Shown piece after piece: positions 1 to 61,659 of a stretch of DNA of 61,659 nucleotides. The DNA is from Candidatus Micrarchaeota archaeon CG1_02_55_22 (lineage in GTDB: Archaea; Micrarchaeota; Micrarchaeia; Norongarragalinales; UBA97): assembly GCA_001871595.1 (NCBI GenBank), contig MNVH01000011.1, positions 1 to 61,659 on the forward strand, given 5' to 3'. Below the pieces are notes generated by a model. That model had not been told where the DNA came from. It worked only from the letters and a program-made list of their open reading frames with translations, and searched no databases. How positions within the stretch are numbered: the first letter of the stretch is position 1; each line of letters begins with the position of its first letter. The translations under genes and the position numbers were made by a program.

Positions 1-557
1 TCTCGCCCTACGGCACCAAGCTGGACAGCGTCAGCCTGAGCAACGTGGTACTCAAGTACCCGCAACGCATGCTGAAGGCAACCTACCGCTTCGGCGCACC
101 CTCGAACGTGAACATCACGGCTGAAGGCAGCGTCGTAACGACCAAGCCCCTTAACGAGGCTGAGTCGTACAGCATCGGCGACGGCTACTCGCTCAAGGTG
201 AAGACAATCACCGGCGAAGCAGTCTGCGTTGGTGGTGTAGGTGGTGCCGCAGTGTGCACGCCCGCGACCGCGAACGTTGTGACGCCGTTGAACCCAGCAC
301 GCGACCCCCTCGTCATTCTCGACAGGGATGCAGGTTCGGCAAGCCAGCTGATTGTAGTCGGTGGACCCATCGTCAACACCGTTGCAGCCAGCACGCCCGG
401 CTCGGAAGTGTACAACACTCCCGGAACGTCGGAAGTTAAGGCCGTAGGCGACAAGGTGCTAGTTGCAGGTTACACTGCAGCCGACACCACGGACGCCGTG
501 AACGACCTTATCAACTGGCTCGACAGCAAGCGCGACGAGATCAGAGGCGTACAGTAG
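1..557 (+). CDS. S-layer-like surface protein, C-terminal part (5' end lies outside the window)
   Basis: The frame is open from nt 3 to the TAG at 555-557; the ORF track begins it at an internal GTG at 45. The tail ...QLIVVGGPIVNTVAA...GDKVLVAGYTAADTTDAVNDLINWL resembles the conserved C-terminus of euryarchaeal-type S-layer proteins. Two strong hairpin/T-run terminators follow. Confidence 0.5.
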   Translation, partial: SPYGTKLDSVSLSNVVLKYPQRMLKATYRFGAPSNVNITAEGSVVTTKPLNEAESYSIGDGYSLKVKTITGEAVCVGGVGGAAVCTPATANVVTPLNPARDPLVILDRDAGSASQLIVVGGPIVNTVAASTPGSEVYNTPGTSEVKAVGDKVLVAGYTAADTTDAVNDLINWLDSKRDEIRGVQ

Positions 558-565
558 GACCCACT

Positions 566-640
566 CCGGGGCGAAAGCCCCATTTTTTCTTTTTAACGCC
601 GGAAAGCCCGCAAGGGCTTTTCCGTTGCGCTCTTTTTTCT
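566..640 (+). terminator. Tandem hairpin plus T-run terminators after the S-layer-like gene
   Basis: Hairpin 1 is GGGGC-GAAA-GCCCC (568-581), followed by T-runs at 583-594. Hairpin 2 is GGAAAGCCC-GCAA-GGGCTTTTCC (601-623), followed by T6 at 632-637. Both loops are GNRA-type. Confidence 0.55.
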
Positions 641-859
641 TCCGTTTTAGTCGGAGGTTTCGCAAGCAAATGCCGCGATGTTTGCGCGTGTCGTCAGTTG
701 CGCTGACAGACATCTAGCGAGGAGCGAGTCGAGGCCTGCAGGACGACGCAGCGACGAGCGAAGAAAAAGTCGAATGATTTAAATCTGTTTACCGTCTTTA
801 CTAGGTTCGAAGAAAGTTACTACAGTAAATTCTACACCCGAACGGGAGGCACACAAACT

Positions 860-2137
860 TTGGCCAAAAAAAGCGCTACATACTACTTCGCAATAGCAAT
901 GCTCATTCTCTTCGCAGTATCCTCGTTCGCGGTAATACTCTCCTCGCGGAGCTCGCCGAACGATGATTCGAACGCCCCAACGCCGACCCCCGTTGTCTTC
1001 GAGGGTTCTGCAACTGCCCAAGCTCGTTTGCTCGAATTCCAGGACCAGGCAATCATCCAATGCCAATCCAACCCGCCTTTCCCAACCAACGCAGTATCCC
1101 AAGTGCCCGGCATAACGAGTTTCTACAAGTCCAGCGATAATCTGGGCGTCGCCTTGCTCAACGAAACCCTCTTGGCATCGGCAAACGCGTCGGGCTCCGA
1201 CGCGCTCTTCAGCGTACAGTACAATTTGTCGAGCTATTGCCTCGAGCCGGTGGTTTTGCGGCTGGCGTTAGTCGAGTTTTCGGACGCGTCGTTAACGCTC
1301 GCGTCAGAAAACAATTCAGTCGAAACGATTACGCCTCGACAAATACTCGCAGCCTACCCGTACGGCACTAAAGGCATTCCGGCCTACGTTGCCTACGATT
1401 CAACCGTTAACGAAACGCTTTCGTTGAGCATCTACGCCTCGCTCGAGGACGGGCGGCTTTCGCGTTTCTTGGCGCAGGGCATTGACTCGTCCGAGTCGCG
1501 CATCGCAATGTTCCCCGCCAACGTCACCGTGGCCGAGCTGTTGGACGAGGGACGGCTCGAGAAAAGCGTTTCCTTCGCCGAACGCATCCGGAACTGGACT
1601 CTCGCAGCGCAGCAACTCAACTCTTCACCAAACCTTGAAGTTACATTAATAGATTACTCGCCCGAAAACGCGTTCGTAGCACTGGCAGCCGATTCGGAAA
1701 CTGCGTCAGCCGCCGTTGAAGCGCTTTCAAACGAGTCATTCATCGAATCCATTGACGCGTTGAACGAATCCGTACAAATCACGGTTACGGGCAATTACAC
1801 TGATGTCGGTGCACTCACCAACGCGCTCACTGCAGTGGGTTTGACAAACTATTCCTTGCCTAACTCGACGCTTTCCGCGGCCTATACGTTTACGGATTAC
1901 GCTGCAGCGGCGCAGGACGCACAAATAGGCTTGCCCGGCAGTAAAACGCTGCGCCTCGCAATAGCCGTTGTTGACGAGCGGCGCCAACTCTCCTTTGACA
2001 ACCACGTCGTCATGCCGCAGAACGTGACGATGGCCTTGGATGGCCGCGTGGCAGTTGGGGAAACGCTTAAAGTCAGGTTGCTTGCATTACTGCAGGGTCC
2101 GTTGGTAGTACAGTCTACCGCACAACAAGAAGAATAA
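860..2137 (+). CDS. Membrane-anchored, sequon-rich hypothetical surface protein
   Basis: The TTG start is preceded by GGGAGG (844-849). There is a basic N-terminus with one hydrophobic helix (YYFAIAMLILFAVSSFAVIL), then a Pro/Thr linker. I counted 14 N-x-S/T sequons by hand. No family recognised. Confidence 0.6.
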   Translation: MAKKSATYYFAIAMLILFAVSSFAVILSSRSSPNDDSNAPTPTPVVFEGSATAQARLLEFQDQAIIQCQSNPPFPTNAVSQVPGITSFYKSSDNLGVALLNETLLASANASGSDALFSVQYNLSSYCLEPVVLRLALVEFSDASLTLASENNSVETITPRQILAAYPYGTKGIPAYVAYDSTVNETLSLSIYASLEDGRLSRFLAQGIDSSESRIAMFPANVTVAELLDEGRLEKSVSFAERIRNWTLAAQQLNSSPNLEVTLIDYSPENAFVALAADSETASAAVEALSNESFIESIDALNESVQITVTGNYTDVGALTNALTAVGLTNYSLPNSTLSAAYTFTDYAAAAQDAQIGLPGSKTLRLAIAVVDERRQLSFDNHVVMPQNVTMALDGRVAVGETLKVRLLALLQGPLVVQSTAQQEE

Positions 2138-2183
2138 AGCGCGGGCTTGAATAGTTTAATGATTTAAACAAAAGGTGAATTTA

Positions 2184-2834
2184 ATGGTTGAACTAGTAGA
2201 GAAGAATGATTTCGTAGAGCTTTCTTTCGTGGGCAAGGACTCGGATGGCAACGTCTTTGAGCAAACCAAGGGCAAGCCCGTCCTCGTCGTGGCAGGTGTG
2301 GGCCAAGTACTCCCCGGGCTTGACGAAAAACTCGTCGGAAGCGAAGTTGGCAAGAAAACCTCGGTCGTAGTGCCTAAAGACAAGGCTTTCGGCGACCGCC
2401 GAACCGACCTCGTAGGCTTAGTGCCACTCGCATCATTCCAAAAGCAGGGCGTGACGCCGCAAGTTGGGCAAGTAGTCGAGCTCGACGGCAAGCGCGCCCG
2501 CGTGCAAAGCGTGGCGGGCGGCCGCGTTCGTGTAGATTTCAACCACGAGCTAGCAGGCAAAGACCTTTCTTACGAGTACACTGTTGAAAAGCGTTTCTCG
2601 ATGCCGCAAGCAAAGCTTGATGCGCTCTCTAAAGACCAGCTTTTCAGCGCGCCAGTAAAACTCGAAGGCGAATCCGTTACCGTGTCAATTGGCTCCGATA
2701 AGCCGAAGGACGCCAACTTCATCGTCGCCAAGCTACGCTTCATTGATTTCGCACTGCGTTACGCGGGCGCCAAGAAAGTCGTGTTCAACGAGGAGTATGC
2801 ACTACCAAAGGAGAAGGTGCACGAAAAAGGGTAG
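2184..2834 (+). CDS. FKBP-type peptidyl-prolyl cis-trans isomerase (long archaeal type with insert-in-flap domain)
   Basis: Motifs seen: VELSFVGKDSDGNVFEQT, VAGVGQVLPGLDEKLVGSEVG and VRVDFNHELAGKDLSYEY. The ATG at 2184 lies 5 nt after AGGTGA (2173-2178); the ORF track starts at GTG 2175. Confidence 0.8.
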   Translation: MVELVEKNDFVELSFVGKDSDGNVFEQTKGKPVLVVAGVGQVLPGLDEKLVGSEVGKKTSVVVPKDKAFGDRRTDLVGLVPLASFQKQGVTPQVGQVVELDGKRARVQSVAGGRVRVDFNHELAGKDLSYEYTVEKRFSMPQAKLDALSKDQLFSAPVKLEGESVTVSIGSDKPKDANFIVAKLRFIDFALRYAGAKKVVFNEEYALPKEKVHEKG

Positions 2835-2924
2835 TTCTCAGGTAGTTTTAAATAAGTTGGGTTGCAATATTATTCTTGCAATCCGTTTTAGCTTTTAGCT
2901 TATAAGCTAGTTTTTGGTGATCTA

Positions 2925-3539
2925 ATGGTTGAAGAACACCGCCTCAAGGGCACTACGACTGTAGGAATCGTTTTTGACAAGGGCGTCGTACTAGCCGCAG
3001 ATAAGCGTGCTACAATGGGCACGTTCATCGCTTCGAAGACCGTTGAAAAGATTCAGATGGTCGCAGACAACATGGCGCTCACCACCGCGGGTGGTGTGGG
3101 CGACGCGCAAGCTTTGGCCCGTATGCTTCGCGCCGAACTCGAGCTCTACCGTTATTCTAAGGGCCGTCCCATGACCGTTCAAGGCGCGTCAACGCTTTTG
3201 GCGAACATGCTTCAAGGCCACAAGTATTACCCTTACTTTGTTCAACTCATCATCGGCGGTTTCGACGACGCGCCTTGCCTCTTCGACCTCGACCTCTTCG
3301 GTGGTTTGCTTGAAGAGAATTACACGTCGACTGGTTCGGGAAGCGTGGTAGCGTTCGGCGTGCTCGACGAAGGATACAAGGAAAAGCTCTCAGAAAAAGA
3401 CGCGGTGGCTCTTGCAACCAAGGCCGTGCGCGCGGCGATAAAGCGCGACAGCGCGACCGGTGAAGGCGTTGACGTTATCGTCATAACCAAGGACAACGTG
3501 CGAAGGCTCATTGACTCAGAACTACCCAAAGCCGCTTAG
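2925..3539 (+). CDS. psmB: Proteasome subunit beta
   Basis: A propeptide MVEEHRLKG is followed by the catalytic Thr context TTTVGIVFDKGVVLAADKRAT. GGTGA lies upstream of the ATG. Confidence 0.9.
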   Translation: MVEEHRLKGTTTVGIVFDKGVVLAADKRATMGTFIASKTVEKIQMVADNMALTTAGGVGDAQALARMLRAELELYRYSKGRPMTVQGASTLLANMLQGHKYYPYFVQLIIGGFDDAPCLFDLDLFGGLLEENYTSTGSGSVVAFGVLDEGYKEKLSEKDAVALATKAVRAAIKRDSATGEGVDVIVITKDNVRRLIDSELPKAA

Positions 3540-3590
3540 ACTCTCAACGCGGCAAAACCGTAACACGAATTCCGCCGGCACACGGCATTA

Positions 3591-5498
3591 ATGGTGCTTC
3601 AACTAATGTCTACTATAAAAGAAATTGAGGAAGGCGTCGCGTCCGTAGTACCTGCAGAGTGCGGTCTATCTAAAGTCGAGTTTGAAGGGCCCCAAATCGT
3701 CATCTATTTGAAGAACATGGCGGCGTTCTACCGTGACGAGAACCTCATCACGAAGATCGCTTCCAAGCTCCGCAAGAAAGTCGTCCTCCGCAGCGACTCG
3801 AGCGTGCTCATGCCGCCCGAACGCGCCAAGGAACGCATTGAACAGCTCATTCCGCCCGAGGCCGGAGTCAAGGACATAAAGTTCGACGCGAGCTTCAACG
3901 AAGTCCAAATCGAGGCCATGAAACCAGGCGTCGTCATCGGTAAGGGCGGCAGCGTGCTCAAGAGCATTATCATCGCAACGGGCTGGTCGCCCAAAGTGCT
4001 GCGCTCGCCGACAATGCCTTCAGAGATTGAAGCCGCCATTCGAAACGCGCTTTTGAACAACAGCGAGCAACGCAAAAAGTTCTTACTCGGCCTCGGAAAG
4101 AAGATGACCGTTGCAAGCAACGGCTGCGAGTGGGTTAAAGTCACCGCGCTAGGCGGCTTCAAGGAAGTCGGCCGCAGTTGCTTCCTATTGCAGACGCCCG
4201 CGAGCAACGTGCTGGTTGACTGCGGAATCAACCCGGACACGAGCGACCCTTCAAAGAACTATCCTTACCTCAACGCCATGGGCATTTCCTTAGAGCAGCT
4301 TGACGCCGTCATCTTGAGCCACGCCCACCTCGATCATTGCGGTTTCATTCCGTACCTTTACGCTTACGGCTACGAAGGGCCTGTTTACTGTACCCCGCCC
4401 ACGCGCGACCTCATGGTATTGCTGCAGCAGGATGCGGTCAACATCATGCACTCCGAGCACGGCAAGTCGCCTTACGCCGAGAAGGACATCAAGAAACAAC
4501 TCAACCACGTCATCACGCGCGAGTACGGCGAAGTCACCGACGTCACGCCCGACGTGCGTTTCACGTTCCACAACGCCGGCCACATGCTTGGCTCGGCACA
4601 AATACACATGCACATCGGCGAAGGCTTCCATAATCTGGTCTATTCGGGTGACATAAAGTACGGTAAGACCAAGCTGTGCGATCCCGCGGTCACGAACTTC
4701 CCCCGCGTGGACACGCTCATGATGGAATCGACGTACGGGAGCCACTTGGACGTCAAGCCCCGCATTGAGGAGTGCGACAACCGTATTTACGACGTCATCA
4801 AGCGCACGACGGATGCAGGCGGCAAAGTCCTCATTCCAGTCATCGCCTCCGGCCGCGCACAGGAGATGATGCTCGTGCTCGAAGAAAAGTTCAAGGACCC
4901 CGACTTCCCCGTCTATTTCGATGGCCTCTCGAAAGAATCGAGCGCCATACATACAGTTTACCCCGAGTACTTGCGCCGCAACGTGCAACGCCGCATACTA
5001 CAGAACGACTCGCCTTTCGACAAGCCCATGTTCAACACGATTACCACGCGCGACAAGCGCAAGGGCATAGCGGAATCCAAAGACCCCGCGGTAATATTGG
5101 CGCCTAGCGGAATGCTTTCCGGCGGGCCCTCGGTTGAATTCCTCAAAATGATGGCAGACGACCCCAAGAACACGCTCATCTTCGTCGGCTACCAGGCCGC
5201 CCTGTCAATGGGCCGCAAGGTGCAGAACGGTGAACGTGATGTTCCCATACTCAACGAGCAGAACAAGCAGGACACGCTTAAAGTCAACATGAACGTCGTT
5301 ACCATTGACGGCTTTTCTGGTCACAGCGACTGGTCGCAGTTGCTCGCTTACGCCCGCAACGCCCGCCCGCGGCCCAACCGCATCTTCACCATGCACGGCG
5401 AGGCGTCTAAATGCGAAGAGCTCGCCCGCACACTCAACAAGATGCTGCACAGCGAGACGCGCGTGCCAATGCCGCTGGACACAATGCGGCTCAAGTAA
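3591..5498 (+). CDS. aCPSF1/FttA beta-CASP ribonuclease with N-terminal KH domains
   Basis: KH-like segments (VVIGKGGSVLKSII), the metallo-beta-lactamase motif LSHAHLDHCGFIP, and a beta-CASP C-terminal part ending ...FTMHGEASKCEELA. Length is 635 aa. Confidence 0.9.
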   Translation: MVLQLMSTIKEIEEGVASVVPAECGLSKVEFEGPQIVIYLKNMAAFYRDENLITKIASKLRKKVVLRSDSSVLMPPERAKERIEQLIPPEAGVKDIKFDASFNEVQIEAMKPGVVIGKGGSVLKSIIIATGWSPKVLRSPTMPSEIEAAIRNALLNNSEQRKKFLLGLGKKMTVASNGCEWVKVTALGGFKEVGRSCFLLQTPASNVLVDCGINPDTSDPSKNYPYLNAMGISLEQLDAVILSHAHLDHCGFIPYLYAYGYEGPVYCTPPTRDLMVLLQQDAVNIMHSEHGKSPYAEKDIKKQLNHVITREYGEVTDVTPDVRFTFHNAGHMLGSAQIHMHIGEGFHNLVYSGDIKYGKTKLCDPAVTNFPRVDTLMMESTYGSHLDVKPRIEECDNRIYDVIKRTTDAGGKVLIPVIASGRAQEMMLVLEEKFKDPDFPVYFDGLSKESSAIHTVYPEYLRRNVQRRILQNDSPFDKPMFNTITTRDKRKGIAESKDPAVILAPSGMLSGGPSVEFLKMMADDPKNTLIFVGYQAALSMGRKVQNGERDVPILNEQNKQDTLKVNMNVVTIDGFSGHSDWSQLLAYARNARPRPNRIFTMHGEASKCEELARTLNKMLHSETRVPMPLDTMRLK

Positions 5499-5531
5499 AC
5501 GTTTTTCAACGCGCTTGAAGTGACTCTAATT

Positions 5532-6071
5532 ATGCGAATCGTTATCACGGGAACGCCGGGCACGGGCAAGACCACTCTAGCCAAAGCGCTCGCCAAGGAG
5601 CTGGGCGTTCCATTCGTCGACGTCAAGGCGTTCGAAAAGCGCGCCGCCCTGCGCCGCGAAGGGCGCGAAACCGTTGTCAGCGTCAAAAAGCTCGAAAAAC
5701 TGCTTGTCAAGGCCACGGCGCACGAAAAAGGCTTCATCGCCGAAGGCCACCTACTCTGCGAGCTGGCGCTCCCGTGCGACGCTTGCATCGTCTTGCGGTG
5801 CAATCCCACGCTGCTACAGCAACGTTTAAAGGCGCGTCGCTATAGTGCGGCTAAAGCTGATGGTAATGTCGTGTCCGAGATGCTTGATTACTGTCTCCTC
5901 AACGCGGAGTCCAACTACAAGCGCGTAATACAGATTAATTTCACCAAGCCAAAAACGCTTAAAACCGTTGTAAAACGACTCGGGAGTGGTAAATCCGACG
6001 CCGTTGATTTTTCGCGGCTGTTGCTCGCGCCCCGCTTTAAGGCGCTTCTCGACCGGCAGCTTAGAGTTTAA
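5532..6071 (+). CDS. Adenylate kinase-like NTPase (Fap7/AK6 type)
   Basis: The N-terminal P-loop MRIVITGTPGTGKTTLAKALAKELG and a length of about 180 aa. I prefer ATG 5532 over the GTG at 5520 in the ORF track. Confidence 0.65.
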   Translation: MRIVITGTPGTGKTTLAKALAKELGVPFVDVKAFEKRAALRREGRETVVSVKKLEKLLVKATAHEKGFIAEGHLLCELALPCDACIVLRCNPTLLQQRLKARRYSAAKADGNVVSEMLDYCLLNAESNYKRVIQINFTKPKTLKTVVKRLGSGKSDAVDFSRLLLAPRFKALLDRQLRV

Positions 6072-6095
6072 AGAACGGTTTGACTCCTTGGAAAG

Positions 6096-6105
6096 GTATA
6101 AATAT
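6096..6105 (+). promoter_or_regulatory. Candidate TATA box upstream of the small acidic ORF
   Basis: GTATAAATAT lies within AAAGGTATAAATATT, about 57-66 nt upstream of ATG 6162. A 6-bp inverted repeat TATAAG-TGCGT-CTTATA (6116-6132) sits in the predicted leader. Confidence 0.3.
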
Positions 6106-6161
6106 TGGTTAGTCATATAAGTGCGTCTTATACCCACAGAGCACTAACCGAGGTGACACAG

Positions 6162-6281
6162 ATGAGCATTGCATTACTCCCCTTCCGCGCCGCCGAAGAT
6201 TCGGATAACGAAGAAGAATGGGACGACGATGAGGACTGGGACGACGACGAAGAAGATTTGGAATCCGGCGAAGAAGAATAA
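6162..6281 (+). CDS. Small (39 aa) extremely acidic Trp-containing protein, hypothetical
   Basis: The ORF is below the track's size cut-off. Translation: MSIALLPFRAAEDSDNEEEWDDDEDWDDDEEDLESGEEE. GAGGTGA (6150-6156) lies 5 nt before the ATG. It has the same orientation as the flanking genes. The 60-aa Ser-rich ORF on the minus strand (6128-6310) is its mirror image. Confidence 0.45.
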   Translation: MSIALLPFRAAEDSDNEEEWDDDEDWDDDEEDLESGEEE

Positions 6282-6353
6282 TCTTTTCGCATCCAGTCCA
6301 ACTCTAACAAGCCCTTTATCTTTTTGTTTTTCTTTATTCTATTGATTTTGGAA

Positions 6354-6866
6354 ATGAAAACGCTAAAGCCCGCGTTCCGGGCACAGTTGCGAAGAATCTA
6401 TGGCGAGCTTTTAACCGAAGCTCAAGCCGTGCGCCTAGCCCTCGCCTCGAAAGAACCAATAGTGTGCGTCGGCGACGTATCCACCCTCAACCTCACCCGC
6501 GGCGGGGTAAAGCCCATTGTCTCCGTAGTAGATTTCAAGAGCGAGCGCAAGCCGCTCTCCGAGGGCGAGGCTGAAGAGATTCGTGCTCTTGACGCGCGCG
6601 TCTTCCACGCATTCAACCCGCCGGGCTGCATCAGCGGTGAAGCCGCGGGTGCGCTCTCCGACGCTTTAGCCCACGTTAAAAGCCACGGGCCGGCAGTCGT
6701 CATAGTTGAAGGTGAAGAGGACTTGCTGCTATTGCCCGCAATCGTCCTCGCCCCGGACGGGACACTCATATTCTACGGCCAGCCCAAGCAAGGAATCGTG
6801 CTCGAGCGTGTCAATAGTGAGTCGAGGGCGCGAGCGCAAAACTTCTTGGAAGAAGGCTTCGTCTAG
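6354..6866 (+). CDS. GTP-dependent dephospho-CoA kinase (DUF359 family)
   Basis: Motifs IVCVGDVSTLNLTRGGVKPIVSVVDFKSERKP and VIVEGEEDLLLLPAI fit the archaeal DUF359/DPCK pattern. ATG 6354 is preferred over TTG 6324. Confidence 0.6.
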   Translation: MKTLKPAFRAQLRRIYGELLTEAQAVRLALASKEPIVCVGDVSTLNLTRGGVKPIVSVVDFKSERKPLSEGEAEEIRALDARVFHAFNPPGCISGEAAGALSDALAHVKSHGPAVVIVEGEEDLLLLPAIVLAPDGTLIFYGQPKQGIVLERVNSESRARAQNFLEEGFV

Positions 6867-7498
6867 CGTTTGCCGTTTTTCTCTTTGTCCTGCATTGTCA
6901 AGAGCTGGAGCGTTACCGTGTCAACGGGGATTAAGTCTTTCTCGTTTATTCCGAGCTTTTTGAAGAGCGCCATCGCCAACTTCTCGTCGCGCTCGCGTTG
7001 TGAGTCAATGTTCGTCGCCGGCAGTGCGACTTCCACGAGTTCGCCCAAGTCCTTGACGTCGAACACCACGACTGGCAGGTTGACGTGCTTGAAGCTCCAT
7101 ACGCGGTAATCGCGGGAAAAAGCGTACTGATAGCCGAGCGATTCGAGGTTGTCCTCAATTTGCGGCGCGCTGCTCACGTCGAATCCGAGGAATTCTTCTT
7201 CTTGAAGCATGTACGCTTCCGAGATAATAGTCTCTTTCTCAGTTTGCTTGTCCGTTCGTACAAGCATGTACGCGTAGACACCGTTGCCGAAGGGTTTGGC
7301 ATGCACTGCCTCAACGTACTCGCCTCCGCCGGTAAAACGTGCTTTCAAGTCTTTTTCCAGCGCATAAACCGCCTTGTCCGAGTCCGCAATGGGCGCGGTA
7401 TAGCGTACTTCGGGAATCTTCCATTTTAGTTTGTGGCTTTTTGCTTTCTTGCCGTGCCTCACGCCGACGAGCTTGTCCAGAACTTCGAGAATACCCAA
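6863..7498 (-). CDS. CYTH-like domain protein (putative triphosphate tunnel enzyme)
   Basis: The C-terminal half (ESLGYQYAFSRDYRVWSFKHVNLPVVVFDVKDLGELVEVALPA...LFKKLGINEKDLIPVDT) resembles the CyaB/CYTH pattern. No clear N-terminal ExExK motif was seen. Confidence 0.4.
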   Translation of the reverse strand: MGILEVLDKLVGVRHGKKAKSHKLKWKIPEVRYTAPIADSDKAVYALEKDLKARFTGGGEYVEAVHAKPFGNGVYAYMLVRTDKQTEKETIISEAYMLQEEEFLGFDVSSAPQIEDNLESLGYQYAFSRDYRVWSFKHVNLPVVVFDVKDLGELVEVALPATNIDSQRERDEKLAMALFKKLGINEKDLIPVDTVTLQLLTMQDKEKNGKR

Positions 7499-7499
7499 A

Positions 7500-10400
7500 T
7501 CAAGTCACTTCCTTGTACGCGGGTGGCTTGCGGTTGTGCCACCAGAAACCGTACGCGAGCGTGATTAAAATTGCTATCCCCAACCCGCCCAGGGCGAGGT
7601 CCATCCCGTTGCCACCGCCCGACCCGTAAACGCCTGACGCGAGCGCCATTGCGGTAAACCACTTTCCGTTTTCCGCCAGCTGGAGCGCTTTCTCGGCCGC
7701 AGCCCTCTCCGAATCGCTGCCCGCGCGTCCAAGCGCGGCGTCGACGAGTTGTTTAGCATCTTCGGCGAGCGCCGCACTGCGCAACGACAGCTCGCGAGCC
7801 GCCTCCGTAAACGCGGCCGCGCGTCCCGACACAAAGTCGGCGTCGTATTCGTCTGCGACGATGCCACCGCTGCCATCCTCGCGTGCTAGATTAGCTAACT
7901 CACGTTCAAGCTTTACGGCTTTCTTCGCAGACTCCCGTGCAGCAGTTGCGGCTGGAAGCGATTTTGCGTACTCTTCCGCATCTACAAACGCAGCCTCGAC
8001 AGCACGGGCTTCCGCTAGTACGGATTCCCTTATGTTCATGTAGTCTTCTAGTGCCCGCTTGCGCGCCGACTTTTGTGCGGCGGCTTCGGCTTGCGCTTGC
8101 GAGAGTGCCGTGGCGGCTTTTACTGCAAGGCGGATTGATTGGGCGAGGTTTGCTTGCGCGAGCCGGACCGAGTTGGCCGAGTCGGCGAGTATTTGGGCGC
8201 ACGTTCGCCGCAGCACGTAGTCCTTTGAATCGCAATCGTTTTTTGTAACCGAAGCCAGTGACTTCAAGCTGCCTTCCGCGGCCTTTCGTGCGTTCTTGGC
8301 CGCAACGGTCTTTCCTTCGGTTGCCGCGTCAAGCATTTCTTCGAGCGCGGTGGCGAGTGCCTCGTCGTTCAAGTTTGTTGCGGCTTCAATCGCTTGGCGC
8401 GCTTCTTCCTCCAGCGCGAGTGCCTCTACTGGTAATTCGGGTGGTTCTGACGCGATTGCGTCCAATTCGGAGAGCGCTTCAAGCGTTTTTCCTTCCTTGA
8501 GCAATCCAGTTATCATTGCTTTTTGTGTGGCGTTTGCCGATGATTCGGAGAGCCTTGCTTGCGCGAGTGCTCCGAGCGGGTCGCAGTACGCCTCGTAATA
8601 TATCCTCTTTTTTTCGTCTTGGCCCAGCCTGAATGATACGAAAGCGTAGTGTCTTCCGCCGGAGTCGAACTGCGTTACCTTGTTCAAGTCCTGTCCCTTA
8701 ACCGTGAGCTTGCTGTTGGGGCACGCCGCGGGTTCGTCTATTGTAACCGTGGCCGAAGGTATCTCAACATCCAGAGAGTTTTCCACTTCGTACTCGTAGG
8801 AAATGGAGCTGTCAGTCGCGCTGATTATACTCTTCTTTGCGTGCAGTGGGTCGCGTACTAGGAAAGTGGCTTGTACAATGTTCTCTCCCTTGGCAAGCGG
8901 AACGTGCATCACCAATTCTTTACCGTTGTAGGAGTATGCGGTTGCCCCATCGGCAGACGCGGTCTCGGCGGAATAGTTTGTCGTTACCGTACCCGTTACG
9001 TCTTCGAACGCAGTTATGATGAACAAGCGCGTTACTACCGCGCTTTGAGCGTCGGCGCGTTCGACGGTTGTTTTTGACGAGCCGAGTTGTGCCGCCTTGC
9101 CGCGCGCGGTTACGGTAACCCAGTGAAGCTGGCCTTTTGCGGTAGTGTTTATCGTCATTCTTCCCGCAATAATGCTTGTTCCCGTGCTCGCTTGCCAGTC
9201 AACTATGCGGCCGGGCAACTTTCCAACGTAGAGTTCAACTCCTTGCGCGGGTCCGAGCGAGTTTTCGGCTGAAAATACTGCGTGAAATAATGTTTCTTCT
9301 CCGACCTGCGCTTCTTCGGCCGTAATCGTGGTCTCAAGTTTTTCTTGCAAGTGGGCTTCAACCAGGCTACGTGCTAGGGCAAGGTAGTTGGTGGTGATTG
9401 TGGTGAGTCGGGCGCGTGCTTGGCGCAATCGTCCGACGCTTTCGGGCAGGGGGCCGCGCATAGTGAAAAGCGTTTTTATTTCTTCTAACTCGTTGCGTTC
9501 CGCGTCGCTTGAAGGAATTGCTTCTTCGGCTTCGAACACTACCTCAGCGTATTCTGTCGCAGCTTTAGCCAGCACGCTTTCCTCTATCGCATCTAACCGT
9601 AGGAGTATCTGCGTTGCCGTTTCCGCGGTACCGGTTTCAAGCGCTTCGTTCGCCGCGGCGAGCGCGACTTCTTCTTCAGCAACGGACAGCGCGTCAGTTT
9701 TTGCGCGTAATACTAGGTCTTTGAGTTCGACGAGCCGTGCGCGTGCGGCTAGTACGGGCGCGTCGGGTTCACTTGCTAGCGCAGTGGCAGCCGCTATGTC
9801 TTTTAAGGCGCGGGCGAAGGACTGGATTCTTTCGCCGCGGGGCCTTTCCTCCGCGTTGGCCAGCGTTGCTTTCACGCGTTCGAGCAGTATCTTTGCTGCT
9901 TCTGCCGAGTATGTCTTGCTTGACAGCTCCCGCCGGGCCGCTTGTTCGGCGTTGGCCATTGCCGCGAGCGTGGCAGTTGAGAGCTGTGAGTCGAGTTGTT
10001 TGCTTGACGCGTCTATTGAGAGTACGATGCTGCGTGCCGCTGACAGGTTCGATATCGCTTGCCGGTAAAGCGCGGTTGCCTTTGCCGTGCTGCCGCGTGC
10101 TTTGGTTTTCTGCGTCCTTTCCGCGGAATCGCCCGTCGCCTGCGCTCGCGCCAACAATTGCCGCGCTTCAAGGAGTTGTTCACGGTACGATTTCGACTGG
10201 CTGCTTGTTGCGGTCCTCAATCCCGCGTCGAGCATTTCGAGGGATTCGGGCGAAATGTCTTCGAGGCGTTCTTTCTCCGAGTACTCCAAGGAGAGTTCGG
10301 CGAGCTTGTATTCACGTTCGAACGTTTCGCGGCCGTCCGCCGCTTCCTCTTCCAAGAGTATTAGCGCGTCCGAAGCCTTGTTGTCTAGAGTGATGACTTC

Positions 10401-11072
10401 GCGCAGGATTGAGTCTTCACCAATGAGGTCGCGCACTGGCTTTGAGAAGTCGCCTTTGCCTTCAATGGTCTTGTCCCACGCGTGCGTTACTCCTACCGCC
10501 GTTGTTTGAATGCGCGCGCCAAGGCTCTTAGGGTTAGTCGGGTTTTCTACCTGGGCCTTGATCGATTCGGCTTCCTCGAGAACACCAGTCGCCGCTCCCT
10601 CATAGCCCGCGTCCCGCGCGGCTTCGAGTTCGGCGAGTTTGGCGTCGGCTACGCCGAATGCTTCGCGCACGCTTCGCACGGCGAGCGAGAGCGCGGTGCT
10701 GCCTTTCATACTGCATTCGTAGGATAGATAGCTGAGCGTGAGCGGTGCGGCAGGGGTTATGGCGGCGTAGTCGCGTTGTATTTGTGCGAGCGTCCTTGCC
10801 GAGTCGAGCTCGAGTTTCGCCTTATACGCCAAATCAATTGCTGGAGCGAATTCTGGCCGCGCGCTTATACCGTTAGGCAGGTTGAATGGCTTTACGTAGT
10901 TGCCGCAGTATTCAGTAGTAAGGTAGTAGTAGGATATGTCGGGCGGCTGGGGTTGGAATAGGTGTGAGTATTCGGAGAGAGCGGCAGCGTTGGACGCGAG
11001 TAACAGGATTGCCAGAAGCAGGGCGGGCTTCAACTCGCGCACAATCCTCCCGTGCAGTTCGTGCTGTTGCAC
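7500..11072 (-). CDS. Giant (about 1190 aa) alanine-rich, largely helical surface protein with a C-terminal membrane anchor
   Basis: N-terminal signal-like segment RELKPALLLAILLLASNAAALS. Two long Ala/Glu/Leu-rich helical regions flank a beta-rich middle part (VELYVGKLPGRIVDWQ...YYEAYCDP). The C-terminus has a Gly-rich stretch, a TM helix (LALGGLGIAILITLAYGFWW) and a basic tail. The GTG start at 11072 overlaps the upstream pilin-like gene; the in-frame GTG at 11042 is an alternative. Confidence 0.7.
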   Translation of the reverse strand: MQQHELHGRIVRELKPALLLAILLLASNAAALSEYSHLFQPQPPDISYYYLTTEYCGNYVKPFNLPNGISARPEFAPAIDLAYKAKLELDSARTLAQIQRDYAAITPAAPLTLSYLSYECSMKGSTALSLAVRSVREAFGVADAKLAELEAARDAGYEGAATGVLEEAESIKAQVENPTNPKSLGARIQTTAVGVTHAWDKTIEGKGDFSKPVRDLIGEDSILREVITLDNKASDALILLEEEAADGRETFEREYKLAELSLEYSEKERLEDISPESLEMLDAGLRTATSSQSKSYREQLLEARQLLARAQATGDSAERTQKTKARGSTAKATALYRQAISNLSAARSIVLSIDASSKQLDSQLSTATLAAMANAEQAARRELSSKTYSAEAAKILLERVKATLANAEERPRGERIQSFARALKDIAAATALASEPDAPVLAARARLVELKDLVLRAKTDALSVAEEEVALAAANEALETGTAETATQILLRLDAIEESVLAKAATEYAEVVFEAEEAIPSSDAERNELEEIKTLFTMRGPLPESVGRLRQARARLTTITTNYLALARSLVEAHLQEKLETTITAEEAQVGEETLFHAVFSAENSLGPAQGVELYVGKLPGRIVDWQASTGTSIIAGRMTINTTAKGQLHWVTVTARGKAAQLGSSKTTVERADAQSAVVTRLFIITAFEDVTGTVTTNYSAETASADGATAYSYNGKELVMHVPLAKGENIVQATFLVRDPLHAKKSIISATDSSISYEYEVENSLDVEIPSATVTIDEPAACPNSKLTVKGQDLNKVTQFDSGGRHYAFVSFRLGQDEKKRIYYEAYCDPLGALAQARLSESSANATQKAMITGLLKEGKTLEALSELDAIASEPPELPVEALALEEEARQAIEAATNLNDEALATALEEMLDAATEGKTVAAKNARKAAEGSLKSLASVTKNDCDSKDYVLRRTCAQILADSANSVRLAQANLAQSIRLAVKAATALSQAQAEAAAQKSARKRALEDYMNIRESVLAEARAVEAAFVDAEEYAKSLPAATAARESAKKAVKLERELANLAREDGSGGIVADEYDADFVSGRAAAFTEAARELSLRSAALAEDAKQLVDAALGRAGSDSERAAAEKALQLAENGKWFTAMALASGVYGSGGGNGMDLALGGLGIAILITLAYGFWWHNRKPPAYKEVT

Positions 11073-11284
11073 TCGTTATTGTACCCGCAGGCGCATCCCG
11101 TCGTGGCTTCGCCCCTGATTCGCGCTTCCTGTGGGCAGGCGCCGGTCTCGATGTGTCCAGTATTGTTTACTACCGTGTCGTTTATCGTGCTGATGTTGCC
11201 TTTGCTTACGGTGATTATCGCTACCGCAAAGAGCACCACCGCCGCTACGAGCAGCAGGTATTCAAGGCTGGATTGTCCGCGCAT
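11030..11284 (-). CDS. Class III signal peptide (archaeal type IV pilin-like) protein with a six-cysteine C-terminal module
   Basis: MRG/QSSLEYLLLVAAVVLFAVAIITV matches the archaeal prepilin QxSxEYxxL pattern. The C-terminus is GACPQEARIRGEATTGCACGYNNECNSTNCTGGLCAS. GGGAGA lies just upstream of the ATG. Confidence 0.7.
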   Translation of the reverse strand: MRGQSSLEYLLLVAAVVLFAVAIITVSKGNISTINDTVVNNTGHIETGACPQEARIRGEATTGCACGYNNECNSTNCTGGLCAS

Positions 11285-11362
11285 TTTTCTCCCAGCAATT
11301 AGTTTTCTGGGTTATTATAAGCGTTATTCTTGTACTCGCTTTTTGCAGTATCCGTAGAACTA

Positions 11363-12568
11363 TTAGTTTGACGTGTATTCGAGTGATTTTCCTAGCAATA
11401 AGTCGATTGCTACTGTGGCGTAGCTTCCCGACGGTAAAGAAAAGCGTAGCTTTGCCGCGTCGCCTTCTTGAACGCCCGAAAAGCCTACTAGGGGCATGGC
11501 GGTCGGGCGCAGCGAGCCCTTGCTTGATAGTTCTGGGAACATCTTGATGTTGAAGGATTCCGGCGTCAAGCCCATCTCTTCGAGCGCCGCTTTCGCGTAA
11601 TCGCCGCCCTGGCTTTCGTATCCCGGAATGGCCTGCAACGCGAAAGCCGCTTTCTCAGTGCTAGCTTTCTCTAGGTCAGGAAAACCGTTGACGTCGGCGG
11701 GGCACCACCATTCGGCGTCTTCGAGACATTTCTCCTCGGTCCTGCGCCGCAAGGCGATGTTGAACGCGAGGGATTGGGCAGCGTGGATGAACAATAACTG
11801 CGTGCGCCGGTGCATCGTCCTAAAAGCGCCCGCGTAATCGTTCGGCTTCTTTTCAAGCCATGCAATCATGCTTCTCTCGATATCGAGTTTTCTCGGGAAC
11901 TCTTTCAACGCTTTACCGTAATCCCCGCTCTCGCGCAGTGCCTTGCGTGCCTCGCGCGACTCGGAATCCTCTTTTCCACCCGTCTCACATAAGTATTCGG
12001 TCACGGCGGACTTTACGTCGCCTTTGCAGAGTAGGACGCCGATTTTGTGCGTGTTGCCACGCAGCGAACCGAAGCGTTGCGAGCCGAAGTAGTTGGGCAG
12101 GCGGTAGTTTGCCTTTGCGGCTACTTCGTTTATGGCTTGTGCATCCGGCTTAATGCCGCAATTTCTTTCATTGAGCGTGATGGTGAAGCGGTTGCCCGCG
12201 AGCGCTCCGAGCTTGATTTTTTCGCGGGCCTTCCAAGCGCCGTTGATTTTCACGTCTTTCACGCGCGTCGTCAGGACGCGGCCGGGGTCGACGGCGAACA
12301 CGCTTGCCAACTGCGTCGTCACGGCGTTGCGGTCCTTCATTCCCGCGTAGTCAATACGTTTTTGCGAGACGTGCAGCGCTTTGGCCAGCGCCGCGATTGC
12401 TTGGCTGGTGGCCCAGAGGCGTTTTTGGAGGACGAAGTGCGTGAAGTAGTCGCGTTCGAGCGCCTCGTCATCTTCCTTGCCTAAATCTATGCTTTCGTTC
12501 AGCGCGAGCACGGTGCCGTCGGAGAGGATTTCTTCAACTAGGAATTCTTCTGGTTCGAAAGCGTTCAT
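11363..12568 (-). CDS. truD: tRNA pseudouridine synthase D
   Basis: Motifs PNYFGSQRFGSLRGNTHKIG and the N-terminal EEFLVEEIL fit the TruD/Pus7 family. Length is 401 aa. Confidence 0.8.
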   Translation of the reverse strand: MNAFEPEEFLVEEILSDGTVLALNESIDLGKEDDEALERDYFTHFVLQKRLWATSQAIAALAKALHVSQKRIDYAGMKDRNAVTTQLASVFAVDPGRVLTTRVKDVKINGAWKAREKIKLGALAGNRFTITLNERNCGIKPDAQAINEVAAKANYRLPNYFGSQRFGSLRGNTHKIGVLLCKGDVKSAVTEYLCETGGKEDSESREARKALRESGDYGKALKEFPRKLDIERSMIAWLEKKPNDYAGAFRTMHRRTQLLFIHAAQSLAFNIALRRRTEEKCLEDAEWWCPADVNGFPDLEKASTEKAAFALQAIPGYESQGGDYAKAALEEMGLTPESFNIKMFPELSSKGSLRPTAMPLVGFSGVQEGDAAKLRFSLPSGSYATVAIDLLLGKSLEYTSN

Positions 12569-12588
12569 TTGTGTTGTTCTGCCTGTTA

Positions 12589-12837
12589 CTAGATTAGGAA
12601 GAAGAGTACCATGGTTATGAAGATGGCTACTGCGAATTGGGTTGAGACGTAGGCGAGCGCTGCTAGGGCAAGGGGCCCGCCTATCGCGTATAATTGCAGG
12701 TCGGGGTAGTAGGTGGCGACGTGTATGCCGACGACGATTCCGAGCGTGTATACTAGGAAGATGAACGCCGTAAACTTGCGGACTGTTTCCGAAATGTTGT
12801 CTATGAGGCGCTGGGCGAGCTCGTTCAGGATTCCCAT
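12589..12837 (-). CDS. Small hypothetical membrane protein
   Basis: 82 aa with two or three hydrophobic helices (FIFLVYTLGIVVGIHV, GGPLALAALAYV, FAVAIFITMVLFFLI). No family recognised. Confidence 0.5.
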   Translation of the reverse strand: MGILNELAQRLIDNISETVRKFTAFIFLVYTLGIVVGIHVATYYPDLQLYAIGGPLALAALAYVSTQFAVAIFITMVLFFLI

Positions 12838-12894
12838 AATAAATAGTTCTCTCGGACGGCTTTTAACAGTTTAGTTAGCGTCCTGTCTACGCAC

Positions 12895-15600
12895 CTATTT
12901 GTACCGTAGGAATGCGCCGATGCCGCCGAAGGTGCCTTTGAATGTGGAGCCTTCAGCGGTTTCGATTGAGACGCGGTCGATTGGTATGCCGGCGGTTTCA
13001 GCGATTTTCTGCAGTTCGTCGGCGAGGTTGTTGCTTTCTTTGGTTTTGAGTTTTCCGCCGCACTCGCACTCTTCCTCATCGTTGTCCTCGTCGCTCATCA
13101 GCGTTTTTTCATTGTTGCAGTTGGCGCACACGAGCTTGTTCTCGTACAAGTAGAGGTCTTCGGCCAGTAGCAACCGTTCGGCTTGGCCGCTTTCAAGCGT
13201 TTTCTTTACCTGTCGGTAGCCGTACGTTGCCAAGCCGTTGGTGACGACTTCCTTGATGAACCTGTCGACGAGCTGTTTCTCGACGACTGCCTCGTGCTCT
13301 TTCATGAGGTCGCTGCCCTTGTCGATGACTTCGCGCAAGCCGTACTCGTCCGTGTAGCTGGTGTCCACCATTCCCAAAATCTTAAGTTGGTAGTTGTACG
13401 TCTTTTCCTTGAGGAAATCCTCCTTAGCCGGGCCGGGGCCGCCGACGATGACGCCTTTCATGTTTTTATAGGTTAGAAAAGAGTCCATTGCTTCGCCGAT
13501 GCGCTTCTGGTAATACTCGATTCCTTCCTCGCGCAAGCGCCCGTAGCGTTGTGACGAGTTGTGGGCGATTATCCCTTGGGCGATAAAGTTCTCGTTGCCG
13601 GGTATTTCAAGGTCGTAGAAGTTTATTCCTTCGGCGGGTGCGTTTTCTATTGATTCAATGCGGGCAATGGTGGCATCGGATTCGGCGTATTGGTTGAGCA
13701 TTTCCTTGTTTTCTTCGGGTAGTGTGGATGCGAGTTCGAGCAGGTAGTTTCTTCCAAGCAGCCGCGTGCCTGAGAGAAAGGGCTGGAATCTTGCCCGAAC
13801 AATTGCGTTCAGTCCTTTGTTTTTGACGAGCTTGGCGGTAAACTTGCCGTTTATTGGTGCATGGTTGGCTTGGCTTTTGCTCGTATTGGCTTCAAGCAGC
13901 CTTTCTAGTTTGGCGTTCTTTTCAGTGCTTGTTAAGCCGATCTGTACTTTGAACGCTTCAAGTTCGTTCCTTCCGCGAAACACTATAGTGTATTGCGGTT
14001 TGTAACGGGTTTTTTTGTGTAGTACGGAGGTAACAATGCCGAAGCGTTGTAGCATTAGCGCTATTTGTCGGACAAGTCTTTCGTTTATCATGCTTAAGCC
14101 AATTCCTCGCACGCTGACGTTTCCTTCCGCGTCAAAGATGCCTCGCAGGAATGCTGATGCGATTTCGTCAGGGGCGGACATTATACGCGCAGGAATGCTT
14201 CGCGCCAAGCCTTTGGCAGTGGCTTCGGGAAAGTTGGTTCGTAAGTATTCTGTTAGTGCCAAACTGTAGGCGCGTGTCTCGATGTATCTTTCACCGAAGC
14301 CCGTAGAACGCCGCCTTTCGCGTAAGCTAGTATTAACGCCGAGGTTCTCTGTTAGTATTTCCCGGTAATAGTTCGCCACTTCCAGACGGTCTTCGTAGAG
14401 TGTTATTCGGTTGCGTTCAGTGGTACCATCTCCTATCAGGTAGCCGAGTAGTTGCGCGAGTTCTGGTGTAAGGTTTGTTGGCAGGTTTGCGCCGCGGACT
14501 GAAACGTTTTCGTAGAATTCTTCAGGCAACCCGTAAAACGAGACGAGTTCTCCGAGTTTTTGAATGCTTTGGCGCTTCCCGGTTTCAAGGTTTGATATGC
14601 TCATCTGTTCACAGCCGAGAGATTCGGCTACTGTTTGTTGAGTCAGGCCGCGGGTTGTGCGGACCTTTTTCAGTATCAAGCGCCCGGCTTCCGAAACCAC
14701 TGCTTCTACTCGAGGCATTGTGAGCGGGGGGTTTATTGAAGTTATACGAAGTTTGCTTGTAAGTAGGAGCAGGTCGCCCTTTTTGAGTTCGCACGCGAGC
14801 TTTTCCTCCGTTCCCGTCTCAGTCTCACAGAAGAACCGGTGTTCGTTGGTTGCTATTAATTCGGTTGTCGGACTGCGAGTCCGAATTCTAAGCGCGTGGG
14901 GTGCAGTTCTAGCGTAAACGTTTGTGCACTCAGCAGGTTCAATCATTTGTTTTTTGAAATTATAAGAGAGTACGGACTCTCCGGGCTTAACGTCGCGTAT
15001 TTCTTTTATAGTTCCATCCGCCATTTGGACTAGCGTCTTTTCGTGTAGACACTGTCCGCCTTTGTGAGTTTTGCTGTGCGCGGTGGAGTGGATTTGCTTG
15101 ATTACCTTGATTTGTTTGCCGACGAGCGCGGCAATGGTTGCTTCCTTGCCATCCATAACAACCAGGCCGTACGTGTCGGTGGTGTTGATAAGCTCGTTGA
15201 GTGGTTCGAGTACGAACATTGATTCGCACCGATAGAATTGTGTGACAATGGGCACGGGCGGGATGACGGAATAGAGTTCGACGTCGGGACGGCCTTCGAC
15301 TTCCGAGACGTTGCCTGCAAAGACTGCCATGCCCATATCGGGCGTGGTTTTGAACGTCTTTAGGTATTGCATTATCTTGTCGAGCGCGGCCTGTACGTTT
15401 TTCTTTGTCGAGGCGCTCTTGATGTTGCTTGCCTGCCCGTACTCCTCTTTGAGTTTACCAGTAATGTCGCTTATGGGGTAGCCGGGCGTCATATAGACGC
15501 TTACTAGTTCGGTGCCGCGGCCGCGGAACTTCTTTAGCGCCTCAACTTGTTTCTTGAATTCGTATAACGCGAGTGACTTATTGTCGTTGCTTGCAGCCAT
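12895..15600 (-). CDS. prf1: Peptide chain release factor aRF1, interrupted by an intein
   Basis: The N-extein has NIKS (GQASNIKSASTKKN) and ends ...THKGGQ. The C-extein begins SSQRYGRLREEG... and carries a CxxC...CxC mini zinc-ribbon. The exteins total 403 aa (183 + 220). Confidence 0.9.
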   Translation of the reverse strand: MAASNDNKSLALYEFKKQVEALKKFRGRGTELVSVYMTPGYPISDITGKLKEEYGQASNIKSASTKKNVQAALDKIMQYLKTFKTTPDMGMAVFAGNVSEVEGRPDVELYSVIPPVPIVTQFYRCESMFVLEPLNELINTTDTYGLVVMDGKEATIAALVGKQIKVIKQIHSTAHSKTHKGGQCLHEKTLVQMADGTIKEIRDVKPGESVLSYNFKKQMIEPAECTNVYARTAPHALRIRTRSPTTELIATNEHRFFCETETGTEEKLACELKKGDLLLLTSKLRITSINPPLTMPRVEAVVSEAGRLILKKVRTTRGLTQQTVAESLGCEQMSISNLETGKRQSIQKLGELVSFYGLPEEFYENVSVRGANLPTNLTPELAQLLGYLIGDGTTERNRITLYEDRLEVANYYREILTENLGVNTSLRERRRSTGFGERYIETRAYSLALTEYLRTNFPEATAKGLARSIPARIMSAPDEIASAFLRGIFDAEGNVSVRGIGLSMINERLVRQIALMLQRFGIVTSVLHKKTRYKPQYTIVFRGRNELEAFKVQIGLTSTEKNAKLERLLEANTSKSQANHAPINGKFTAKLVKNKGLNAIVRARFQPFLSGTRLLGRNYLLELASTLPEENKEMLNQYAESDATIARIESIENAPAEGINFYDLEIPGNENFIAQGIIAHNSSQRYGRLREEGIEYYQKRIGEAMDSFLTYKNMKGVIVGGPGPAKEDFLKEKTYNYQLKILGMVDTSYTDEYGLREVIDKGSDLMKEHEAVVEKQLVDRFIKEVVTNGLATYGYRQVKKTLESGQAERLLLAEDLYLYENKLVCANCNNEKTLMSDEDNDEEECECGGKLKTKESNNLADELQKIAETAGIPIDRVSIETAEGSTFKGTFGGIGAFLRYK
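13558..15051 (-). mobile_element. Intein (498 aa) with LAGLIDADG homing-endonuclease and XRE-type HTH modules
   Basis: Cys1 in CLHEKTLVQMADG, block B TNEH, LAGLIDADG motifs LLGYLIGDGT and FLRGIFDAEGN, block F FYDLEIPGNENFIA, and terminal GIIAHN followed by Ser+1. Boundaries were checked at codon level: GGC GGA CAG|TGT at 15060-15049 and CAC AAC|TCG at 13563-13555. Confidence 0.85.
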
Positions 15601-15650
15601 TTCAATTACCTAATTGGCCCGCAACCTATTTTAATGACGGTTACGGGGGT

Positions 15651-16958
15651 TCACGGTTTTTCAGGCGTCATCACGTCGAAGCCCGTGTAGCGTCTCAACG
15701 CGGGGGGAACGGTAACTGTTCCGTCCTCGTTTTGGTAGTTTTCCAGTATAGCGACCATTGCGCGGGAAGTGGCCATGAGCGTGTTGTTGAGCGTGTGCAG
15801 AAAAGCCTTTTCCGCGTCGTCGGCGCCTTGCTTGCCGACGCGGTATTTCGCATTCAAGCGTGTTGCCTGATAAGCAGTACAGTTGCTGCAGCTTCCGACT
15901 TCGCGGTACTCCTTGTTGCGCGGAAACCAAGCCTCGACGTCTTGTTTCTTAGCTGCTACTATTCCGATATCGCCCGTGCAAATCTCGAGTATCTGGTAGG
16001 GTATTCCGAGCGCTTGCCAGAACGCTTCCGAATTGGCAAGAATTTCGTCGAAGTACTTCCACGATTCTTCGGGCCGGCAGAAGACGAATTGTTCGACTTT
16101 GTTGAACTGGTGCATGCGGAAGAGGCCTTTAGAATCCACGCCGTGGCCTCCGATTTCCTTTCTGAAGCACGCGCTCAATCCCGCGTACTTCAAGGGCAGC
16201 TCTTTGGCGTCAACGACTTCGTCCTTGTACATCGCGGCGAGGGGGTGTTCGCTCGTCGCAATCATGTACTCGTCCTTGCCGTCGAGCTTGTAGATTACGT
16301 CTTCAAAATCGCTCAAACTCGTGACGCCCTCGTAGGCATCGCGCCGCAGCATCATTGGCGTATTGACCAGCGTGTAGCCGCGTTCGGAGAGCAAATCAAC
16401 GGCCATGCGTATTAGGGATTGTTCGAGTATGGCGAGTTGGCCTTTAATGTAAACGAATCCTTGTCCGCTGACTTTAGCGGCGCGTTCGAAGTCCGTCCAA
16501 CCGTTCTTTTGGCATAACTCTCCGTGTGGTACCAGCTCGAAGTTCTTCTCGGTTGGCTCACCGTGCTTGCGTATGACGACGTTGCCCTTCTCGTCAGCGC
16601 CGTAGGGCACGCTTTCATGCAACAAGTTCGGCAGCCGCATCAAGTAGTAGCGCATCGTTTCTTGCTGGCCCGCGGCGGTTTCCTCCGCCTCTTTTATCTT
16701 GGCCGGCACGTCCGCCGCCTCTTCTTTCAACGCGGCAATTTTCTCTGGCGCGAGCTTGTCTTTTATTGCCTGCGCCACTTCGTGGCTCGCCGTGTTGCGC
16801 CTAGCCCGCAAGGCCTCGATTTCGGCGTTGAGCTTGCGGTGTTCCTCGTCGAGCTTGACGAGTTCATCGAGCCACGCGCTCTTTTCAGGATCCTGCCGTT
16901 TGGCCAAGTTAGTTTTTACCGTGTCGATATTGCCGCGTATGAACTTTAGGTCCAGCAT
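15651..16958 (-). CDS. serS: Serine--tRNA ligase
   Basis: An N-terminal coiled-coil arm (MLDLKFIRGN...), class II core motifs (FRKEIGGHGVDSKGLFRMHQFNKVEQF) and C-terminal GTVTVPPALRRY. Confidence 0.9.
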   Translation of the reverse strand: MLDLKFIRGNIDTVKTNLAKRQDPEKSAWLDELVKLDEEHRKLNAEIEALRARRNTASHEVAQAIKDKLAPEKIAALKEEAADVPAKIKEAEETAAGQQETMRYYLMRLPNLLHESVPYGADEKGNVVIRKHGEPTEKNFELVPHGELCQKNGWTDFERAAKVSGQGFVYIKGQLAILEQSLIRMAVDLLSERGYTLVNTPMMLRRDAYEGVTSLSDFEDVIYKLDGKDEYMIATSEHPLAAMYKDEVVDAKELPLKYAGLSACFRKEIGGHGVDSKGLFRMHQFNKVEQFVFCRPEESWKYFDEILANSEAFWQALGIPYQILEICTGDIGIVAAKKQDVEAWFPRNKEYREVGSCSNCTAYQATRLNAKYRVGKQGADDAEKAFLHTLNNTLMATSRAMVAILENYQNEDGTVTVPPALRRYTGFDVMTPEKP

Positions 16959-16962
16959 GCGA

Positions 16963-17526
16963 TTACTTCCTTAAGAGTTCGCTTCGTGCCTGCTCGAGCT
17001 GCCCGCGTGCAACGTCTTGCTTTCGTTTGAGCGAGCCGACGAGCGAGCTAGAGAAGCGTATTACCATCAAGTTTTCGTAGATTGCGTCCATTGCATCGTA
17101 GTAGCGTTCCGCCTCGGTCGCGTCGCCGCGCCGCAGCGCCAGTTGTAGTTCGCGTCGGAGTTCACCAACGCAGTCCGCCAAACCGTTCAAGTACGCCAAG
17201 TCGTCTACTCCAAGTTCGTCTTGTTTCGGCAACGCTTTCTTCTCGAAGACTGCCATAAGGCACGATGCCTCGACGAACTCCTGGGGCGCCACCGCTCCAG
17301 TAGCTTCAAGTCCAGTGCTGAGGCGCTTGAGCTCTTCAAGGCCTTTTCCTGCGAGTTCTAGGTGTTCTTTAGCGCTTTGCAGGTTGTCCGCATGCATTGC
17401 CTTTATTGACGTCGCGCACTCGCGCACCACTTGGCGTGTCAAAGGAATGAGCGTGTCTTGGCGTTTTTCCTTGTCTTCAAGGCGTGTGGCTATGAGTTTG
17501 ATGCTTTGTTCAATTCCGTCTTCCAT
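16963..17526 (-). CDS. Translin-family protein
   Basis: The motif DDLAYLNGLADCVGELRRELQLALRRGD...LKRKQDVARGQLE matches the translin pattern (YL.G..D..GEL.R ... LR/KRK.D). Confidence 0.55.
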   Translation of the reverse strand: MEDGIEQSIKLIATRLEDKEKRQDTLIPLTRQVVRECATSIKAMHADNLQSAKEHLELAGKGLEELKRLSTGLEATGAVAPQEFVEASCLMAVFEKKALPKQDELGVDDLAYLNGLADCVGELRRELQLALRRGDATEAERYYDAMDAIYENLMVIRFSSSLVGSLKRKQDVARGQLEQARSELLRK

Positions 17527-17581
17527 GCATTATTGTGGGCTTTAAAAGGCTTTTATGCCTATCTAATAGCGGGTACTTGTA

Positions 17582-18472
17582 ATGATTCGAGTCGTTGTTC
17601 TGGGCACTACGGCAGCGCTGCCGACCAAGCGCAGCCACTCTTCCTGCATCGCCGTGCGCTACGGTGGAGACTACTTGTTCGACTGCTGTGAGGGCTGCCA
17701 GCGCCAGATGATGAAGCACGGTATCTCGCCGATGCGCGTGAACGCCGTTTTTGTAACGCATTTGCACGCCGACCACTTTCTCGGCCTATTCGGTTTAGTC
17801 CAGACCATGGGCTTGCAGGGCCGTACACAACCGCTCTTGATAGTCGGCCCGAAGGGCACCAAGGAACTGTTTTCAACCGTCTTCAGCCTAAAGCCATTGC
17901 GCCCCGCTTTCCCGATAGCGTACAAGGAAATCTCGCGCGCCGGAGCGGTTTACAGGAATGAATTGTTCAGCGTCAAGGCCTTTCCGGTAAAGCACACGGC
18001 CAAGGCTTACGGTTACGTTTTGGACGCGCATTCCTACCGACGCTTTGACGAGGCTAAAGCTAAATCCCTCGGCGTTCGCGGCCGCATGTTTACCGAGCTG
18101 CAGGAGAAGGGAGCTGTCACGGTTGACGGAAAGAAAATCAAGTATGCCGACGTCACTTACTTGCAATCCGGCAAGAAACTCGTTTATACGGGCGATACGG
18201 CACCGTGCCCCGCAATTGCAAGAAACGCTGCTGGTGCGGACTTGTTGGTTCACGAGTCTTCCTTCCATTCCGACCAGAAGGAATTGGCTGCGGAAAAGCT
18301 TCACGCGACCGCGGCGCAGGCAGCGAAGGCCGCAGCTTCGGCCAAGGTCAAGAAGCTCATGTTAATACATTTTTCAAACCGCTATGAGGACAAGCGCCCG
18401 TTGCTCGAAGAGGCTAAAAAGGTTTTTGACCAAACTATCCTTGCCGAAGAAGGGCTTGAAGTGATAATATGA
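17582..18472 (+). CDS. rnz: Ribonuclease Z
   Basis: Motifs VVLGTTAALPTKRSHSSCIAV, FVTHLHADHFLGLFGL and C-terminal LIHFSNRY. Metallo-beta-lactamase fold of RNase Z size. Confidence 0.85.
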   Translation: MIRVVVLGTTAALPTKRSHSSCIAVRYGGDYLFDCCEGCQRQMMKHGISPMRVNAVFVTHLHADHFLGLFGLVQTMGLQGRTQPLLIVGPKGTKELFSTVFSLKPLRPAFPIAYKEISRAGAVYRNELFSVKAFPVKHTAKAYGYVLDAHSYRRFDEAKAKSLGVRGRMFTELQEKGAVTVDGKKIKYADVTYLQSGKKLVYTGDTAPCPAIARNAAGADLLVHESSFHSDQKELAAEKLHATAAQAAKAAASAKVKKLMLIHFSNRYEDKRPLLEEAKKVFDQTILAEEGLEVII

Positions 18473-18960
18473 CCGAACGAATTGACAAAGGGACCGTCTT
18501 AGTGCTTTTAGTGGTGGCAGTACTCGTTTTCGTAGGCGTATTCTATCTCACCCAAAGCAATGCGCGTTGCCCGTTGGTTTACGGCGTGCGAGTGTGTTCA
18601 TCCAGCGACCCCGCCGCCGATATACGTGGCGTCATTGGCACTGGGCCCGTGCAAATGTGGATATCGGCTTCTGACGAGACCGTCACCATTCCTTGCAAGC
18701 AAGTTGCTTCCGCCGAAATTGCCGCTACGCTTGGAAGCCTGGGCAAGCAGGTCAACGTCGTTGGCCGAGTCGCCGATTCCTATTGCATAAACGCCAACCG
18801 CACCCGGGTGGATTGCGGTTCTCCCCAGATTATAGTGCAGGATGGGCCCGCCAACGCGGTTTCCGTTCGCGATTCGGTTGTTATTGAAGGCAGCGAGGCG
18901 TGGTTCTGCGATAACTCAGTTCCTTTACGCAACATCGTGCGCTACGCTTTGAGCGGCTGA
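18469..18960 (+). CDS. Membrane-anchored Cys-containing hypothetical protein
   Basis: Its ATG overlaps the rnz stop (ATGA at 18469-18472). There is an N-terminal TM helix (VLVLLVVAVLVFVGVFYL) followed by a roughly 130-aa domain with six Cys. Confidence 0.5.
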   Translation: MTERIDKGTVLVLLVVAVLVFVGVFYLTQSNARCPLVYGVRVCSSSDPAADIRGVIGTGPVQMWISASDETVTIPCKQVASAEIAATLGSLGKQVNVVGRVADSYCINANRTRVDCGSPQIIVQDGPANAVSVRDSVVIEGSEAWFCDNSVPLRNIVRYALSG

Positions 18961-19053
18961 ACAAATGGCTGGACACATTATCATGGAGCGCGCGAAAACA
19001 CAAACTGATAAAAGCGAACGCGTAGAGCTATTGGAATAGGTTGGTTACAAACG

Positions 19054-20487
19054 ATGAATTCGGAAGAACGCTTGCTTAAAGAACTTGTTAACGGGGAGTG
19101 TGAGGCATCCGCGCTCGCCGAGGCACTAAAGCTTCCGTTAGATACGGTAATGAGCCTGCTTTCCAGGTTTGAGTCAGAAGGCTTCGTATCAGTCAAACGC
19201 GAATCGTGTTCCCGCTTTGAAGCCACTGCTGAAGGTGCTCAATACGCTGAAGTGGGTTCGCCCGAATACCGTCTTGCAATGGCGGTTTCCGACAAGACAA
19301 CGCTCGAAGACGCGACCAAAAAGGCGCGCCTATCCGGCGCTGGACAAGGTATCGCGCTGCAGTGGGCCATTCGTAACAAGTGGGTAACGCCGCGGAAAGA
19401 CGGTGCAGTAACCGTGTTTGAAAAGGCGGGCAAGCCCGTGGATAGCGTCGCCGAAGCGCTGCGCAAAATCATTGCAGGGAAAACCGTTTCCGAAAAAGAA
19501 TCGCAATTGCTCGCATCTAGAAAGCTCGCCGTTGCGCGCGAAGAGAAAACTGTGACCGCCGTTATTACACCAGCTGGTAAGACGTTCATTGGTTCACATT
19601 CGCAAGACTCGTCCCAGCTTACGCCCCAGATGCTTAAGGACGGCTCGTGGAGTAAAGCAAAGTTCCGCGAGTACGATTTATCCACCATAACGGCGCCCCT
19701 TAACGTGGCGCGAAAGCATCCTTACAAAGAGTTTCTCAACCGCATCCGCGTCGAGCTCGCCAGCATGGGCTTCAAGGAAGTGCACGGGCCGCTCGTCGAA
19801 CTAGAATTCTGGAACATGGACGCGTTGTTTATGCCGCAAGATCACCCTGCGCGTGAGGTGCACGATGTCTTCAAGCTCAAAGGCGGTAAGGGTACTGTTC
19901 ACGACAAGAAGCTTGTTTACGGCGTAAAAAAAGCTCACGAGGTCGGCCTCGCCGGCTCTCGTGGATGGCGTTACGAGTGGGACCCAGAAGTTGCAATGCA
20001 GCTCGTCCTCCGTTCGCAAACCACTGCGGTGAGCGCGCGCCAACTCGCCAGTGGCCTTGAAGCGCCATCCCGCCTCTTTTGCATTGGCCGTGTCTTCCGT
20101 CCGGACGAGATTGACTGGAAGCACTTCATAGAATTCAACCAGTGCGAAGGAATCGTGATGGATGACGGCCTCTCATTCCGCGAACTATTGGGTTACTTGA
20201 AGACTTTCGCAATCAACGTCTTTGGCGTGAAGGAAGTCAAGTTCATCCCGCATTATTACCCGTTCACCGAGCCCAGCGTAGACCTGGCGATAAAACTCCC
20301 CGACCGCGGCTGGGTTGAGGCTGGCGGCGCGGGAATGTTCCGTCCCGAAATGCTTGCCGCACTAGGCGTTGACAAGCCCGTGCTTGCATGGGGCTTGGGC
20401 ATCGACCGCTTTGCCCTATCTGGCATAAACACCGAGGACATCCGCGACCTTTTCTCCACAAACGTCGAGTTCTTGAGAGGCAAATGA
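19054..20487 (+). CDS. pheS: Phenylalanine--tRNA ligase alpha subunit
   Basis: Motifs FWNMDALFMPQDHPAR, VLRSQTTAVSAR, FRPDEIDWKHFIEFNQCEG and GAGMFRPE. The N-terminal part looks like winged-helix repeats. Confidence 0.9.
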   Translation: MNSEERLLKELVNGECEASALAEALKLPLDTVMSLLSRFESEGFVSVKRESCSRFEATAEGAQYAEVGSPEYRLAMAVSDKTTLEDATKKARLSGAGQGIALQWAIRNKWVTPRKDGAVTVFEKAGKPVDSVAEALRKIIAGKTVSEKESQLLASRKLAVAREEKTVTAVITPAGKTFIGSHSQDSSQLTPQMLKDGSWSKAKFREYDLSTITAPLNVARKHPYKEFLNRIRVELASMGFKEVHGPLVELEFWNMDALFMPQDHPAREVHDVFKLKGGKGTVHDKKLVYGVKKAHEVGLAGSRGWRYEWDPEVAMQLVLRSQTTAVSARQLASGLEAPSRLFCIGRVFRPDEIDWKHFIEFNQCEGIVMDDGLSFRELLGYLKTFAINVFGVKEVKFIPHYYPFTEPSVDLAIKLPDRGWVEAGGAGMFRPEMLAALGVDKPVLAWGLGIDRFALSGINTEDIRDLFSTNVEFLRGK

Positions 20488-20488
20488 A

Positions 20489-22123
20489 ATGGTTTCAATA
20501 AAACTTGACAAGACGCTCCTGCTTAAAGCCACGGGTAAGAAACTCTCGGACGACGCGCTCTGCGCCGAACTCGAGCAGATGAAAGTCGAAGTAGAATCAA
20601 TCGACGACTGCGTGCTCTCCGTTGACGTCACCGGCGACAGGCCGGACTTGCTGGGAGTCAACGGCGTCGCCCGCGCTCTCGCAGGACGCCTTGGTGTTTC
20701 TAAAGGCATTCCTGCGCTACCACTCGCCAAAAAACCAGCCCTGCAAGTAATCGTGGAGAAAGACGCCCGCGCTATTCGCCCCTTCGTGGTCGGTGCCGTA
20801 GTTGAAGGCGTCCGTTTCAGCGACGATTCTATTGCAGAAATCTTCCAATTGCAAGATAAGTTAGACTTGACCGTTGGCCGCAAGCGCAAACGCGTCTCGA
20901 TTGGTTTATACGACCTTGATAAGTTAACGCCGCCCTTCCATTTCAAAGCCCTTCCCCCTTCGACGTCGTTTACCCCACTAAAATCTGACAAGAAAATGTC
21001 GCTCGACGAAATTCTTTCCGAGCACCCGACCGGCGTCGAGAACGCCAAGCTCTTGGCTGGCCGCAAGAACTACCCGTGCCTCGTTGATGCAGCTGGCGAG
21101 ATACTCTCGCTAATACCGATAATCAACAACGTCGCCTCGGCAGTTACGGAAAAGACGACGCGTATATTCATCGATCACACCGGCACCGAAGAGTACGCTT
21201 GCAACTCGTCGTTGAACATCTTGTGCCAGGAGTTCGCCGATGCGGGTGCGAAAGTGAGCTCAGTCGAAATCGTTTACCCTGACAAGACCGTCTTGACGCC
21301 GGACTCAACGCCGCACAAGCTCCGCGTGGCCGTGGTTGAAGTAAACAAGGCGCTTGGTGTGAGTTTTACCGGAAAACAGGTTGCCGACCTATTGACCCGC
21401 CAGCGCATCAATGCGACGGCGCAAGGTGATTGGGTTGATGCACAGATTCCGGCTTACCGCGCCGACTTCCTGCACCCGGTCGACCTTATAGAGGAAGTGG
21501 CCCTTGCTTACGGTTACAACAACTTCGAGCCGCTCAAGCCGACTGCTTACACTGTCGGAAGCGTTAGTCAGGCAACGATGCGCGAGAACTTTGTACGCGA
21601 CTTTCTCGTCGGCGCCGGTTTCCTCGAAGTCAACACTTACATTACTACCAACGAGGCCCGCATTCGCGCGTCGCGCTCGCAAGCCGCTTTCGCCGAGATA
21701 CTTAACCCGGTTAGTGAGGAGTACGCCGCCCTGCGCTCCGAACTCTTGCCAAACCTCCTAAACGTCCTCTCGAAGAACACGCACGTTCCTTACCCGCAGA
21801 ACCTCTTCGAGGCCGGAGAGGTAATAGTACCGAATGACAAGCTCCCCGAACGCATGGAGACGCGTCTTCGCGCTTGCGCGATAGCGTGCCACACCTCGGC
21901 TTCGTTGACTGAAGTCGCTTCAGTGCTCAACGAGCTCGCCAAGCGCGTTAACGGTAAATTGTTCTTGAAAAAGATTTCTTCGCCCCAGTTCATTCCCGGC
22001 CGGTCAGCGGAAGTCAACTTCGGAGGAAAGACTGTTGGCATAATCGGGGAAATCCATCCCGAAATCCTTTCCACTCTCGGCATATCAATGCCCGCGGCCG
22101 CCTTCGAAATAGACCTGCCGTAG
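20489..22123 (+). CDS. pheT: Phenylalanine--tRNA ligase beta subunit (archaeal type)
   Basis: It starts 1 nt after the pheS stop. The B3/4 and B5-like regions include IPAYRADFLHPVDLIEEVALAYGYNNF. Length is 544 aa. Confidence 0.85.
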   Translation: MVSIKLDKTLLLKATGKKLSDDALCAELEQMKVEVESIDDCVLSVDVTGDRPDLLGVNGVARALAGRLGVSKGIPALPLAKKPALQVIVEKDARAIRPFVVGAVVEGVRFSDDSIAEIFQLQDKLDLTVGRKRKRVSIGLYDLDKLTPPFHFKALPPSTSFTPLKSDKKMSLDEILSEHPTGVENAKLLAGRKNYPCLVDAAGEILSLIPIINNVASAVTEKTTRIFIDHTGTEEYACNSSLNILCQEFADAGAKVSSVEIVYPDKTVLTPDSTPHKLRVAVVEVNKALGVSFTGKQVADLLTRQRINATAQGDWVDAQIPAYRADFLHPVDLIEEVALAYGYNNFEPLKPTAYTVGSVSQATMRENFVRDFLVGAGFLEVNTYITTNEARIRASRSQAAFAEILNPVSEEYAALRSELLPNLLNVLSKNTHVPYPQNLFEAGEVIVPNDKLPERMETRLRACAIACHTSASLTEVASVLNELAKRVNGKLFLKKISSPQFIPGRSAEVNFGGKTVGIIGEIHPEILSTLGISMPAAAFEIDLP

Positions 22124-22140
22124 AAACCTCTTATTTTTCG

Positions 22141-22635
22141 TCAGAGCACGTAGTCGGCCAGTGTCTTCAGTCCCGGTTTTGTTCGTGCCGAGGCGATGAC
22201 GCGTGGCGCGAGCGCAACGGCGCGGGCCGCGGGCGTTCTTATCCCATTAACGCTAACAACTGCGACCTTCTTTTTCGTGGCCGCTGAATCTATCTTCTTG
22301 CCGGTTGCGCTAGTTTTGGCCGGGAGCTTTGATAGTGTGATTACGCTGGCGCCCGCCTTGACGCACTCAAGAATCTGCCGCGCTGCTTTTATGCCGGTTG
22401 CATTGGTTGCGTGGAAGGCTATTTGTGGTTCGGACTCCGCTAGGGCGCGAGAGTCGTCACTGGTAATTATAGTCATACGTCGCTTCTCGAGCTTTATAAT
22501 ACGGCCGCTCGTCTTGCCTACCCTGCCCGCGTTTTCGTCAATAAGCGCGACTGGATCCATTTTCTTGGCTATAGCCTTGCGCGCGATTTCGTTGCCAGCG
22601 TCTCCGAGGCCGTATACTGCGAATTTGAGTACCAT
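22141..22635 (-). CDS. Hypothetical Rossmann-like protein
   Basis: N-terminal KFAVYGLGDAGNEIARKA resembles a GxGxxG dinucleotide-binding motif. The ATG at 22635 lies 8 nt after GAGGTGA; the ORF-track GTG at 22647 sits inside that SD. No family assigned. Confidence 0.45.
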   Translation of the reverse strand: MVLKFAVYGLGDAGNEIARKAIAKKMDPVALIDENAGRVGKTSGRIIKLEKRRMTIITSDDSRALAESEPQIAFHATNATGIKAARQILECVKAGASVITLSKLPAKTSATGKKIDSAATKKKVAVVSVNGIRTPAARAVALAPRVIASARTKPGLKTLADYVL

Positions 22636-22643
22636 TATGTCTC

Positions 22644-23540
22644 TCACCTCAATGCTGCTACTGCGTCTTTAACTGTCTTGGAATTTATTATCACGCCGCT
22701 CTCCAACTCTAAGCCAGCCCACACGTTGGTTCGCGGAATGATTTGGGCGTGAAAGAACATTTTCTCACCCGGCTGGGCTTGGTGGAATAAGATGTTGTAA
22801 TCTTGCGTCACGCGCTTGACCCGCCGTATCGCGTCGCAGAGGCACGCCATGAACTCGCCTGCCGCAGCCGCGTCAAAATCTGCCAGCCGTGAAGCGGGCT
22901 TGTTCGGGTACAACCACAATTCGTAGGGGTGTACTGCGAAGCTTGGGCGGATGAGCGTGAAGCCCTTTGTCTTTTTTACCGTGTTTCTTGCCTCGGCCTT
23001 GACTGCCTTGGCGTAAAGGCCCTTGCCGTACGCGTCGCCGCGCCGCTGTGCCTCTAAGGGCACGAACGGCAAAGCGAGTATTTGGCTGTGCTCGTGGCCG
23101 ATGCTTGCGCCGGCTTTCGGGCCGTGGTTCTTGAAGAGAGAAACGTATTTTATTCCGGGCCGGTTGTAGAGCGACTGCGTGCGGTTGACGTACGCCTCGA
23201 AGACGAGCAAGCGCTGGTATTCGTCAAAGTCCTCGTACTGCTCGGTTTGCGACGGCGTCTCCGCGATTACTTCGTGGTCGCCGAACGCCGCGCTCTGCCA
23301 GCCCAGCTCTTTTTTGCGCGGTAAGTATTTGCCCTTGCGTTCCAATGCAGGAAAGGCGTTGTTGAAGCACCTGACTTTCCACTCCTGCGGAGAGGGCAGT
23401 GCGAGCGTTGTTGGCGGCGTGAGTTTCTCGTTCTCTGGCACGAACGGCGATTTTCCGTGGAAGTTGACCGGCCTGCCCGCGCGGTGCGATGCGACTATGA
23501 CGACGCGCCCGTCGAACGGGTTGAAGCGGTACTCTGACAT
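22644..23540 (-). CDS. galT: Galactose-1-phosphate uridylyltransferase family (HIT superfamily)
   Basis: N-terminal RFNPFDGRVVIVASHRAGRP and the active-site context GASIGHEHSQILA (HxHxQ). Confidence 0.7.
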   Translation of the reverse strand: MSEYRFNPFDGRVVIVASHRAGRPVNFHGKSPFVPENEKLTPPTTLALPSPQEWKVRCFNNAFPALERKGKYLPRKKELGWQSAAFGDHEVIAETPSQTEQYEDFDEYQRLLVFEAYVNRTQSLYNRPGIKYVSLFKNHGPKAGASIGHEHSQILALPFVPLEAQRRGDAYGKGLYAKAVKAEARNTVKKTKGFTLIRPSFAVHPYELWLYPNKPASRLADFDAAAAGEFMACLCDAIRRVKRVTQDYNILFHQAQPGEKMFFHAQIIPRTNVWAGLELESGVIINSKTVKDAVAALR

Positions 23541-23609
23541 GAAACCATTAGCGTTTCCGGGTTTTTAAGCCATCGCCAGCCCTAAAAGCCTTTCCTGCCA
23601 TATCTTTTC

Positions 23610-23676
23610 GGGATGATGATCATGCAACACTCAGAGTGCCTATTCAGCGCGATGAAGAGTGACGGACGGTCTGACT
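23610..23676 (+). ncRNA. Candidate C/D box sRNA
   Basis: C box AUGAUGA at 23613-23619, 12 nt, CAGA (degenerate D') at 23632-23635, 16 nt, AUGAAGA (C'-like) at 23652-23658, 12 nt, then D box CUGA at 23671-23674. It lies in the galT/Nudix divergent intergenic region. No terminal stem was seen. Confidence 0.4.
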
Positions 23677-23705
23677 ATCAAGTTTATTCTATTTAAGTGT
23701 TGATT

Positions 23706-24143
23706 ATGCGCCAATACGATTGCAAGATTGCCGCGGTATACTTGATTTTCCGGCGCGACGGCAAGCTCTTGCTGCTCAAGCGTATTAACACGGGCTACGA
23801 GGACGGCAATTACAGTCTTGTTGCCGGGCATGTTGACGCGCGAGAGACTGCGGCACAGGCTGCAGTGCGCGAGGCTGCCGAGGAGGCCGGCGTTAAGGTA
23901 CGGCTGGCGGAACTGCGTTTGGTGCACGTCATGCATCGTCTCTCTGGCGAACAAGAGCGCATAGACTTCTTTTTCGAAGTCCTCAAGTGGTCTGGCGAGC
24001 CCGTCAATAAGGAGCCTTCTAAGTGCGGTGGTTTGGGCTGGTTTGACGAAGCGCGGTTACCTGATAACGTGGTGCCGTGCGTAAGAAAAGCCCTTTTAGA
24101 TGCACGGGCGGGCGTCATCTACGGGGAATATGGTTGGGACTAG
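23706..24143 (+). CDS. NUDIX hydrolase
   Basis: Nudix box GHVDARETAAQAAVREAAEEAGV. ATG 23706 is preferred; the ORF track uses GTG 23697. Confidence 0.8.
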   Translation: MRQYDCKIAAVYLIFRRDGKLLLLKRINTGYEDGNYSLVAGHVDARETAAQAAVREAAEEAGVKVRLAELRLVHVMHRLSGEQERIDFFFEVLKWSGEPVNKEPSKCGGLGWFDEARLPDNVVPCVRKALLDARAGVIYGEYGWD

Positions 24144-24174
24144 TCTAGCAGGATTACTTCGGCTATTTTAGATT

Positions 24175-25206
24175 TTATAGCATAAACCCGTAGGCGTCTT
24201 CGACCATTCCAATACCGTCTTGCTTGGTAACGTTCCTGAAGGTAAAGTCTTTGCACTCGACGAGGTACTCGTCATAGTGGAATTCGCCGCGCCCTTTGAG
24301 GATGAAGGATTTGAATGCGTAAGTGGTAAGATAGGCAGCGACGCCTTGACCTTCCAGAAGCCACCTGTCCGCCGCGAGCCTTCGGATTTGCGCGCCTTTT
24401 AAACGATAAGTCTTGCCGGATGCGAGCGTGTACGTTGCATTATTCAATAGATTATAGCTTAGCGAATTGATGCTTAGCTTTGCCACAAATACATCGAGGG
24501 CGGAGTGGTCGGCAAAGGTTACTCTGAGCCAGTTCCAAGGAATGAATGGCGCAACTACGACTACCTTTTGTATATATCCTACTCCTTTGAACTTTTTTCC
24601 ATTAATCTTTCCCTGCACGTCAAGATACATTGTAAGCATGCCAATGCCGAGGTTCTTTGCGGAAACCGGGCTGGCTTTATACGTAATCCCGTTTTTTGGT
24701 TTGGATAGTTTAAGCTTAATGTTCCGGCCCACAGTAAGTTCATAGGTTGGGAACGCGCCCTTAAATTCAAACGATTCAGTTTTCAGCCCTGTCTTTGAAG
24801 TCTGTAAATGAAGCGATTTTTCGAGGAACACTTTTTTCTTTTCGCAGAAGAACCAGCCGACTGCAGCCACGTTTCCGGCCTGTGCCGCGTGTTTATTGAC
24901 CAACGCTTTTGTGTCAGAACGACCGAACGTCAGCACTAACTGCGTTTTGTCTCCGCTGGTGGACACCACGTCGAAGAACCAGTATTCCTTTCCGCCCGGT
25001 GGCAGGATTTCGCGGCTGAAGAAGAAGTCGTCCAGTTTTCCGAATTCATTCTGCTTAAGCATCCGTGAGTAATATCGAGCAATTTGAGCTGTTCGTGTCA
25101 GGCCAATCTTCATCTGCATTTTACGCGCGAACGAAATGCCTTCGTCAAGTCCGGATGCGTGCTTGATTTCGGATTCAATCTTTTTGTTCAGTAGGTAGCG
25201 TTCCAT
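24175..25206 (-). CDS. Hypothetical protein, possibly AttH/CrtC-like lipocalin-fold
   Basis: 343 aa and beta-rich. KEYWFFDVVSTSGDKTQLVLTFGRS loosely recalls the EWWY...tfFR signature of AttH/hydroxyneurosporene-synthase-like proteins. The gene looks more A/T-rich than its neighbours by eye. Confidence 0.3.
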   Translation of the reverse strand: MERYLLNKKIESEIKHASGLDEGISFARKMQMKIGLTRTAQIARYYSRMLKQNEFGKLDDFFFSREILPPGGKEYWFFDVVSTSGDKTQLVLTFGRSDTKALVNKHAAQAGNVAAVGWFFCEKKKVFLEKSLHLQTSKTGLKTESFEFKGAFPTYELTVGRNIKLKLSKPKNGITYKASPVSAKNLGIGMLTMYLDVQGKINGKKFKGVGYIQKVVVVAPFIPWNWLRVTFADHSALDVFVAKLSINSLSYNLLNNATYTLASGKTYRLKGAQIRRLAADRWLLEGQGVAAYLTTYAFKSFILKGRGEFHYDEYLVECKDFTFRNVTKQDGIGMVEDAYGFML

Positions 25207-25388
25207 AAATGATTAAGAAGCATTACGCCCGGGCCAGTATTAAATTTATGTTTTTCAGAGCCTAGCGTTACTCGCTTTTTTTTGTACCCGGGCATTTTGG
25301 CTGGCACAAGCGCCGTATTCACAGTGGCGTAAGCGCATGCATACTATACGATTCGGACACTCGCGATTATGGTGGTAAGCGAGAAAAG

Positions 25389-25583
25389 ATGAGGCTTACT
25401 CGGGTGCGTTACTTGCCGCCGGGTGTAATTACGTCAACCTGGATTGATGTTTTTAACGATAAGGTTCTTATTGGCGTGTTGCCTAGGAATGAAAAGCCCT
25501 ACGGCCTGTTGGTGCGGGACAAGTCTCTTGCCGAGTCCATGCGCGCCTATTTCAATCTGCTGTGGAAAAGCTCGTTTAAATAA
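25389..25583 (+). pseudogene. Short ORF that may be the C-terminal remnant of a TrmB-like regulator
   Basis: The 64-aa sequence VRYLPPGVITSTWIDVFNDKVLIGVLPRNEKPYGLLVRDKSLAESMRAYFNLLWKSS resembles the C-terminal effector region of TrmB-type regulators. No HTH part is present. The frame is open upstream only to 25266 with no other start. Confidence 0.25.
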
Positions 25584-25589
25584 CGCGGC

Positions 25590-25994
25590 CTATTCGGTCG
25601 GCTTGCCGTCGTATTCCTCGGGCTCGTTTAAGGCATCTTGTTTCGTGTGCCTTACCGTGCCGTCCACGTGTTCGGGCGGTGAGTAGACGGTATAGAGCTT
25701 GAGTTTGGCGGTCTTCGAAGTGTTCGTGACGTTGTGCAGCGCGCCGGCTGGCACGATGATTCCGTCGCCATCACCAACCTTGTGCGTTGTCTTGTCTATC
25801 AGTACTTCGCCTTCCCCTGACTCGAACCTGAAGAACTGGTCTAGATGGCCGTGGGTTTCTTTCCCAATCTCTTCTCCCGGGTTGAGGTTCATGAGCACCA
25901 GCTGGCTGTGCTTGCCCGTGTAGAGTACGCGGCGGAAGTCCGTGTTTTCCAGCGTCTCTTTTTCCAGTTGTATTGCGAAACCTTTTTTCACCAT
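25590..25994 (-). CDS. Cupin domain protein
   Basis: Motifs GEEIGKETHGHLDQFFRFESGEG and GIIVPAGALHNVTN fit the two cupin motifs. The ATG at 25994 lies 9 nt after GGGGGA; the ORF track uses TTG 26003. Confidence 0.7.
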   Translation of the reverse strand: MVKKGFAIQLEKETLENTDFRRVLYTGKHSQLVLMNLNPGEEIGKETHGHLDQFFRFESGEGEVLIDKTTHKVGDGDGIIVPAGALHNVTNTSKTAKLKLYTVYSPPEHVDGTVRHTKQDALNEPEEYDGKPTE

Positions 25995-26028
25995 GTTAAA
26001 CAATCCCCCGAAAGGTTATTGGTGCAGA

Positions 26029-26038
26029 TTATATTAAA
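26029..26038 (-). promoter_or_regulatory. Candidate TATA box for the cupin gene
   Basis: The minus strand reads TTTAATATAA, with its 3' end about 34 nt upstream of ATG 25994. Confidence 0.3.
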
Positions 26039-26371
26039 CGTATTTAGCGAGTGATGTTTTTTTGTGGAGTTTAAAATTATGGTGACGGCCGAGTTTCTCT
26101 TTGATTAAACGCATTTTTAAACTATCGTGGTTTAATCAATGCGTTGTTTTTCTGAGGCGATTTGAACGGACTCGGTTGAATGTTCAAACGGCCTTTTTGA
26201 GTATTGAGTTCAAACCTGGGAAAAATTTGGAATGAAGCGGGCCCGTTTTTTCGCGTTGTTAGCCTTGTTCGCTTTAGCTTGGTAGTGCTTGGTTGATTAA
26301 TCTGTGGGGGTATATCGCAGAATCTTGGTTAAACCCTGTTTGCTCAAAGAGCCTAACCAGATGGGAGCGGG

Positions 26372-27940
26372 CTAGGCGAAAGCTAGAGAATTTTGTGTTA
26401 CCGGTTTAGTTGTCGCGTGCGACGCCTCAAACTCAGTTAACACTCGTACTATCTCGTTTTCTATTCTTGCCTGCGCCTCAAGCGTGCTCGCGCCGATGTG
26501 CGGTGTGAAAACCACGTTGTCGAGCTCGTGTAGTTTGCCGCGCTGCAACGGTTCTTCCTCGAAAACGTCGAGCGCTGCCCCGGCCAGTTTGCCGCATTCG
26601 AGCGCCTCGGCGAGGGCTATAGAGTCAACTACTTTGCCGCGGGAGGTGTTCACGAGGAAAGCGCCGTCCCTCATTGTCGCGATGCGCCTTCGGTCAAGCA
26701 GTTTGTTTGTTTCGGATGTTAGTGGTACATGCAGCGTCACGATGTCGGATTCGCCGAGCAGTTCTTCCAGTGAATTCTTTTGTTCCACGCCCACGTCTTT
26801 AAAGTCTTCAGGGTGCAGGAACGGATCGAACCCGACGATTTTGACGCCGAACGCTTTGAGGCGTCGTGCCACCGCACGGCCGATTCGGCCTACGCCAACT
26901 ATCCCTACGGTTTTTCCGCCGAGTTCGACGCCGGTGAAATAGTTCTTGCGCCACTCTCCGCCGGCGGTAGAGGCGTGGGCTTGAGGGATGCGGCGCAACA
27001 AAGATAGCATCAAGCCTATGGTCAGTTCTGCAACGCTCTCCGTGCTTGCGGTGGGCGTGTTGACCACGCGTATGCCGCGTTTTTCAGCGTGTTTCACGTC
27101 GATGTGGTCTAAGCCCACGCCGAAGCGGGCGACGAGCCGTAAACGACTGCTCGCATCAAGTATTTCCGCGTCGAGCTTCTCATTGCCTCTGTAGACGAGC
27201 GCGTCGAATGCGGGTAGCAGTTGTAGGAGTTTGTCTCGGGGCAAGTCGCCGTAAGCCGCGACATTAAACCCGTTATTTTCAAGTTTTTCTGCGTTTATAT
27301 TGCCCACAACGAGCACGCGCGGCTTTCCAGAGATTTTTTCCTTGTGTTCAATGCTTTTTCGTGCTACTTCGCACAAATCCCCTCGGACCTTCACGTTGGC
27401 AACTACTTCGAGCACGGGCTTGGCGTTGAATGCTATTGACAGCCCCGCCGCGTTCATCATTTCCGCGTCGTTCGCCCCGTCGCCGACCACTATTGTCTCG
27501 GCTCGTGTAAAGCCAAATTCTTCTTGCAGGCGCTCGACGAAGGCTCGCTTTGCGTTTGCGTCAACAAGGGGTTCGGCGTGGCCGGTTATCAAGCCGTCTT
27601 CTTCAGTAGCCTTATTCGCCGTCCACGCCGCGGCGCCCAGTGTTGTCCCTATCCTTTCGGCGAAAAAATCGAAGCCGCCTGATGCCAGCGCTATGGTGAA
27701 TCCAGCGTCCTTGAGTATTCTTATGGCTTCCGGCGCTTCCTTGCGCGGAACCACTCGTTTGCCTTGTTCATAAAACTCTTCCGCGGGCATGCCTTTCACT
27801 GCGCGGAACCGTTGGGCCATCGCGTCGCGGAACGTTGTTTCGCCGCTCATTGCCTTTGCAGCGGTGCCTTGCGTCTGCGGAAAGGAGTCCCAGAACTCGG
27901 CGTCGCAAAGCGTTCCCTCAATATCGAAGACTATCAGCAT
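26372..27940 (-). CDS. Fused phosphoserine phosphatase (HAD, SerB-like) / D-3-phosphoglycerate dehydrogenase (SerA-like)
   Basis: The N-terminal about 200 aa has HAD motifs (VFDIEGTL..., IALASGG, VGDGANDAEMMNAAGLSIAFNAKP). The C-terminal about 310 aa is a 2-hydroxyacid dehydrogenase (GIVGVGRIGRAVARRLKAFG, NTSRG, FTPHIGAST). No ACT domain is evident. Confidence 0.75.
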   Translation of the reverse strand: MLIVFDIEGTLCDAEFWDSFPQTQGTAAKAMSGETTFRDAMAQRFRAVKGMPAEEFYEQGKRVVPRKEAPEAIRILKDAGFTIALASGGFDFFAERIGTTLGAAAWTANKATEEDGLITGHAEPLVDANAKRAFVERLQEEFGFTRAETIVVGDGANDAEMMNAAGLSIAFNAKPVLEVVANVKVRGDLCEVARKSIEHKEKISGKPRVLVVGNINAEKLENNGFNVAAYGDLPRDKLLQLLPAFDALVYRGNEKLDAEILDASSRLRLVARFGVGLDHIDVKHAEKRGIRVVNTPTASTESVAELTIGLMLSLLRRIPQAHASTAGGEWRKNYFTGVELGGKTVGIVGVGRIGRAVARRLKAFGVKIVGFDPFLHPEDFKDVGVEQKNSLEELLGESDIVTLHVPLTSETNKLLDRRRIATMRDGAFLVNTSRGKVVDSIALAEALECGKLAGAALDVFEEEPLQRGKLHELDNVVFTPHIGASTLEAQARIENEIVRVLTEFEASHATTKPVTQNSLAFA

Positions 27941-28047
27941 TCAATTACATTCCAGAAGAACTGCTTTGGTTGCGGGGGTATATCTTTATTACTCCGAAAG
28001 AAAGGTTTATTTGCTCTAAAATAGTCTATTATTCGGGTGGTTTTGGA

Positions 28048-28491
28048 GTGAATGCACCAGTGCTTGACGGCAGGGATTTGGCGTTGATTGAGGCGTTGCG
28101 CGGCGACTCGCGGTTGTCGGAGAAGAAGCTCGCCAAGCGCACGCGCATTCCTATGACTACTGTTCACAATCGGCTTAAGAAACTGCGCGATTCGGGCGTC
28201 ATCGTGCAGTATACGATTCGCGTTGATTCTGCTAAACTGGGCCGCCCGCTTATTGCTTTTGTTATGGTGCGCGCCTCGCCGGGAGCGGACCAGAAGAAGC
28301 TCCTAAAGTTCGTGGCGTCGAAAGAAGGCGTGGACGAGGCGGCCATGGTTACCGGCGAGTTCGATATACTCTTCCGTGCCCGTGTAGCGTCAATGGAGGA
28401 ACTCAACGAGCTAGTCGTACAGGAGCTACGCAAGAGCGATATGGTCAGCGACACGCGCACGATGCTGTGCTACGAGTTGGTTGAGGCTTAA
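28048..28491 (+). CDS. Lrp/AsnC family transcriptional regulator
   Basis: LDGRDLALIEALRGDSRLSEKKLAKRTRIPMTTVHNRLKKLRDSGVI is followed by a RAM-like domain. The GTG at 28048 follows GGTGG. The 218-aa track ORF is an unsupported 5' extension that overlaps the serB/serA gene on the opposite strand. Confidence 0.8.
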   Translation: MNAPVLDGRDLALIEALRGDSRLSEKKLAKRTRIPMTTVHNRLKKLRDSGVIVQYTIRVDSAKLGRPLIAFVMVRASPGADQKKLLKFVASKEGVDEAAMVTGEFDILFRARVASMEELNELVVQELRKSDMVSDTRTMLCYELVEA

Positions 28492-28495
28492 CGGT

Positions 28496-29350
28496 CTAGT
28501 ATCTGTGCCCGTGGTGTATGTGCAGATTTTCCATTATGTCACCCAAGTTCATGCCGGGTAGTCTGTAGCCTGATATTTTAAGTGCCTCACGTAGTTCTTC
28601 CTCGCTTCTTAGGAGGGGTGCGGGCTTTAGGAGCGGTTTTCTCCCCGACTTGTAGAACGGTTCAGGGCGCAGGGCGTTTCTAGTGAATGTTGAGAGATCC
28701 AGGAGCTTGAAATTGATGTTGCTTGCTCGGAATCCGTTTGGGTCTGCTTCGTCTTCCCCCGGGTCTATCCCGTCCATCGTCATACACGTGTTGTCAATCA
28801 ATTCTACCTCGCCTTCCGGGGTACGGATTACATTGCGAAAGTGCGGGTGGTTGTGGCGCACGTTGCGATAATGGTTATCGTAGATGCGCCCAATCACTTT
28901 TGCGGCCAGAGCTACGCGTTTCTTGCGGCTCCAGAACCTGAACGACAAGTCCTGTAAGTTCTTGCCAGGAATGTACTTGTTTAAGTAAATAACACAGTTG
29001 TTCCCCTTGTTGGTCTTTCCGGCTAGTACTCCTAGCGGTTGTTCAATTTTGGCGTTACGGCTTTGCGCTTCAAGTAGAAGCTCTCTGGCTTCCTCAAACA
29101 CGCGCTCTGGCTTTCTGTCGGTGATGCTCACTCGGGCAACGATTTTTCCGGCGGGTGTATCAAACAAGTGTGCGCTAATCCGCTCGCTGGGCTCTTCTTC
29201 CGAGAGTACCTTTTCATGTCGCCAACTCTGAGCGCCCGTAACTGGTCTTTCTTCATCCAAACTGAACGTGTGAGTGACGGTAATTCTTCGGTCGCCTAAG
29301 TCTAGAGTTTCTCCGGGTTCGGGGCGTTGGGCAGGGGTGGGTATGCGCAT
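28496..29350 (-). CDS. Hypothetical protein with a protein-kinase-like (APH/Kdo-kinase-like) C-terminal pattern
   Basis: CVIYLNKYIPGKNLQD (hinge-like), VRHNHPHFRNVI (HxDxxxxN-like, but with His in place of Asp) and VELIDNTCM (DFG-like). Weak, by eye only. Confidence 0.3.
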   Translation of the reverse strand: MRIPTPAQRPEPGETLDLGDRRITVTHTFSLDEERPVTGAQSWRHEKVLSEEEPSERISAHLFDTPAGKIVARVSITDRKPERVFEEARELLLEAQSRNAKIEQPLGVLAGKTNKGNNCVIYLNKYIPGKNLQDLSFRFWSRKKRVALAAKVIGRIYDNHYRNVRHNHPHFRNVIRTPEGEVELIDNTCMTMDGIDPGEDEADPNGFRASNINFKLLDLSTFTRNALRPEPFYKSGRKPLLKPAPLLRSEEELREALKISGYRLPGMNLGDIMENLHIHHGHRY

Positions 29351-29402
29351 GAGCTAGATTCTTTTTCGTGCACGCGCAATAAAAGCCTGCCGAATTCTAT
29401 GA

Positions 29403-30014
29403 TTATTTGAGTATCTTGCCAGTCTTCATGTGCCAGAGGTAGAAGTCGAGCTCGCCTAAGCTGGTTCCCGTCGCTTCGGCCAGTTCGAGCAGTACGTCTT
29501 CGATTTCTAGGTATTTTTTCGGTGTAAGCGTCTTCGGTTTTTTTAGGATTCCGTGTTCGGCGAGCACATTGAGTATGTGGCGGTCTATTACCGCGACGTC
29601 GTAATAACCGACATTGCGCAGGAAGTGGCTTGCTTCCTTCATACCGATTCCTTTCACGTTAGCCGCGAGCCACTCGCGTCTTGTCGCTGAATCGCCCATT
29701 GCCTTGAGCTCTTCAAGATTGGCCTTGTGCTTGCGCGCTTCGAACAAGTATTTGGCACGCACGCGGGGAAAGCGGTAGCCGTGGCTTCTAAGCAAGGCCT
29801 CAATCTGCGTTTCGTTGTATATTGAGAAGTCGGGAACGGCGTTCTGAATGCGCATCCCTCCTTCGGAAGTATAATTTGCGGTTGTGATGCAGAAACACAG
29901 CTCGCTGAACCAATTCGGGTTGTTTGATAACTCGTTCATGCGTTTATGCACTAGCGGCTGGGTCTGGAGCCGTGTTTGCTCGACTTTTCGGGCAAGTTTT
30001 CCTAAACTAGTCAT
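29403..30014 (-). CDS. N-glycosylase/DNA lyase (archaeal Ogg2-type 8-oxoguanine glycosylase)
   Basis: HhH-GPD context VKGIGMKEASHFLRNVGYYDVAVIDRHI and WFSELCFCITTANYTSE. Length is about 200 aa. Confidence 0.6.
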   Translation of the reverse strand: MTSLGKLARKVEQTRLQTQPLVHKRMNELSNNPNWFSELCFCITTANYTSEGGMRIQNAVPDFSIYNETQIEALLRSHGYRFPRVRAKYLFEARKHKANLEELKAMGDSATRREWLAANVKGIGMKEASHFLRNVGYYDVAVIDRHILNVLAEHGILKKPKTLTPKKYLEIEDVLLELAEATGTSLGELDFYLWHMKTGKILK

Positions 30015-30102
30015 TTGCTTGTTTCTACGTTCGGATTATATTGTAGTCTCGGTTAATCCTTTCTAGTAGAAAACGGTTATTATCCGGTTAGTTGATGCGT
30101 TA

Positions 30103-31194
30103 ATGGGTTTGCCTGAAAAGATTACTGAGATAGAAGCCCAGCTCGCGAAGACTCAGGTCAACAAGGCCACCGAGCACCACGTTGGCATGCTTAAAGCCAA
30201 GTTAGCCCGGCTGAAGGCTGAGCTGGCGAGCCCGGCCAAGGGTGGCGGGGGTCCGTCGGCTGGTTTTGACGTAAAAAAGTCGGGCAATGCGTCCGTCGTT
30301 TTCATCGGCCTCCCCTCGGTAGGCAAGTCGACGATGCTTAACGCGCTCACCGGCTCAAAATCCAAGATTGCAGCTTACGCCTTCACCACGCTTACGTGCA
30401 TTCCGGGAATGCTGCATTACAAGGGCGCGGACATCCAGCTGCTCGACTTGCCAGGAATCATTGCGGGCGCGAAAACGGGCCGGGGCCGCGGAAAAGAAGT
30501 GCTAGCCGTTGCGCGCAACGCTGACTTAATACTGCTAATAGTGGATTCTTTCGATCCGCATTATGCTGCCAAGCTCGCGAGTGAGTTGTACGGAATCGGT
30601 ATTCGCCTCGACGCCGAGCCGCCTCGCATGACTCTTCACCGAACGGATAAGGGTGGGTTGAACATCTTTTTTGACAAGCCTAACACGAAGATGACGCAAA
30701 AGACGTTCGAGGCTATACTAAACGAGTACGGGTACTTCAGCGCTAACGTAATCGTGCACGAAGACATTTCCGCCGACCAGCTCATTGATTTCCTCGTCGA
30801 TACGCGTCGTTACATCCCGTCTCTCATCGTTTTGAACAAGATTGATTTGTTAAAGAAGAACGTTCTGGCGAAACTGGATTTGGGTGACGAGTTTGTCGGT
30901 ATCTCGGCGCAGAAGAATAGGGGTATTGATGAACTAAAAGAGGCGATTTACCGCAAGTTGCGCCTCATACGCGTCTATACTAAGTCTCGTCACGAGGGCG
31001 TTGACGACGACGTGCCGTTAATGGTGCGCGAGGGTTCGACTATAGAGCAGGCGTGTGTTGGTCTGCATAGGGATTTGGCCGAGAACTTCAAGTACGCCTT
31101 CGTCTGGGGTCCTTCAGCGAAGTTTCCAGGCCAACGCGCCGGGCGCGACCACAAGTTGAAGGACGGCGACACGTTCTACGTGCGTCTCAAGTGA
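30103..31194 (+). CDS. DRG/Rbg-type OBG-family GTPase with C-terminal TGS domain
   Basis: G1 GLPSVGKSTMLNALTG, AAYAFTTLTCIPG, G3 LLDLPGII, G4 LNKIDL and a TGS-like C-terminus (RVYTK...GDTFYV). Confidence 0.85.
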   Translation: MGLPEKITEIEAQLAKTQVNKATEHHVGMLKAKLARLKAELASPAKGGGGPSAGFDVKKSGNASVVFIGLPSVGKSTMLNALTGSKSKIAAYAFTTLTCIPGMLHYKGADIQLLDLPGIIAGAKTGRGRGKEVLAVARNADLILLIVDSFDPHYAAKLASELYGIGIRLDAEPPRMTLHRTDKGGLNIFFDKPNTKMTQKTFEAILNEYGYFSANVIVHEDISADQLIDFLVDTRRYIPSLIVLNKIDLLKKNVLAKLDLGDEFVGISAQKNRGIDELKEAIYRKLRLIRVYTKSRHEGVDDDVPLMVREGSTIEQACVGLHRDLAENFKYAFVWGPSAKFPGQRAGRDHKLKDGDTFYVRLK

Positions 31195-31196
31195 GC

Positions 31197-32294
31197 CTAC
31201 TTTTTAGTCTTTTTCTTTGGTTTGGATGCTTTATGGGCTTTCGCGTCGGTTACCATGACGCGGTGTGGGAAGGGTATCTCGATTCCGTTCTTGTCGAATC
31301 CGTTCTTGATTTCTTCGACGAGGCGGTTCTTTATTCCGATGAAGCCGCCTTCCTTTGAAAGGTCGGTCCACACGAGCGCGCTCAATGTAATGCCCGAATC
31401 CGCGAAGTCGCCCACTATAACTGCGGGCTCCTTGTCCTTCTGGTCTTTTATCACGGCCGGGTCGTTCTTTACCGAGTCGATGATTACTTTGATTGCCTTC
31501 TTGATGTCGTCGCCGTACGAGATGCTTACCGGTATGACGAAGCGGCGGATGTGGTGTGAACTGTAGTTGGTTATCGGGTTTGTCGCCATGAGTTGGTTTG
31601 GGATGTGCATGCGGATGTTGTCGAGCGTGTCAATCGACGTGGTTCGCAGGCTCAATTCCCTTACTATGCCTTTCACGCTTGTGCCTTGGACTTCGATGAA
31701 GTCGCCGACCTTGAACTGCCGGTCCATTATGATGAATATTCCGCTTAACAGGTTTGAGAATACGTCCTTTGCCGCGAAACCGATGACGATTCCTGCGACT
31801 CCCGCTCCGGTGAGAAGCGCTGCGAAGCCCGCGCTCCAGCCAAGAATATTGAATGTTAGGACTAAGCCTATGGTGTAGGCGGTGTAGTTCAAAGCCTTCT
31901 GTACCAGTTGGTGCGTGTGCGTCGAGAGATCTACTTCGCCCACAAGGTCGTCGAATTGTTTGAACGCGCCGCTGATGTAGCGCACGAAGATGCCAATTAC
32001 TGCCCACGTGAGGATAATTTGGATGACTCGGTCTTGCAGTGATTCTCCGGTAAGGACGTCTAGTACATGGGTGCTGTAACCGCTCCACTGTATTACCAGG
32101 CCTAGTGCTACGAGCCATACGAGGAAAGAGAAGATCTTTCGGAACGCCGTGTGCGTGCCGTCGCTCAAGTTTATGCGGTCGCTTTTTTGGTCGAGTTTGT
32201 AGAATAGCCGGGGAATGATTTCGCCGATAACCAGCGCGCCAACTAACGTGAGCACGATTCGGACTAGCATGTTGTCAAGCAATTCTAGAACCAT
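31197..32294 (-). CDS. Mechanosensitive ion channel (MscS family)
   Basis: TM helices followed by GIFIIMDRQFKVGDFIEVQGTSVKGIVRELSLRTTSIDTLDNIRMHIPNQ. Start set at ATG 32294 (MVLELLDNML). The 120-aa upstream extension in the track ORF overlaps a plus-strand gene. Confidence 0.8.
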   Translation of the reverse strand: MVLELLDNMLVRIVLTLVGALVIGEIIPRLFYKLDQKSDRINLSDGTHTAFRKIFSFLVWLVALGLVIQWSGYSTHVLDVLTGESLQDRVIQIILTWAVIGIFVRYISGAFKQFDDLVGEVDLSTHTHQLVQKALNYTAYTIGLVLTFNILGWSAGFAALLTGAGVAGIVIGFAAKDVFSNLLSGIFIIMDRQFKVGDFIEVQGTSVKGIVRELSLRTTSIDTLDNIRMHIPNQLMATNPITNYSSHHIRRFVIPVSISYGDDIKKAIKVIIDSVKNDPAVIKDQKDKEPAVIVGDFADSGITLSALVWTDLSKEGGFIGIKNRLVEEIKNGFDKNGIEIPFPHRVMVTDAKAHKASKPKKKTKK

Positions 32295-32468
32295 GAAAAA
32301 CCACCACTTGATAAGCCTTAACGCTTCCAACCCTTTTAAACCGCTCGCAGCGGCTTTCCGACGCGTAGGCGTCTTGGGATAAGGTTTTTTAAGGCGTTGC
32401 CGCCCATACTTAGTTAAGTCGGTTTTAGCTTTTTTCCTAGCTAGCCCGTTTTTTGGTGATAAGATTAA

Positions 32469-32753
32469 ATGATTGTTCCAGCTACCATCCGCGCCTTCAA
32501 CCCGAAGACGCGTAAATACGAAGAGGCCAAGGTCAAGGTCACGACCACTAAGATCAAGCCGGGCCGAAAGCTCGCGTGGGGTTCTCGTCGCCACGCCCGC
32601 AAGCTCGCAGGCAACCACGGCAAGGTCAAGGGCAAGGCCAAGGTCAAGAAGCAAGGCATACGCAACAAGATTATGCTGACCTTCGCCAGCGGTTACAAGA
32701 TCGAGCGCGTCATTTCCGGCCGAATGAAGAAGAAGGCCGAAGTCAAACGGTGA
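32469..32753 (+). CDS. Small lysine-rich basic protein, hypothetical
   Basis: 94 aa, beginning MIVPATIRAFNPKTRKYEEAKVKVTTTKIKPGRKLAWG... and ending KKKAEVKR. GGTGA lies 9 nt upstream of the ATG. No family recognised. Confidence 0.5.
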   Translation: MIVPATIRAFNPKTRKYEEAKVKVTTTKIKPGRKLAWGSRRHARKLAGNHGKVKGKAKVKKQGIRNKIMLTFASGYKIERVISGRMKKKAEVKR

Positions 32754-32758
32754 TTTTT

Positions 32759-32923
32759 ATGGTTGAAGAACAAGTCGGTAAAGTTTGCTCGTCAACGGGG
32801 CGCCTCTCGCGCGAATTCGTCGAGTTTCCAGACCCGTCGAACCCCGAGAAAACGATTGTGCGCTCAAAGTGGGCGCGCGCCAACGAGGTTCCATACAAGT
32901 CCGGCGAGTTCACCGGCCCGTAA
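32759..32923 (+). CDS. Small hypothetical protein (54 aa)
   Basis: The ATG at 32759 lies 5 nt after the stop of the preceding ORF. Translation: MVEEQVGKVCSSTGRLSREFVEFPDPSNPEKTIVRSKWARANEVPYKSGEFTGP. It is the 3' part of track ORF 32576-32923. Confidence 0.35.
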   Translation: MVEEQVGKVCSSTGRLSREFVEFPDPSNPEKTIVRSKWARANEVPYKSGEFTGP

Positions 32924-32944
32924 TTTTTAAGGGTGTTTTGAAAA

Positions 32945-33181
32945 ATGAAGCAGGCACGTTCACACAAAAGCGAAAAGTCAGGTAAGGAAGCCCCAAGGCT
33001 CTTTTATTGCAATTACTCGGGCAAGTGGATTACTCGCGACGAGGTCAAGTCCGAGCGCGTAGTCAACCACGAGCACCGGCTCATCTCCAAGCAATCATGG
33101 AGCAACATGCCCTTAAGGAAATCATTCCTGCACGACGCCCAACGCCCGCCCCACCCGCTCGAGCACGTAGTCGGAAACTAG
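32945..33181 (+). CDS. Small hypothetical protein (78 aa)
   Basis: It lies in tandem with the two preceding small ORFs. FYCNYSGKWI faintly recalls the CxFSGxxI start of eL24, but the rest does not match. Confidence 0.35.
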   Translation: MKQARSHKSEKSGKEAPRLFYCNYSGKWITRDEVKSERVVNHEHRLISKQSWSNMPLRKSFLHDAQRPPHPLEHVVGN

Positions 33182-33185
33182 TTCT

Positions 33186-33225
33186 CTAAAAACGCGCCGC
33201 GCTTGCGGCAATATTCTCTTTCTTT
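33186..33225. terminator. Candidate bidirectional terminator between convergent genes
   Basis: Hairpin GCCGC-GCTT-GCGGC (33196-33209) is flanked by an A-run on the left (T-run on the minus strand) and a T-rich tract on the right. Confidence 0.4.
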
Positions 33226-33238
33226 AGTCGTCAGGTTG

Positions 33239-34039
33239 TTAAAGCGTTTTCGTGGCGCCGCTTGCATCGCGGCTTTTTTGGCCGAAGTCATTCTCTTTTA
33301 GGGCTTCCTCGCCGGGGAAAATGGGCCCGTCAGCGCACACGCGTTGCCCGCCGCACACGCACTTGCCGCAGATGCCCATTCCGCAACCCATATACCGTTC
33401 GAGAGACACTTGGCACGGGATGTTCTTGTCTTTGCACAACCGCGCGAGTGCGGCCATCATTTTTTCCGGGCCGCATGCAAACACCGCGTCAACTCCGCCC
33501 GCGTCGAGCTCGGCCTGCGCGGCCACGGTTGCAAATCCTTTGATTCCTTTCGAGCCGTCGTCGGTTGTGACGACAACGCGAACTCCCTCTTCGGTGAAGT
33601 CCTTCTCCAAGAGTACGTCTTGCTCGTTGCGCGCGCCTATAACCATTACCGGTTCGATTTTCTGGGCGAGGCATTTTTTGGCAAAAAAGTATAGTGGTGC
33701 TACGCCGTAGCCCCCGCCTACCAAAAGGACTTTCTTTTCCTTGCCCGTCAACGCAAAGCCGTTTCCGTAAGGCCCGCGTAGAGTGATTTTGTCGCCTACT
33801 GCGAGTTCATGTAGTTTGTTGGAGAACTCGCCTACTGCGGCGATGTTGAAAGTTAGCGGGTCGGCGTTCATTATCGAGAACGGCTTTTCGTTGAGCCTGG
33901 GAATCCACACCATGCAGAACTGGCCGGGTTTGGCCTCGAGCGCGCCGTCGAGCGTGAAAGTCTTGACTCGGTAGTTGTCTGGGCGGATTGAGGCTATGCG
34001 GAAAGTTTTGTAAGCGTTTTTTTCGTCCATGTTAATCAT
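33239..34039 (-). CDS. pyrK: Dihydroorotate dehydrogenase electron-transfer subunit
   Basis: An FAD/NAD-binding ferredoxin-reductase-like fold with a C-terminal 2Fe-2S Cys cluster (CGMGICGKCVCGGQRVCADGP). The ATG at 34039 overlaps the pyrD stop (ATGA). Confidence 0.85.
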   Translation of the reverse strand: MINMDEKNAYKTFRIASIRPDNYRVKTFTLDGALEAKPGQFCMVWIPRLNEKPFSIMNADPLTFNIAAVGEFSNKLHELAVGDKITLRGPYGNGFALTGKEKKVLLVGGGYGVAPLYFFAKKCLAQKIEPVMVIGARNEQDVLLEKDFTEEGVRVVVTTDDGSKGIKGFATVAAQAELDAGGVDAVFACGPEKMMAALARLCKDKNIPCQVSLERYMGCGMGICGKCVCGGQRVCADGPIFPGEEALKENDFGQKSRDASGATKTL

Positions 34040-34965
34040 TTTCTCGGTTCGTTCTCGTGCGCTATGCCGATTATTTCGCCGGGCGAGGCGTGGCCGTGTG
34101 CGTCGAGCCACGCGTCGATTTCGCGGGCGATTTCGCCGAGCGCTTGCGGGCCGCGGTAATGCACGGCAGTACCTACGCCGACCGCGGTTGCGCCTGCCAT
34201 CATCATCTCGAGTGCGTCCTTTCCGTTCGAGATGCCGCCAGTGCCGATTACGGGTATTTTGACGCTCTCAAACACGTCGTAGACGCAGCGTACTGCGAGT
34301 GGTTTGAGTGCCGGGCCGCTTATGCCGCCGACCTTGAATGCGAGTACGGGTTGCCCGCGCTCGATGTCGATTACCATTCCGGGTCCTGCAGTGTTGCCCA
34401 TGTTTATTGCGTTGGCGCCTGCGGATTCAGCTGCTTTGGCAATGTCTCCGAGCGCTTGAATGGATGGTGAGAGTTTTACCGACAATGGTTTTTTGGTCTG
34501 CTGCCTCACCGCGCGAGTGATGTCTTGTGTTGCTTGGGGCGTGCCTTGGCCGGCCATGGTTCCGTAACCGGGCGTGTGCGGGCAGGACAAGACGATTTCG
34601 ATTGCGGCGCAGGCTTGCAGGGAGTCGGCTTTGCGGGCGATTTCGCCGAATTCTTCCGCGTCTTTTGCCACTATAGAGAAGATGAATGGTGCTTCGCCGT
34701 CGTAGGCAGAGAATTCTTGGAGTGCGTGGTCGATTCCGGGGTTGCTGTAGCCGACGGCGTTGAGGAAGCCTCCTTCGAACGCTACCATTATCGGGTTGTT
34801 GTGGCCCTTGCGCGCTTCCATTGTCACGCTCTTGCTCGTTACTGCTCCCGCGCCGCCTTCCGAGGTGCGTTTGAGCGAGTCACAGCTTACTCCGGTAATG
34901 CCGCTTGCTAGTATGGTTGGGTTTCTCAGCGTGAGGCTTGCTATCTTGGTAGTAAGGTCGGCCAT
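34036..34965 (-). CDS. pyrD: Dihydroorotate dehydrogenase, catalytic subunit (class 1B)
   Basis: Motifs NPTILASGITG, IFSIVAKD, LSCPHTPG and IGTGGISNGKDALEMMMAGATAVGVGTA. Confidence 0.9.
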   Translation of the reverse strand: MADLTTKIASLTLRNPTILASGITGVSCDSLKRTSEGGAGAVTSKSVTMEARKGHNNPIMVAFEGGFLNAVGYSNPGIDHALQEFSAYDGEAPFIFSIVAKDAEEFGEIARKADSLQACAAIEIVLSCPHTPGYGTMAGQGTPQATQDITRAVRQQTKKPLSVKLSPSIQALGDIAKAAESAGANAINMGNTAGPGMVIDIERGQPVLAFKVGGISGPALKPLAVRCVYDVFESVKIPVIGTGGISNGKDALEMMMAGATAVGVGTAVHYRGPQALGEIAREIDAWLDAHGHASPGEIIGIAHENEPRK

Positions 34966-34989
34966 TGTTTTTCCTTGCCTGCTTAAGCG

Positions 34990-35745
34990 TTATAATCCTT
35001 TGCCGGAACCGAATGCGTCGGTGACGCCCTTTATTAATGCAGGACAGTTCGCCTTGTCAAGTTTTTTGAGCCGTCCGTGCTCTTTCGCTTTGATGAGTAT
35101 TGTGGTGGCGATTTCTTTGGCGCGCCTGCGGAGCACGCTTTGTCCAAGGGTGCCTTTGAATACTGGGTCGATTGCGCCGAGCGGCACTGTCTTGACTTTC
35201 AGGCCGGCGAGGACGATGTCGATGTTCATCGCGGCCTCGACGCCGAATTCCGGCAATAGCTTTAGTTTGAGCGCGGTTTTGCGTTTCATTGCGCGTTGCC
35301 CGCTTAGTGGGGATTCAGTGATTGCCGCGTTGACTTCCGGAAAAAGGAGGCGCATGAGCGGCCTGTAAGCAAGTTCGGTGAATGATTGTGGGTACGGCGA
35401 GCTGAAGGACGCTATTGTCACGTCGCACTCGCCTTTCTGTACGGGCGCGACGAGTTTTTTGAGCATTGCCGGCGAGAGGTTTTTGATGTCGGCGTCGACG
35501 AAGAGGACGATTTGCCTTTCCGCGCGTGCGAGCCCTGTCGTCATGGCGCGGCCTTTGCCGCGTCTTGCCCGGATTATTTGTGCATCGGTTTCTCGCGCTC
35601 GCTCAACGGTCTTGTCGGTTGACTCCGAGTCGGCAAGTATTATTTGTGCTTTAGGGAATGCTTTTCGTGCGGTTCTGATTGTTCGTGCTATTGTTTCTTG
35701 TTCGTTGTACGCGGGTATTATTACCGAGATTTCGTTAGCTTGCAA
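34990..35745 (-). CDS. GT81-like (GpgS/MpgS-like) family-2-fold glycosyltransferase, stand-alone paralogue
   Basis: Motifs ISVIIPAYNEQETI, VLFVDADIKN and FTELAYRPLMRLLFPEV...PLSGQRA...FGVEAAMNID. It parallels the N-terminal domain of the upstream gene. Confidence 0.55.
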   Translation of the reverse strand: MQANEISVIIPAYNEQETIARTIRTARKAFPKAQIILADSESTDKTVERARETDAQIIRARRGKGRAMTTGLARAERQIVLFVDADIKNLSPAMLKKLVAPVQKGECDVTIASFSSPYPQSFTELAYRPLMRLLFPEVNAAITESPLSGQRAMKRKTALKLKLLPEFGVEAAMNIDIVLAGLKVKTVPLGAIDPVFKGTLGQSVLRRRAKEIATTILIKAKEHGRLKKLDKANCPALIKGVTDAFGSGKGL

Positions 35746-37117
35746 TTATCATCAGCTCTGGCAGGGATTTTATGTTTACCGTGGCGAACTCGAGCGTCTT
35801 CTCGCCGATTGCCACGGGCAGTCCGACCTTCGCGAACATTTCTTGGTCGGATTCCGAGTCGCCTACTGCTATTGTTTCTTCGGGCTTGGCTTTGAATTTC
35901 CGCATCAGTGCTATTGCGGCCTTGCCTTTGGAGTAGACATAGCCGTTCTGTGAGAGGTAGTTAGGTATCTCGGTCTTTCCGGTGATTTTGCCGTTCTTTT
36001 CTTCGAGCGTCGGGCATACTATAGCGTCGAAGAGCGCGGGGTCGAAGCAAGAGGTAATGATGTGGCGGAATGCGTAGGACACTATTGCGGTCTTATAGCC
36101 CATGCGTTTGAGGTAGACGAGCGTCTCGTCGGCGAATTGACGTTTGCGGAGCTTCTTAGATGCTGCTCTGAGTTCGCGGCCGTTAAGTCCGCGTAGCATG
36201 GCTGCGATGCGGCGCGTGAGCTCGCGTTCGGTGATTCTGCCTGCATAGTAGTTCTTTCTTTCGTGGGCGAGTTTTTCTTTGAACTCGAATTCTTCTGCGA
36301 GCGCGGTAATGCTGCTTTCTGCGATGAGGGTGTTGTCAAAGTCGAGGATGATGAGCTTGTGTTTTTGCGCGAGGAAGCCCGCTTTCTGTAGTATCGTGCG
36401 TATGACCTGTTTGGATGTTGTGGAGAGTTCATTGAGCGGCCGGTGCTTGTGGTTGACTCGGCCGATGTTGACTTCTAGGATGCGTTCGCCTTGCTTGGTT
36501 GATTCCAGGACTATTTCCATGTCGATTCCCCAATCGGTTGAGACGTCGAGTTTTTGGAGGAATTCTTTTCTGATTGCGAACTGCCCGCTTAGCGGTTGTC
36601 TTAGAGTGACTTCGGGGAAGACGAATTCGAGCAACGGTTTTGCAACTAGCTCGGTGATGCGCCCGCCGTCCCGGTCGAACGTGGCCTTGCATACGCTTGC
36701 TTCGCCGTTCATAAGCGGCATAGCCAGCGCTTCGATTGCGGTTTGTGAGACGTTCTCGTAGTCGGCGTCGATAAATATCAGTATGGAGTTGCGGGCGGCG
36801 CGCGCCCCGGTCATTATGGCAGCGCCCTTGCCCTTGTTTTTTGCGTGGCGCACCACGCGTGCGCCTGCCGCGGTGGCTACTGCAGCGGAGTCGTCTGCCG
36901 AGCCGTCGTCGACAACGACGACTTCGCTTACTAGCGGAGAGGTACGGCACTGTTTTACTACGCGTTCTAGTGTTTTGGCTTCATTATAGCACGGGATTAT
37001 TACCGTGGCTTTCTCCTGCAGGAAGAGGTATTTGAATGCGGTGAGTGCCTTGGCCGCGTTTTTTTCTAGGGAGAACGCTCGGCGGGCTTTTCTCAGCAGT
37101 TTATCCAGTTTGTTCAA
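35735..37117 (-). CDS. Glucosyl-3-phosphoglycerate-synthase-like (GT81) glycosyltransferase fused to a HAD (SerB-like) phosphatase
   Basis: N-domain: VIIPCYNEAKTLERVV, IFIDADYEN and GGRITELVAKPLLEFVFPEV..RQPLSGQFAIRKEF...WGIDMEIVL...VNIGRVNHKHRPL. This matches my recollection of the GpgS signature. C-domain: LIILDFDNTL...VGDSESDQEMF (HAD motifs I and IV). Confidence 0.6.
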   Translation of the reverse strand: MNKLDKLLRKARRAFSLEKNAAKALTAFKYLFLQEKATVIIPCYNEAKTLERVVKQCRTSPLVSEVVVVDDGSADDSAAVATAAGARVVRHAKNKGKGAAIMTGARAARNSILIFIDADYENVSQTAIEALAMPLMNGEASVCKATFDRDGGRITELVAKPLLEFVFPEVTLRQPLSGQFAIRKEFLQKLDVSTDWGIDMEIVLESTKQGERILEVNIGRVNHKHRPLNELSTTSKQVIRTILQKAGFLAQKHKLIILDFDNTLIAESSITALAEEFEFKEKLAHERKNYYAGRITERELTRRIAAMLRGLNGRELRAASKKLRKRQFADETLVYLKRMGYKTAIVSYAFRHIITSCFDPALFDAIVCPTLEEKNGKITGKTEIPNYLSQNGYVYSKGKAAIALMRKFKAKPEETIAVGDSESDQEMFAKVGLPVAIGEKTLEFATVNIKSLPELMIIAS

Positions 37118-37204
37118 CGCGCGTTACCCCGTCTGGCTTGCATAAGCTAGTTAGTGCAGCGGCGAAGATAAACCCGTATTCTTCCACGATTGACGATGCT
37201 GGTT

Positions 37205-38347
37205 CTAGTGTTGCGCGAGTTTTTCAGTCCATTCAAGGATTCTTTTTCCCGCATCCGAAAGTTCTTGCCGTGAGGCCGCGTAGCTGAAGCGTACGCGTTC
37301 GGGTGCCCCGAATGGTTCGCCGGGAACTCCTGCGACGAGCGCTTCATCAAGCAGCTTGGCGCAGAACTCGTTAGAGCCGAGTCCCGTGCTTGTAACGTCG
37401 GCAAACAAGTAGAACGCGCCGCGCGGGTTGGTGCAAGGCAATCCCGCTTTTTCCAGGCTGTTTTTGAATAGTTTCCTGCGTTCGTCGAATTCTGCCACCA
37501 TTGCCGCAACGGATTCTTGCGGTCCGGTGAGAGCTTCGAGTGCGGCTTTCTGTGATATGGAGCACGCGTTGCCAGTAATGTGGGATTGCATGCGGTTTAT
37601 GGCCGAAGCAATTTCTTTTGGTGCTAGGGAATAGCCTATACGCCAGCCAGTCATCGCGTATTCTTTTGAAACGGCGCTTATGCGTATCGTTCTATCCTTT
37701 AACGCAGGGTGCTCGGAAATGGAGTGGTGCGTTGCGCCGTCGTAGACGAATTTCTCGTATACTTCGTCGCTTATCACCGTGACGTTCTCGTGTTCTGATA
37801 GGCCTTCGGCGAGCTTGTCAAGCTCTTTTTTATCCGCCACGTCGCCGGTCGGGTTGCACGGCGAGTTTATCATTACCGCGCGCGTTGCGGGCGTCACGGC
37901 TGCTAGTATTGTTTCAGCTTTGAACTCGTAGGGTGCCGGGAGGGTGGCAAAGATTGGTTTTGCGTTGACGAGCTTGACTTGTTCGGGAATGCTTACCCAG
38001 CACGGGGTTTGTATTACGACTTCGTCGCCCGGGTTTGTTATGGCTAGGATTGCGTTGTAAAGCGCTTGCTTTGCGCCCGCGCTCACGGTGACGTTCTCCG
38101 GTAGCACGTTGTAGCGCGCCGCAATGGCTACGCGTAATTCTGGCGTGCCGGGTGCGGGCGTGTAGCCTGTGAAGCCGTCGTCGATTGCCTTTTTCGCGGC
38201 GCTTTTAATGTTGGTGGGCGTGTCGTAGTCGGGTTGCCCGATGCCGAGTGCTATGACGTTTTTGCCCTGTGCCTTGAGGGCTTTGGCCTTGGCGTCTATC
38301 GCCATTGTTGCTGAAGGGCTCGTCGTTTTTGCGCGTTCCGAAATCAT
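37205..38347 (-). CDS. Class I/II PLP-dependent (aspartate-type) aminotransferase
   Basis: Motifs VIALGIGQPDYDTP, NSPCNPTGDV and SAVSKEYAMTGWRIGY (PLP lysine context). Start set at ATG 38347 (MISERAK...); the track ORF extends 41 codons further. Confidence 0.8.
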   Translation of the reverse strand: MISERAKTTSPSATMAIDAKAKALKAQGKNVIALGIGQPDYDTPTNIKSAAKKAIDDGFTGYTPAPGTPELRVAIAARYNVLPENVTVSAGAKQALYNAILAITNPGDEVVIQTPCWVSIPEQVKLVNAKPIFATLPAPYEFKAETILAAVTPATRAVMINSPCNPTGDVADKKELDKLAEGLSEHENVTVISDEVYEKFVYDGATHHSISEHPALKDRTIRISAVSKEYAMTGWRIGYSLAPKEIASAINRMQSHITGNACSISQKAALEALTGPQESVAAMVAEFDERRKLFKNSLEKAGLPCTNPRGAFYLFADVTSTGLGSNEFCAKLLDEALVAGVPGEPFGAPERVRFSYAASRQELSDAGKRILEWTEKLAQH

Positions 38348-38393
38348 TGCAGTACCACCACGTTTTATTCTTTGCCGCGCGAAAAGTTTTTCA

Positions 38394-39041
38394 ATGAACC
38401 GTTTGGCTGCGCATATCGCAGCGTGGGATAAGGAGTACTCGCGCAAGGGCGGGTTGTGGCGCGGTACCACTAATTTTGCCCTTGATCTGCCAAAGGATAG
38501 CCGCGTTCTTGAAGTCGGGTGCGGGAACGGGAAGAACGTTTCAGCTCTTTGTCACCGTGGTTTCGAGCTTTACGCAGTGGATTCGTCACCGAAGGCCGTA
38601 GAGTTGACTGAACGCGTAGTCAAGCAGCTTGGCGGTGAGGCGGATTGTCGCGCGATGGACGTGCGGTCGCTGGAGTTCGTCAACGGTTTTTTTGACGCAG
38701 TCGTTTGCTTTCACGTTCTAGGCCACCTTCTTTCCGACGAGCGGGTTGCTGCGGCGGGTGAGTGCGTCCGCGTGCTTAAGCCGGGCGGTAAGTTGTATTT
38801 CAAAGAGTTTGGCTTGAAAGATTTCCGTTGCGGGAAGGGCACTTTGGTGGAAGAGGGTTCGTTCCGTCGCCGTACGGGCATCGTGACACATTATTTTTCT
38901 CTTGATGAAGCCGGGGCGCTTTTCACTCGTTTAGGTTTAGAGTCCCACTTGTTCGAGGATTGGTCGGTGTGTTTTAGGGGCGTTTCCTATCCCCGCCAGG
39001 AGTTGAACGCAGTTTTTTGCAAACCTCGACGCAAGTGCTAG
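38394..39041 (+). CDS. Class I SAM-dependent methyltransferase
   Basis: Motif I is VLEVGCGNGKNV, with AVDSSPKAVE and VLKPGGKLYF. Start set at ATG 38394 (MNRLAAH...), 46 nt from the divergent aminotransferase start. Confidence 0.7.
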   Translation: MNRLAAHIAAWDKEYSRKGGLWRGTTNFALDLPKDSRVLEVGCGNGKNVSALCHRGFELYAVDSSPKAVELTERVVKQLGGEADCRAMDVRSLEFVNGFFDAVVCFHVLGHLLSDERVAAAGECVRVLKPGGKLYFKEFGLKDFRCGKGTLVEEGSFRRRTGIVTHYFSLDEAGALFTRLGLESHLFEDWSVCFRGVSYPRQELNAVFCKPRRKC

Positions 39042-39075
39042 AATTTTTATTCTGCTTGCATTAACGTTCTTAGGC

Positions 39076-40050
39076 ATGGTTACTGAAATACTAGTACAGT
39101 TGGCAGTCTTCGCAGTGTCGTTAGTCGTGCTGATGAAGGCTGCCGACGGCGTAATACGACAAGCTATCGCCGCGGCAGAGCTGTTGGGCTTGAGCGAGCT
39201 AGTAGCGGGGTTCGTGCTTGTGTCGGTTGCAACTGCCTTGCCGGAGCTAACCATTTCAACCGAGGCCGCTCTCAAGGGCGCACCGGGCGTGGCCGTGGGC
39301 ACGGTGTTCGGCTCCATAATGGCGAATTTGTTGTTTATACTCGGTATTGTTGCAATCGTGGGCGGAATTCGCGTCGGTCGCAAGAGCATTCCTGCTTTAG
39401 TGCGTCTTCTCTTTGCAATTTCAGTGGTCTCACTGCTGTTGCTTTTCCTGGGCGCCGGGTCGTATACGGGCTTCGCGTTGCTCTTAGTGTTTGTGGCGTA
39501 CGTGTATACTTTGGTGCGTGAGAAGTTCGTGTTGTCTGAAATCTTGTTCTCCTTCAATTTCGGGGCAGGCGTATCCGGCTTGTTGAGCAAGTACCAGAGT
39601 ATTGCCAAGACGCTCGTTCTGCTTCTTGTGGGCATATTCATCGTGGTTTTGAGCTCGAACTTTTTGGTCGATTCGAGCGTGAAACTCGCAGTCTTTGCTG
39701 GTGTGCCTACCTTTGTCATTGCTGCGACAATAGTTGCTGTTGGCACTAGCTTGCCGGAGCTGTCCGTTGCGCTTGCCGCTGTCCGGCGTGGTCACGGACA
39801 CCTGGCTCTAGGAAATCTTGTCGGTAGTTCGATTACTGATTTGACCCTAGTGCTTGGCACTGCAGCGTTGTTTACCCCCATTGCGCCTAGCCTTGCAGTG
39901 AATTCTTTCCTCGTGATGGCTGCGGTTATAGCTAGCCTGTTGCTTTGGTACCTGATTGAGGTCAACCACAAGCTCGCCCGCCGCGAGGGTATAATCCTTC
40001 TGGCGGCATACTTTGGTTTTATCGTCCTAATGCTCTCCAAGGCCGTGTAG
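39076..40050 (+). CDS. Ca2+/cation antiporter (CaCA, YrbG/NCX-like)
   Basis: About ten hydrophobic segments and two alpha-repeat motifs (GTVFGSIMANLLFILG and GNLVGSSITDLTLVLG). Confidence 0.75.
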   Translation: MVTEILVQLAVFAVSLVVLMKAADGVIRQAIAAAELLGLSELVAGFVLVSVATALPELTISTEAALKGAPGVAVGTVFGSIMANLLFILGIVAIVGGIRVGRKSIPALVRLLFAISVVSLLLLFLGAGSYTGFALLLVFVAYVYTLVREKFVLSEILFSFNFGAGVSGLLSKYQSIAKTLVLLLVGIFIVVLSSNFLVDSSVKLAVFAGVPTFVIAATIVAVGTSLPELSVALAAVRRGHGHLALGNLVGSSITDLTLVLGTAALFTPIAPSLAVNSFLVMAAVIASLLLWYLIEVNHKLARREGIILLAAYFGFIVLMLSKAV

Positions 40051-40092
40051 TTGTAAAGCGTTTTATAGATTCTATGCGTGTATTATCTCCGC

Positions 40093-40758
40093 ATGGTTCG
40101 CAACCGTCTTGACTTGTTTCTGTCAGTCGTGCTAGTGGCAGCGGTATTGATTGTTGCCGTGTCCATTATTTTGCGGTCTCCGGAAACTACGCCGGTAGAT
40201 TATCGGGTTATAGTTGTTGGCGCTAACGGAACGATGCTTCACAACGCGCTAATCCAAGTAAAGGCGGGCGGACGCGTTCTGGTTGAGGGCTTGACTGACC
40301 GCGGTGTTTTCTCTTTCAAGGGTGCGCCACCGTCGGACGCTACTTTTTCGGTTGACGCGTCAGGCTATACCTTTTACGAGCGCAGGATCTCTGTAGGCGA
40401 TAATCGCGCCGTGCTGGTGTGTGGGTCCATAGAGTTCGTTGCACCCGCGTTGAATCAGTCTGGTACGTCGAACGCAGAGGGCTTGGCGTGCGAGGTCGGC
40501 GATGCGCACACGCGCTTTAGGCTGAGCCAGCTTGTTACAGAGTTTGTCGTTCGGACTCCATCCAATAACGCCTCGAGCGGCTTTCTCGACTGCGGCAACG
40601 GCCAATCGTACGAACTCGGGGAGTTTGCGATTGAAAACGACGCTTTTCTAACCGCGTGCGGGTACGTTTATCCCGGCAACTACTCGGTTTCTTTGCAGGT
40701 CAACGGTGCGCAGTGCAACGCAACCGTTCGCGTGGATTTCCCTTGCGGTACTCAGTAG
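40093..40758 (+). CDS. Membrane-anchored hypothetical protein (possible carboxypeptidase-regulatory-like beta domain)
   Basis: An N-terminal TM helix (LFLSVVLVAAVLIVAV) followed by YRVIVVGANGTMLHNALIQVKAGGRVLVEGLTDRGVFSF. A GTG at 40078 is an alternative start. Confidence 0.45.
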   Translation: MVRNRLDLFLSVVLVAAVLIVAVSIILRSPETTPVDYRVIVVGANGTMLHNALIQVKAGGRVLVEGLTDRGVFSFKGAPPSDATFSVDASGYTFYERRISVGDNRAVLVCGSIEFVAPALNQSGTSNAEGLACEVGDAHTRFRLSQLVTEFVVRTPSNNASSGFLDCGNGQSYELGEFAIENDAFLTACGYVYPGNYSVSLQVNGAQCNATVRVDFPCGTQ

Positions 40759-41831
40759 TCTGACAAGCTCTTTTGTGGTAGTGCTTTTTTGTGCTTGTCC
40801 GTCTTTGGCGATGGCCTAGTCGGTTTTGTTTCGCCGAAACCTGAAAAGGACACGCCCACGCGCCTCACGTTCGCCGTATTCTCATTAAGGAGTACGTCAA
40901 GCAAACTAGATATTGTCGGCATGGCTTCTTTAGGGTCGGTAGTGCTTTTTTCTAGCGTCTTTTGTTTGCCTTTGTAGGCCTTGTTTGAGAAGACTAAGTA
41001 CACGGAGGCGCGGCGGAAGGGTTGCCCGGCTTTTTCGGCTGCCGAAACGGCCAGCCTTTCAAGCTCGGCCAATAGCAGGCTCTTGTCGCGTGTATTCTCT
41101 GCCAGCGTGGCGATGCGCCCGCTCTGCGCCTTTGCGCCGCGTTCAGTTACCGGTGAATAGTCTTCGCCCTGGCTGGCTTGGTAGTAATAGTTTCCTCGCG
41201 AGTTGCCGAACTCTTCCACCAGCCGAGCCAAAGGCAGGCGTGCGAGGTCTGAAACCTTTTCAACTTTCATTTCAGCGAGCTTTTCCTCGGCCTTATTGCC
41301 TAGGCCTGGAATCTCTCCCACGTCCAGCGATGCGACGAAATCTTTTTCACCGCCGGGCGGCACTATGGTGAGCCCGTTTGGTTTGACGCGGTTGGCGGCA
41401 ATTTTTGAGACGAGCTTGTTTTTTCCAACGCCAATAGAGCACGACAGCCCGTGTTTTTCCATCCACTGCCGTATTTTCTGCGCAGTTGCCGGTGCGTCGT
41501 CGACTTCCATGAAGGCTTCGTCAATGCTGACTTGCTCAAAAGATTTTGTTAGCGAGCGCAGAAAAGACATTATCTCGTCCGAGACGCGTTTATACTTTGC
41601 TAGGTCTGCCGGTAAGTATATTGCGTCTGGCGCCTTGCTCTTGGCTTGAAAGAGCGCCATGCCGCTGTGCACTCCGAGCTTTCGTGCCTCGTAGCTCGCC
41701 GTTGCCACGGCGCCGCTCCCTCCGCCGCGCGTGAACATACACACGATGACTGGCTTGCCGCGCAACTCGGCGTGGTCGCGCTGCTCGATGCTAGCGTAGA
41801 ACGCGTCCAAGTCCACGTGCATTATTGGCAT
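40752..41831 (-). CDS. dinB: DNA polymerase IV (Y-family, Dpo4/DinB)
   Basis: N-terminal IMHVDLDAFYASIEQRDHAELRGKPVIV, plus SIDEAFMEV and SCSIGVGKNKLVSKIAA. Confidence 0.9.
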   Translation of the reverse strand: MPIMHVDLDAFYASIEQRDHAELRGKPVIVCMFTRGGGSGAVATASYEARKLGVHSGMALFQAKSKAPDAIYLPADLAKYKRVSDEIMSFLRSLTKSFEQVSIDEAFMEVDDAPATAQKIRQWMEKHGLSCSIGVGKNKLVSKIAANRVKPNGLTIVPPGGEKDFVASLDVGEIPGLGNKAEEKLAEMKVEKVSDLARLPLARLVEEFGNSRGNYYYQASQGEDYSPVTERGAKAQSGRIATLAENTRDKSLLLAELERLAVSAAEKAGQPFRRASVYLVFSNKAYKGKQKTLEKSTTDPKEAMPTISSLLDVLLNENTANVRRVGVSFSGFGETKPTRPSPKTDKHKKALPQKSLSDY

Positions 41832-41953
41832 GTGTTAAAGCAGTTGGAACGCGTTAAATAGATTTACGGGGGTGGCTTGCCGTTTGGTTGAAAGGGGTTG
41901 ACTGGCTTTAGTTAGGTTTTTCTGTTATTAGGGTGTGTATATTCGTTGGGCTT

Positions 41954-42463
41954 ATGGCGAACTTTCTCTCAGTAAGGCGTGTAAACGGGTTTCGTGATTT
42001 ACCCTATAGCTCGCGGTTTCCAGAATTTTTATCTCAAGTTCAGGGCAGTAATATTCGCTTGCTTGCGCAGGCGCGCAACAAACGCAATGTTGAGGTCGCC
42101 ATGAGTGGTTGCCTTGCCCTGGTTGGTATTGGTGGCAAGCCCGGCCACCGTCGCGTTGGGGTAGCTCACCTAGAGGCAACAGGTAATCTTGCGGAAACAC
42201 GTCTAGTTGTCCGGCAGGTTTGCAGTCATACCGGCCTTGACGCGCGTTTTATTGTTGTTGGAATGCCGCCCCTTACGTCGCGAGAGGTGTTCCGGCCGCG
42301 TGCGTTTACTTTCATAAAAGCCGCGCTTGCAGAGCAGGGTGTCGAGCTTCGCGGCAAGGATGTAGTGCGTCACTACGATGAATCTGGCGCGTTCCATGTT
42401 CGGGTTAACCCCGCCGGGCGCACTAACGTTTTTCTTATTCCTAATCTTGTTGGCAGGATATGA
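41954..42463 (+). CDS. Hypothetical protein
   Basis: About 169 aa from ATG 41954 (track GTG 41933). No motif confidently recognised. Its stop overlaps the next gene's start (ATGA at 42460-42463). Confidence 0.4.
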   Translation: MANFLSVRRVNGFRDLPYSSRFPEFLSQVQGSNIRLLAQARNKRNVEVAMSGCLALVGIGGKPGHRRVGVAHLEATGNLAETRLVVRQVCSHTGLDARFIVVGMPPLTSREVFRPRAFTFIKAALAEQGVELRGKDVVRHYDESGAFHVRVNPAGRTNVFLIPNLVGRI

Positions 42464-43059
42464 TTATCGAGCGCGTGGAGTCTGGGCCGTTTGGCACGAA
42501 CGCCTACCTAGTGGTTGATGGGTGCGCGGCAATGGTGGTGGATTGCCCGCAGGATTCTGCTGAAGAGCTAGTCAAGCTGGCCAAGCTTGCGAACGCAAAA
42601 ATCAAGCTCGTCGCAGTGACGCACGGGCACTTTGACCACGTGCACGATGTTGCAAAGCTCAAAGAGCTCACTGGTGCGAAGGTCGTGGTTCACGCGCTTG
42701 ACGCTCATTTGCTTGAATCGCCCGACGAATACGGTTTCGGGTTTACCACGCCGTCAAGCAAGCCGGATGCTTTTCTTGTGGAGGGCCAGGTCTTGCGTGT
42801 TGGTGCGGTGGAATTCTGCGTGTTGCACACGCCCGGGCACAGCAAGGGTAGTTGTTGTTTCTATTTTGAGAAAGAAGAATTATTGTTCTCCGGGGATTTG
42901 CTTTTCGCGGGCGGCGTGGGGCGCACTGACTTTCCGGAATCCAAGCACGCGGATTTGTTAGCTAGCTTGAAGCGCGTTGCCTCGCTTCCTCCGCAAACGC
43001 TTGTGCTGCCAGGCCACGGGTTTGACACCAGTGTCGGCGAGGCTGTTGCTTGGCTCTAG
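42460..43059 (+). CDS. MBL-fold metallo-hydrolase (glyoxalase II-like)
   Basis: Motifs VAVTHGHFDHVHD, HTPGHSKGS, GDLLFAGGVGRTDF and LPGHG. Confidence 0.8.
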   Translation: MIIERVESGPFGTNAYLVVDGCAAMVVDCPQDSAEELVKLAKLANAKIKLVAVTHGHFDHVHDVAKLKELTGAKVVVHALDAHLLESPDEYGFGFTTPSSKPDAFLVEGQVLRVGAVEFCVLHTPGHSKGSCCFYFEKEELLFSGDLLFAGGVGRTDFPESKHADLLASLKRVASLPPQTLVLPGHGFDTSVGEAVAWL

Positions 43060-43883
43060 GTTATGACCCGCAGTCCGGCTGGTTTCGAAGGCTTTTCAAG
43101 CGCGTCGACTATTGTTTTAAATGCGTCGGCATAGTCTTCGCGCAGCGCGGCAGGAACGCCCTCATCCCCAGATTCGCTTATCTTTGAGTCAAGGGGTATT
43201 GACGCGATTACTTTTGTTCCAAGTTTCTCGGCGAGCTCTCGCGCGTTTTCGCTTCCGCCGAAAGAGCCGCCCGCCATGTTCTCGACGACTCCGATGATGT
43301 TCTGTCCCATTTCTTTAGCCATGTTGCCGCTTCGCAAGGCGTCAAGGCATGCGAGCTTCTGCGGTGTGGTTACTATTAGGATTCCTTTTAATGGTACGAG
43401 TTGCATCATTGTCAGCGGCGCGTCGGAAGTTCCGGGTGGGAAATCCACTACTAATAAATCTAGCTCTCCCCAGTAGGTTGTCGCTAGTATTTCTGTGAGC
43501 ATGTTTGTAAGCATGGCGCCCCGCCACACTCTCGCTTTCTCTTCACGGCCTTGCAAAGCGTCCATGGAAACGATTTTTACTCCGTGCGCTTGGGGGGGTA
43601 GAATTCTTTTTCCGTCCGTGCTCGCGCGTTCGTTGCAGCCTAGTAGCACCGTAGCGTTCGGGCAGTCGATGTCAGCGTCGAGCAGGCCAACTTTTCTGCC
43701 GTTTCGGGCGAGCGCTACCGCCGTGTTGACTGCAATCGTCGTCTTTCCCACGCCGCCTTTGGCGCTGTACACTGCAATTACTCTTTTTATTCCTGCCAGG
43801 TTGGCCTCTATGCTTTTGCGCTGCTGCATGAAGCGTTCGTACGACTCGTGCTGGCGTTTCTGTGTCTCGGTTTCGTCGGTCAT
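43056..43883 (-). CDS. Mrp/NBP35-family Fe-S cluster carrier ATPase
   Basis: Deviant Walker A VYSAKGGVGKTTIAVNTAVALA, plus LLDADIDCPN and DLLVVDFPPGTSD. Confidence 0.85.
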   Translation of the reverse strand: MTDETETQKRQHESYERFMQQRKSIEANLAGIKRVIAVYSAKGGVGKTTIAVNTAVALARNGRKVGLLDADIDCPNATVLLGCNERASTDGKRILPPQAHGVKIVSMDALQGREEKARVWRGAMLTNMLTEILATTYWGELDLLVVDFPPGTSDAPLTMMQLVPLKGILIVTTPQKLACLDALRSGNMAKEMGQNIIGVVENMAGGSFGGSENARELAEKLGTKVIASIPLDSKISESGDEGVPAALREDYADAFKTIVDALEKPSKPAGLRVIT

Positions 43884-43897
43884 AGCATTTCTTGCCT

Positions 43898-44347
43898 TCA
43901 GATTGTTTTGAGTACTTGCGCTGCATGGCCTTTGGGCGTCACGCCGTCAAAGCGTTGCTTGACGCGTCCGTTCTTAATGGCGAGCGTGGTGCGCAGGACG
44001 CCTTCGTATTCGCGGCCCATGAACTTTTTCTTGCCCCACGCGCCGTACGCCTTTATTGTGGATAGTTCAGGGTCGCTTAAGAGCAGGAACTTGAGGTCTT
44101 GCTTTTGTGCGAAGCGGGCGTGGCTCGCGGTTGAATCCTTGCTTACGCCGATGACGACTGCGTTCTTTTTCGTGAATTCTTTTTCTGCGTCGCGGAATTC
44201 GCACGCTTCAATCGTGCAGCCGGGAGTGTCGTCCTTGGGGTAGAAGTATAGCACGATTGTTTTGCCTTTGAGTTCGGCGAGCGAGTGCGTTTTCCCGTTG
44301 GCGTCGGATAGTTTGAATTCGGGTGCTTTGTCCCCTTTTTTTAGCAT
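43898..44347 (-). CDS. bcp: Peroxiredoxin (Bcp type)
   Basis: FYPKDDTPGCTIEACEFRD with a thioredoxin-fold layout. Length is 149 aa. Confidence 0.85.
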   Translation of the reverse strand: MLKKGDKAPEFKLSDANGKTHSLAELKGKTIVLYFYPKDDTPGCTIEACEFRDAEKEFTKKNAVVIGVSKDSTASHARFAQKQDLKFLLLSDPELSTIKAYGAWGKKKFMGREYEGVLRTTLAIKNGRVKQRFDGVTPKGHAAQVLKTI

Positions 44348-44453
44348 ATTATTTCCTCGTTATCCATTTTGCCCGAAAGGTTACTAAAGCGTGCCGGAGG
44401 TAACGCGTTACTGGCTAGAAGGGGTTTTATTCGCTCACTGCGTTGTGGTAGTC

Positions 44454-44843
44454 ATGGGCAGCTGGCGTTACGTGAAAGGGGCGCACTACGAGCGCGAGCT
44501 CTCGAAAAAGCTGGTGGAAAAAGGTTTTCGAGTGGTGCGTTCGGCGGGCAGCGGTGTGGACGGTGTTTCGCCCGATTTGACCGTTCTCTCGTCGGTTCGC
44601 AAGTTCGCGTTGGAGTGCAAGGCGTGGAAGAACAGCGTTTATATCGACAAGGCCAAGTTTGTTCTCATGCAGGAGTGGGAGAAGGATACCGGCATGCCTA
44701 TCTATCTAGCTTGGAAGCATTACCGTGATTCGTGGAAATTCTTTCCGCTGTCCGCGTTGAAGGAGACGGAGAAGAATTTCGTGGCGTCGGAAGGCGATTT
44801 GGCAATAGGCTTGTCGTTCGACGAACTCGTCGCGCACCGTTGA
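44454..44843 (+). CDS. hjc: Holliday junction resolvase Hjc
   Basis: KGAHYERELSKKLVEKGFRVVRSAGSG...PDLTVL...FALECKAW fits the Hjc nuclease pattern (E...SG...D..ExK). Start set at ATG 44454. Confidence 0.75.
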   Translation: MGSWRYVKGAHYERELSKKLVEKGFRVVRSAGSGVDGVSPDLTVLSSVRKFALECKAWKNSVYIDKAKFVLMQEWEKDTGMPIYLAWKHYRDSWKFFPLSALKETEKNFVASEGDLAIGLSFDELVAHR

Positions 44844-44851
44844 ACTGGTTT

Positions 44852-45712
44852 TCAGCCCGTGTATCTTCCGTTGACGTAATAGCCCGTTCCGTTTGTCGTG
44901 ACAACTATCGTCCCAACTTCGGCGGTGTGGATGGTTTTGGCGTTGACGGCGGCGAAGCGGGCGAGCGCCTCAGGGTTGGGGTGGCCGTAACGGTTGTCCT
45001 CTCCAGCGCTTATCGCAACGAGCTCGGGTGATACTACAGCTAGGAACGGCTGCGAGGAAGAGTACTTGCTTCCGTGGTGGCCTGCCTTGAGTACTTTGCA
45101 CGGTGCCACGGCGTTGTCGGCGAGCATTCCTTCCTCGCTTTTCTTGTCGGCGTCGCCCGTCAGCAAGACGCAGAAGCTGTCCAGCGTGACGCGCAAGACT
45201 ACCGAGCGCGCGTTGTAGTCGCCTTCAAAGCCGTCGCGGGGCCATATTACTTGTGCGCGGGCGCCGCCTGCCAGTGGGATTTCGTCTCCTTGCTTGAGCG
45301 TCTTTTTCGGTATGGCGAGTGCGTCGAGCTTTTCGGCAATGCGTGCGTAGGTCTGCGTGTCCTTGTCGTCGCCGTTCGAGTCGAATTCAGCAACGCGGAC
45401 TTGGCCGAGCACGGTTTGGAAGCCCGCGATGTGGTCGGCGTCGGGGTGAGTCGCCAATGCGTGGTCGAGGCCCAGCGGGGCCGTCTCGGCGACCAAGCGC
45501 GTGGTGTTCTTCGCGTGGCTCGAATCGCCGGCATCTATAAGCAGGGTGGTGGTGTGCGTGGCGTTGCTTGCGATTACGAGCGTGGAGTCGCCTTGGCCGA
45601 CGTCGATGAAGTATATCGTCAGGTTCGCAGGGCTTGGAGGGGCGGATTGAGTGATGCAGGCCGACAGGAGCAGTGCTGCGGCTGCGAGCAGGTAAGGGGA
45701 CTTGGGCGTCAT
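44852..45712 (-). CDS. Secreted or lipid-anchored ComEC/Rec2-type metallo-beta-lactamase domain protein
   Basis: Lipobox-like LLLSAC is followed by YFIDVGQGDSTLVI, ATHPDADHIAG, LLTGDADK, KAGHHGSKYSS and NRYGHPNPE. The ATG at 45712 overlaps the upstream stop (ATGA). Confidence 0.7.
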   Translation of the reverse strand: MTPKSPYLLAAAALLLSACITQSAPPSPANLTIYFIDVGQGDSTLVIASNATHTTTLLIDAGDSSHAKNTTRLVAETAPLGLDHALATHPDADHIAGFQTVLGQVRVAEFDSNGDDKDTQTYARIAEKLDALAIPKKTLKQGDEIPLAGGARAQVIWPRDGFEGDYNARSVVLRVTLDSFCVLLTGDADKKSEEGMLADNAVAPCKVLKAGHHGSKYSSSQPFLAVVSPELVAISAGEDNRYGHPNPEALARFAAVNAKTIHTAEVGTIVVTTNGTGYYVNGRYTG

Positions 45713-46164
45713 TTCTTGTGGGGGCTGATGTCGGGTATGGGGTTGTGCGAGCCGCCGATGTTGGACATTTTGCTCCACTGGTGGTAGAATTTCGCTTCGC
45801 GTCTCTCAACGTAGTATTTGGCGATCGCAGTGAGCCCGTAGAGCAGCGTCGCAACTCCGCCGAGGGCGTAGAATATTATGAACAGGCGCGTTGCTTGGTG
45901 GGTTGGTACGAAGTCGCCGTATCCCACGGTGGTGAGGGTCATGGTTGCGAAGTATGCCGAGTCAATCCAGTCCCAGCCTTCAAGCAGGTGCGCGGCGATT
46001 GTTCCAACCGAAAGCAGGGCCGCTATGACTATCGCAATATAGATTATCTTGGCTTTTTGTTCGCCCATGGCGTGCGCCGAGTAGGCTTCGAGCTGGAGCG
46101 CTTGCTGGAGCAGGTTGTCTTGCTTTGCTTTCGGCATCTTTTTTGCAATTACCATGTTCTGCAT
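45709..46164 (-). CDS. Minimal two-TM potassium channel
   Basis: The selectivity filter TLTTVGYGDFVP lies between two TM helices. At 151 aa there is no RCK or other regulatory domain. Confidence 0.8.
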   Translation of the reverse strand: MQNMVIAKKMPKAKQDNLLQQALQLEAYSAHAMGEQKAKIIYIAIVIAALLSVGTIAAHLLEGWDWIDSAYFATMTLTTVGYGDFVPTHQATRLFIIFYALGGVATLLYGLTAIAKYYVERREAKFYHQWSKMSNIGGSHNPIPDISPHKK

Positions 46165-46220
46165 GTGGGCTTAACGTTTTTCTCGTATTTAATTGTAGAG
46201 CTAAGTTGGAACCGGGTAGA

Positions 46221-47429
46221 TTATTCGGCGAACACGGTTTTCTCGATTATTTTCTTGATTTTGTCCGCGTCGTAGGCGAGGCGCACGAGCGTGGTGTGCC
46301 CGCGGATGCCTTTGCCGCTTTGTACTGTGTTGATGAGGCCGAGCATCTCGAGCTCGGAGAGGTACTCGCGGTACCAGCGTGAGGTGCGCGGTTGTTTTCC
46401 GGCTTTTTTTGTCAGGCTTGCGTAGCGTTCGTAGATTTCGCCCGAGAAGTATAGTTTCTCACCGCCGTCTTCGACGAGTTTCTTGTAGTGGACGTCTTGT
46501 GCGAGGGTTGCGAGCGCGTACAAAAGCAGCTGTTGGTGTTCTGGCAGGGTGCCGACGACTTCGAAGGCCTTGTCCTCGTCGGCGGCCTTGCGGGCTTCTT
46601 CGACTTGTGCGTCGACTATGGTTTTGGCGTCGCGTCTCTCGACGAGTTCGCCGGCGCGGAGCATGAGCGAGAGCGCGTAGCGGGCGTCGCCGTTCTCTGA
46701 CGCTGCGATTGCAGCTGCAAGGTTTATTGCGCTGTCGTTTACCACGCCTTTCTCGAACGCGGTCTCGCAGCGGTTGCGCAGTATTCCTTGCAATTGTGCC
46801 GCGTTGTAGGGTTGGAATACTATTTCCTCTTCGCAAAGCGAGCTTTTCGAGCGGGGGTCGAGCCGGTTCTTGAAGTTGACGCGGTTTGATATGCCGATTA
46901 CCGAGACGCTTCCCTTGCCGAGGTCGTCGTTGGCTCTAGTAAGCGTGTAGATTAGGTTGTCTAGGTCGGAGATAAAGTCGATTTCGTCGAGGATCACTAG
47001 GACGTGCTTTCCGGTTGTGTCTTTGTTCTTCGGGCCCTCTATCCAGTCGAGGAGTTCTTCGTAGAGCACCGTGAAAGAGTGGCCGGTCTTGGCGAATGAG
47101 GGCTTGAACGCGGTGATGACTCTTTGGAGTATCTTGTACCGCGAGTCGTAGACTCTGCAGTTCATGTAAACGGCGTGGACGTGGTCTTCTTTGCGTTCCT
47201 CGATTTTTTCAAGGACCTGCTTTACTGACGAGGTTTTCCCGGTGCCGGTCTTGCCGTAGATGAAGAGGTTTTTGGCCTTCCTTTGCTGGAGGACGGGCGA
47301 GACTGCCACCATGATGCGACGGATTTCGTCTTCGCGGTATAACAAGGACTCTGGTAGGTAGTGTGGCGAGAGGACTTCGCGGTCTGAAAATACGCCTTTC
47401 CCAGCAAGTATTTCGTCAAAACTAGGCAA
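46221..47429 (-). CDS. cdc6: Orc1/Cdc6 replication initiation protein
   Basis: Walker A LFIYGKTGTGKTSSV, Walker B VLVILDEID and a C-terminal winged helix (...GKGIRGHTTLVRLA). Confidence 0.9.
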   Translation of the reverse strand: MPSFDEILAGKGVFSDREVLSPHYLPESLLYREDEIRRIMVAVSPVLQQRKAKNLFIYGKTGTGKTSSVKQVLEKIEERKEDHVHAVYMNCRVYDSRYKILQRVITAFKPSFAKTGHSFTVLYEELLDWIEGPKNKDTTGKHVLVILDEIDFISDLDNLIYTLTRANDDLGKGSVSVIGISNRVNFKNRLDPRSKSSLCEEEIVFQPYNAAQLQGILRNRCETAFEKGVVNDSAINLAAAIAASENGDARYALSLMLRAGELVERRDAKTIVDAQVEEARKAADEDKAFEVVGTLPEHQQLLLYALATLAQDVHYKKLVEDGGEKLYFSGEIYERYASLTKKAGKQPRTSRWYREYLSELEMLGLINTVQSGKGIRGHTTLVRLAYDADKIKKIIEKTVFAE

Positions 47430-47553
47430 TCATCCACTCCTCCCGACTGGTATAAGTACGAACCAAGATTTATATGTTCACTGAAAGGCGCTCTGTTTGC
47501 AAAGCAACGTTTTTAAGGTCTCCGTTAGATTATTAGTGCAGCAAGGTACGGTG

Positions 47554-47928
47554 ATGTTCATGAGCATATTTCAGCGGATTTCTAGGTCAATGGGTTCTAA
47601 CGAAGAGTTAGATTTGGATTCGATTATGAGCGCGGCAGAGAAGCCTCCCTCGGCAGAGGAAGCAGCTCCCGTGCGCGCCGACGCCTACGTAAAGTCGCTT
47701 GCTTTACAGAGCGACAACGACTTGCGCGTGGTTCAAGAAGAGCTCGGCAGCAAGAACATGGTTCTACTCAACATTTCCGCGCTTTCCCGGAATCCGGCCA
47801 AGCTCAAGCTGGCCGTGACGAAACTAACCGAATACGTGCGCTCGATAAACGGCGACATTGCCCGCATCGACGAGGACAAAATCCTCCTCACGCCCGCCAA
47901 CGTCAAAATCGTCAAGAAACGCAAGTAG
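47554..47928 (+). CDS. sepF: SepF-like cell-division protein
   Basis: YVKSLALQSDNDLRVVQEELGSKNMVLLNISAL...INGDIARIDEDKILLTPANVKI fits the SepF/DUF552 pattern. Start set at ATG 47554. Confidence 0.65.
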   Translation: MFMSIFQRISRSMGSNEELDLDSIMSAAEKPPSAEEAAPVRADAYVKSLALQSDNDLRVVQEELGSKNMVLLNISALSRNPAKLKLAVTKLTEYVRSINGDIARIDEDKILLTPANVKIVKKRK

Positions 47929-48002
47929 TTATCGCACGAGCAGTTGCGAATATCGCAGTGTTTCCGGTGCTTTTTTATGGCTAGCGCAAGCTAGTCTTCG
48001 TT

Positions 48003-49325
48003 ATGGGTAATAGAAAGCTTACCGTAATGAAGTTTGGCGGCGGCGTGCTCTCGAACCGGCAGGATTTCGAACGGGCGGCAGGCATAATTTCCGCCCGCCG
48101 CGCTTCGGGTGAGCGGATAGTCGTCGTGGTGAGCGCCGTGTCGGGAGTCACCGACTGGCTTTTAGGCAATTCGGGCAAGCTCTCGCCGTCAGAAGTCGCG
48201 CGCCACCTCGTCGAGTTGCACGAACCACTTGCTAGCGCGCCGTTCGCCAAGTTGTGCCTTCCGCTTGAAGAAAAGCTTGCTTCAAATGATTTGGATCGGG
48301 GTGAGTTCGTCGCTTCTTTCGGCGAGCGGCTTTCGGCGATAGCTTTGGCATCTGTTTTGCAGGACCGCGGCATTCAAGCAAGGGCTTTCGACGCCGAGTC
48401 GGCGGGTATTGCTTGCGTTGGAGTAGCTGGCCGCGCGTCCGGCGATGAGGTTGTGACCGCGCGAAACCTATCCGCTTCAGTCACGCCGTTGCTTGATGAT
48501 TCAGTTGCAGTTGTTACTGGCTATTACGGCGTGATGCCGGACGGGCGCGTCTCTACTTTTGGTAGGGGCGGAAGCGATTATAGCGCTGGGCTCGTCGCCG
48601 CGTGTCTCAACGCGGGTAGGTTGGAGTTGTGGAAGCACGTTGACGGGTTCCTTTCGTGCGACCCGCGTTTCGTGCCGTTAGCGCGCCGCGTGAAAAGCCT
48701 CTCTTACGGTGAGGCGCAAGAACTCGGCTTTTTCGGTGCCAAGATCCTGCATCCTAAAACAGTGATTCCGTTGCGGGCCAAGCGTATTCCAGTTATTATA
48801 CGCAACGTCGAACGGCCGGACGGCGAGGGAACGGTTATCGCTTCAAGGGAAAGCCGAGGGCTGGAACTAAAGTCGTTGGCGTTTAAGCGCGAGGTCGCGT
48901 GCGTCTATGTGCAGGGCGAGTGGCTCGCTGAGTTTCCAGGCCTTGCTTCAACAGTGTTCGGCGCGGTGAGCTCGGTTGGGGTGAGCATTGACGTTATTGC
49001 GACGAGCGAGTTGAACTTGTGCTTTACGACGAGCCGAGGGGATGCGTTGAAGGCTGCTGGCGCTGTCGCGTCGGTGCCGGGCATCAGCGGCGTGAGCACG
49101 CGTTGCGACTTGTCGTTAGTCTCGTTAATTGGCGACGGCTTGGTTGACACGCCTAATGTCGGCGGCAGGGCGTTCGGTGCTTTAGGGTGCGAGGGCGTCA
49201 ACGTCGAGCTTATCTCTAATGGCGCGAGCAACTCGAACTTGTCGTTCGTGGTTGCGGAAAAGGATTTGGAGCGGGCGGTAAAGATTTTGCATAAAGAATT
49301 CTTTGAGGGGGATGCAAATGCGTAA
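48003..49325 (+). CDS. lysC: Aspartate kinase
   Basis: N-terminal VMKFGGGVL, plus GRGGSDYSA and AKILHPKTV, with two ACT-like C-terminal repeats. Confidence 0.85.
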   Translation: MGNRKLTVMKFGGGVLSNRQDFERAAGIISARRASGERIVVVVSAVSGVTDWLLGNSGKLSPSEVARHLVELHEPLASAPFAKLCLPLEEKLASNDLDRGEFVASFGERLSAIALASVLQDRGIQARAFDAESAGIACVGVAGRASGDEVVTARNLSASVTPLLDDSVAVVTGYYGVMPDGRVSTFGRGGSDYSAGLVAACLNAGRLELWKHVDGFLSCDPRFVPLARRVKSLSYGEAQELGFFGAKILHPKTVIPLRAKRIPVIIRNVERPDGEGTVIASRESRGLELKSLAFKREVACVYVQGEWLAEFPGLASTVFGAVSSVGVSIDVIATSELNLCFTTSRGDALKAAGAVASVPGISGVSTRCDLSLVSLIGDGLVDTPNVGGRAFGALGCEGVNVELISNGASNSNLSFVVAEKDLERAVKILHKEFFEGDANA

Positions 49326-50373
49326 AGCGGTTATTCTTGGTGCTACTGGCGCAGTTGGACAGCGGTTTATACAGCTGCTGGATGGGCATCCGGATTTCGA
49401 GGTCGCCGTTCTGGCCGCGAGCGGAAGGAGCGCAGGCAAAACTTATCGTGACGCGTGCAATTGGATTGTGCGCGAGGCTGCAATGCCGCCTGCGGTGGCA
49501 AGCTTGCCCGTCGTCGAGTGCACTCCCGAAGCCGTTCGAGCCGTTTGCGACGTGGACTTGGCGTTCTCGTGTCTGCCCGGCGATATCGCAGGTGTTACCG
49601 AGGAAGCGTTCGCTAAAGCAGGCATTCCCGTCTTTTCCAAGGCTTCGGCCCACCGCATGGATGCCGACGTGCCCTTGCTCGTGCCCGAGATAAACCCCGA
49701 GCACTCTGCGTTGGTGGAGCGGCAGAAGCGCGAACGGGGATGGGATGCGTTTATCACGACCGACCCAAACTGCTCGACGACGCAGTTGGTGCTTACCTTG
49801 CATCCGTTGCGCAGGCTCGGCCTTGCGTGCGTCCGAGTGGCGACAATGCAAGCGTTGAGCGGTGCGGGTTATCCTGGCGTTGCCAGCATGGATATCATGG
49901 ACAACGTGGTTCCGTTCATCAAGGGCGAGGAAGAAAAGATGATGTTGGAACCGCAAAAGATTTTCGGCGAGTTGGAGGAAGGTTCTATTGTACCTGCAGG
50001 CATGCCAATAGACGCCATGTGCCACCGTGTCCCCGTGCTTGAAGGTCACTTGGAGGCGGTGTTCGTCGAGTTCGATGCGCCTGTGACTCGTGATGCAGTC
50101 CTCGACGCGTGGTCTGGCTTCAAGGGTGAGCCACTAGAGTTGGGTTTGCCTTCCGCGGCAACGCCCGTTGAGTTTGTCGAGGGCGATGCTCGCCCACAGC
50201 ACCGTTTCGACGTCTTGCGTGGCAAGGGCATGACTGTTTCAACGGGGCGGCTCAAAATCTCGGGCGACGGCCTCTCCGCGCAATTCCTCTGCTTGGGCCA
50301 CAACACGATTCGTGGTGCTGCTGGCGAGGGAATACTGCAAGCCGAGTACTTTAACGCGAAGAAGCTGTTCTAG
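49318..50373 (+). CDS. asd: Aspartate-semialdehyde dehydrogenase
   Basis: Motifs MRKAVILGATGAVGQRF, NPNCSTTQLVL and LGHNTIRGAAG. The ATG at 49318 lies 6 nt after GAGGGGG and overlaps the lysC 3' end. Confidence 0.85.
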   Translation: MRKAVILGATGAVGQRFIQLLDGHPDFEVAVLAASGRSAGKTYRDACNWIVREAAMPPAVASLPVVECTPEAVRAVCDVDLAFSCLPGDIAGVTEEAFAKAGIPVFSKASAHRMDADVPLLVPEINPEHSALVERQKRERGWDAFITTDPNCSTTQLVLTLHPLRRLGLACVRVATMQALSGAGYPGVASMDIMDNVVPFIKGEEEKMMLEPQKIFGELEEGSIVPAGMPIDAMCHRVPVLEGHLEAVFVEFDAPVTRDAVLDAWSGFKGEPLELGLPSAATPVEFVEGDARPQHRFDVLRGKGMTVSTGRLKISGDGLSAQFLCLGHNTIRGAAGEGILQAEYFNAKKLF

Positions 50374-50425
50374 CTAGGCTGTTTAAGAAACATTTAAAGC
50401 CCGTCGCCGCGAAAGCTTAGTGCAT

Positions 50426-51460
50426 ATGATTCTCGACGCGCCCTCTTTTAAGACGCTGCTCACGCCAGAAGTCGCGCTCTCCATAGTCCAGAAAGAGATT
50501 GCGCGGCGAAGGTGGCCGATGGAGCTCAGCGAGATTCGTCTCGCTTACGTGCCTTACTGGGTGTTTTCCTTCGACGTTCTTGCCGAGGGGCCTACCCCGA
50601 GCGGCCGTGCGGCACTGAACGCCGCGTCCGGCGAGTTGGATGAGTTTGTACCTCAAATTCTATTAAAGCCGTTCAAAAAGACTAAGGAAACAGAGGAGGG
50701 TTCCGAGGTTGAGCCAACCAACGTCTCGCGTTCGGAGGCTGAGAAGGTTGCTCCGGCTAAAGTCGCTGCAACCGCGGGAATCAAGCGTGACGCCGTTGCT
50801 GTAAGCGCGCTTGCAAAATATTATCTTCCGACTTACTATGTTTGGGTTAACATTCCGAGTCTTGGCGAGTTCAAGATAGAGCTCGATGCATTGACTGGTT
50901 CGCCCAACGGCTTGGAGCAAATACCTGCCAAGGAGAAGGGTTGGAACGACTCGGCTTCAGAGGCGTTGGACAAGATGAAGACTCCCAAGGGGTGGGCCGA
51001 TCTTGCAGGCGAGGCCGCTAGCACTGCGGGGCAAGGCAAGGGGCCCTCCCTATTGTCTAACAAGTACGTGGTCTGGGTGGGCTTGATTGTCCTAATACTT
51101 GTTGTCTTGTTCTTCTTTAATCGTCAGGGCTCTGCCGTAGTCAACTGCATGGTTGGTAATGCTTATTTGGGCGCGCCTGAGTACTTGGGCCTATTCGGCG
51201 ATTCGTACTTGAAGCCTGCAAAGACGCTTTCCGGTCAGCTGGTGGTGCGGGGCTCGTGCGAGTACACTAACAAGAATTCCAACGACGTGACCGCGTGCGT
51301 GAGGCTTGACGTGCTCCGCGACAGCGCCACTATCGGGACTAACACGTCTTGCCTCAACGTGCCTGCCGGCACCGAGGTACCGCGCGAGAAAGATTTCGAA
51401 ATCGCGTTCAACGGCTCTTCTTCCGTGCGCTACCGCTTCCGGTCAGAACAGACCGTGTAG
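50426..51460 (+). CDS. Hypothetical single-pass membrane protein with two PepSY-like N-terminal modules
   Basis: The pattern ...YVPYWVFSFDV...ALNAASGELD and ...YLPTYYVWVNI...ELDALTGSPNG is repeated. It is followed by a TM helix (VVWVGLIVLILVVLFFF) and a Cys-containing C-terminal domain. Confidence 0.5.
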   Translation: MILDAPSFKTLLTPEVALSIVQKEIARRRWPMELSEIRLAYVPYWVFSFDVLAEGPTPSGRAALNAASGELDEFVPQILLKPFKKTKETEEGSEVEPTNVSRSEAEKVAPAKVAATAGIKRDAVAVSALAKYYLPTYYVWVNIPSLGEFKIELDALTGSPNGLEQIPAKEKGWNDSASEALDKMKTPKGWADLAGEAASTAGQGKGPSLLSNKYVVWVGLIVLILVVLFFFNRQGSAVVNCMVGNAYLGAPEYLGLFGDSYLKPAKTLSGQLVVRGSCEYTNKNSNDVTACVRLDVLRDSATIGTNTSCLNVPAGTEVPREKDFEIAFNGSSSVRYRFRSEQTV

Positions 51461-52169
51461 TTGTCTTGCGTGAGAGCGGACCGAGCACGGCCATCAAAGC
51501 GTTTAGTTCTTCGGTCGAAGGCTTCGAGCGTTCGACGACGTTGTTGAATGCGCGGGCAACTTTCTTCGGGTGTTCTACGCTGGAAAGTGATTCGGCTATC
51601 GCCTTGAAGCGCCGTTCGATGCGTTCTCGCTCGGTGCGGTTGGCGGGGTGCGTTTTGGTTTCGAGCTCTTGACTTGAAGAATAGAGTTCGTAGAGCACTA
51701 CTGCCACGGCGTGCGACAGGTTGAGGACGTGGTGCTCGGGGCTCGTTGGAATCGTGACAATAGCGTCGCAGTACTGTATCTCTTCGCGTGAGAGACCAGA
51801 AGATTCGCTGCCGAACACTAGCGCTATGTTGCCGTGGCCGCTGCAAAAGCGTGCAAGCTTTTTTGGCGCTAAAGTATTTTTGAGGCTTCCCCCGTATCTT
51901 TCTAGTATACCGGTTGTCCCAATCGCGGCATTGCAGCCTTTGACTGCTTCTGCAAGCGTTTTGACTCGCTTGGCGGTCTTCAGGAGGTCTTGTGAGTGTT
52001 TGGCGAAAAGCGTTGCGTCAAAGCCCTTGCCAGCCGCGGGTTCGACTAGGTAGAGCTCTTTTGCTCCAAAGTTCTTCATTACCCGGCATACGCTGCCGAC
52101 GTTGAGGTCGTGTTCTGGGCGTACGAGCACGACACGCAAACCGGTAGGCTTTTTTAAACCGTTTGACAT
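51408..52169 (-). CDS. SpoU/TrmH-family RNA 2'-O-methyltransferase (TrmJ-like)
   Basis: Motifs LRVVLVRPEHDLNVGSVCRVMKNFG, ALVFGSESSGLS and VTIPTSPEHHVLNLSHAVAVVLYE. Confidence 0.75.
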   Translation of the reverse strand: MSNGLKKPTGLRVVLVRPEHDLNVGSVCRVMKNFGAKELYLVEPAAGKGFDATLFAKHSQDLLKTAKRVKTLAEAVKGCNAAIGTTGILERYGGSLKNTLAPKKLARFCSGHGNIALVFGSESSGLSREEIQYCDAIVTIPTSPEHHVLNLSHAVAVVLYELYSSSQELETKTHPANRTERERIERRFKAIAESLSSVEHPKKVARAFNNVVERSKPSTEELNALMAVLGPLSRKTTTRSVLTGSGSARKKSR

Positions 52170-52180
52170 ACCATTTGTTT

Positions 52181-53455
52181 ATGGGTGTAACGAGTATAAA
52201 ACTTGCCGCGCTAGCGCTGCTGTTGTTCGCCGTTCCAGCCTTGGCACTTTCGAGTGCCCAAGTCCTTGATGCGGTAAACGGTGAGAAGGGTTATTTGAGC
52301 CAGGGTGAAAGCGCCAGCCTCTTGTTGGATAGGCCGCTTGATGTCGAGGGTGGTAATTACTGGGTCGTCTATACGTATTTGACGTCCAACCCCAACACCA
52401 GGAATGCTTACCTCGTGGTGGATGATGCCTCGGGTGCGCTCGTAACGGAGAACGACGTATTGCTCAGCGTCTTTGCAGTGGTTGCCGGGTATGATTACCT
52501 GACCACGCTTGAGTCGAACTCCTTGTCAGCAGACGATTTGAACGTATTTCTTTCTGAAGCAGGCAGCGGGCTTGACGGCCTTGAATCAAAGTACCGGACA
52601 ATAGTGACGAACCAGCTCGCGGACAAGTACGACACGTTCGACTTTTCACCCCTACAGACGGGCTTGGAGGACTTGCGGGCAAAGCACGATGAGGCGCGTG
52701 ACTCGGTTAACGCAGTCTTCGAACAGCGCCAGACTTTCAAAACATTCTATTCCAACTATGATTTAGAGAGCTACATAAAATCTTACAACGAGTCGTTCTC
52801 ACGTTTTTCAGCCGTGTCGCGCGCTTCCAAGGCGTACGATCAAGCGGTGCGTGACAAGATTGACGAGGCAACAAACTCGCCAACCTTGAATTTTTCTGAC
52901 AAGCAACAGCTCAAGGACGGGTTGGAGAAGCTGTTTACTTCCGGCAACTACGAGGCATTCTACAAGAGTGTTGTAGAGCCCGGTAGCAATAAGGCTTCAG
53001 CGTCACTGGCCGCGGCAAGGCTCGGCGTTGCACGTCAAGCAGAGTCCACGCGTTACGTGGTTGCCAAGAAGGAGGCCGAGCACGCTTATTCAAAGGAATT
53101 GGTAAACCGGGTTTCAGATTTGCTTTCTTCTTCCAACGCCGGTGTAATCCGTTCGTGTGGTTTGGATTCCGCGCCCTTGAAAGAGGCTTGGGTGGAGTTG
53201 CGTGCTTTGATGGAGAATCCGTCTAACTCGTCAATTGATTCCTATGGTACTGTGCCGGCAATTGCCGCGTCCGTGTCTGTCCTTGCCGACTCGTTGCAGT
53301 CGTCGTTAGAGGAGTGCATTAATGCGCCGAACGTTGACGGAACGCCTGCAGCACCTGATTATTCGTTGGTGTACGCTTTCGTTTTGGTGGTCGCCGTCGT
53401 CGGTGCCGCCGTCGTATTATACCGCCGTTACCGCCAAGCGCAGGAGGAACAGTAG
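52181..53455 (+). CDS. Secreted helical surface protein with a C-terminal membrane anchor, hypothetical
   Basis: Signal-like IKLAALALLLFAVPALALS, then a long helical ectodomain. The C-terminal TM helix (VYAFVLVVAVVGAAVVLY) is followed by a basic tail RRYRQAQEEQ. Confidence 0.6.
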   Translation: MGVTSIKLAALALLLFAVPALALSSAQVLDAVNGEKGYLSQGESASLLLDRPLDVEGGNYWVVYTYLTSNPNTRNAYLVVDDASGALVTENDVLLSVFAVVAGYDYLTTLESNSLSADDLNVFLSEAGSGLDGLESKYRTIVTNQLADKYDTFDFSPLQTGLEDLRAKHDEARDSVNAVFEQRQTFKTFYSNYDLESYIKSYNESFSRFSAVSRASKAYDQAVRDKIDEATNSPTLNFSDKQQLKDGLEKLFTSGNYEAFYKSVVEPGSNKASASLAAARLGVARQAESTRYVVAKKEAEHAYSKELVNRVSDLLSSSNAGVIRSCGLDSAPLKEAWVELRALMENPSNSSIDSYGTVPAIAASVSVLADSLQSSLEECINAPNVDGTPAAPDYSLVYAFVLVVAVVGAAVVLYRRYRQAQEEQ

Positions 53456-53456
53456 T

Positions 53457-54461
53457 ATGGGGCAGTACGACGTTCCTAATACTCTCGGGCCTAAGACTAT
53501 TAAAGAGCTTGAAGAGAAAACGCGGTTTATTACGGGCAAGCGCAAGATTTCCGAGTTCGTCACCGCGATTACCGGCCGGAAAGAGATCCCCCTTAAGTTT
53601 GAGTACTTGGGCGAGGGCGCGGACCGTTACGAGAAAGTGCTGGATGACGAGGACTACTCTGACGCTTTCAATGAAGCCGAGACTATCCGGTCGCTTTCCA
53701 ATAATATAATTAAAGCTACTTGGCGCACCAAGGCAAACTTGGTTTATGTCGGTTGTGGTAACGGGATGAAGGTCTTGCCTTTGCTTCACGAGTTTGGTAA
53801 GACTCATAATCCGTTGAACTATGCTTTGCTTGACATAAGCCCCTCAATGCTTTTGAAAGCGTACAAGAACACGCGTCAGAATTATAAATCGCAGATTATA
53901 ATTCGGTGTTTTGAGTGGGATTTCGAGGAAGGAAATTTTGCTTATGTTACGGATTATTTAAAGAAGAACGGCGACCCCTTGAACTTGATACTGTTCTTGG
54001 GAAATACCATCGGGAACCTCTCGGATCGGGCGCGTATTCTCGCTAATTTTCGTGAGAGTATGTCGTTCAACGATTATTTGCTCATAACCTTCCACATGGT
54101 GCCCCGCCATCCGGAGGAAGCTATCCGGGTCTATTCTAGCAGCGCAATCACGAGCTGGCTTACAACCGCGTTGGATAATATTGGGATAGATTCTACTGCA
54201 GGCACCATAAAGGTGAGCTACGACAAGAAACGGCGACAAGTGGAGTTTCATTTTAATCTTACTCGCGATGTTTCCGGTTCTCTCGACGACCGGGAAGTCA
54301 ACTTGCACAAGGGCCAGAAAGTCCTTCTTGCCACGTCGCACAAGTTCTCGCGCAGCGAGATAAGGAGCCTATTGAACGTCGCGGGCTTTAAGATTAAGTG
54401 GTTCCATTTGAACAAGGGCAGCACCATGGCCAACGTTTTGTGCCAGCCAAAGCAGCTCTAG
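53457..54461 (+). CDS. EgtD-like (Methyltransf_33) SAM-dependent methyltransferase
   Basis: Motifs LKFEYLGEGADRYEKVL...EAETI, VYVGCGNGMKV, LLDISPSML and LFLGNTIGNL resemble the histidine N-alpha-methyltransferase family. AGGAGGA lies upstream of ATG 53457. Confidence 0.5.
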   Translation: MGQYDVPNTLGPKTIKELEEKTRFITGKRKISEFVTAITGRKEIPLKFEYLGEGADRYEKVLDDEDYSDAFNEAETIRSLSNNIIKATWRTKANLVYVGCGNGMKVLPLLHEFGKTHNPLNYALLDISPSMLLKAYKNTRQNYKSQIIIRCFEWDFEEGNFAYVTDYLKKNGDPLNLILFLGNTIGNLSDRARILANFRESMSFNDYLLITFHMVPRHPEEAIRVYSSSAITSWLTTALDNIGIDSTAGTIKVSYDKKRRQVEFHFNLTRDVSGSLDDREVNLHKGQKVLLATSHKFSRSEIRSLLNVAGFKIKWFHLNKGSTMANVLCQPKQL

Positions 54462-55066
54462 TTCTTGCGCGCCAGTAGCACTACTAGTTTTTCGAAGAAG
54501 AACGACTCGCGGCCAATCTCTTCAACCGCGAAGCCTTGGTCTTCAAGTTTTTTCTTGGTTTCCTCATTGCCCTTGCCATCTTCCTCGCTAGATGCGAGCG
54601 ACGAGGATACGAGCAGGATAATTCCGTTATGGTTAAGGAAGTTGGCGACGGTTTTGATGAACAGGTCGCTCACGGCGCGGCCGTCGGGTCCGCCGTCGAA
54701 CGCCTCGTCCAGCAATCCCTTGACGTGCTCGTCTTGCGCCGTTGGCAGGTAGGGCGGGTTGAACATTATTGTGTCGAACTTGCCTTCCAAGTTGTTAAAG
54801 AGGTCGCTTTCGGTAAAAGAGGCTTTGGCCAAAACGCCGTTGCGTTGTGCGTTGCCGCGGCTGCACGCTATTGCTAGCGGGTTTATGTCGGCGAATACTA
54901 CTTCGTTGACTTCTGGCTTTAATGCAGCCGTGATTCCGGCGAGGCCGGTGCCGCAACCTAGGTCGAGTATTCTACAGTGTGCATGACGCGCTGCCGCTCC
55001 GGCTAGTAGGAGAGAGTCTTCCTCGGGTGCGTAGACGCCTTCGCACGGCTCAATCTTAATGTCCAT
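54458..55066 (-). CDS. HemK/PrmC/Mtq2-like N5-glutamine methyltransferase
   Basis: Motif I is ILDLGCGTGLAG and the catalytic motif is MFNPPYLPT. About 200 aa, the archaeal 'HemK-related' size. Confidence 0.7.
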   Translation of the reverse strand: MDIKIEPCEGVYAPEEDSLLLAGAAARHAHCRILDLGCGTGLAGITAALKPEVNEVVFADINPLAIACSRGNAQRNGVLAKASFTESDLFNNLEGKFDTIMFNPPYLPTAQDEHVKGLLDEAFDGGPDGRAVSDLFIKTVANFLNHNGIILLVSSSLASSEEDGKGNEETKKKLEDQGFAVEEIGRESFFFEKLVVLLARKN

Positions 55067-55075
55067 TTGCTCTGT

Positions 55076-56539
55076 TTACCGCCTTTTTCGTTTGCCTGCG
55101 AACCTTTTCTTTCCAGCGAAGCTTTTGTCCCTTGATGGCGCGCGGTCGAAGCGCGGTGTCAAAGGTTGTGGGCGTGACCCGGTAACGGGGAAGACTACGG
55201 TTTCTTCACCCCACTTGTACAACTCGTATTCTAGAGCGTTTGTCTCCAAATCGCGGACTTCGATGACGGGCCGTGCCAAGTCTTGTTCCCGCATTCCGGT
55301 CGGTGTCCGCACTATGAATGAGAGGACGTATGTTTTCGAGGGCCTTCCCTTTTCGATGAAGATTATGGTGTCGATTATTTGGGGTATGATTCCCAAATCT
55401 ATCTTGCCGAGGAAGCGTTGAAGGGCATCGATTGGCTTGGCTGCGTGTACTACGCCGAGCATTCCTACGCCGGACATGCGCAAGTCCGCGAAGGTGGTGA
55501 AGTGTTGGGGCTTTCTTACCTCGTCGAATATGGTGTAGTCCGGCCTGACGAGCAGGAGGATGTCTGTAGTCTCTTCAAAACTGCCTTCCAAGGGCGCGTA
55601 TTGTGTTACTTCTGGCCCGACTTGCAAGTCGCGCGGCTGTTCGAGCGTTTTCACTATCTTGCTCTTTGAAGAGTAGTAGTCCGCCATTGCCGTGACGAAA
55701 GTGCTCTTGCCGCTTCCCGGCGGCCCTGCGACAATCATTCCCTCGGCGGTTTCCTCAAGGCGCTTGCGCAGCTTGGGCGATATTTCGTAGTCCGAGAGCT
55801 TCATGTGCACCAGCGGCCTTACTATTGTCAGTTCTGGCGCTTCGGAGAACGGGGGTTTGGTGAAGACGATGCGGTACTCTCCGGCTTGAATCACGGTCGC
55901 GCCTTCCTTGTCGAGCTCGATGAAGCTGCGTGGCACGCGCTTGGAGTATTCCACTGCCTCGCGCACCATCGCGGATATTTCTTTGCTTGAAAACTTTTTG
56001 TCGGTTATCTCCTTGAGTACGAATTCTCCAGGCCGGCCTATCTTTGCCTTTGCGGGCAGGCCTTCCTTGATGTGTACGCTGAGCACGCCGGGGTGTTCGA
56101 AGAATTTGGCGAGCGATAACTGCACTGGCTCTTTCATCGGTTCTAGGTAGATTACGTCGATTCCTTCGGCTTCGGCCACTTGGCGCTGGATTTTGTCCGT
56201 CGTTAGGAGCGTTGCGCTGAATGCCTTGGCGAGGCCGCGAATCTTTGAGTCTATCTCGCCGAAACGTGCGCGTTCTATTTCGAACGCGCTCGGCCGCTCG
56301 CCCGCGAATTCGAGCGCTACCGTGCCCGCCTTTGCTAGTTCTGAGAGCTTTTTGAGTTCGGCAAGGCCTGAGACCCCGATTTCCCGACCGCTGTTGGCCT
56401 GGTACTCGAGTTCGGCGATGACGCTGTAGCTGACAATTATTTTTACGGGGTGCCCGCCAGCCCACTCTTTCTCGACGAGTTCGCTTATGCGTCCGTCAAT
56501 GAGTACGCCGGTGTCCGGGACTATTACTTTCTGGTTCAA
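55076..56539 (-). CDS. PIN-domain / P-loop ATPase / KH-domain protein (COG1855-type 'PilT-family ATPase')
   Basis: N-terminal PIN (VIVPDTGVLIDGRISELV), Walker A VAGPPGSGKSTF, and a C-terminal KH-like part with a basic tail. Confidence 0.6.
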   Translation of the reverse strand: MNQKVIVPDTGVLIDGRISELVEKEWAGGHPVKIIVSYSVIAELEYQANSGREIGVSGLAELKKLSELAKAGTVALEFAGERPSAFEIERARFGEIDSKIRGLAKAFSATLLTTDKIQRQVAEAEGIDVIYLEPMKEPVQLSLAKFFEHPGVLSVHIKEGLPAKAKIGRPGEFVLKEITDKKFSSKEISAMVREAVEYSKRVPRSFIELDKEGATVIQAGEYRIVFTKPPFSEAPELTIVRPLVHMKLSDYEISPKLRKRLEETAEGMIVAGPPGSGKSTFVTAMADYYSSKSKIVKTLEQPRDLQVGPEVTQYAPLEGSFEETTDILLLVRPDYTIFDEVRKPQHFTTFADLRMSGVGMLGVVHAAKPIDALQRFLGKIDLGIIPQIIDTIIFIEKGRPSKTYVLSFIVRTPTGMREQDLARPVIEVRDLETNALEYELYKWGEETVVFPVTGSRPQPLTPRFDRAPSRDKSFAGKKRFAGKRKRR

Positions 56540-56778
56540 TTTATTTCACCTATACTTGAAACTATCTTTTTTAATCTGCAAAACTGGTAACTCTCGGAAA
56601 ACTTGGTCTTCTAAGAAACAGGTAGTTGCTGACATTATAATATTACGCGACCACCTTTATAATGCCCATCGTAGCAGGTGTTTTGTGACTTATTAGCTTT
56701 GCCTTGCGAGGCAGTCAACGAACTTGTTTACGTCAAGTATTTAAGCGTTCTTTGTTTGATAGCTTTGCGAAGTGTGGG

Positions 56779-57471
56779 ATGAAGCAGGTTAAAATCAAGA
56801 TTGCTGGAGAAATAGCGCTCTCGCCGGATCCTGGGTCGGCCATGAAGAAGTGGCGCGAGGTGTTTGGCATTAGCCAGACTGAGCTCGCCAAATTCCTTAA
56901 GATTACTTCGAGCACGATTAGTGATTACGAGGGCAACCGACGCAAGAGTCCGGGAATCAACGTCATCCAACGTTTTGTTGATGCCATCGTTGAGATTGAC
57001 CGCCAGCGCGGTGGTGAATTGGTCAAGCGCTTCCAAGAAGCTGAATCCCCGCAAGAGTTTTTTGAGGCAATAAACTTCTCGCGCGCCATTACGGGCAAGG
57101 AGTTGGCGGATTTGATTGGCGCCAAGGCCGTTGCCTGCGCAGACAAGCTTCCTTCGGTCAATGTCTATGGCTGCACGATAATAGATTCAATCAAGGTCAT
57201 TCTCGAGCTGCCTTACGAGAGTTTCATGAAGATTTATTCTACCACGACGCAGCGCGCTCTTGCGTTCACGAACGTTGCCACGGGGCGTAGTCCGTTGGTT
57301 GCGATACGCGTCTCGCCAATCAAGCCCGCTCTCGTCGTGTTGCACGGGTTGAAGCCCGAGAAGGTGGACAAGCTCGCCATACGCATTGCCGAGAGCGAGG
57401 GCATCGTTCTTTTGTCTACCACTATGCCTTTGGAAGAAATGCGCGAGAACCTAGCGAAAATTCGGGCCTAG
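56779..57471 (+). CDS. XRE-type HTH transcriptional regulator with a C-terminal uncharacterised domain (COG1395-like)
   Basis: The HTH is MKKWREVFGISQTELAKFLKITSSTISDYEGNRRKSPG. Start set at ATG 56779. Confidence 0.6.
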   Translation: MKQVKIKIAGEIALSPDPGSAMKKWREVFGISQTELAKFLKITSSTISDYEGNRRKSPGINVIQRFVDAIVEIDRQRGGELVKRFQEAESPQEFFEAINFSRAITGKELADLIGAKAVACADKLPSVNVYGCTIIDSIKVILELPYESFMKIYSTTTQRALAFTNVATGRSPLVAIRVSPIKPALVVLHGLKPEKVDKLAIRIAESEGIVLLSTTMPLEEMRENLAKIRA

Positions 57472-58121
57472 AGCCGCACACAGAGCGTGATGCGGTGAAC
57501 GTCTTTTCCTTGCTTTGCGCCGATGAGCGTCGAGGTCTTGATGAAACTCTTGTTGCAGGCCTTTAAAGCCGAAACCGCGGCCTTTGCGCTGCCGACTTGT
57601 ATGTCTATTCCTTCCTTTTTCTCTTCGACGCCCGAGACGAAAGACTCTTTTTCGAGGCGTTTGACTAGTTTCTCGGCCAGCCGGCTTATTTGTTCGGGGC
57701 CGCCGCGTAATTGTATGAGCGCGAGGTGGTATCCGCCAGACTTGAGCGTACAATCCTTGCAGGTGCGCTTGTCGATGGTGACTTTGAGGCGCGCGCGTTT
57801 CTTGAATTCTTTGTCGCCGCCTTTGAAGATTGATTCTATTGTGGCGATGTAAGCCCCGCCCTTGGTCTTTTCGAGCTCGACTTTTACTTTATCGGCGTTG
57901 TTTTCCTTGGTGCGCGAGGAAACCAGTTTAGTCAGGGCTTTTTCTGAGTATTCGAACGATTCGTTTCCGACGCGTGCCGTGCCGCAGGCTGGGCAGGTTA
58001 CTACCGTGAAATCTTTTCCGGCAGTGACCGCGGGCTCCATGCTCGCCGTGCAGGCGGTGCAGAAAGAGCCCGAGAATTCGGCCTCATTTTCTTTCGTTCC
58101 GCAGGCTGGGCAGATTTTCAT
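57468..58121 (-). CDS. NMD3-family zinc-ribbon protein (short archaeal form)
   Basis: N-terminal MKICPACG...FCTACT and a second CPACG motif. 217 aa, about the size of the NMD3 N-terminal domain. Confidence 0.45.
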   Translation of the reverse strand: MKICPACGTKENEAEFSGSFCTACTASMEPAVTAGKDFTVVTCPACGTARVGNESFEYSEKALTKLVSSRTKENNADKVKVELEKTKGGAYIATIESIFKGGDKEFKKRARLKVTIDKRTCKDCTLKSGGYHLALIQLRGGPEQISRLAEKLVKRLEKESFVSGVEEKKEGIDIQVGSAKAAVSALKACNKSFIKTSTLIGAKQGKDVHRITLCVRL

Positions 58122-58194
58122 TGTATGTATAGTGCTGCCGATTGCATAAAAACCGTCTGCTACCGCCCCCTCGTTTTATAATGTTTTACACGCT

Positions 58195-58413
58195 ATGTTT
58201 TCATGGGGATTGAAGATGCCGAACATGTCTGAGGATTACGAGGAACTTGCAGCAGTTAATTCTGAGATTCGGTTCATCACTCTCGAGTTAATGAAGATTG
58301 CCGCAAAGCAGGGCAAGAGCTTCAATGTCATATTGCAGGAGTTCCGGCGCAATGCCTTCGTTACAAAGAAGGCGCTTTCCCAGGCGCGCGGTGGACCACG
58401 ACAGAAGGCGTGA
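58195..58413 (+). CDS. Small hypothetical protein
   Basis: A 72-aa ORF that looks helical, with in-frame alternative ATGs at 58216 and 58225. No family recognised. Confidence 0.35.
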   Translation: MFSWGLKMPNMSEDYEELAAVNSEIRFITLELMKIAAKQGKSFNVILQEFRRNAFVTKKALSQARGGPRQKA

Positions 58414-58437
58414 GCGTTTGGCTCTGGCGCTAGTGTT

Positions 58438-60252
58438 TTGGGGCGTTTGCTAGTGGCGGTTCAGCTTGCTACTGCGGTGCGGTCCCTTACTCGTGGAATG
58501 TCTTTCCAGTTGCCCCAGCTTCGTGCCGTGTTTGCATTCTTGTTGGCATGGTCTTTTTTAGCTGGATTCGCTTTGCACGCGGCGTTTCTTCGTTTGCCTG
58601 AAGCGTTCCTTTTCGGTGGTGCAGCAGGCCTCATTATTTTCGCTTTGCCCGCAGTTTCCGCTGCCGTCATCGCGGCTGGCGCGTTGTCGCGCAAGAGCTT
58701 CTGGTCGCAGATAAAGTACTTTCTCTTCACCGCAGTTGTGTCCACTCTGGTTGTCACAGTAATCTATGCAATTGCAACGCTGGCCTTCGGTTTCTCAAGC
58801 CCTAAAACGTACGTGCTTGTAGAGTTGGCTAACGCCATTGTTTACGTGATTTGGTTTGTTTCTCTGTTTGTTGCCTTGGGGAATGACAAGGTTCGTGCCG
58901 CGCTTATAGCCGCAATTCATCCTATAGCAAGCCTGGCCTTGCTGGTTTTGTGGAACAAGTGGGCCATTGTCGAGACGCGCATCGCTCTGCCATTCGTTTT
59001 GACCTTGCCGAAGCTTGCCCTTGCATCCGCAATCATCCTTGCCGCGTTCTGGTTCGTATTCTACCTGTTCAATGCGCCTACTAAACGCAACCTCGGTTTT
59101 TCGGGCGCGCAAGCGGTATCGCTCTTCTTTGCCCATTGGCTTAGGGGCAGCAGGGAGATAGAGCAAATTCTCGACGAAGCGGGCGCTGATGCGCAGACCA
59201 CTCTCGGAACGGTTGCCTTTAAGGACGCTTCGGGCAGATTGAAGGCATTGTTCCTCGCGCCGAACGTGCACTTCGGGCCGTACGGTGATTTGGGGGGAAG
59301 CGAGTTTCCGAGGTTCTTGACTGAACGTTTTGACGCAAGGTATGGTTGTACCACTCTAGTGTTTCATGGCACAGTGTATCATGACTTTAATCCAGTGTCA
59401 TCTTCCTCGTTCGCCAGCCTTTCGACCGCGTTTGATCGTGCACTGCGTTCGTGCAAACATTTTGAGTCAACGGGCGAAATTATCGAAGCACGGCGTGGTG
59501 CTGCCGATGTTGCGGGATTGCGTGTTGGGGGAAACGTTTTTCTCACGCTTTCACCCGCGCCCTACCCCACGGGCGATATTGATTACTCGGCGGGCGTGGC
59601 CTTGTCCAACGCTGCCGAGCGGGTCTTTGACTGTGTGGTTGTTGCAGACCGGCATAATTCTGCTGGCGAAATCGAGCCTTGGGGGGTCGGCAGCCGCGAG
59701 TATTCTGAGTTTGAAAACGCGGTGAGGGCGTTGCAGCCCGGGCGAGCGGGCAAGTTGTCTGTTGGTGTTGCCAAGGCAAGTTTGCCTTTTTCAGTGCGTG
59801 AGGGTGTTGGTGGTGCCGGGCTCCGCGTTGTAGTGCTCCGCGCCGGCAATAAGAGCGCTTGCTTTGCGGTATTTGACGCCAATAATATTTTGCCCGAACT
59901 CCGCGCGAAGCTCAAGACGCGGTTGAAGGGCTACGATTTTGCAGATATCTGTACTACGGATACGCATTCGGTCAACAGTCCAACGACTCCGAGCAACGCG
60001 CTCGGCCAGCGTGCTGATTGGGGCGTTCTTGAAAAGGCGTTGGTTGACGCTGTTGCCGAGGCCGAGGCAAGCGTCGAACCCTGTAGCGTCGCCGTTGCAA
60101 AGACGTCGTATAAGACGCGCGTTCTTGGTAGTAGCCAGGCCAACGAGCTCATCACCACGCTCAAGAGTATCTTTGCGATATTGCGCGTTCTCGCGCCCGC
60201 GGTCATAGCCGCGGCCATACTATTGGCTGCTGCGGCACTGCTGTTGGTTTAA
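58438..60252 (+). CDS. Polytopic membrane protein with a large soluble domain (DUF2070-like)
   Basis: The N-terminal about 230 aa has many TM helices. A roughly 330-aa domain (…NVHFGPYGDLGGSEFP…FHGTVYHDFN…) follows, then a C-terminal TM helix. The layout recalls the archaeal DUF2070 family. TTG start; an ATG at 58498 is an alternative. Confidence 0.4.
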   Translation: MGRLLVAVQLATAVRSLTRGMSFQLPQLRAVFAFLLAWSFLAGFALHAAFLRLPEAFLFGGAAGLIIFALPAVSAAVIAAGALSRKSFWSQIKYFLFTAVVSTLVVTVIYAIATLAFGFSSPKTYVLVELANAIVYVIWFVSLFVALGNDKVRAALIAAIHPIASLALLVLWNKWAIVETRIALPFVLTLPKLALASAIILAAFWFVFYLFNAPTKRNLGFSGAQAVSLFFAHWLRGSREIEQILDEAGADAQTTLGTVAFKDASGRLKALFLAPNVHFGPYGDLGGSEFPRFLTERFDARYGCTTLVFHGTVYHDFNPVSSSSFASLSTAFDRALRSCKHFESTGEIIEARRGAADVAGLRVGGNVFLTLSPAPYPTGDIDYSAGVALSNAAERVFDCVVVADRHNSAGEIEPWGVGSREYSEFENAVRALQPGRAGKLSVGVAKASLPFSVREGVGGAGLRVVVLRAGNKSACFAVFDANNILPELRAKLKTRLKGYDFADICTTDTHSVNSPTTPSNALGQRADWGVLEKALVDAVAEAEASVEPCSVAVAKTSYKTRVLGSSQANELITTLKSIFAILRVLAPAVIAAAILLAAAALLLV

Positions 60253-60288
60253 AAGCCGTCGTGGCATATAATTTCTAGTGGGAATAAA

Positions 60289-61404
60289 ATGAGGCTCGGT
60301 TTCTTTACCGACAGTTACCGTCCCAACGTCGACGGCGTGGTGCGGAGCATTGAAGACTTTCGGGGTGAGCTCGAGCGGCGCGGGGACGAGGTATTCGTTT
60401 TTGCGTCGGGTTCGCGGTCGGACAAGCGGGCAAACCGCGACGACCACGTTTATTACAGCACTTCGGTGCGCCTGCCGCCTTACCCGCAGTACAAGGTGGC
60501 CGTGTTTCCTTTCGTTCGCGCCGCGACGCGGTCACGGGCAAACGGTCTCGAGCTGGTGCATTCTCACGGGCAGGCAAGCATGGGTGTTGCGGCCATAACG
60601 ACGGCCAAGGCATTGCGCGTGCCACTGGTGGGTACTTTTCATACCTTGATTCCGCACGGCGTCAAGAACTACGTCGCCCATCCGGGGTTGGCTTCGTCTC
60701 TGGAGCGTTTTTCGTGGCGGGCGATAGAGTATTTTTACCGTCCTTTCGATGTGGTCACCGCGCCGAGCAAGTTCATGGTGCGCTTGCTGCAGGAGCACGG
60801 CGTCGAGGCGGTTGCCTTGCCTAACGGCGTCAACGTGCGCAAGTTTCGTCCCGCCGCGTCAAAGGCGTGGCTTGAGCGCAAGGTTGGCCGTGAGGGGCCT
60901 TTCGTGTTGTGTCTTGGCCGGGTGAGCCCGGAGAAGAACATCTCTTTAGTGATTGATGCTTTTCGTACCGTGCGGCGTGAGACCGGAGCCACGTTGGTTG
61001 TGGCCGGTACTGGTCCACAGCTCGCCGAACTTAAAGCCGGGGCCGACGATTCTGTTGTATTTACGGGGTTCGTGGACGACCGTGACTTGTCTAAGTATTA
61101 TTCTGCTGCCGACGCGTTCGTCACGGCGAGCACCTTCGAGACGCAGGGTCTTACCGTGTTAGAGGCGATGGCGTGCGGCACGCCCGTGGCGGCGGCACGC
61201 AGCATGGCTTTGCCTGAAGTGGTTAAGGACAAGCGTAATGGGTTCCTTTTCGCGCCCGGTAATGTGGATTCGTGTGCTCGCGCTGTGATGCGGGCCATGT
61301 TGTCCAAGCGTGTGTTGACTGACGAGTGCCGTCGCACGGCACAAAAGTATTCGGTTCCACGCGTAACCGACGAGCTTAGCGCAATCTACGGCGCGCTGTT
61401 ATGA
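60289..61404 (+). CDS. GT4-family (GT-B fold) glycosyltransferase
   Basis: N-terminal MRLGFFTDSYRPNVDGVV, plus VHSHG and the EX7E region TFETQGLTVLEAMACGTPV. Confidence 0.8.
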   Translation: MRLGFFTDSYRPNVDGVVRSIEDFRGELERRGDEVFVFASGSRSDKRANRDDHVYYSTSVRLPPYPQYKVAVFPFVRAATRSRANGLELVHSHGQASMGVAAITTAKALRVPLVGTFHTLIPHGVKNYVAHPGLASSLERFSWRAIEYFYRPFDVVTAPSKFMVRLLQEHGVEAVALPNGVNVRKFRPAASKAWLERKVGREGPFVLCLGRVSPEKNISLVIDAFRTVRRETGATLVVAGTGPQLAELKAGADDSVVFTGFVDDRDLSKYYSAADAFVTASTFETQGLTVLEAMACGTPVAAARSMALPEVVKDKRNGFLFAPGNVDSCARAVMRAMLSKRVLTDECRRTAQKYSVPRVTDELSAIYGALL

Positions 61405-61653
61405 TTTTGCCAGTACGGCCTCTATTTCTTGCTTGCTCTTGTAGCCTTCAAGCTTCAAGCCGTTGACTACTATTGTCGGGTAGCTCTTTACGCCGTATTG
61501 TTGCATGATTGCGGTTACCGCGGGCGAGCTCAAGTCGGCGTCGAAAGCGTATATGCGGAGTTGTGGGTGGTCGCGTTTCAATTCCGGTCCAACGCTGCCT
61601 TGCTGGTCGCATTCGGCGCAGTTGTTGCCGTAGAAGTATAGCAGAGTGTCCAC
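61399..61653 (-). CDS. Thioredoxin/glutaredoxin-like small protein (possibly 5'-truncated by the window edge)
   Basis: CxxC motif YFYGNNCAECDQ and the C-terminal YPTIVVNG pattern. The GTG start is at 61653, but the frame stays open to the window end. Confidence 0.55.
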   Translation of the reverse strand: MDTLLYFYGNNCAECDQQGSVGPELKRDHPQLRIYAFDADLSSPAVTAIMQQYGVKSYPTIVVNGLKLEGYKSKQEIEAVLAKS

Positions 61654-61659
61654 GCTTTG

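Follow-up and report, generated by a model that had tools for sequence, protein, structure and literature searches.

A large candidate envelope protein of Candidatus Micrarchaeota and its pilin-like gene neighbour, a probable recent addition in one narrow lineage

The stretch of DNA under study, whose full 61.6 kb we refer to as the window, encodes on its reverse strand a large protein of an unnamed and unannotated family which, as judged from sequence searches, is restricted to Candidatus Micrarchaeota. We lean towards the view that this protein is a lineage-specific structural component of the cell envelope, with a role as spacer, anchor or contact protein, and that the gene of a small pilin-like protein was recently inserted next to it. 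The features on which this view is based are compiled in Table 1.

Table 1. Location and basis of features in and around the gene pair. Positions refer to the window; a slash marks a cleavage site.
Feature	Position	Strand	Basis and remarks
TATA-box-like TTATAATAA	11312..11320	(-)	read from sequence; ~28-36 nt 5' of the ATG of the pilin-like gene
GGGAG, Shine-Dalgarno-like motif	11289..11293	(-)	inferred; 4 nt 5' of ATG 11284
Gene of the 84-aa pilin-like protein	11030..11284	(-)	Pfam PF04021, composition, Cys positions, sequons, dN/dS
Class III signal peptide MRG/Q of the pilin-like protein	11276-11284	(-)	
Hydrophobic N-terminal helix of the pilin-like protein	11204-11275	(-)	
Six-Cys C-terminal domain of the pilin-like protein	11039-11137	(-)	
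GGGAGG in the 3' end of the pilin-like gene, putative ribosome-binding site of the large gene	11046..11051	(-)	inferred
Gene of the large envelope protein	7500..11042	(-)	1180 aa from GTG 11042; 1177 aa from TTG 11033
Sec-type signal peptide, residues 1-21, ...ASNAAA/LSEYSH	10980..11042	(-)	hydropathy, family consensus
N-terminal all-helical domain, residues 63-567	9342..10856	(-)	AF2 secondary structure, conservation profile
Two beta-sandwiches, residues ~570-690 and 694-819	8586..9335	(-)	AF2
Membrane-proximal helical region, residues 824-1139	7626..8573	(-)	AF2
Gly-rich linker 1137-1146, TM helix 1148-1169, basic cytoplasmic tail 1170-1180	7503..7634	(-)	
Gene of a 211-aa cytosolic CYTH/TTM-like protein	6863..7498	(-)	adjacency in 11/11 lineages; weak CYTH matches

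Distribution and genomic context of the large protein

An exhaustive HMMER search of 1.84 billion representatives identified 22 clusters for the large protein, with most family members comprising 1080–1260 residues and aligning colinearly over their full length. All named members are 'hypothetical proteins' of Candidatus Micrarchaeota (Micrarchaeota, Micrarchaeia or Norongarragalinales), a DPANN lineage of tiny symbionts, in agreement with the assignment of the DNA to a compact-genome archaeon in a preliminary description. The same description had not been able to place the protein in any family, and database searches lead to the same result: none of the 23 family members matches a Pfam model at E ≤ 0.01, the protein of the window finds no match in NCBIfam and searches of PDB sequences were empty for the protein alone, with the profile yielding nothing beyond helical noise. 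Sequence identity within the family amounts to ~19–30%, compared to 39–56% for the adjoining CYTH-like protein, which suggests that the large protein evolves fast, as would an exposed surface protein. A dN/dS of 0.13 towards an 87%-identical relative indicates that its gene is under purifying selection.

The large gene resides in a shared gene order encompassing SerRS, aRF1 with an intein, an 82/83-residue transmembrane protein, the large gene itself and the CYTH-like gene, and continuing with DUF359, an AAA_18 kinase and beta-CASP (L091, L094 and others). In this arrangement, the CYTH-like gene, whose product shows weak CYTH matches in the PDB and to TIGR00318, is located 3' of the large gene in all 11 lineages as the only neighbour kept in every lineage examined, and in the window it starts 1 nt past the stop of the large gene. 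This organization points to a vertically inherited gene that is embedded among housekeeping genes.

The pairing with the pilin-like gene has a much narrower distribution. It is present in the window and on three contigs with 84–88% amino acid identity (L001, L088 and L093), and no pilin-like gene was found, either upstream of the large gene or elsewhere in the fetched flanks, in any of the 10 diverged lineages that carry the latter (L082, L083, L085, L086, L089, L090, L091, L092, L094 and L095). Since the pair is kept only in near-identical contigs, it does not constitute a conserved two-part machine, and the initial interpretation as a dedicated two-gene fibre unit fails on the condition of joint conservation in relatives that had been set for it at the outset. 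The distribution instead suggests a late arrival of the pilin-like gene within a single narrow lineage, where it would have been inserted together with truD between the conserved gene of the 82-residue membrane protein and the large gene. The upstream slot encodes a secreted protein in three other lineages, which are repeat proteins in L085 and L089 and a CARDB protein with a Cys-rich end in L092, and it is conceivable that the large protein has a secreted partner which varies between lineages.

Architecture of the large protein

The signal-like N-terminus, the Gly-rich stretch, the single transmembrane helix and the short basic tail that had been noted initially are all evident in our analysis, with the tail consisting of HNRKPPAYKEVT. 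Directly following the signal peptide, an S-E-Y-S-x-L-L motif is kept in the consensus of the family. Signal peptide and transmembrane helix suggest Sec-dependent export of the large protein and a type I topology with the anchor at the C-terminus, and together with conserved pairs of cysteines they indicate an extracellular location. Among these pairs, Cys46 and Cys110, which were assigned to the N-terminal helical domain, are invariant in the family, and Cys774/Cys820 in the beta-sandwiches and Cys937/Cys948 in the membrane-proximal helices are mostly conserved. The protein contains four N-glycosylation sequons in 1180 residues. Its processing by an archaeosortase is not supported by the sequence GSGGGNGMDLALGG preceding the transmembrane helix, which does not contain PGF, and no NCBIfam sorting-signal model such as PGF-CTERM was matched. 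A relationship to SMC-like proteins, which are cytoplasmic and carry N- and C-terminal halves of an ABC-type ATPase head flanking their helices, was equally rejected, as there is no Pfam or NCBIfam match to an ATPase and as signal peptide, transmembrane helix and Cys pairs point to the outside of the cell.

An AlphaFold2 model based on an alignment of 23 sequences (pLDDT 81.7) reproduces the proposed arrangement of helical regions flanking a beta-rich core, with about 505 residues of helices, two beta-sandwiches of about 250 residues (strands between 570 and 819) and about 315 residues of helices leading to the Gly linker and the transmembrane helix. The N-terminal helical domain is the best-conserved portion of the family. 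With a pTM of only 0.44, it is uncertain how the domains are placed relative to each other and, consequently, how far the protein rises above the membrane. Its previous portrayal as coiled and rod-like does not agree with the model, where the longest helices extend over 44–55 residues and are interrupted by loops, nor with a crude scan for heptads, which detected no persistent register and a single heptad-like window of 35 residues. A continuous rod is thus unsupported. Within the membrane-proximal helices, a comparison of the segments C1 and C2 by hhalign (probability 38%) provides a weak hint of an internal duplication.

In a Foldseek search of the PDB, the best matches are found in the human and yeast OST complex (chain E, or chain O in 8b6l) with E values of 9e-6 to 9e-4 and a probability of 1.0, but with a TM-score of 0.14 and an rmsd of 35 Å. 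We take this chain (chain E in 6s7o and 8agb) to be probably ribophorin I/Ost1, the family described by PF04597. Further matches concern generic or unrelated sandwich domains, including mu-homology domains, chains of aminopeptidases and LTA4H (presumably via their N-domains) and integrin alpha chains (presumably via their leg domains), and the beta-sandwiches also match a DUF11 protein.

The pilin-like protein and its link to the large gene

The 84-residue protein had been ascribed a class III signal peptide, which is borne out by a match to PF04021 (Class_IIIsignal) above the Pfam cut-off (24.2 versus 23.7 bits, E 3.2e-5) and by the N-terminus MRG/QSSLEYLLL, an exact fit to the QxSxExxxL motif, with the sequence across the cleavage site reading MRG/QSSLEYLLLVAAVVLFAVAIITV. 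By these features, the product is a type IV pilin-like protein of the PF04021 type. The EppA-processed pilins of Methanococcus maripaludis are an example of such archaeal PF04021/DUF361-type proteins, with which the protein shares the signal motif followed by a hydrophobic helix of ~24 residues, the small size (~81 residues for the mature protein) and the presence of N-glycosylation sequons. Unlike these pilins, it contains six cysteines in its final 33 residues, its gene is located between truD and the gene of a large envelope protein and genes for peptidase, ATPase and platform are absent from the window.

A linker rich in glycosylation sequons, of which the protein contains five (N-x-S/T), connects the N-terminal helix to the six-Cys domain, and the head of the protein is probably small, disulfide-rich and glycosylated. 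For this C-terminal domain, we found no relatives beyond the 84–88% identical copies. The comparison of the tail to a Cys-knot could not be sustained: the inhibitor cystine knot is defined by six cysteines in knotted connectivity with loops of about 3–7, 3–8, 0–7, 1–4 and 4–13 residues, and the spacing C-x13-C-x-C-x5-C-x4-C-x4-C, corresponding to loops of 13/1/5/4/4, does not fit this set of ranges. A dN/dS of 0.18 towards the 87%-identical relative L001 indicates purifying selection also of the pilin-like gene, and both open reading frames are considered genuine.

As stated previously for the vicinity of the genes, the machinery of type IV pili is missing, with neither an ATPase nor a platform protein nor a prepilin peptidase among the genes of the entire window, which was inspected for PibD/EppA-type peptidases, ArlI/PilB-type ATPases and ArlJ/PilC-type platform proteins. 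The sole T2SSE-domain protein of the window is a PIN-fused ATPase at a distance of 44 kb. Genes for pilus assembly and processing may be located elsewhere in the genome, outside the window.

The two coding regions overlap, as had been claimed, although not over the 43 nt (11030–11072) assigned initially, which would require a start of the large gene at the first in-frame GTG at 11072 and is unlikely. The recorded gene call places the start at GTG 11042, resulting in an overlap of 13 nt, and the large gene of a close relative is called from a TTG equivalent to 11033, resulting in a TTGA overlap of 4 nt. The putative ribosome-binding site GGGAGG is located 3 nt before the former and 12 nt before the latter codon. 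With either start, the large protein contains 1177–1180 residues instead of the 1190 reported at the outset. In relatives, the large gene is preceded by a TTTAAA-type box, which is missing directly before the gene in the window; given this and the overlap of 4–13 nt, both genes are likely co-transcribed, with TTATAATAA as the likely promoter of the whole unit. As the pilin-like gene would in this case supply the promoter, the pilin-like, large and CYTH-like genes probably form one transcript.

Discussion

In the explanation that we favour, about 1125 residues of the large protein would reside outside the membrane after cleavage of the signal peptide. These would comprise the conserved helical head, whose invariant cysteines are probably disulfide-bonded, a second Cys pair within two Ig-like beta-sandwiches and a third one within the membrane-proximal helices, followed by a flexible Gly linker, one transmembrane helix and a basic tail of 11 residues. 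Sandwiches and membrane-proximal helices may hold the head 10–25 nm above the membrane, within or at the pseudoperiplasm and the S-layer, where the protein could serve as a spacer or an anchor or mediate contacts. The pairing with the pilin-like gene would then reflect a local accident of gene order or a young accessory association.

In an unlikely alternative, the DPANN archaeon is an ectosymbiont and uses the large protein as an adhesin for host contact; the conserved head of the protein would bind the envelope or lipids of the host, and the pilin-like protein would be one of several interchangeable secreted partners encoded at the upstream slot. The confinement of the family to Micrarchaeota and its fast divergence, which is typical of exposed proteins, are consistent with such a role, as are the other secreted proteins at the upstream slot and the frequent occurrence of DUF11-, CARDB- and Ig-type beta-sandwiches in adhesins. 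However, the gene is single in the fetched loci and part of a conserved housekeeping neighbourhood instead of a variable island, and no host of this lineage is known. Because conservation is highest in the distal head, a host-driven diversification of the binding end is disfavoured.

Rather improbable, and drawn by analogy, is the more specific proposal that the family constitutes the missing membrane-anchored stalk or spacer of the Micrarchaeota envelope, which would have evolved independently as a functional counterpart of SlaB. It would set the pseudoperiplasm of 20–25 nm and hold an S-layer lattice devoid of its own anchor, or else form the site of host contact, and in the lineage of the window the pilin-like subunit would have been recruited into its operon as a partner. 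SlaB of Sulfolobales is a membrane-anchored S-layer stalk, to which Gfrerer et al. also refer. The likeness concerns the architecture only, with a signal peptide, beta-sandwiches, helices next to the membrane and one transmembrane helix at the C-terminus, and as judged from its model the large protein could plausibly span a pseudoperiplasm of ~20 nm. Unlike SlaB, it is ~2.5 times larger, carries an extra helical head of 505 residues, shows no demonstrable coiled-coil heptads in the crude scan and has no SlaA-like partner adjoining its gene, and SlaB was not among the matches in PDB sequence or fold searches. A resemblance to tetrabrachion of Staphylothermus marinus, whose continuous coiled-coil stalk measures ~70 nm, relates to the very large size of an archaeal surface protein, the anchoring in the membrane by the C-terminus and the extended helical portions, but in the large protein the helices do not exceed ~55 residues between loops and the register does not persist. 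[quoted passage not shown] SLP_Mh originates from the same phylum and is likewise a secreted envelope protein of ~100 kDa, but it contains S-layer domains that are detectable by Pfam and no clear C-terminal anchor, whereas the large-protein family shows the opposite on both accounts. As no member of the family came up under the names of those cultured acidophilic Micrarchaeota whose S-layer had been studied, the tie of the family to this S-layer is by analogy only.

We strongly doubt that the pilin-like and the large anchored protein build a dedicated new surface fibre or stalk, with translational coupling ensuring a fixed proportion. The overlapping coding regions and the missing TTTAAA box before the large gene would fit such an assembly, an extracellular location is predicted for either product, both genes are under purifying selection and their arrangement is retained in four contigs. 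Yet these contigs are near-identical, all 10 diverged lineages with a large gene are devoid of a pilin-like open reading frame in their fetched flanks, genes for pilus assembly are absent within the window and the large protein is no continuous rod.

It is very improbable that the large protein forms the main S-layer lattice of this archaeon. It is large, secreted, poor in cysteines and anchored at its C-terminus, it contains sandwiches, and helical S-layer proteins with a C-terminal transmembrane helix exist, as illustrated by PS2 of C. glutamicum (bioRxiv 10.1101/2024.05.28.596244). Against this role, descriptions of S-layer proteins from Micrarchaeota refer to beta-sandwich proteins of the PF05123/MSTP-like type, and the assignment as PF05123 (S_layer_N) or MSTP-like protein was rejected since neither this nor any other Pfam model is matched by the 23 family members and NCBIfam has no match for the protein of the window; the number of sequons is low for its length. 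Finally, we give hardly any credence to a role in N-glycosylation as an accessory subunit akin to ribophorin I/Ost1, where the top Foldseek matches and the shared type I topology with tandem beta-sandwiches on the non-cytoplasmic side are offset by poor superposition, by subsequent matches to unrelated sandwiches, by ~820 of 1180 residues being helical and without counterpart in the OST subunit, by the lack of any sequence signal, with the ribophorin I family unmatched because no member matches any Pfam model, and by the absence of an AglB gene nearby.

Knowledge of envelope construction and host contact in DPANN archaea is sparse, and the anchoring of the Micrarchaeota S-layer was left open by the authors describing the S-layer protein. 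The negative result on the 'pilin plus stalk' operon, which appears as a young, local arrangement and does not merit an entry as a new surface-fibre system, carries equal weight to the description of the family. The latter, as a set of phylum-restricted, syntenic, confidently modelled and unannotated predicted type I ectoproteins, offers a concrete candidate for studies of the envelope and the S-layer in these organisms.

Sequence family and predicted architecture of the large protein

The large protein, encoded downstream of the pilin-like gene, begins with a Sec-like signal peptide and has, towards its C-terminus, a Gly-rich stretch, one TM helix and a basic tail. Its description as a protein without family placement was borne out in searches of Pfam, NCBIfam and PDB sequences, none of which returned a significant match. 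Word-index searches with the protein alone and with a 23-sequence profile retrieved, among the matches listed, only itself and near-identical sequences, and a scan of GTDB genomes gave no match. Its relatives came to light solely when 1.84 billion representatives were searched exhaustively with HMMER (E ≤ 1e-3), which identified 22 clusters. Most members of this family comprise 1080–1260 aa and can be aligned from end to end, with about 19–30% identity. Those that are named all come from Candidatus Micrarchaeota, Micrarchaeia or Norongarragalinales and are annotated as 'hypothetical protein'. Pfam matches are lacking in all 23 aligned members, a profile search against PDB sequences yielded helical-bundle noise only (syntaxin, E 0.003), and no mention of the NCBI accessions of family members was found in paper texts. 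Conservation is highest in the N-terminal 240 residues, which include the invariant Cys46 and Cys110, and an S-E-Y-S-x-L-L motif is conserved immediately C-terminal to the signal peptide. Further conserved Cys pairs are located in the second of two sandwich domains and in the C-terminal helices, and the TM anchor is retained across the family.

The pLDDT of the AlphaFold2 model was 41 with two sequences compared to 81.7 with the 23-sequence alignment (pTM 0.44). The model places helices at residues 63–567 (the longest spanning 44–55 residues), two sandwiches formed by strands at 570–819, a second set of helices at 824–1139 and the TM helix at 1148–1169. In a Foldseek search of the PDB, the oligosaccharyltransferase complex supplied the top match with one of its luminal subunits (6s7o_E and others; E 9e-6, TM 0.14, rmsd 35 Å), followed by mu-homology domains and by aminopeptidase/LTA4H and integrin chains, the latter two taken to be N-domain and leg-domain matches, while a fold search of a viral library matched a DUF11 protein. 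We read these as matches to generic Ig-like sandwich domains that do not reflect homology. The preliminary description had called the protein coiled and rod-like. A crude register scan found no persistent heptad pattern, and an all-versus-all comparison of 10 segments by hhalign for internal repeats gave no clear repeat beyond a weak C1/C2 signal (probability 38%). Together with the helix lengths in the model, this argues for a multi-domain ectoprotein with helical bundles instead of a demonstrable long coiled-coil rod. SMC-like, tetrabrachion-like stalk and archaeosortase substrate readings were considered and rejected.

The pilin-like protein

The 84-aa protein is the sole bearer of a class III signal peptide among the proteins of the window in a regex scan. 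It scores 24.2 bits against Pfam PF04021 (curated cut-off 23.7), whose QxSxExxxL motif is matched at every residue by its N-terminus MRG/QSSLEYLLL, and the mature protein would contain about 81 aa. Its hydrophobic helix of 24 residues leads into a linker bearing N-x-S/T sequons, and the C-terminal 33 residues include six Cys at a spacing of 13/1/5/4/4, on account of which a cystine knot was rejected. A word-index search retrieved nothing beyond the protein itself and near-identical copies, and a metagenome scan added one near-identical copy and no others.

Conservation of the gene pair and its neighbourhood

The sequence originates from groundwater metagenomes, and RNA runs containing the locus were looked for and not found. 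Besides the window, three contigs carry near-identical copies of the pair with the pilin-like gene in front of the large gene: L001 (ENA), L088 and L093 (JGI). The small protein is 84–88% identical across these four and the large protein 87% identical in L001. In ten diverged lineages with homologues of the large gene (L082, L083/84, L085, L086/87, L089, L090, L091, L092, L094 and L095), no pilin-like ORF was found upstream or elsewhere in the fetched flanks, whether by gene calls, by a motif regex or by a small-protein HMM run against all six-frame ORFs.

What is conserved instead is the downstream side, where in 11 of 11 lineages the large gene is followed directly by a gene of 198–244 aa. 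This gene is inverted in L085, split off by an inserted toxin-antitoxin pair in L089 and overlaps the large gene in L091, L094 and L095. Its PDB profile matches are to PH1819 and class IV adenylate cyclase, and TIGR00318 is matched below the cut-off in 8 of 10 cases; the product is predicted to be a divergent cytosolic CYTH/TTM-like protein. At 39–56% identity, this protein has diverged far less than the large protein (about 19–30%).

The surrounding order is shared as well: SerRS, aRF1 with intein, an 82/83-aa two-TM protein, the large gene, the CYTH-like gene, DUF359, an AAA_18 kinase and beta-CASP. In L091 and L094, which also have an intein-bearing aRF1 gene at the corresponding place in the locus, the 83-aa membrane protein adjoins the large gene upstream, whereas truD and the pilin gene intervene in the window. 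We considered this 83-aa gene as a second pilin and rejected it, as it is a homologue of the 82-aa two-TM protein. From the shared order and the absence of the pilin, we conclude that the pilin gene was inserted, in one lineage only, into a neighbourhood that is old and vertically inherited. The observations of the preliminary description are largely correct, whereas its interpretation as a dedicated two-gene unit fails by its own criterion, the conservation of the pair, which is limited to the 84–88%-identity copies and absent from the ten diverged lineages.

In three of these lineages, the slot upstream of the large gene holds another secreted protein (L085:931-2448, L089:2404-3990, L092:3249-3941). 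Two of them contain 505–528 aa with repeated 'CRYSNDG...W' modules and one is a 230-aa CARDB protein with a Cys-rich end (…CAKGCLNGACRN) loosely resembling the pilin tail. In some relatives, a separate, unrelated secreted family of about 1200–1350 aa is encoded a few genes downstream, past DUF2070 and NMD3 (L083:11711-13561, L085:10218-11110, L089:11028-11411), of which tblastn found no homologue in the window.

Features of the locus in contig MNVH01000011.1
Feature	Position	Strand	Basis or remark
Predicted CYTH/TTM-like (class IV adenylate cyclase-like) protein, 211 aa	6863-7498	-	starts 1 nt past large-gene stop
Large ORF	ends 7500	-	ORF in window
Pilin-like ORF, 84 aa	11030-11284	-	ORF in window
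GGGAGG	3 nt before GTG 11042, 12 nt before TTG 11033	-	read from sequence
GGGAG, ahead of pilin gene	11289-11293	-	read from sequence
TTATAATAA, ahead of pilin gene	11312-11320	-	read from sequence
Two-TM protein without family assignment, 82 aa	12589-12837	-	conserved in L091, L094 (phmmer 1e-19 to 1e-22)
aRF1 (901 aa total), interrupted by an intein carrying LAGLIDADG and HTH domains	12895-15600	-	sequence
Seryl-tRNA synthetase (SerRS)	15651-16958	-	GTDB scan

Gene start, transcription and selection

The 43-nt overlap of the two coding regions (11030–11072) proposed initially holds only if translation starts at GTG 11072, the first in-frame GTG of the large gene. In the recorded gene call, translation begins at GTG 11042. 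For the large gene of L001, the called start is a TTG that corresponds to 11033 and forms a TTGA overlap with the pilin stop. These starts reduce the overlap to 13 or 4 nt, respectively, and the large protein to 1177–1180 aa. At most loci of the relatives, the ~100 nt ahead of the large gene contain a TTTAAA-like box or close variant, about 35–50 nt before its start; in the window and in L001, this stretch is pilin coding sequence without such a box. A single transcript would presumably run from 11284 to 6863 and include the pilin, large and CYTH-like genes. Compared to L001, dN/dS is 0.18 for the small, 0.13 for the large and 0.06 for the next downstream gene (dS about 0.5–0.8), indicating that all three are real genes under purifying selection.

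Other features of the window

Among GTDB species representatives, the top SerRS matches (at best 56% identity) come from small contigs with the label Methanomicrobiales; many bacteria follow at about 40%, and the organism thus has no close sequenced representative in this set. The sole T2SSE-domain match of the window is in a protein that joins a PIN domain to a T2SSE-type ATPase domain (55076–56539, -), a domain make-up unlike that of pilus assembly ATPases. Other fusions combine a HAD phosphatase with a D-2-hydroxyacid (phosphoglycerate-type) dehydrogenase (26372–27940, -) and a family-2 glycosyltransferase with a HAD hydrolase (35735–37117, -). A gap of ~570 nt between the Cdc6/Orc1 gene (46221–47429, -) and the next gene (48003) could be a replication origin.

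Proposed role of the family

With its signal peptide, conserved Cys pairs and C-terminal TM helix, the large protein would expose about 1125 residues extracellularly and may carry its conserved helical head clear of the membrane on the membrane-proximal helices and the two sandwiches. In a cultured Micrarchaeon, a pseudoperiplasm of 20–25 nm was described together with a PF05123-type S-layer protein without clear anchor, and a second, TM-anchored stalk protein was raised as one possibility (Gfrerer et al., bioRxiv 10.1101/2021.04.28.441871). In a later survey, Micrarchaeota S-layer proteins are described as MSTP-like sandwich proteins, and archaeal anchoring as often proceeding via accessory proteins (bioRxiv 10.1101/2024.05.28.596244). 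The predicted topology of the large-protein family is the one expected for an anchor or spacer.

We favour, with some reserve, a structural envelope protein that has acquired the pilin gene as a recent neighbour; its specific assignment as the S-layer stalk is tentative and on balance improbable. A host-contact adhesin with variable upstream partners appears unlikely, if somewhat less so than the stalk. The dedicated fibre or stalk of pilin-like subunit and rod protein proposed earlier is less likely still, since the pair did not prove to be conserved. Even less probable is an S-layer lattice protein, from which the family differs in that no Pfam match is found in any of its 23 members. A ribophorin-like glycosylation subunit, suggested by the E-value of the top Foldseek match, is scarcely credible in light of its TM score and rmsd.

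Although this is not a new kind of system on present evidence, it leaves a family of anchored envelope proteins that is confined to one phylum, lacks annotation and known relatives, and can be modelled with confidence, a result of modest interest for the cell biology of DPANN archaea.

Follow-up and report, generated by a model that had tools for sequence, protein, structure and literature searches.

A class-1 intein with a predicted homing endonuclease and helix-turn-helix module at the GGQ motif of archaeal release factor aRF1

Introduction

How does a cell obtain an active release factor when the gene breaks off directly behind the catalytic motif and resumes 498 codons later? This question is raised by the aRF1 gene of a 61,659-bp Micrarchaeota contig, which we analysed as a whole and refer to below as the window. 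Inteins concentrate in replication and repair proteins. The survey by Novikova et al. [quoted passage not shown] The Anaeramoeba intein paper likewise mentions none.

Results

An intein follows the catalytic glutamine of aRF1

The first-pass annotation of this DNA had described a 901-aa aRF1 reading frame with a 498-aa insert after GGQ, and our translations of 12895..15600 and 13558..15051 (both minus strand) agree with it. The N-extein ends in ...KTHKGGQ, its last residue being Gln183; the insert reads CLHEKTLVQMADG...GIIAHN; and the sequence following it, again translated from the minus strand, is SSQRYGRLREEG. The motifs that the annotation had named (Cys1, TNEH, LLGYLIGDGT, FLRGIFDAEGN, FYDLEIPGNENFIAQGIIAHN, GIIAHN and Ser+1) were all verified by position. 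The exteins and splicing elements are as follows.

12895..15600, minus strand: aRF1 precursor ORF (N-extein, intein and C-extein), 901 aa, stop codon included
15052..15600, minus strand: N-extein, aa 1-183; spans domain N (NIKS, YxCxxxF) and the beginning of domain M
15052..15060, minus strand: GGQ codons (aa 181-183), with Gln183 at position -1 of the splice junction
13558..15051, minus strand: intein, class 1 (Cys1 ... His-Asn), 498 aa, precursor aa 184-681
14722..15051, minus strand: N-terminal splicing (Hint) lobe, intein aa 1-110; TIGR01445 over aa 1-74
15049..15051, minus strand: Cys1 (precursor Cys184), block A nucleophile
14839..14850, minus strand: block B, TNEH, precursor aa 251-254
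13558..13656, minus strand: C-terminal splicing lobe, blocks F and G (…INFYDLEIPGNENFIAQGIIAHN); TIGR01443 intein_Cterm
within 13558..13656, minus strand: motif FYDLEIPGNENFIAQGIIAHN
13555..13557, minus strand: Ser+1 (Ser682), first C-extein residue
12895..13557, minus strand: C-extein, aa 682-901; remainder of domain M, domain C and stop codon

Removal of the insert had been expected to restore a contiguous aRF1, and it does so. The joined exteins (403 aa) score 437.5 bits against TIGR03676 (cut-off 234.7) over model positions 2-402 of 403, with eRF1 domain 2 as one continuous match (model positions 2-132 of 133); the unspliced precursor scores 410 bits. All three eRF1 domains are matched (PF03463, PF03464 and PF03465), with PF03463 eRF1_1 covering precursor aa 18-137 in the profile search, and the signature motifs NIKS (aa 59-62), YRCESMF (aa 123-129) and GGQ (aa 181-183) are all present. 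In the aRF1 alignment, N59, K61, Y123, C125, F129, G181, G182 and Q183 are invariant, and I60 and S62 are conserved at >=90%. The GGQ residues are unchanged in 92/92 sequences, as is Ser682, intein-free alleles among them. Intein-free orthologues of the same 403-aa length exist, e.g. P0121 at 72% identity. The annotation had also identified the -1 extein residue with the catalytic, methylated glutamine; this residue is Gln183, and N5-methylation of the GGQ glutamine of aRF1 has been shown experimentally in Haloferax volcanii (PMC6144793).

Between the window and its closest relative, P0004, the exteins differ by 119 synonymous and 16 non-synonymous codons (95-97% amino acid identity). Purifying selection on the exteins is strong, and both genes are therefore in use. 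These counts bear on whether the gene might instead be dead, its 901-aa product unspliced and inactive while another aRF1 elsewhere in the genome works. The visible part of the genome, 61.7 kb, would leave room for such a copy. Within the window, tblastn detected neither a second aRF1 (extein query) nor a second intein (intein query), and the earlier description of this gene as the only release factor visible holds at that scope, the window alone. The synonymous excess argues against a dead gene, as do a frame intact over 2.7 kb and the retention of every splicing residue. Furthermore, the SerRS-aRF1-TruD position is where relatives carry their single intein-free aRF1, and the 80 best aRF1 loci from species-representative genomes, gathered by an alignment-based scan, all come from different assemblies. 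(A pattern-based scan of species-representative genomes, with patterns that proved too specific, returned two irrelevant intein matches only.) We consider a dead gene very improbable.

Splicing residues and fold match those of class-1 inteins

Every intein and LAGLIDADG profile scores above its curated cut-off, well beyond what chance would give. For the splicing domain these are Pfam PF14890 Intein_splicing (72.7 bits, cut-off 35.8) and NCBIfam TIGR01445 intein_Nterm (26.5 bits, cut-off 24.5) and TIGR01443 intein_Cterm (25.9 bits, cut-off 15.6). Cys1, His254 of block B, D663 of block F, H680 and N681 are kept in 86/86 aligned intein-bearing homologues, and the first position of block B is Thr or Ser in the same 86/86. 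Across 120 homologues, the N-junction is GGQ/C in 119 and GGM/C in 1 (the slash marks the junction; Cys1 is present in 120/120), and the C-junction is HN/S in 117/117 of those reaching it. The first 32 intein residues are near-identical between the window and P0004 and are conserved across the whole aRF1 intein family.

The AlphaFold model of the precursor has a mean pLDDT of 91.6, with the Hint N-lobe as a beta-strand region at pLDDT >90. In the PDB, its fold is matched best by the TliVMA intein (E=1.6e-24, TMt 0.76); other top matches are aRF1 (4af1), PI-PkoII and PI-PfuI. Profile, alignment and structure evidence thus agree in supporting a genuine class-1 intein at GGQ/S of aRF1. Because the splicing residues are all invariant and purifying selection on the exteins is strong, protein splicing of the precursor is judged very likely.

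The intein shares its combined Hint and LAGLIDADG architecture and fold with PI-PfuI (1DQ3), the TliVMA and PhoVMA inteins (7QSS-7QSU), PI-PkoII (2CW7) and yeast PI-SceI, and these solved inteins also have Cys1, TxxH, HN and a +1 nucleophile. Matches to solved LAGLIDADG inteins range from E 3.5e-10 to 1e-9 by sequence and from 1e-24 to 1e-19 by fold (TMt 0.62-0.80), whereas host and site (aRF1 GGQ/S) differ from theirs. The aIF2/IF-2 intein resembles the one described here in occupying a conserved functional site of a core archaeal translation factor; it differs in host, and in aRF1 the -1 residue is the catalytic, methylated Gln.

A LAGLIDADG endonuclease and a helix-turn-helix lie within the intein

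Two further domains are predicted between the splicing lobes.

14518..14673, minus strand: XRE/Cro-type helix-turn-helix (HTH) module, intein aa 127-178
13852..14484, minus strand: LAGLIDADG homing-endonuclease domain, intein aa ~190-400; PF14528
14422..14451, minus strand: LAGLIDADG motif 1, LLGYLIGDGT
14119..14151, minus strand: LAGLIDADG motif 2, FLRGIFDAEGN

The endonuclease domain matches PF14528 LAGLIDADG_3 in two stretches (85.1 bits, cut-off 22.5). Its two catalytic acidic positions retain Asp or Glu in 69/72 and 71/73 aligned endonuclease-bearing homologues, the window included. In sequence it resembles PI-PfuI and the intein of TliVMA, and in fold it matches 7qss (TMt 0.76); the region is modelled within the precursor at pLDDT >90. 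We infer both the splicing and the endonuclease activity of the aRF1 intein from such conservation.

The HTH, located after the N-terminal splicing lobe and ahead of the endonuclease, was overlooked in the first-pass annotation, as was the commonness of the GGQ/S allele described below. By HMMER alignment, ~85 residues separate the Hint N-lobe from the endonuclease in the aRF1 intein vs ~18 in TliVMA, and it is these residues that form the XRE-type HTH; the solved inteins have no HTH there. We base the assignment on Pfam (PF01381 HTH_3, 31.6 bits, cut-off 23; HTH_31, 31.8 bits, cut-off 27), on PDB sequence matches (phage 434 repressor, E=1.2e-3) and on the model of the whole precursor, which is confident and in which precursor residues 304-365 form a five-helix segment with 10-residue blocks at pLDDT 82-96. 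Modelled alone from a single sequence, the segment reached pLDDT 55.8, too poor for a fold search. The module probably provides additional DNA contacts.

Inteins with full-length similarity to that of the window and the same set of domains (Pfam HTH_3/HTH_31, LAGLIDADG_3 and Intein_splicing) occur in other hosts, namely FttA/aCPSF1 (P0273), GlmS (P0288) and one unknown host (P0293), but their exteins and insertion sites differ from aRF1 GGQ/S. The FttA gene of the window itself (3591..5498) has no intein.

Taken as a whole, we read this locus with high confidence as an essential aRF1 gene whose class-1 intein is splicing-competent and houses both a LAGLIDADG homing endonuclease and an XRE-type HTH.

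The GGQ/S intein is widespread among DPANN archaea

An intein exactly at GGQ/S is found in >100 clusters of proteins (90% identity). They stem from Micrarchaeota, Iainarchaeota/Diapherotrites, Woese-, Pace-, Nano- and Aenigmatarchaeota and Nanohaloarchaea, and from a single Thaumarchaeota MAG. The intein occurs in full-length, endonuclease-only and mini forms, with intein-free alleles in close relatives; mini-inteins without an endonuclease make up ~24 of ~117 alleles, and 111 of the 120 best extein matches have no intein. The GGQ/C ... HN/S junctions recur in NCBI, JGI, ENA and Logan assemblies, and uninterrupted intein-bearing aRF1 genes are present in two closed genomes, CP058998.1 (Ca. Fermentimicrarchaeum limneticum) and CP045477.1 (Ca. 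Forterrea). A scan of viral contigs for close relatives of the intein found none.

Since the window is a metagenome contig, all 61,659 bp of it, a chimeric assembly could in principle have joined an intein of another gene into aRF1. The recurrence of the same junctions in so many independent clusters, the two closed genomes included, makes this hardly credible, and in the window itself the frame runs on without a break and the exteins fit together perfectly.

aRF1 is not known as a classical intein host. Our full-text literature search found no paper on an aRF1 or eRF1 intein, a result that does not prove the intein unpublished. The intein is undescribed in papers rather than unseen: JGI product names for such genes already say ‘eRF1/intein/homing endonuclease’.

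A second aRF1 intein site is found in P0235, P0248 and L025 (Thaumarchaeota TA_8), all of which also bear the GGQ/S intein. It lies in the YxCxxxF stop-codon-recognition motif of domain N (YLYM/C...HN/CDDH), with the Cys of the motif as the +1 nucleophile, and is absent from the window.

As a separate observation, the “universal” GGQ is replaced by GGM (rarely by GGF or GGW) in the syntenic aRF1 of a large Aenigmatarchaeota clade, which may be more surprising than the intein itself.

Allele states, divergence and base composition

In close Micrarchaeota relatives the order SerRS-aRF1-(82-83 aa ORF) is conserved, followed by TruD where the contig is long enough. At this one syntenic position, aRF1 contains a full-length intein in the window, a 151-aa mini-intein in L003 and no intein in L006, whose junction reads ...AAGGGCGGACAG/TCCGCGGCGCGC... 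Full, mini and empty alleles at one position are the pattern expected from a homing cycle. Across the aRF1 intein family, extein and Hint identities are incongruent in both directions: P0014 and P0040 share 92% identity in the exteins and 25% in Hint, and P0073 and P0094 share 62% and 80%, respectively. Together with empty sites in close relatives, this incongruence points to continuing turnover.

In the window lineage, intein and exteins have diverged about equally from those of the nearest intein relatives, P0002 and P0003 (Hint 0.60, endonuclease 0.59-0.61, exteins 0.61-0.62), and nothing indicates that the intein was transferred there recently. The exteins of the window and P0004 are 96% identical, and their Hint domains 65%. 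We do not claim an independent invasion for this pair, as a fast-evolving intein could diverge vertically and the hosts differ at many synonymous sites.

The insert had been described by eye as richer in A/T than the exteins, in support of a mobile origin. The difference is real (GC 0.491 in the intein vs 0.527 in the exteins), and at third codon positions it is larger (GC3 0.508 vs 0.700; mean of the twenty-five other window ORFs 0.647, sd 0.046, minimum 0.558). As a sign of recent mobility it does not stand, nor can low GC3 serve as a mark of recent horizontal arrival, because the offset is family-wide: intein GC3 is below extein GC3 in 15/17 other genomes with an aRF1 intein, and it tracks host GC3 from 0.07 to 0.69 across these 17. 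Weaker constraint, acting on such inteins in general, seems to account for their lower GC3.

The same data bear on whether the intein is a resident relic, in which splicing is kept while the endonuclease no longer homes, inheritance is vertical and loss from the GGQ site would kill aRF1. About equal divergence of intein and exteins from P0002 and P0003, the tracking of host GC3 and the mini-inteins, which have already lost the endonuclease, are all consistent with this account. However, the window and ~95% of full-length relatives keep the two catalytic acidic residues as well as both LAGLIDADG helices, the endonuclease region is confidently modelled, and the extein/intein incongruence elsewhere in the family and the persistence of empty sites in close relatives speak for ongoing turnover. 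We rate a relic as rather unlikely.

Discussion

From the conserved chemistry of class-1 inteins, the following course of splicing can be proposed. After translation of the 901-aa precursor, Cys1 would attack the carbonyl of Gln183 (N-S acyl shift), the N-extein would pass to the hydroxyl of Ser+1 (trans-esterification), and cyclisation of Asn498, assisted by His497, would free the intein. An O-N shift would then leave a normal Gln-Ser peptide bond and a 403-aa aRF1 with its GGQS loop intact (expected junction ...THKGGQSSQRYGR). Because the catalytic, methylated Gln is the -1 residue at GGQ/S, aRF1 would need splicing before it is active; until then, the GGQ loop would neither reach the peptidyl-transferase centre nor be N5-methylated by Mtq2. 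The freed intein would act as a site-specific endonuclease, cutting intein-free aRF1 at the highly conserved ...AAR GGN GGN CAR/TCN..., and would be copied into the empty allele by repair (homing). GGQ/S is a typical intein refuge, an invariant catalytic motif in an essential gene where imprecise deletion is expected to be lethal.

The dependence on splicing raises the question of whether the intein has been domesticated as a post-translational gate. aRF1 would then be silent and unmethylatable until splicing is triggered by redox, temperature, nutrient or ribosome state, which would set the amount of active release factor, and the freed HTH-bearing intein might also be a DNA-binding regulator. 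Other archaeal inteins are known to splice conditionally (PMC11409957); the HTH is of the XRE repressor type, and the allele is kept across many DPANN phyla, even as mini-inteins that lack the selfish homing function. Yet known switch features are missing, since residue +1 is not a Cys and the alignment consensus shows no additional conserved pair of Cys, and most of the best extein matches live without the intein. That the intein is retained is, moreover, fully accounted for by what it would cost to excise it imprecisely from an invariant catalytic site. We regard a gate as improbable; if it were true, translation termination in reduced-genome DPANN symbionts would depend on protein splicing.

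On our preferred reading, a splicing-competent homing intein, this is a conventional intein in an unusual host gene. The mechanism is textbook, and the biological surprise is therefore moderate. A practical consequence concerns annotation: at NCBI, many of these genes, although essential, bear the name “LAGLIDADG family homing endonuclease”, “helix-turn-helix domain-containing protein” or “hypothetical protein”, so that aRF1 may escape marker-gene and completeness pipelines in DPANN genomes. The family also supplies a varied set of inteins for which a Gly-Gly-Gln (or Met/Trp) N-junction is acceptable and Ser+1 is the nucleophile. With this locus, a class-I release factor joins the list of intein hosts, the intein lying within the very motif of peptide release. 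As the allele is known from >100 clusters across DPANN phyla, in states that range from full through endonuclease-only and mini to empty, it is well suited to the study of the homing cycle in archaea that have not been cultivated.

An intein follows the GGQ glutamine of the release factor

The archaeal class-I release factor (aRF1) of the window is encoded as a 901-aa precursor, with a 498-aa insert at its peptidyl-tRNA-hydrolysis motif, GGQ:

12895..15600, minus strand: aRF1 precursor ORF, 901 aa (six-frame listing)
13558..15051, minus strand: intein, 498 aa, translated from CLHEKTLVQMADG to FIAQGIIAHN
Intein residues 127-178: XRE/Cro-type helix-turn-helix (HTH), after the N-terminal splicing lobe and ahead of the endonuclease (HTH_3 31.6 bits, HTH_31 31.8 bits, above threshold)

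We translated every sub-feature again at its own coordinates, and the insert is identical to that quoted in the first-pass annotation. On its N-side the translation reads ...AHSKTHKGGQ, ending in Gln183, and on its C-side stand the residues SSQRYGRLREEG. The first-pass annotation had proposed that removing the insert leaves a contiguous 403-aa aRF1. Indeed, the joined exteins, 403 aa, match TIGR03676, the NCBIfam aRF1 equivalog, end to end (positions 2-402 of 403, 437.5 bits, cut-off 234.7), and Pfam eRF1 domain 2, split in the precursor, becomes one continuous match. Four intein and LAGLIDADG profiles score above their curated thresholds on the insert: Intein_splicing (72.7 bits, cut-off 35.8), LAGLIDADG_3 (85.1, 22.5), intein_Nterm (26.5, 24.5) and intein_Cterm (25.9, 15.6). 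The observation is confirmed and chance resemblance is ruled out; its interpretation as an intein in aRF1 at GGQ is supported.

Neither a second aRF1 nor a second intein was detectable by tblastn within the 61.7-kb window, and every assembly among the best 80 aRF1 loci of species-representative genomes is present only once. The window aRF1 may plausibly be the only release factor of the organism.

The intein carries an accessory HTH module

The HTH module is absent from the first-pass account. Its segment resembles the repressor of phage 434 and controller proteins of restriction-modification systems (E about 1e-3), and in an AlphaFold model of the whole precursor (92-sequence alignment, mean pLDDT 91.6) it is folded as five short helices packed in a bundle (block pLDDT 82-96). 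The top PDB fold match of this model is the TliVMA intein (E=1.6e-24, TMt 0.76); archaeal aRF1 4af1 (E=1.8e-23), PI-PkoII and PI-PfuI also match, with ribosome-bound eRF1 structures ranking below these four. In HMMER alignments, the Hint (splicing-domain) lobe and the endonuclease are separated by ~18 residues in TliVMA versus ~85 in the window intein. Because the closest solved inteins have little room at this position, the HTH is an extra module. Model confidence is low only at the first four residues and at residues 175-181, the loop into GGQ, consistent with a GGQ loop that is flexible and tethered to the active site of the intein.

By analogy with the accessory DNA-binding regions of other homing enzymes, the HTH probably extends the DNA contacts of the endonuclease. 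It precedes the endonuclease in the window intein and follows it in P0053 and P0374, two GGM-type or related aRF1 proteins, so the module's place is not fixed. HTH-bearing relatives of the window intein also occur in other hosts, namely FttA/aCPSF1 (P0273), GlmS (P0288) and a protein of unknown family (P0293). The window's own FttA gene (3591..5498) is without an intein.

Splicing residues and exteins are conserved

When 86 intein-bearing aRF1s were aligned with 6 intein-free ones, no variation appeared at Cys1, block B His, block F Asp, the His-Asn end, Ser+1 (the first C-extein residue) or the glycines and Gln of GGQ, wherever these positions are present. The first position of the block B TxxH is Thr or Ser throughout. 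From these residues we infer the standard four-step class-1 splicing pathway, in which a Gln183-Cys184 N-S acyl shift would be followed by trans-esterification to Ser682, Asn681 cyclisation assisted by His680, and an O-N shift yielding a native Gln-Ser bond. Before splicing, the GGQ loop would be buried, through covalent linkage, in the active site of the intein, and the precursor is therefore expected neither to hydrolyze peptidyl-tRNA nor to serve as a substrate for Mtq2, which methylates the GGQ Gln. N5-methylation of this Gln has been shown experimentally for Haloferax volcanii aRF1 (PMC6144793), and by analogy would be expected in the Micrarchaeota source organism.

By exteins, the closest relative is P0004 (aa identity 95-97%, nt identity 88%). 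Between its exteins and those of the window, 119 codon changes are synonymous and 16 non-synonymous, so strong purifying selection acts on both genes. Such selection makes sense only if the precursor matures to active aRF1. At the two catalytic acidic residues of LAGLIDADG, both kept in the window, 69/72 and 71/73 of endonuclease-bearing relatives have Asp or Glu.

Base composition and allelic states

The first-pass annotation had judged the intein richer in A/T and taken this as a sign of mobile origin. The compositional difference holds: GC3 is 0.508 in the intein versus 0.700 in the exteins, and all 25 other window ORFs measured lie above the intein (mean 0.647, minimum 0.558). As an argument for mobile origin, however, it is weak. 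Intein GC3 is also below extein GC3 in 15 of 17 other intein-bearing loci (L009-L030; mean difference -0.09), and it tracks host GC3, ranging from 0.07 to 0.69 in hosts of 0.08 to 0.87. We therefore rejected low GC3 as a mark of foreign origin. The offset is systematic and falls within one translated ORF, and we read it as weaker codon constraint.

Three allelic states, as a homing cycle would produce, occur at one locus, where the window, L003 and L006 share the gene order SerRS, aRF1 and a small 82-83 aa ORF:

Window: aRF1 with a 498-aa intein; small ORF just downstream at 12589..12837 (minus strand)
L003 (encoding P0004): aRF1 with a 151-aa mini-intein; small ORF at 3182-3430
L006 (encoding P0121): aRF1 without intein; small ORF at 3407-3658

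TruD comes next in the window and L006; the L003 contig stops too soon for TruD to be identified. The small ORF encodes a hydrophobic product that looks membrane-like, and Pfam gives no match for it. A 1190-aa ORF (7500..11072, minus strand) just downstream of TruD is likewise unmatched in Pfam at E<=1e-5.

The endonuclease target is presumably the intein-free aRF1 junction, whose GGQ-coding part is near-invariant among relatives (AAR GGN GGN CAR, followed by TCN or AGY). Extein and Hint-domain identities correlate loosely across the family (r=0.57), with strong outliers both ways: P0014 and P0040 are 25% identical in Hint versus 92% in exteins, and P0073 and P0094 80% versus 62%. Such outliers indicate that replacement and transfer have taken place. 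The window intein itself shows no sign of recent arrival: P0002 and P0003, its nearest relatives by intein, are as far from it in the intein as in the exteins (about 60% identity in either).

aRF1s without the GGQ glutamine and a second intein site

A search with a GGM-type extein returned, among its best 120 clusters (55-70% identity), 118 GGM (116 by regex tally and two read from printed sequences), 2 GGF and no GGQ. These sequences make up a large clade, Aenigmatarchaeota by source name:

GGM-type and related loci: L007 (10001-12769), L008, L034, L038, L043, L057, L059, L090 (6001-7290), L092 (6001-7215)
GGM-type and related proteins: P0053, P0374, P0377-P0496

The Met codon is ATG across independent assemblies, and one relative, L059, has GGW. 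On the aRF1 equivalog, six non-GGQ aRF1s match end to end with 462-474 bits. GGM-type genes come immediately downstream of the gene for a class-I aminoacyl-tRNA synthetase, and TatD is close by; a GGQ-type Aenigmatarchaeota aRF1 (L089) holds the same position. Given this shared position, they look like orthologous aRF1 rather than an extra paralogue. Some carry an intein (GGM/C, / marking the junction); most are without. N5-methylation is impossible on Met. A full-text literature search returned nothing relevant on GGM-type aRF1.

Separately, an intein-free aRF1 from Micrarchaeota MAS3.bin46 (L082, JAJZMY010000037.1) reads KGGA/SAGRYER, with Ala for the GGQ Gln; this single Micrarchaeota case may be a sequencing error.

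A second aRF1 intein accompanies the GGQ one in the metagenomic proteins P0235 and P0248 and in the Thaumarchaeota MAG TA_8 (L025, VBPK01000067.1, where the first of the two inteins begins near locus position 1500). It sits inside the YxCxxxF stop-codon-recognition motif (YLYM/C...HN/CDDH), whose Cys is its +1 nucleophile. Both insertion sites, GGQ/S and YxCxxxF, fall within signature motifs.

The GGQ/S intein is widespread in DPANN archaea

Searching with the precursor returned 138 proteins at E<=1e-10. Among the 120 matches listed, all combine eRF1 and intein domains, the N-junction is GGQ/C in 119 and GGM/C in 1, and the C-junction is HN/S in all 117 that reach it, the remaining three being truncated. 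By source name, the matches listed span Micrarchaeota, Diapherotrites, Woesearchaeota, Pacearchaeota, Nanoarchaeota, Aenigmatarchaeota and Nanohaloarchaea; the closest are Micrarchaeota, at <=58% identity across the whole precursor. The inteins fall into length classes of about 130-166 aa (mini-inteins), 415-457 aa (endonuclease without HTH) and 486-646 aa (endonuclease and HTH). The best 80 aRF1 loci in species-representative genomes comprise 30 with an intein at the GGQ site and 50 without, a ranking that favours intein-bearing genes and gives no prevalence estimate. Among the 30 are loci from two closed genomes, Ca. Fermentimicrarchaeum limneticum (CP058998.1) and Ca. Forterrea multitransposorum (CP045477.1), and the frame is uninterrupted in both.

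The insert is a typical intein that bears an accessory HTH and occurs widely among DPANN archaea; as an intein it is conventional, and its insertion site is unusual and functionally striking. A full-text literature search found no paper describing an aRF1/eRF1 intein. In its main text, the main survey of archaeal and bacterial inteins lists aIF2 and not a release factor, noting that translation components 'contain few inteins' (PMC4760082). Intein-bearing aRF1 sequences are already public, some auto-annotated by JGI as "eRF1/intein/homing endonuclease". NCBI product names for many such genes are 'LAGLIDADG family homing endonuclease', 'helix-turn-helix domain-containing protein' or 'hypothetical protein' (for example, P0009, P0011, P0015, P0019 and P0044). 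In those DPANN genomes, an essential release factor is in effect unannotated.
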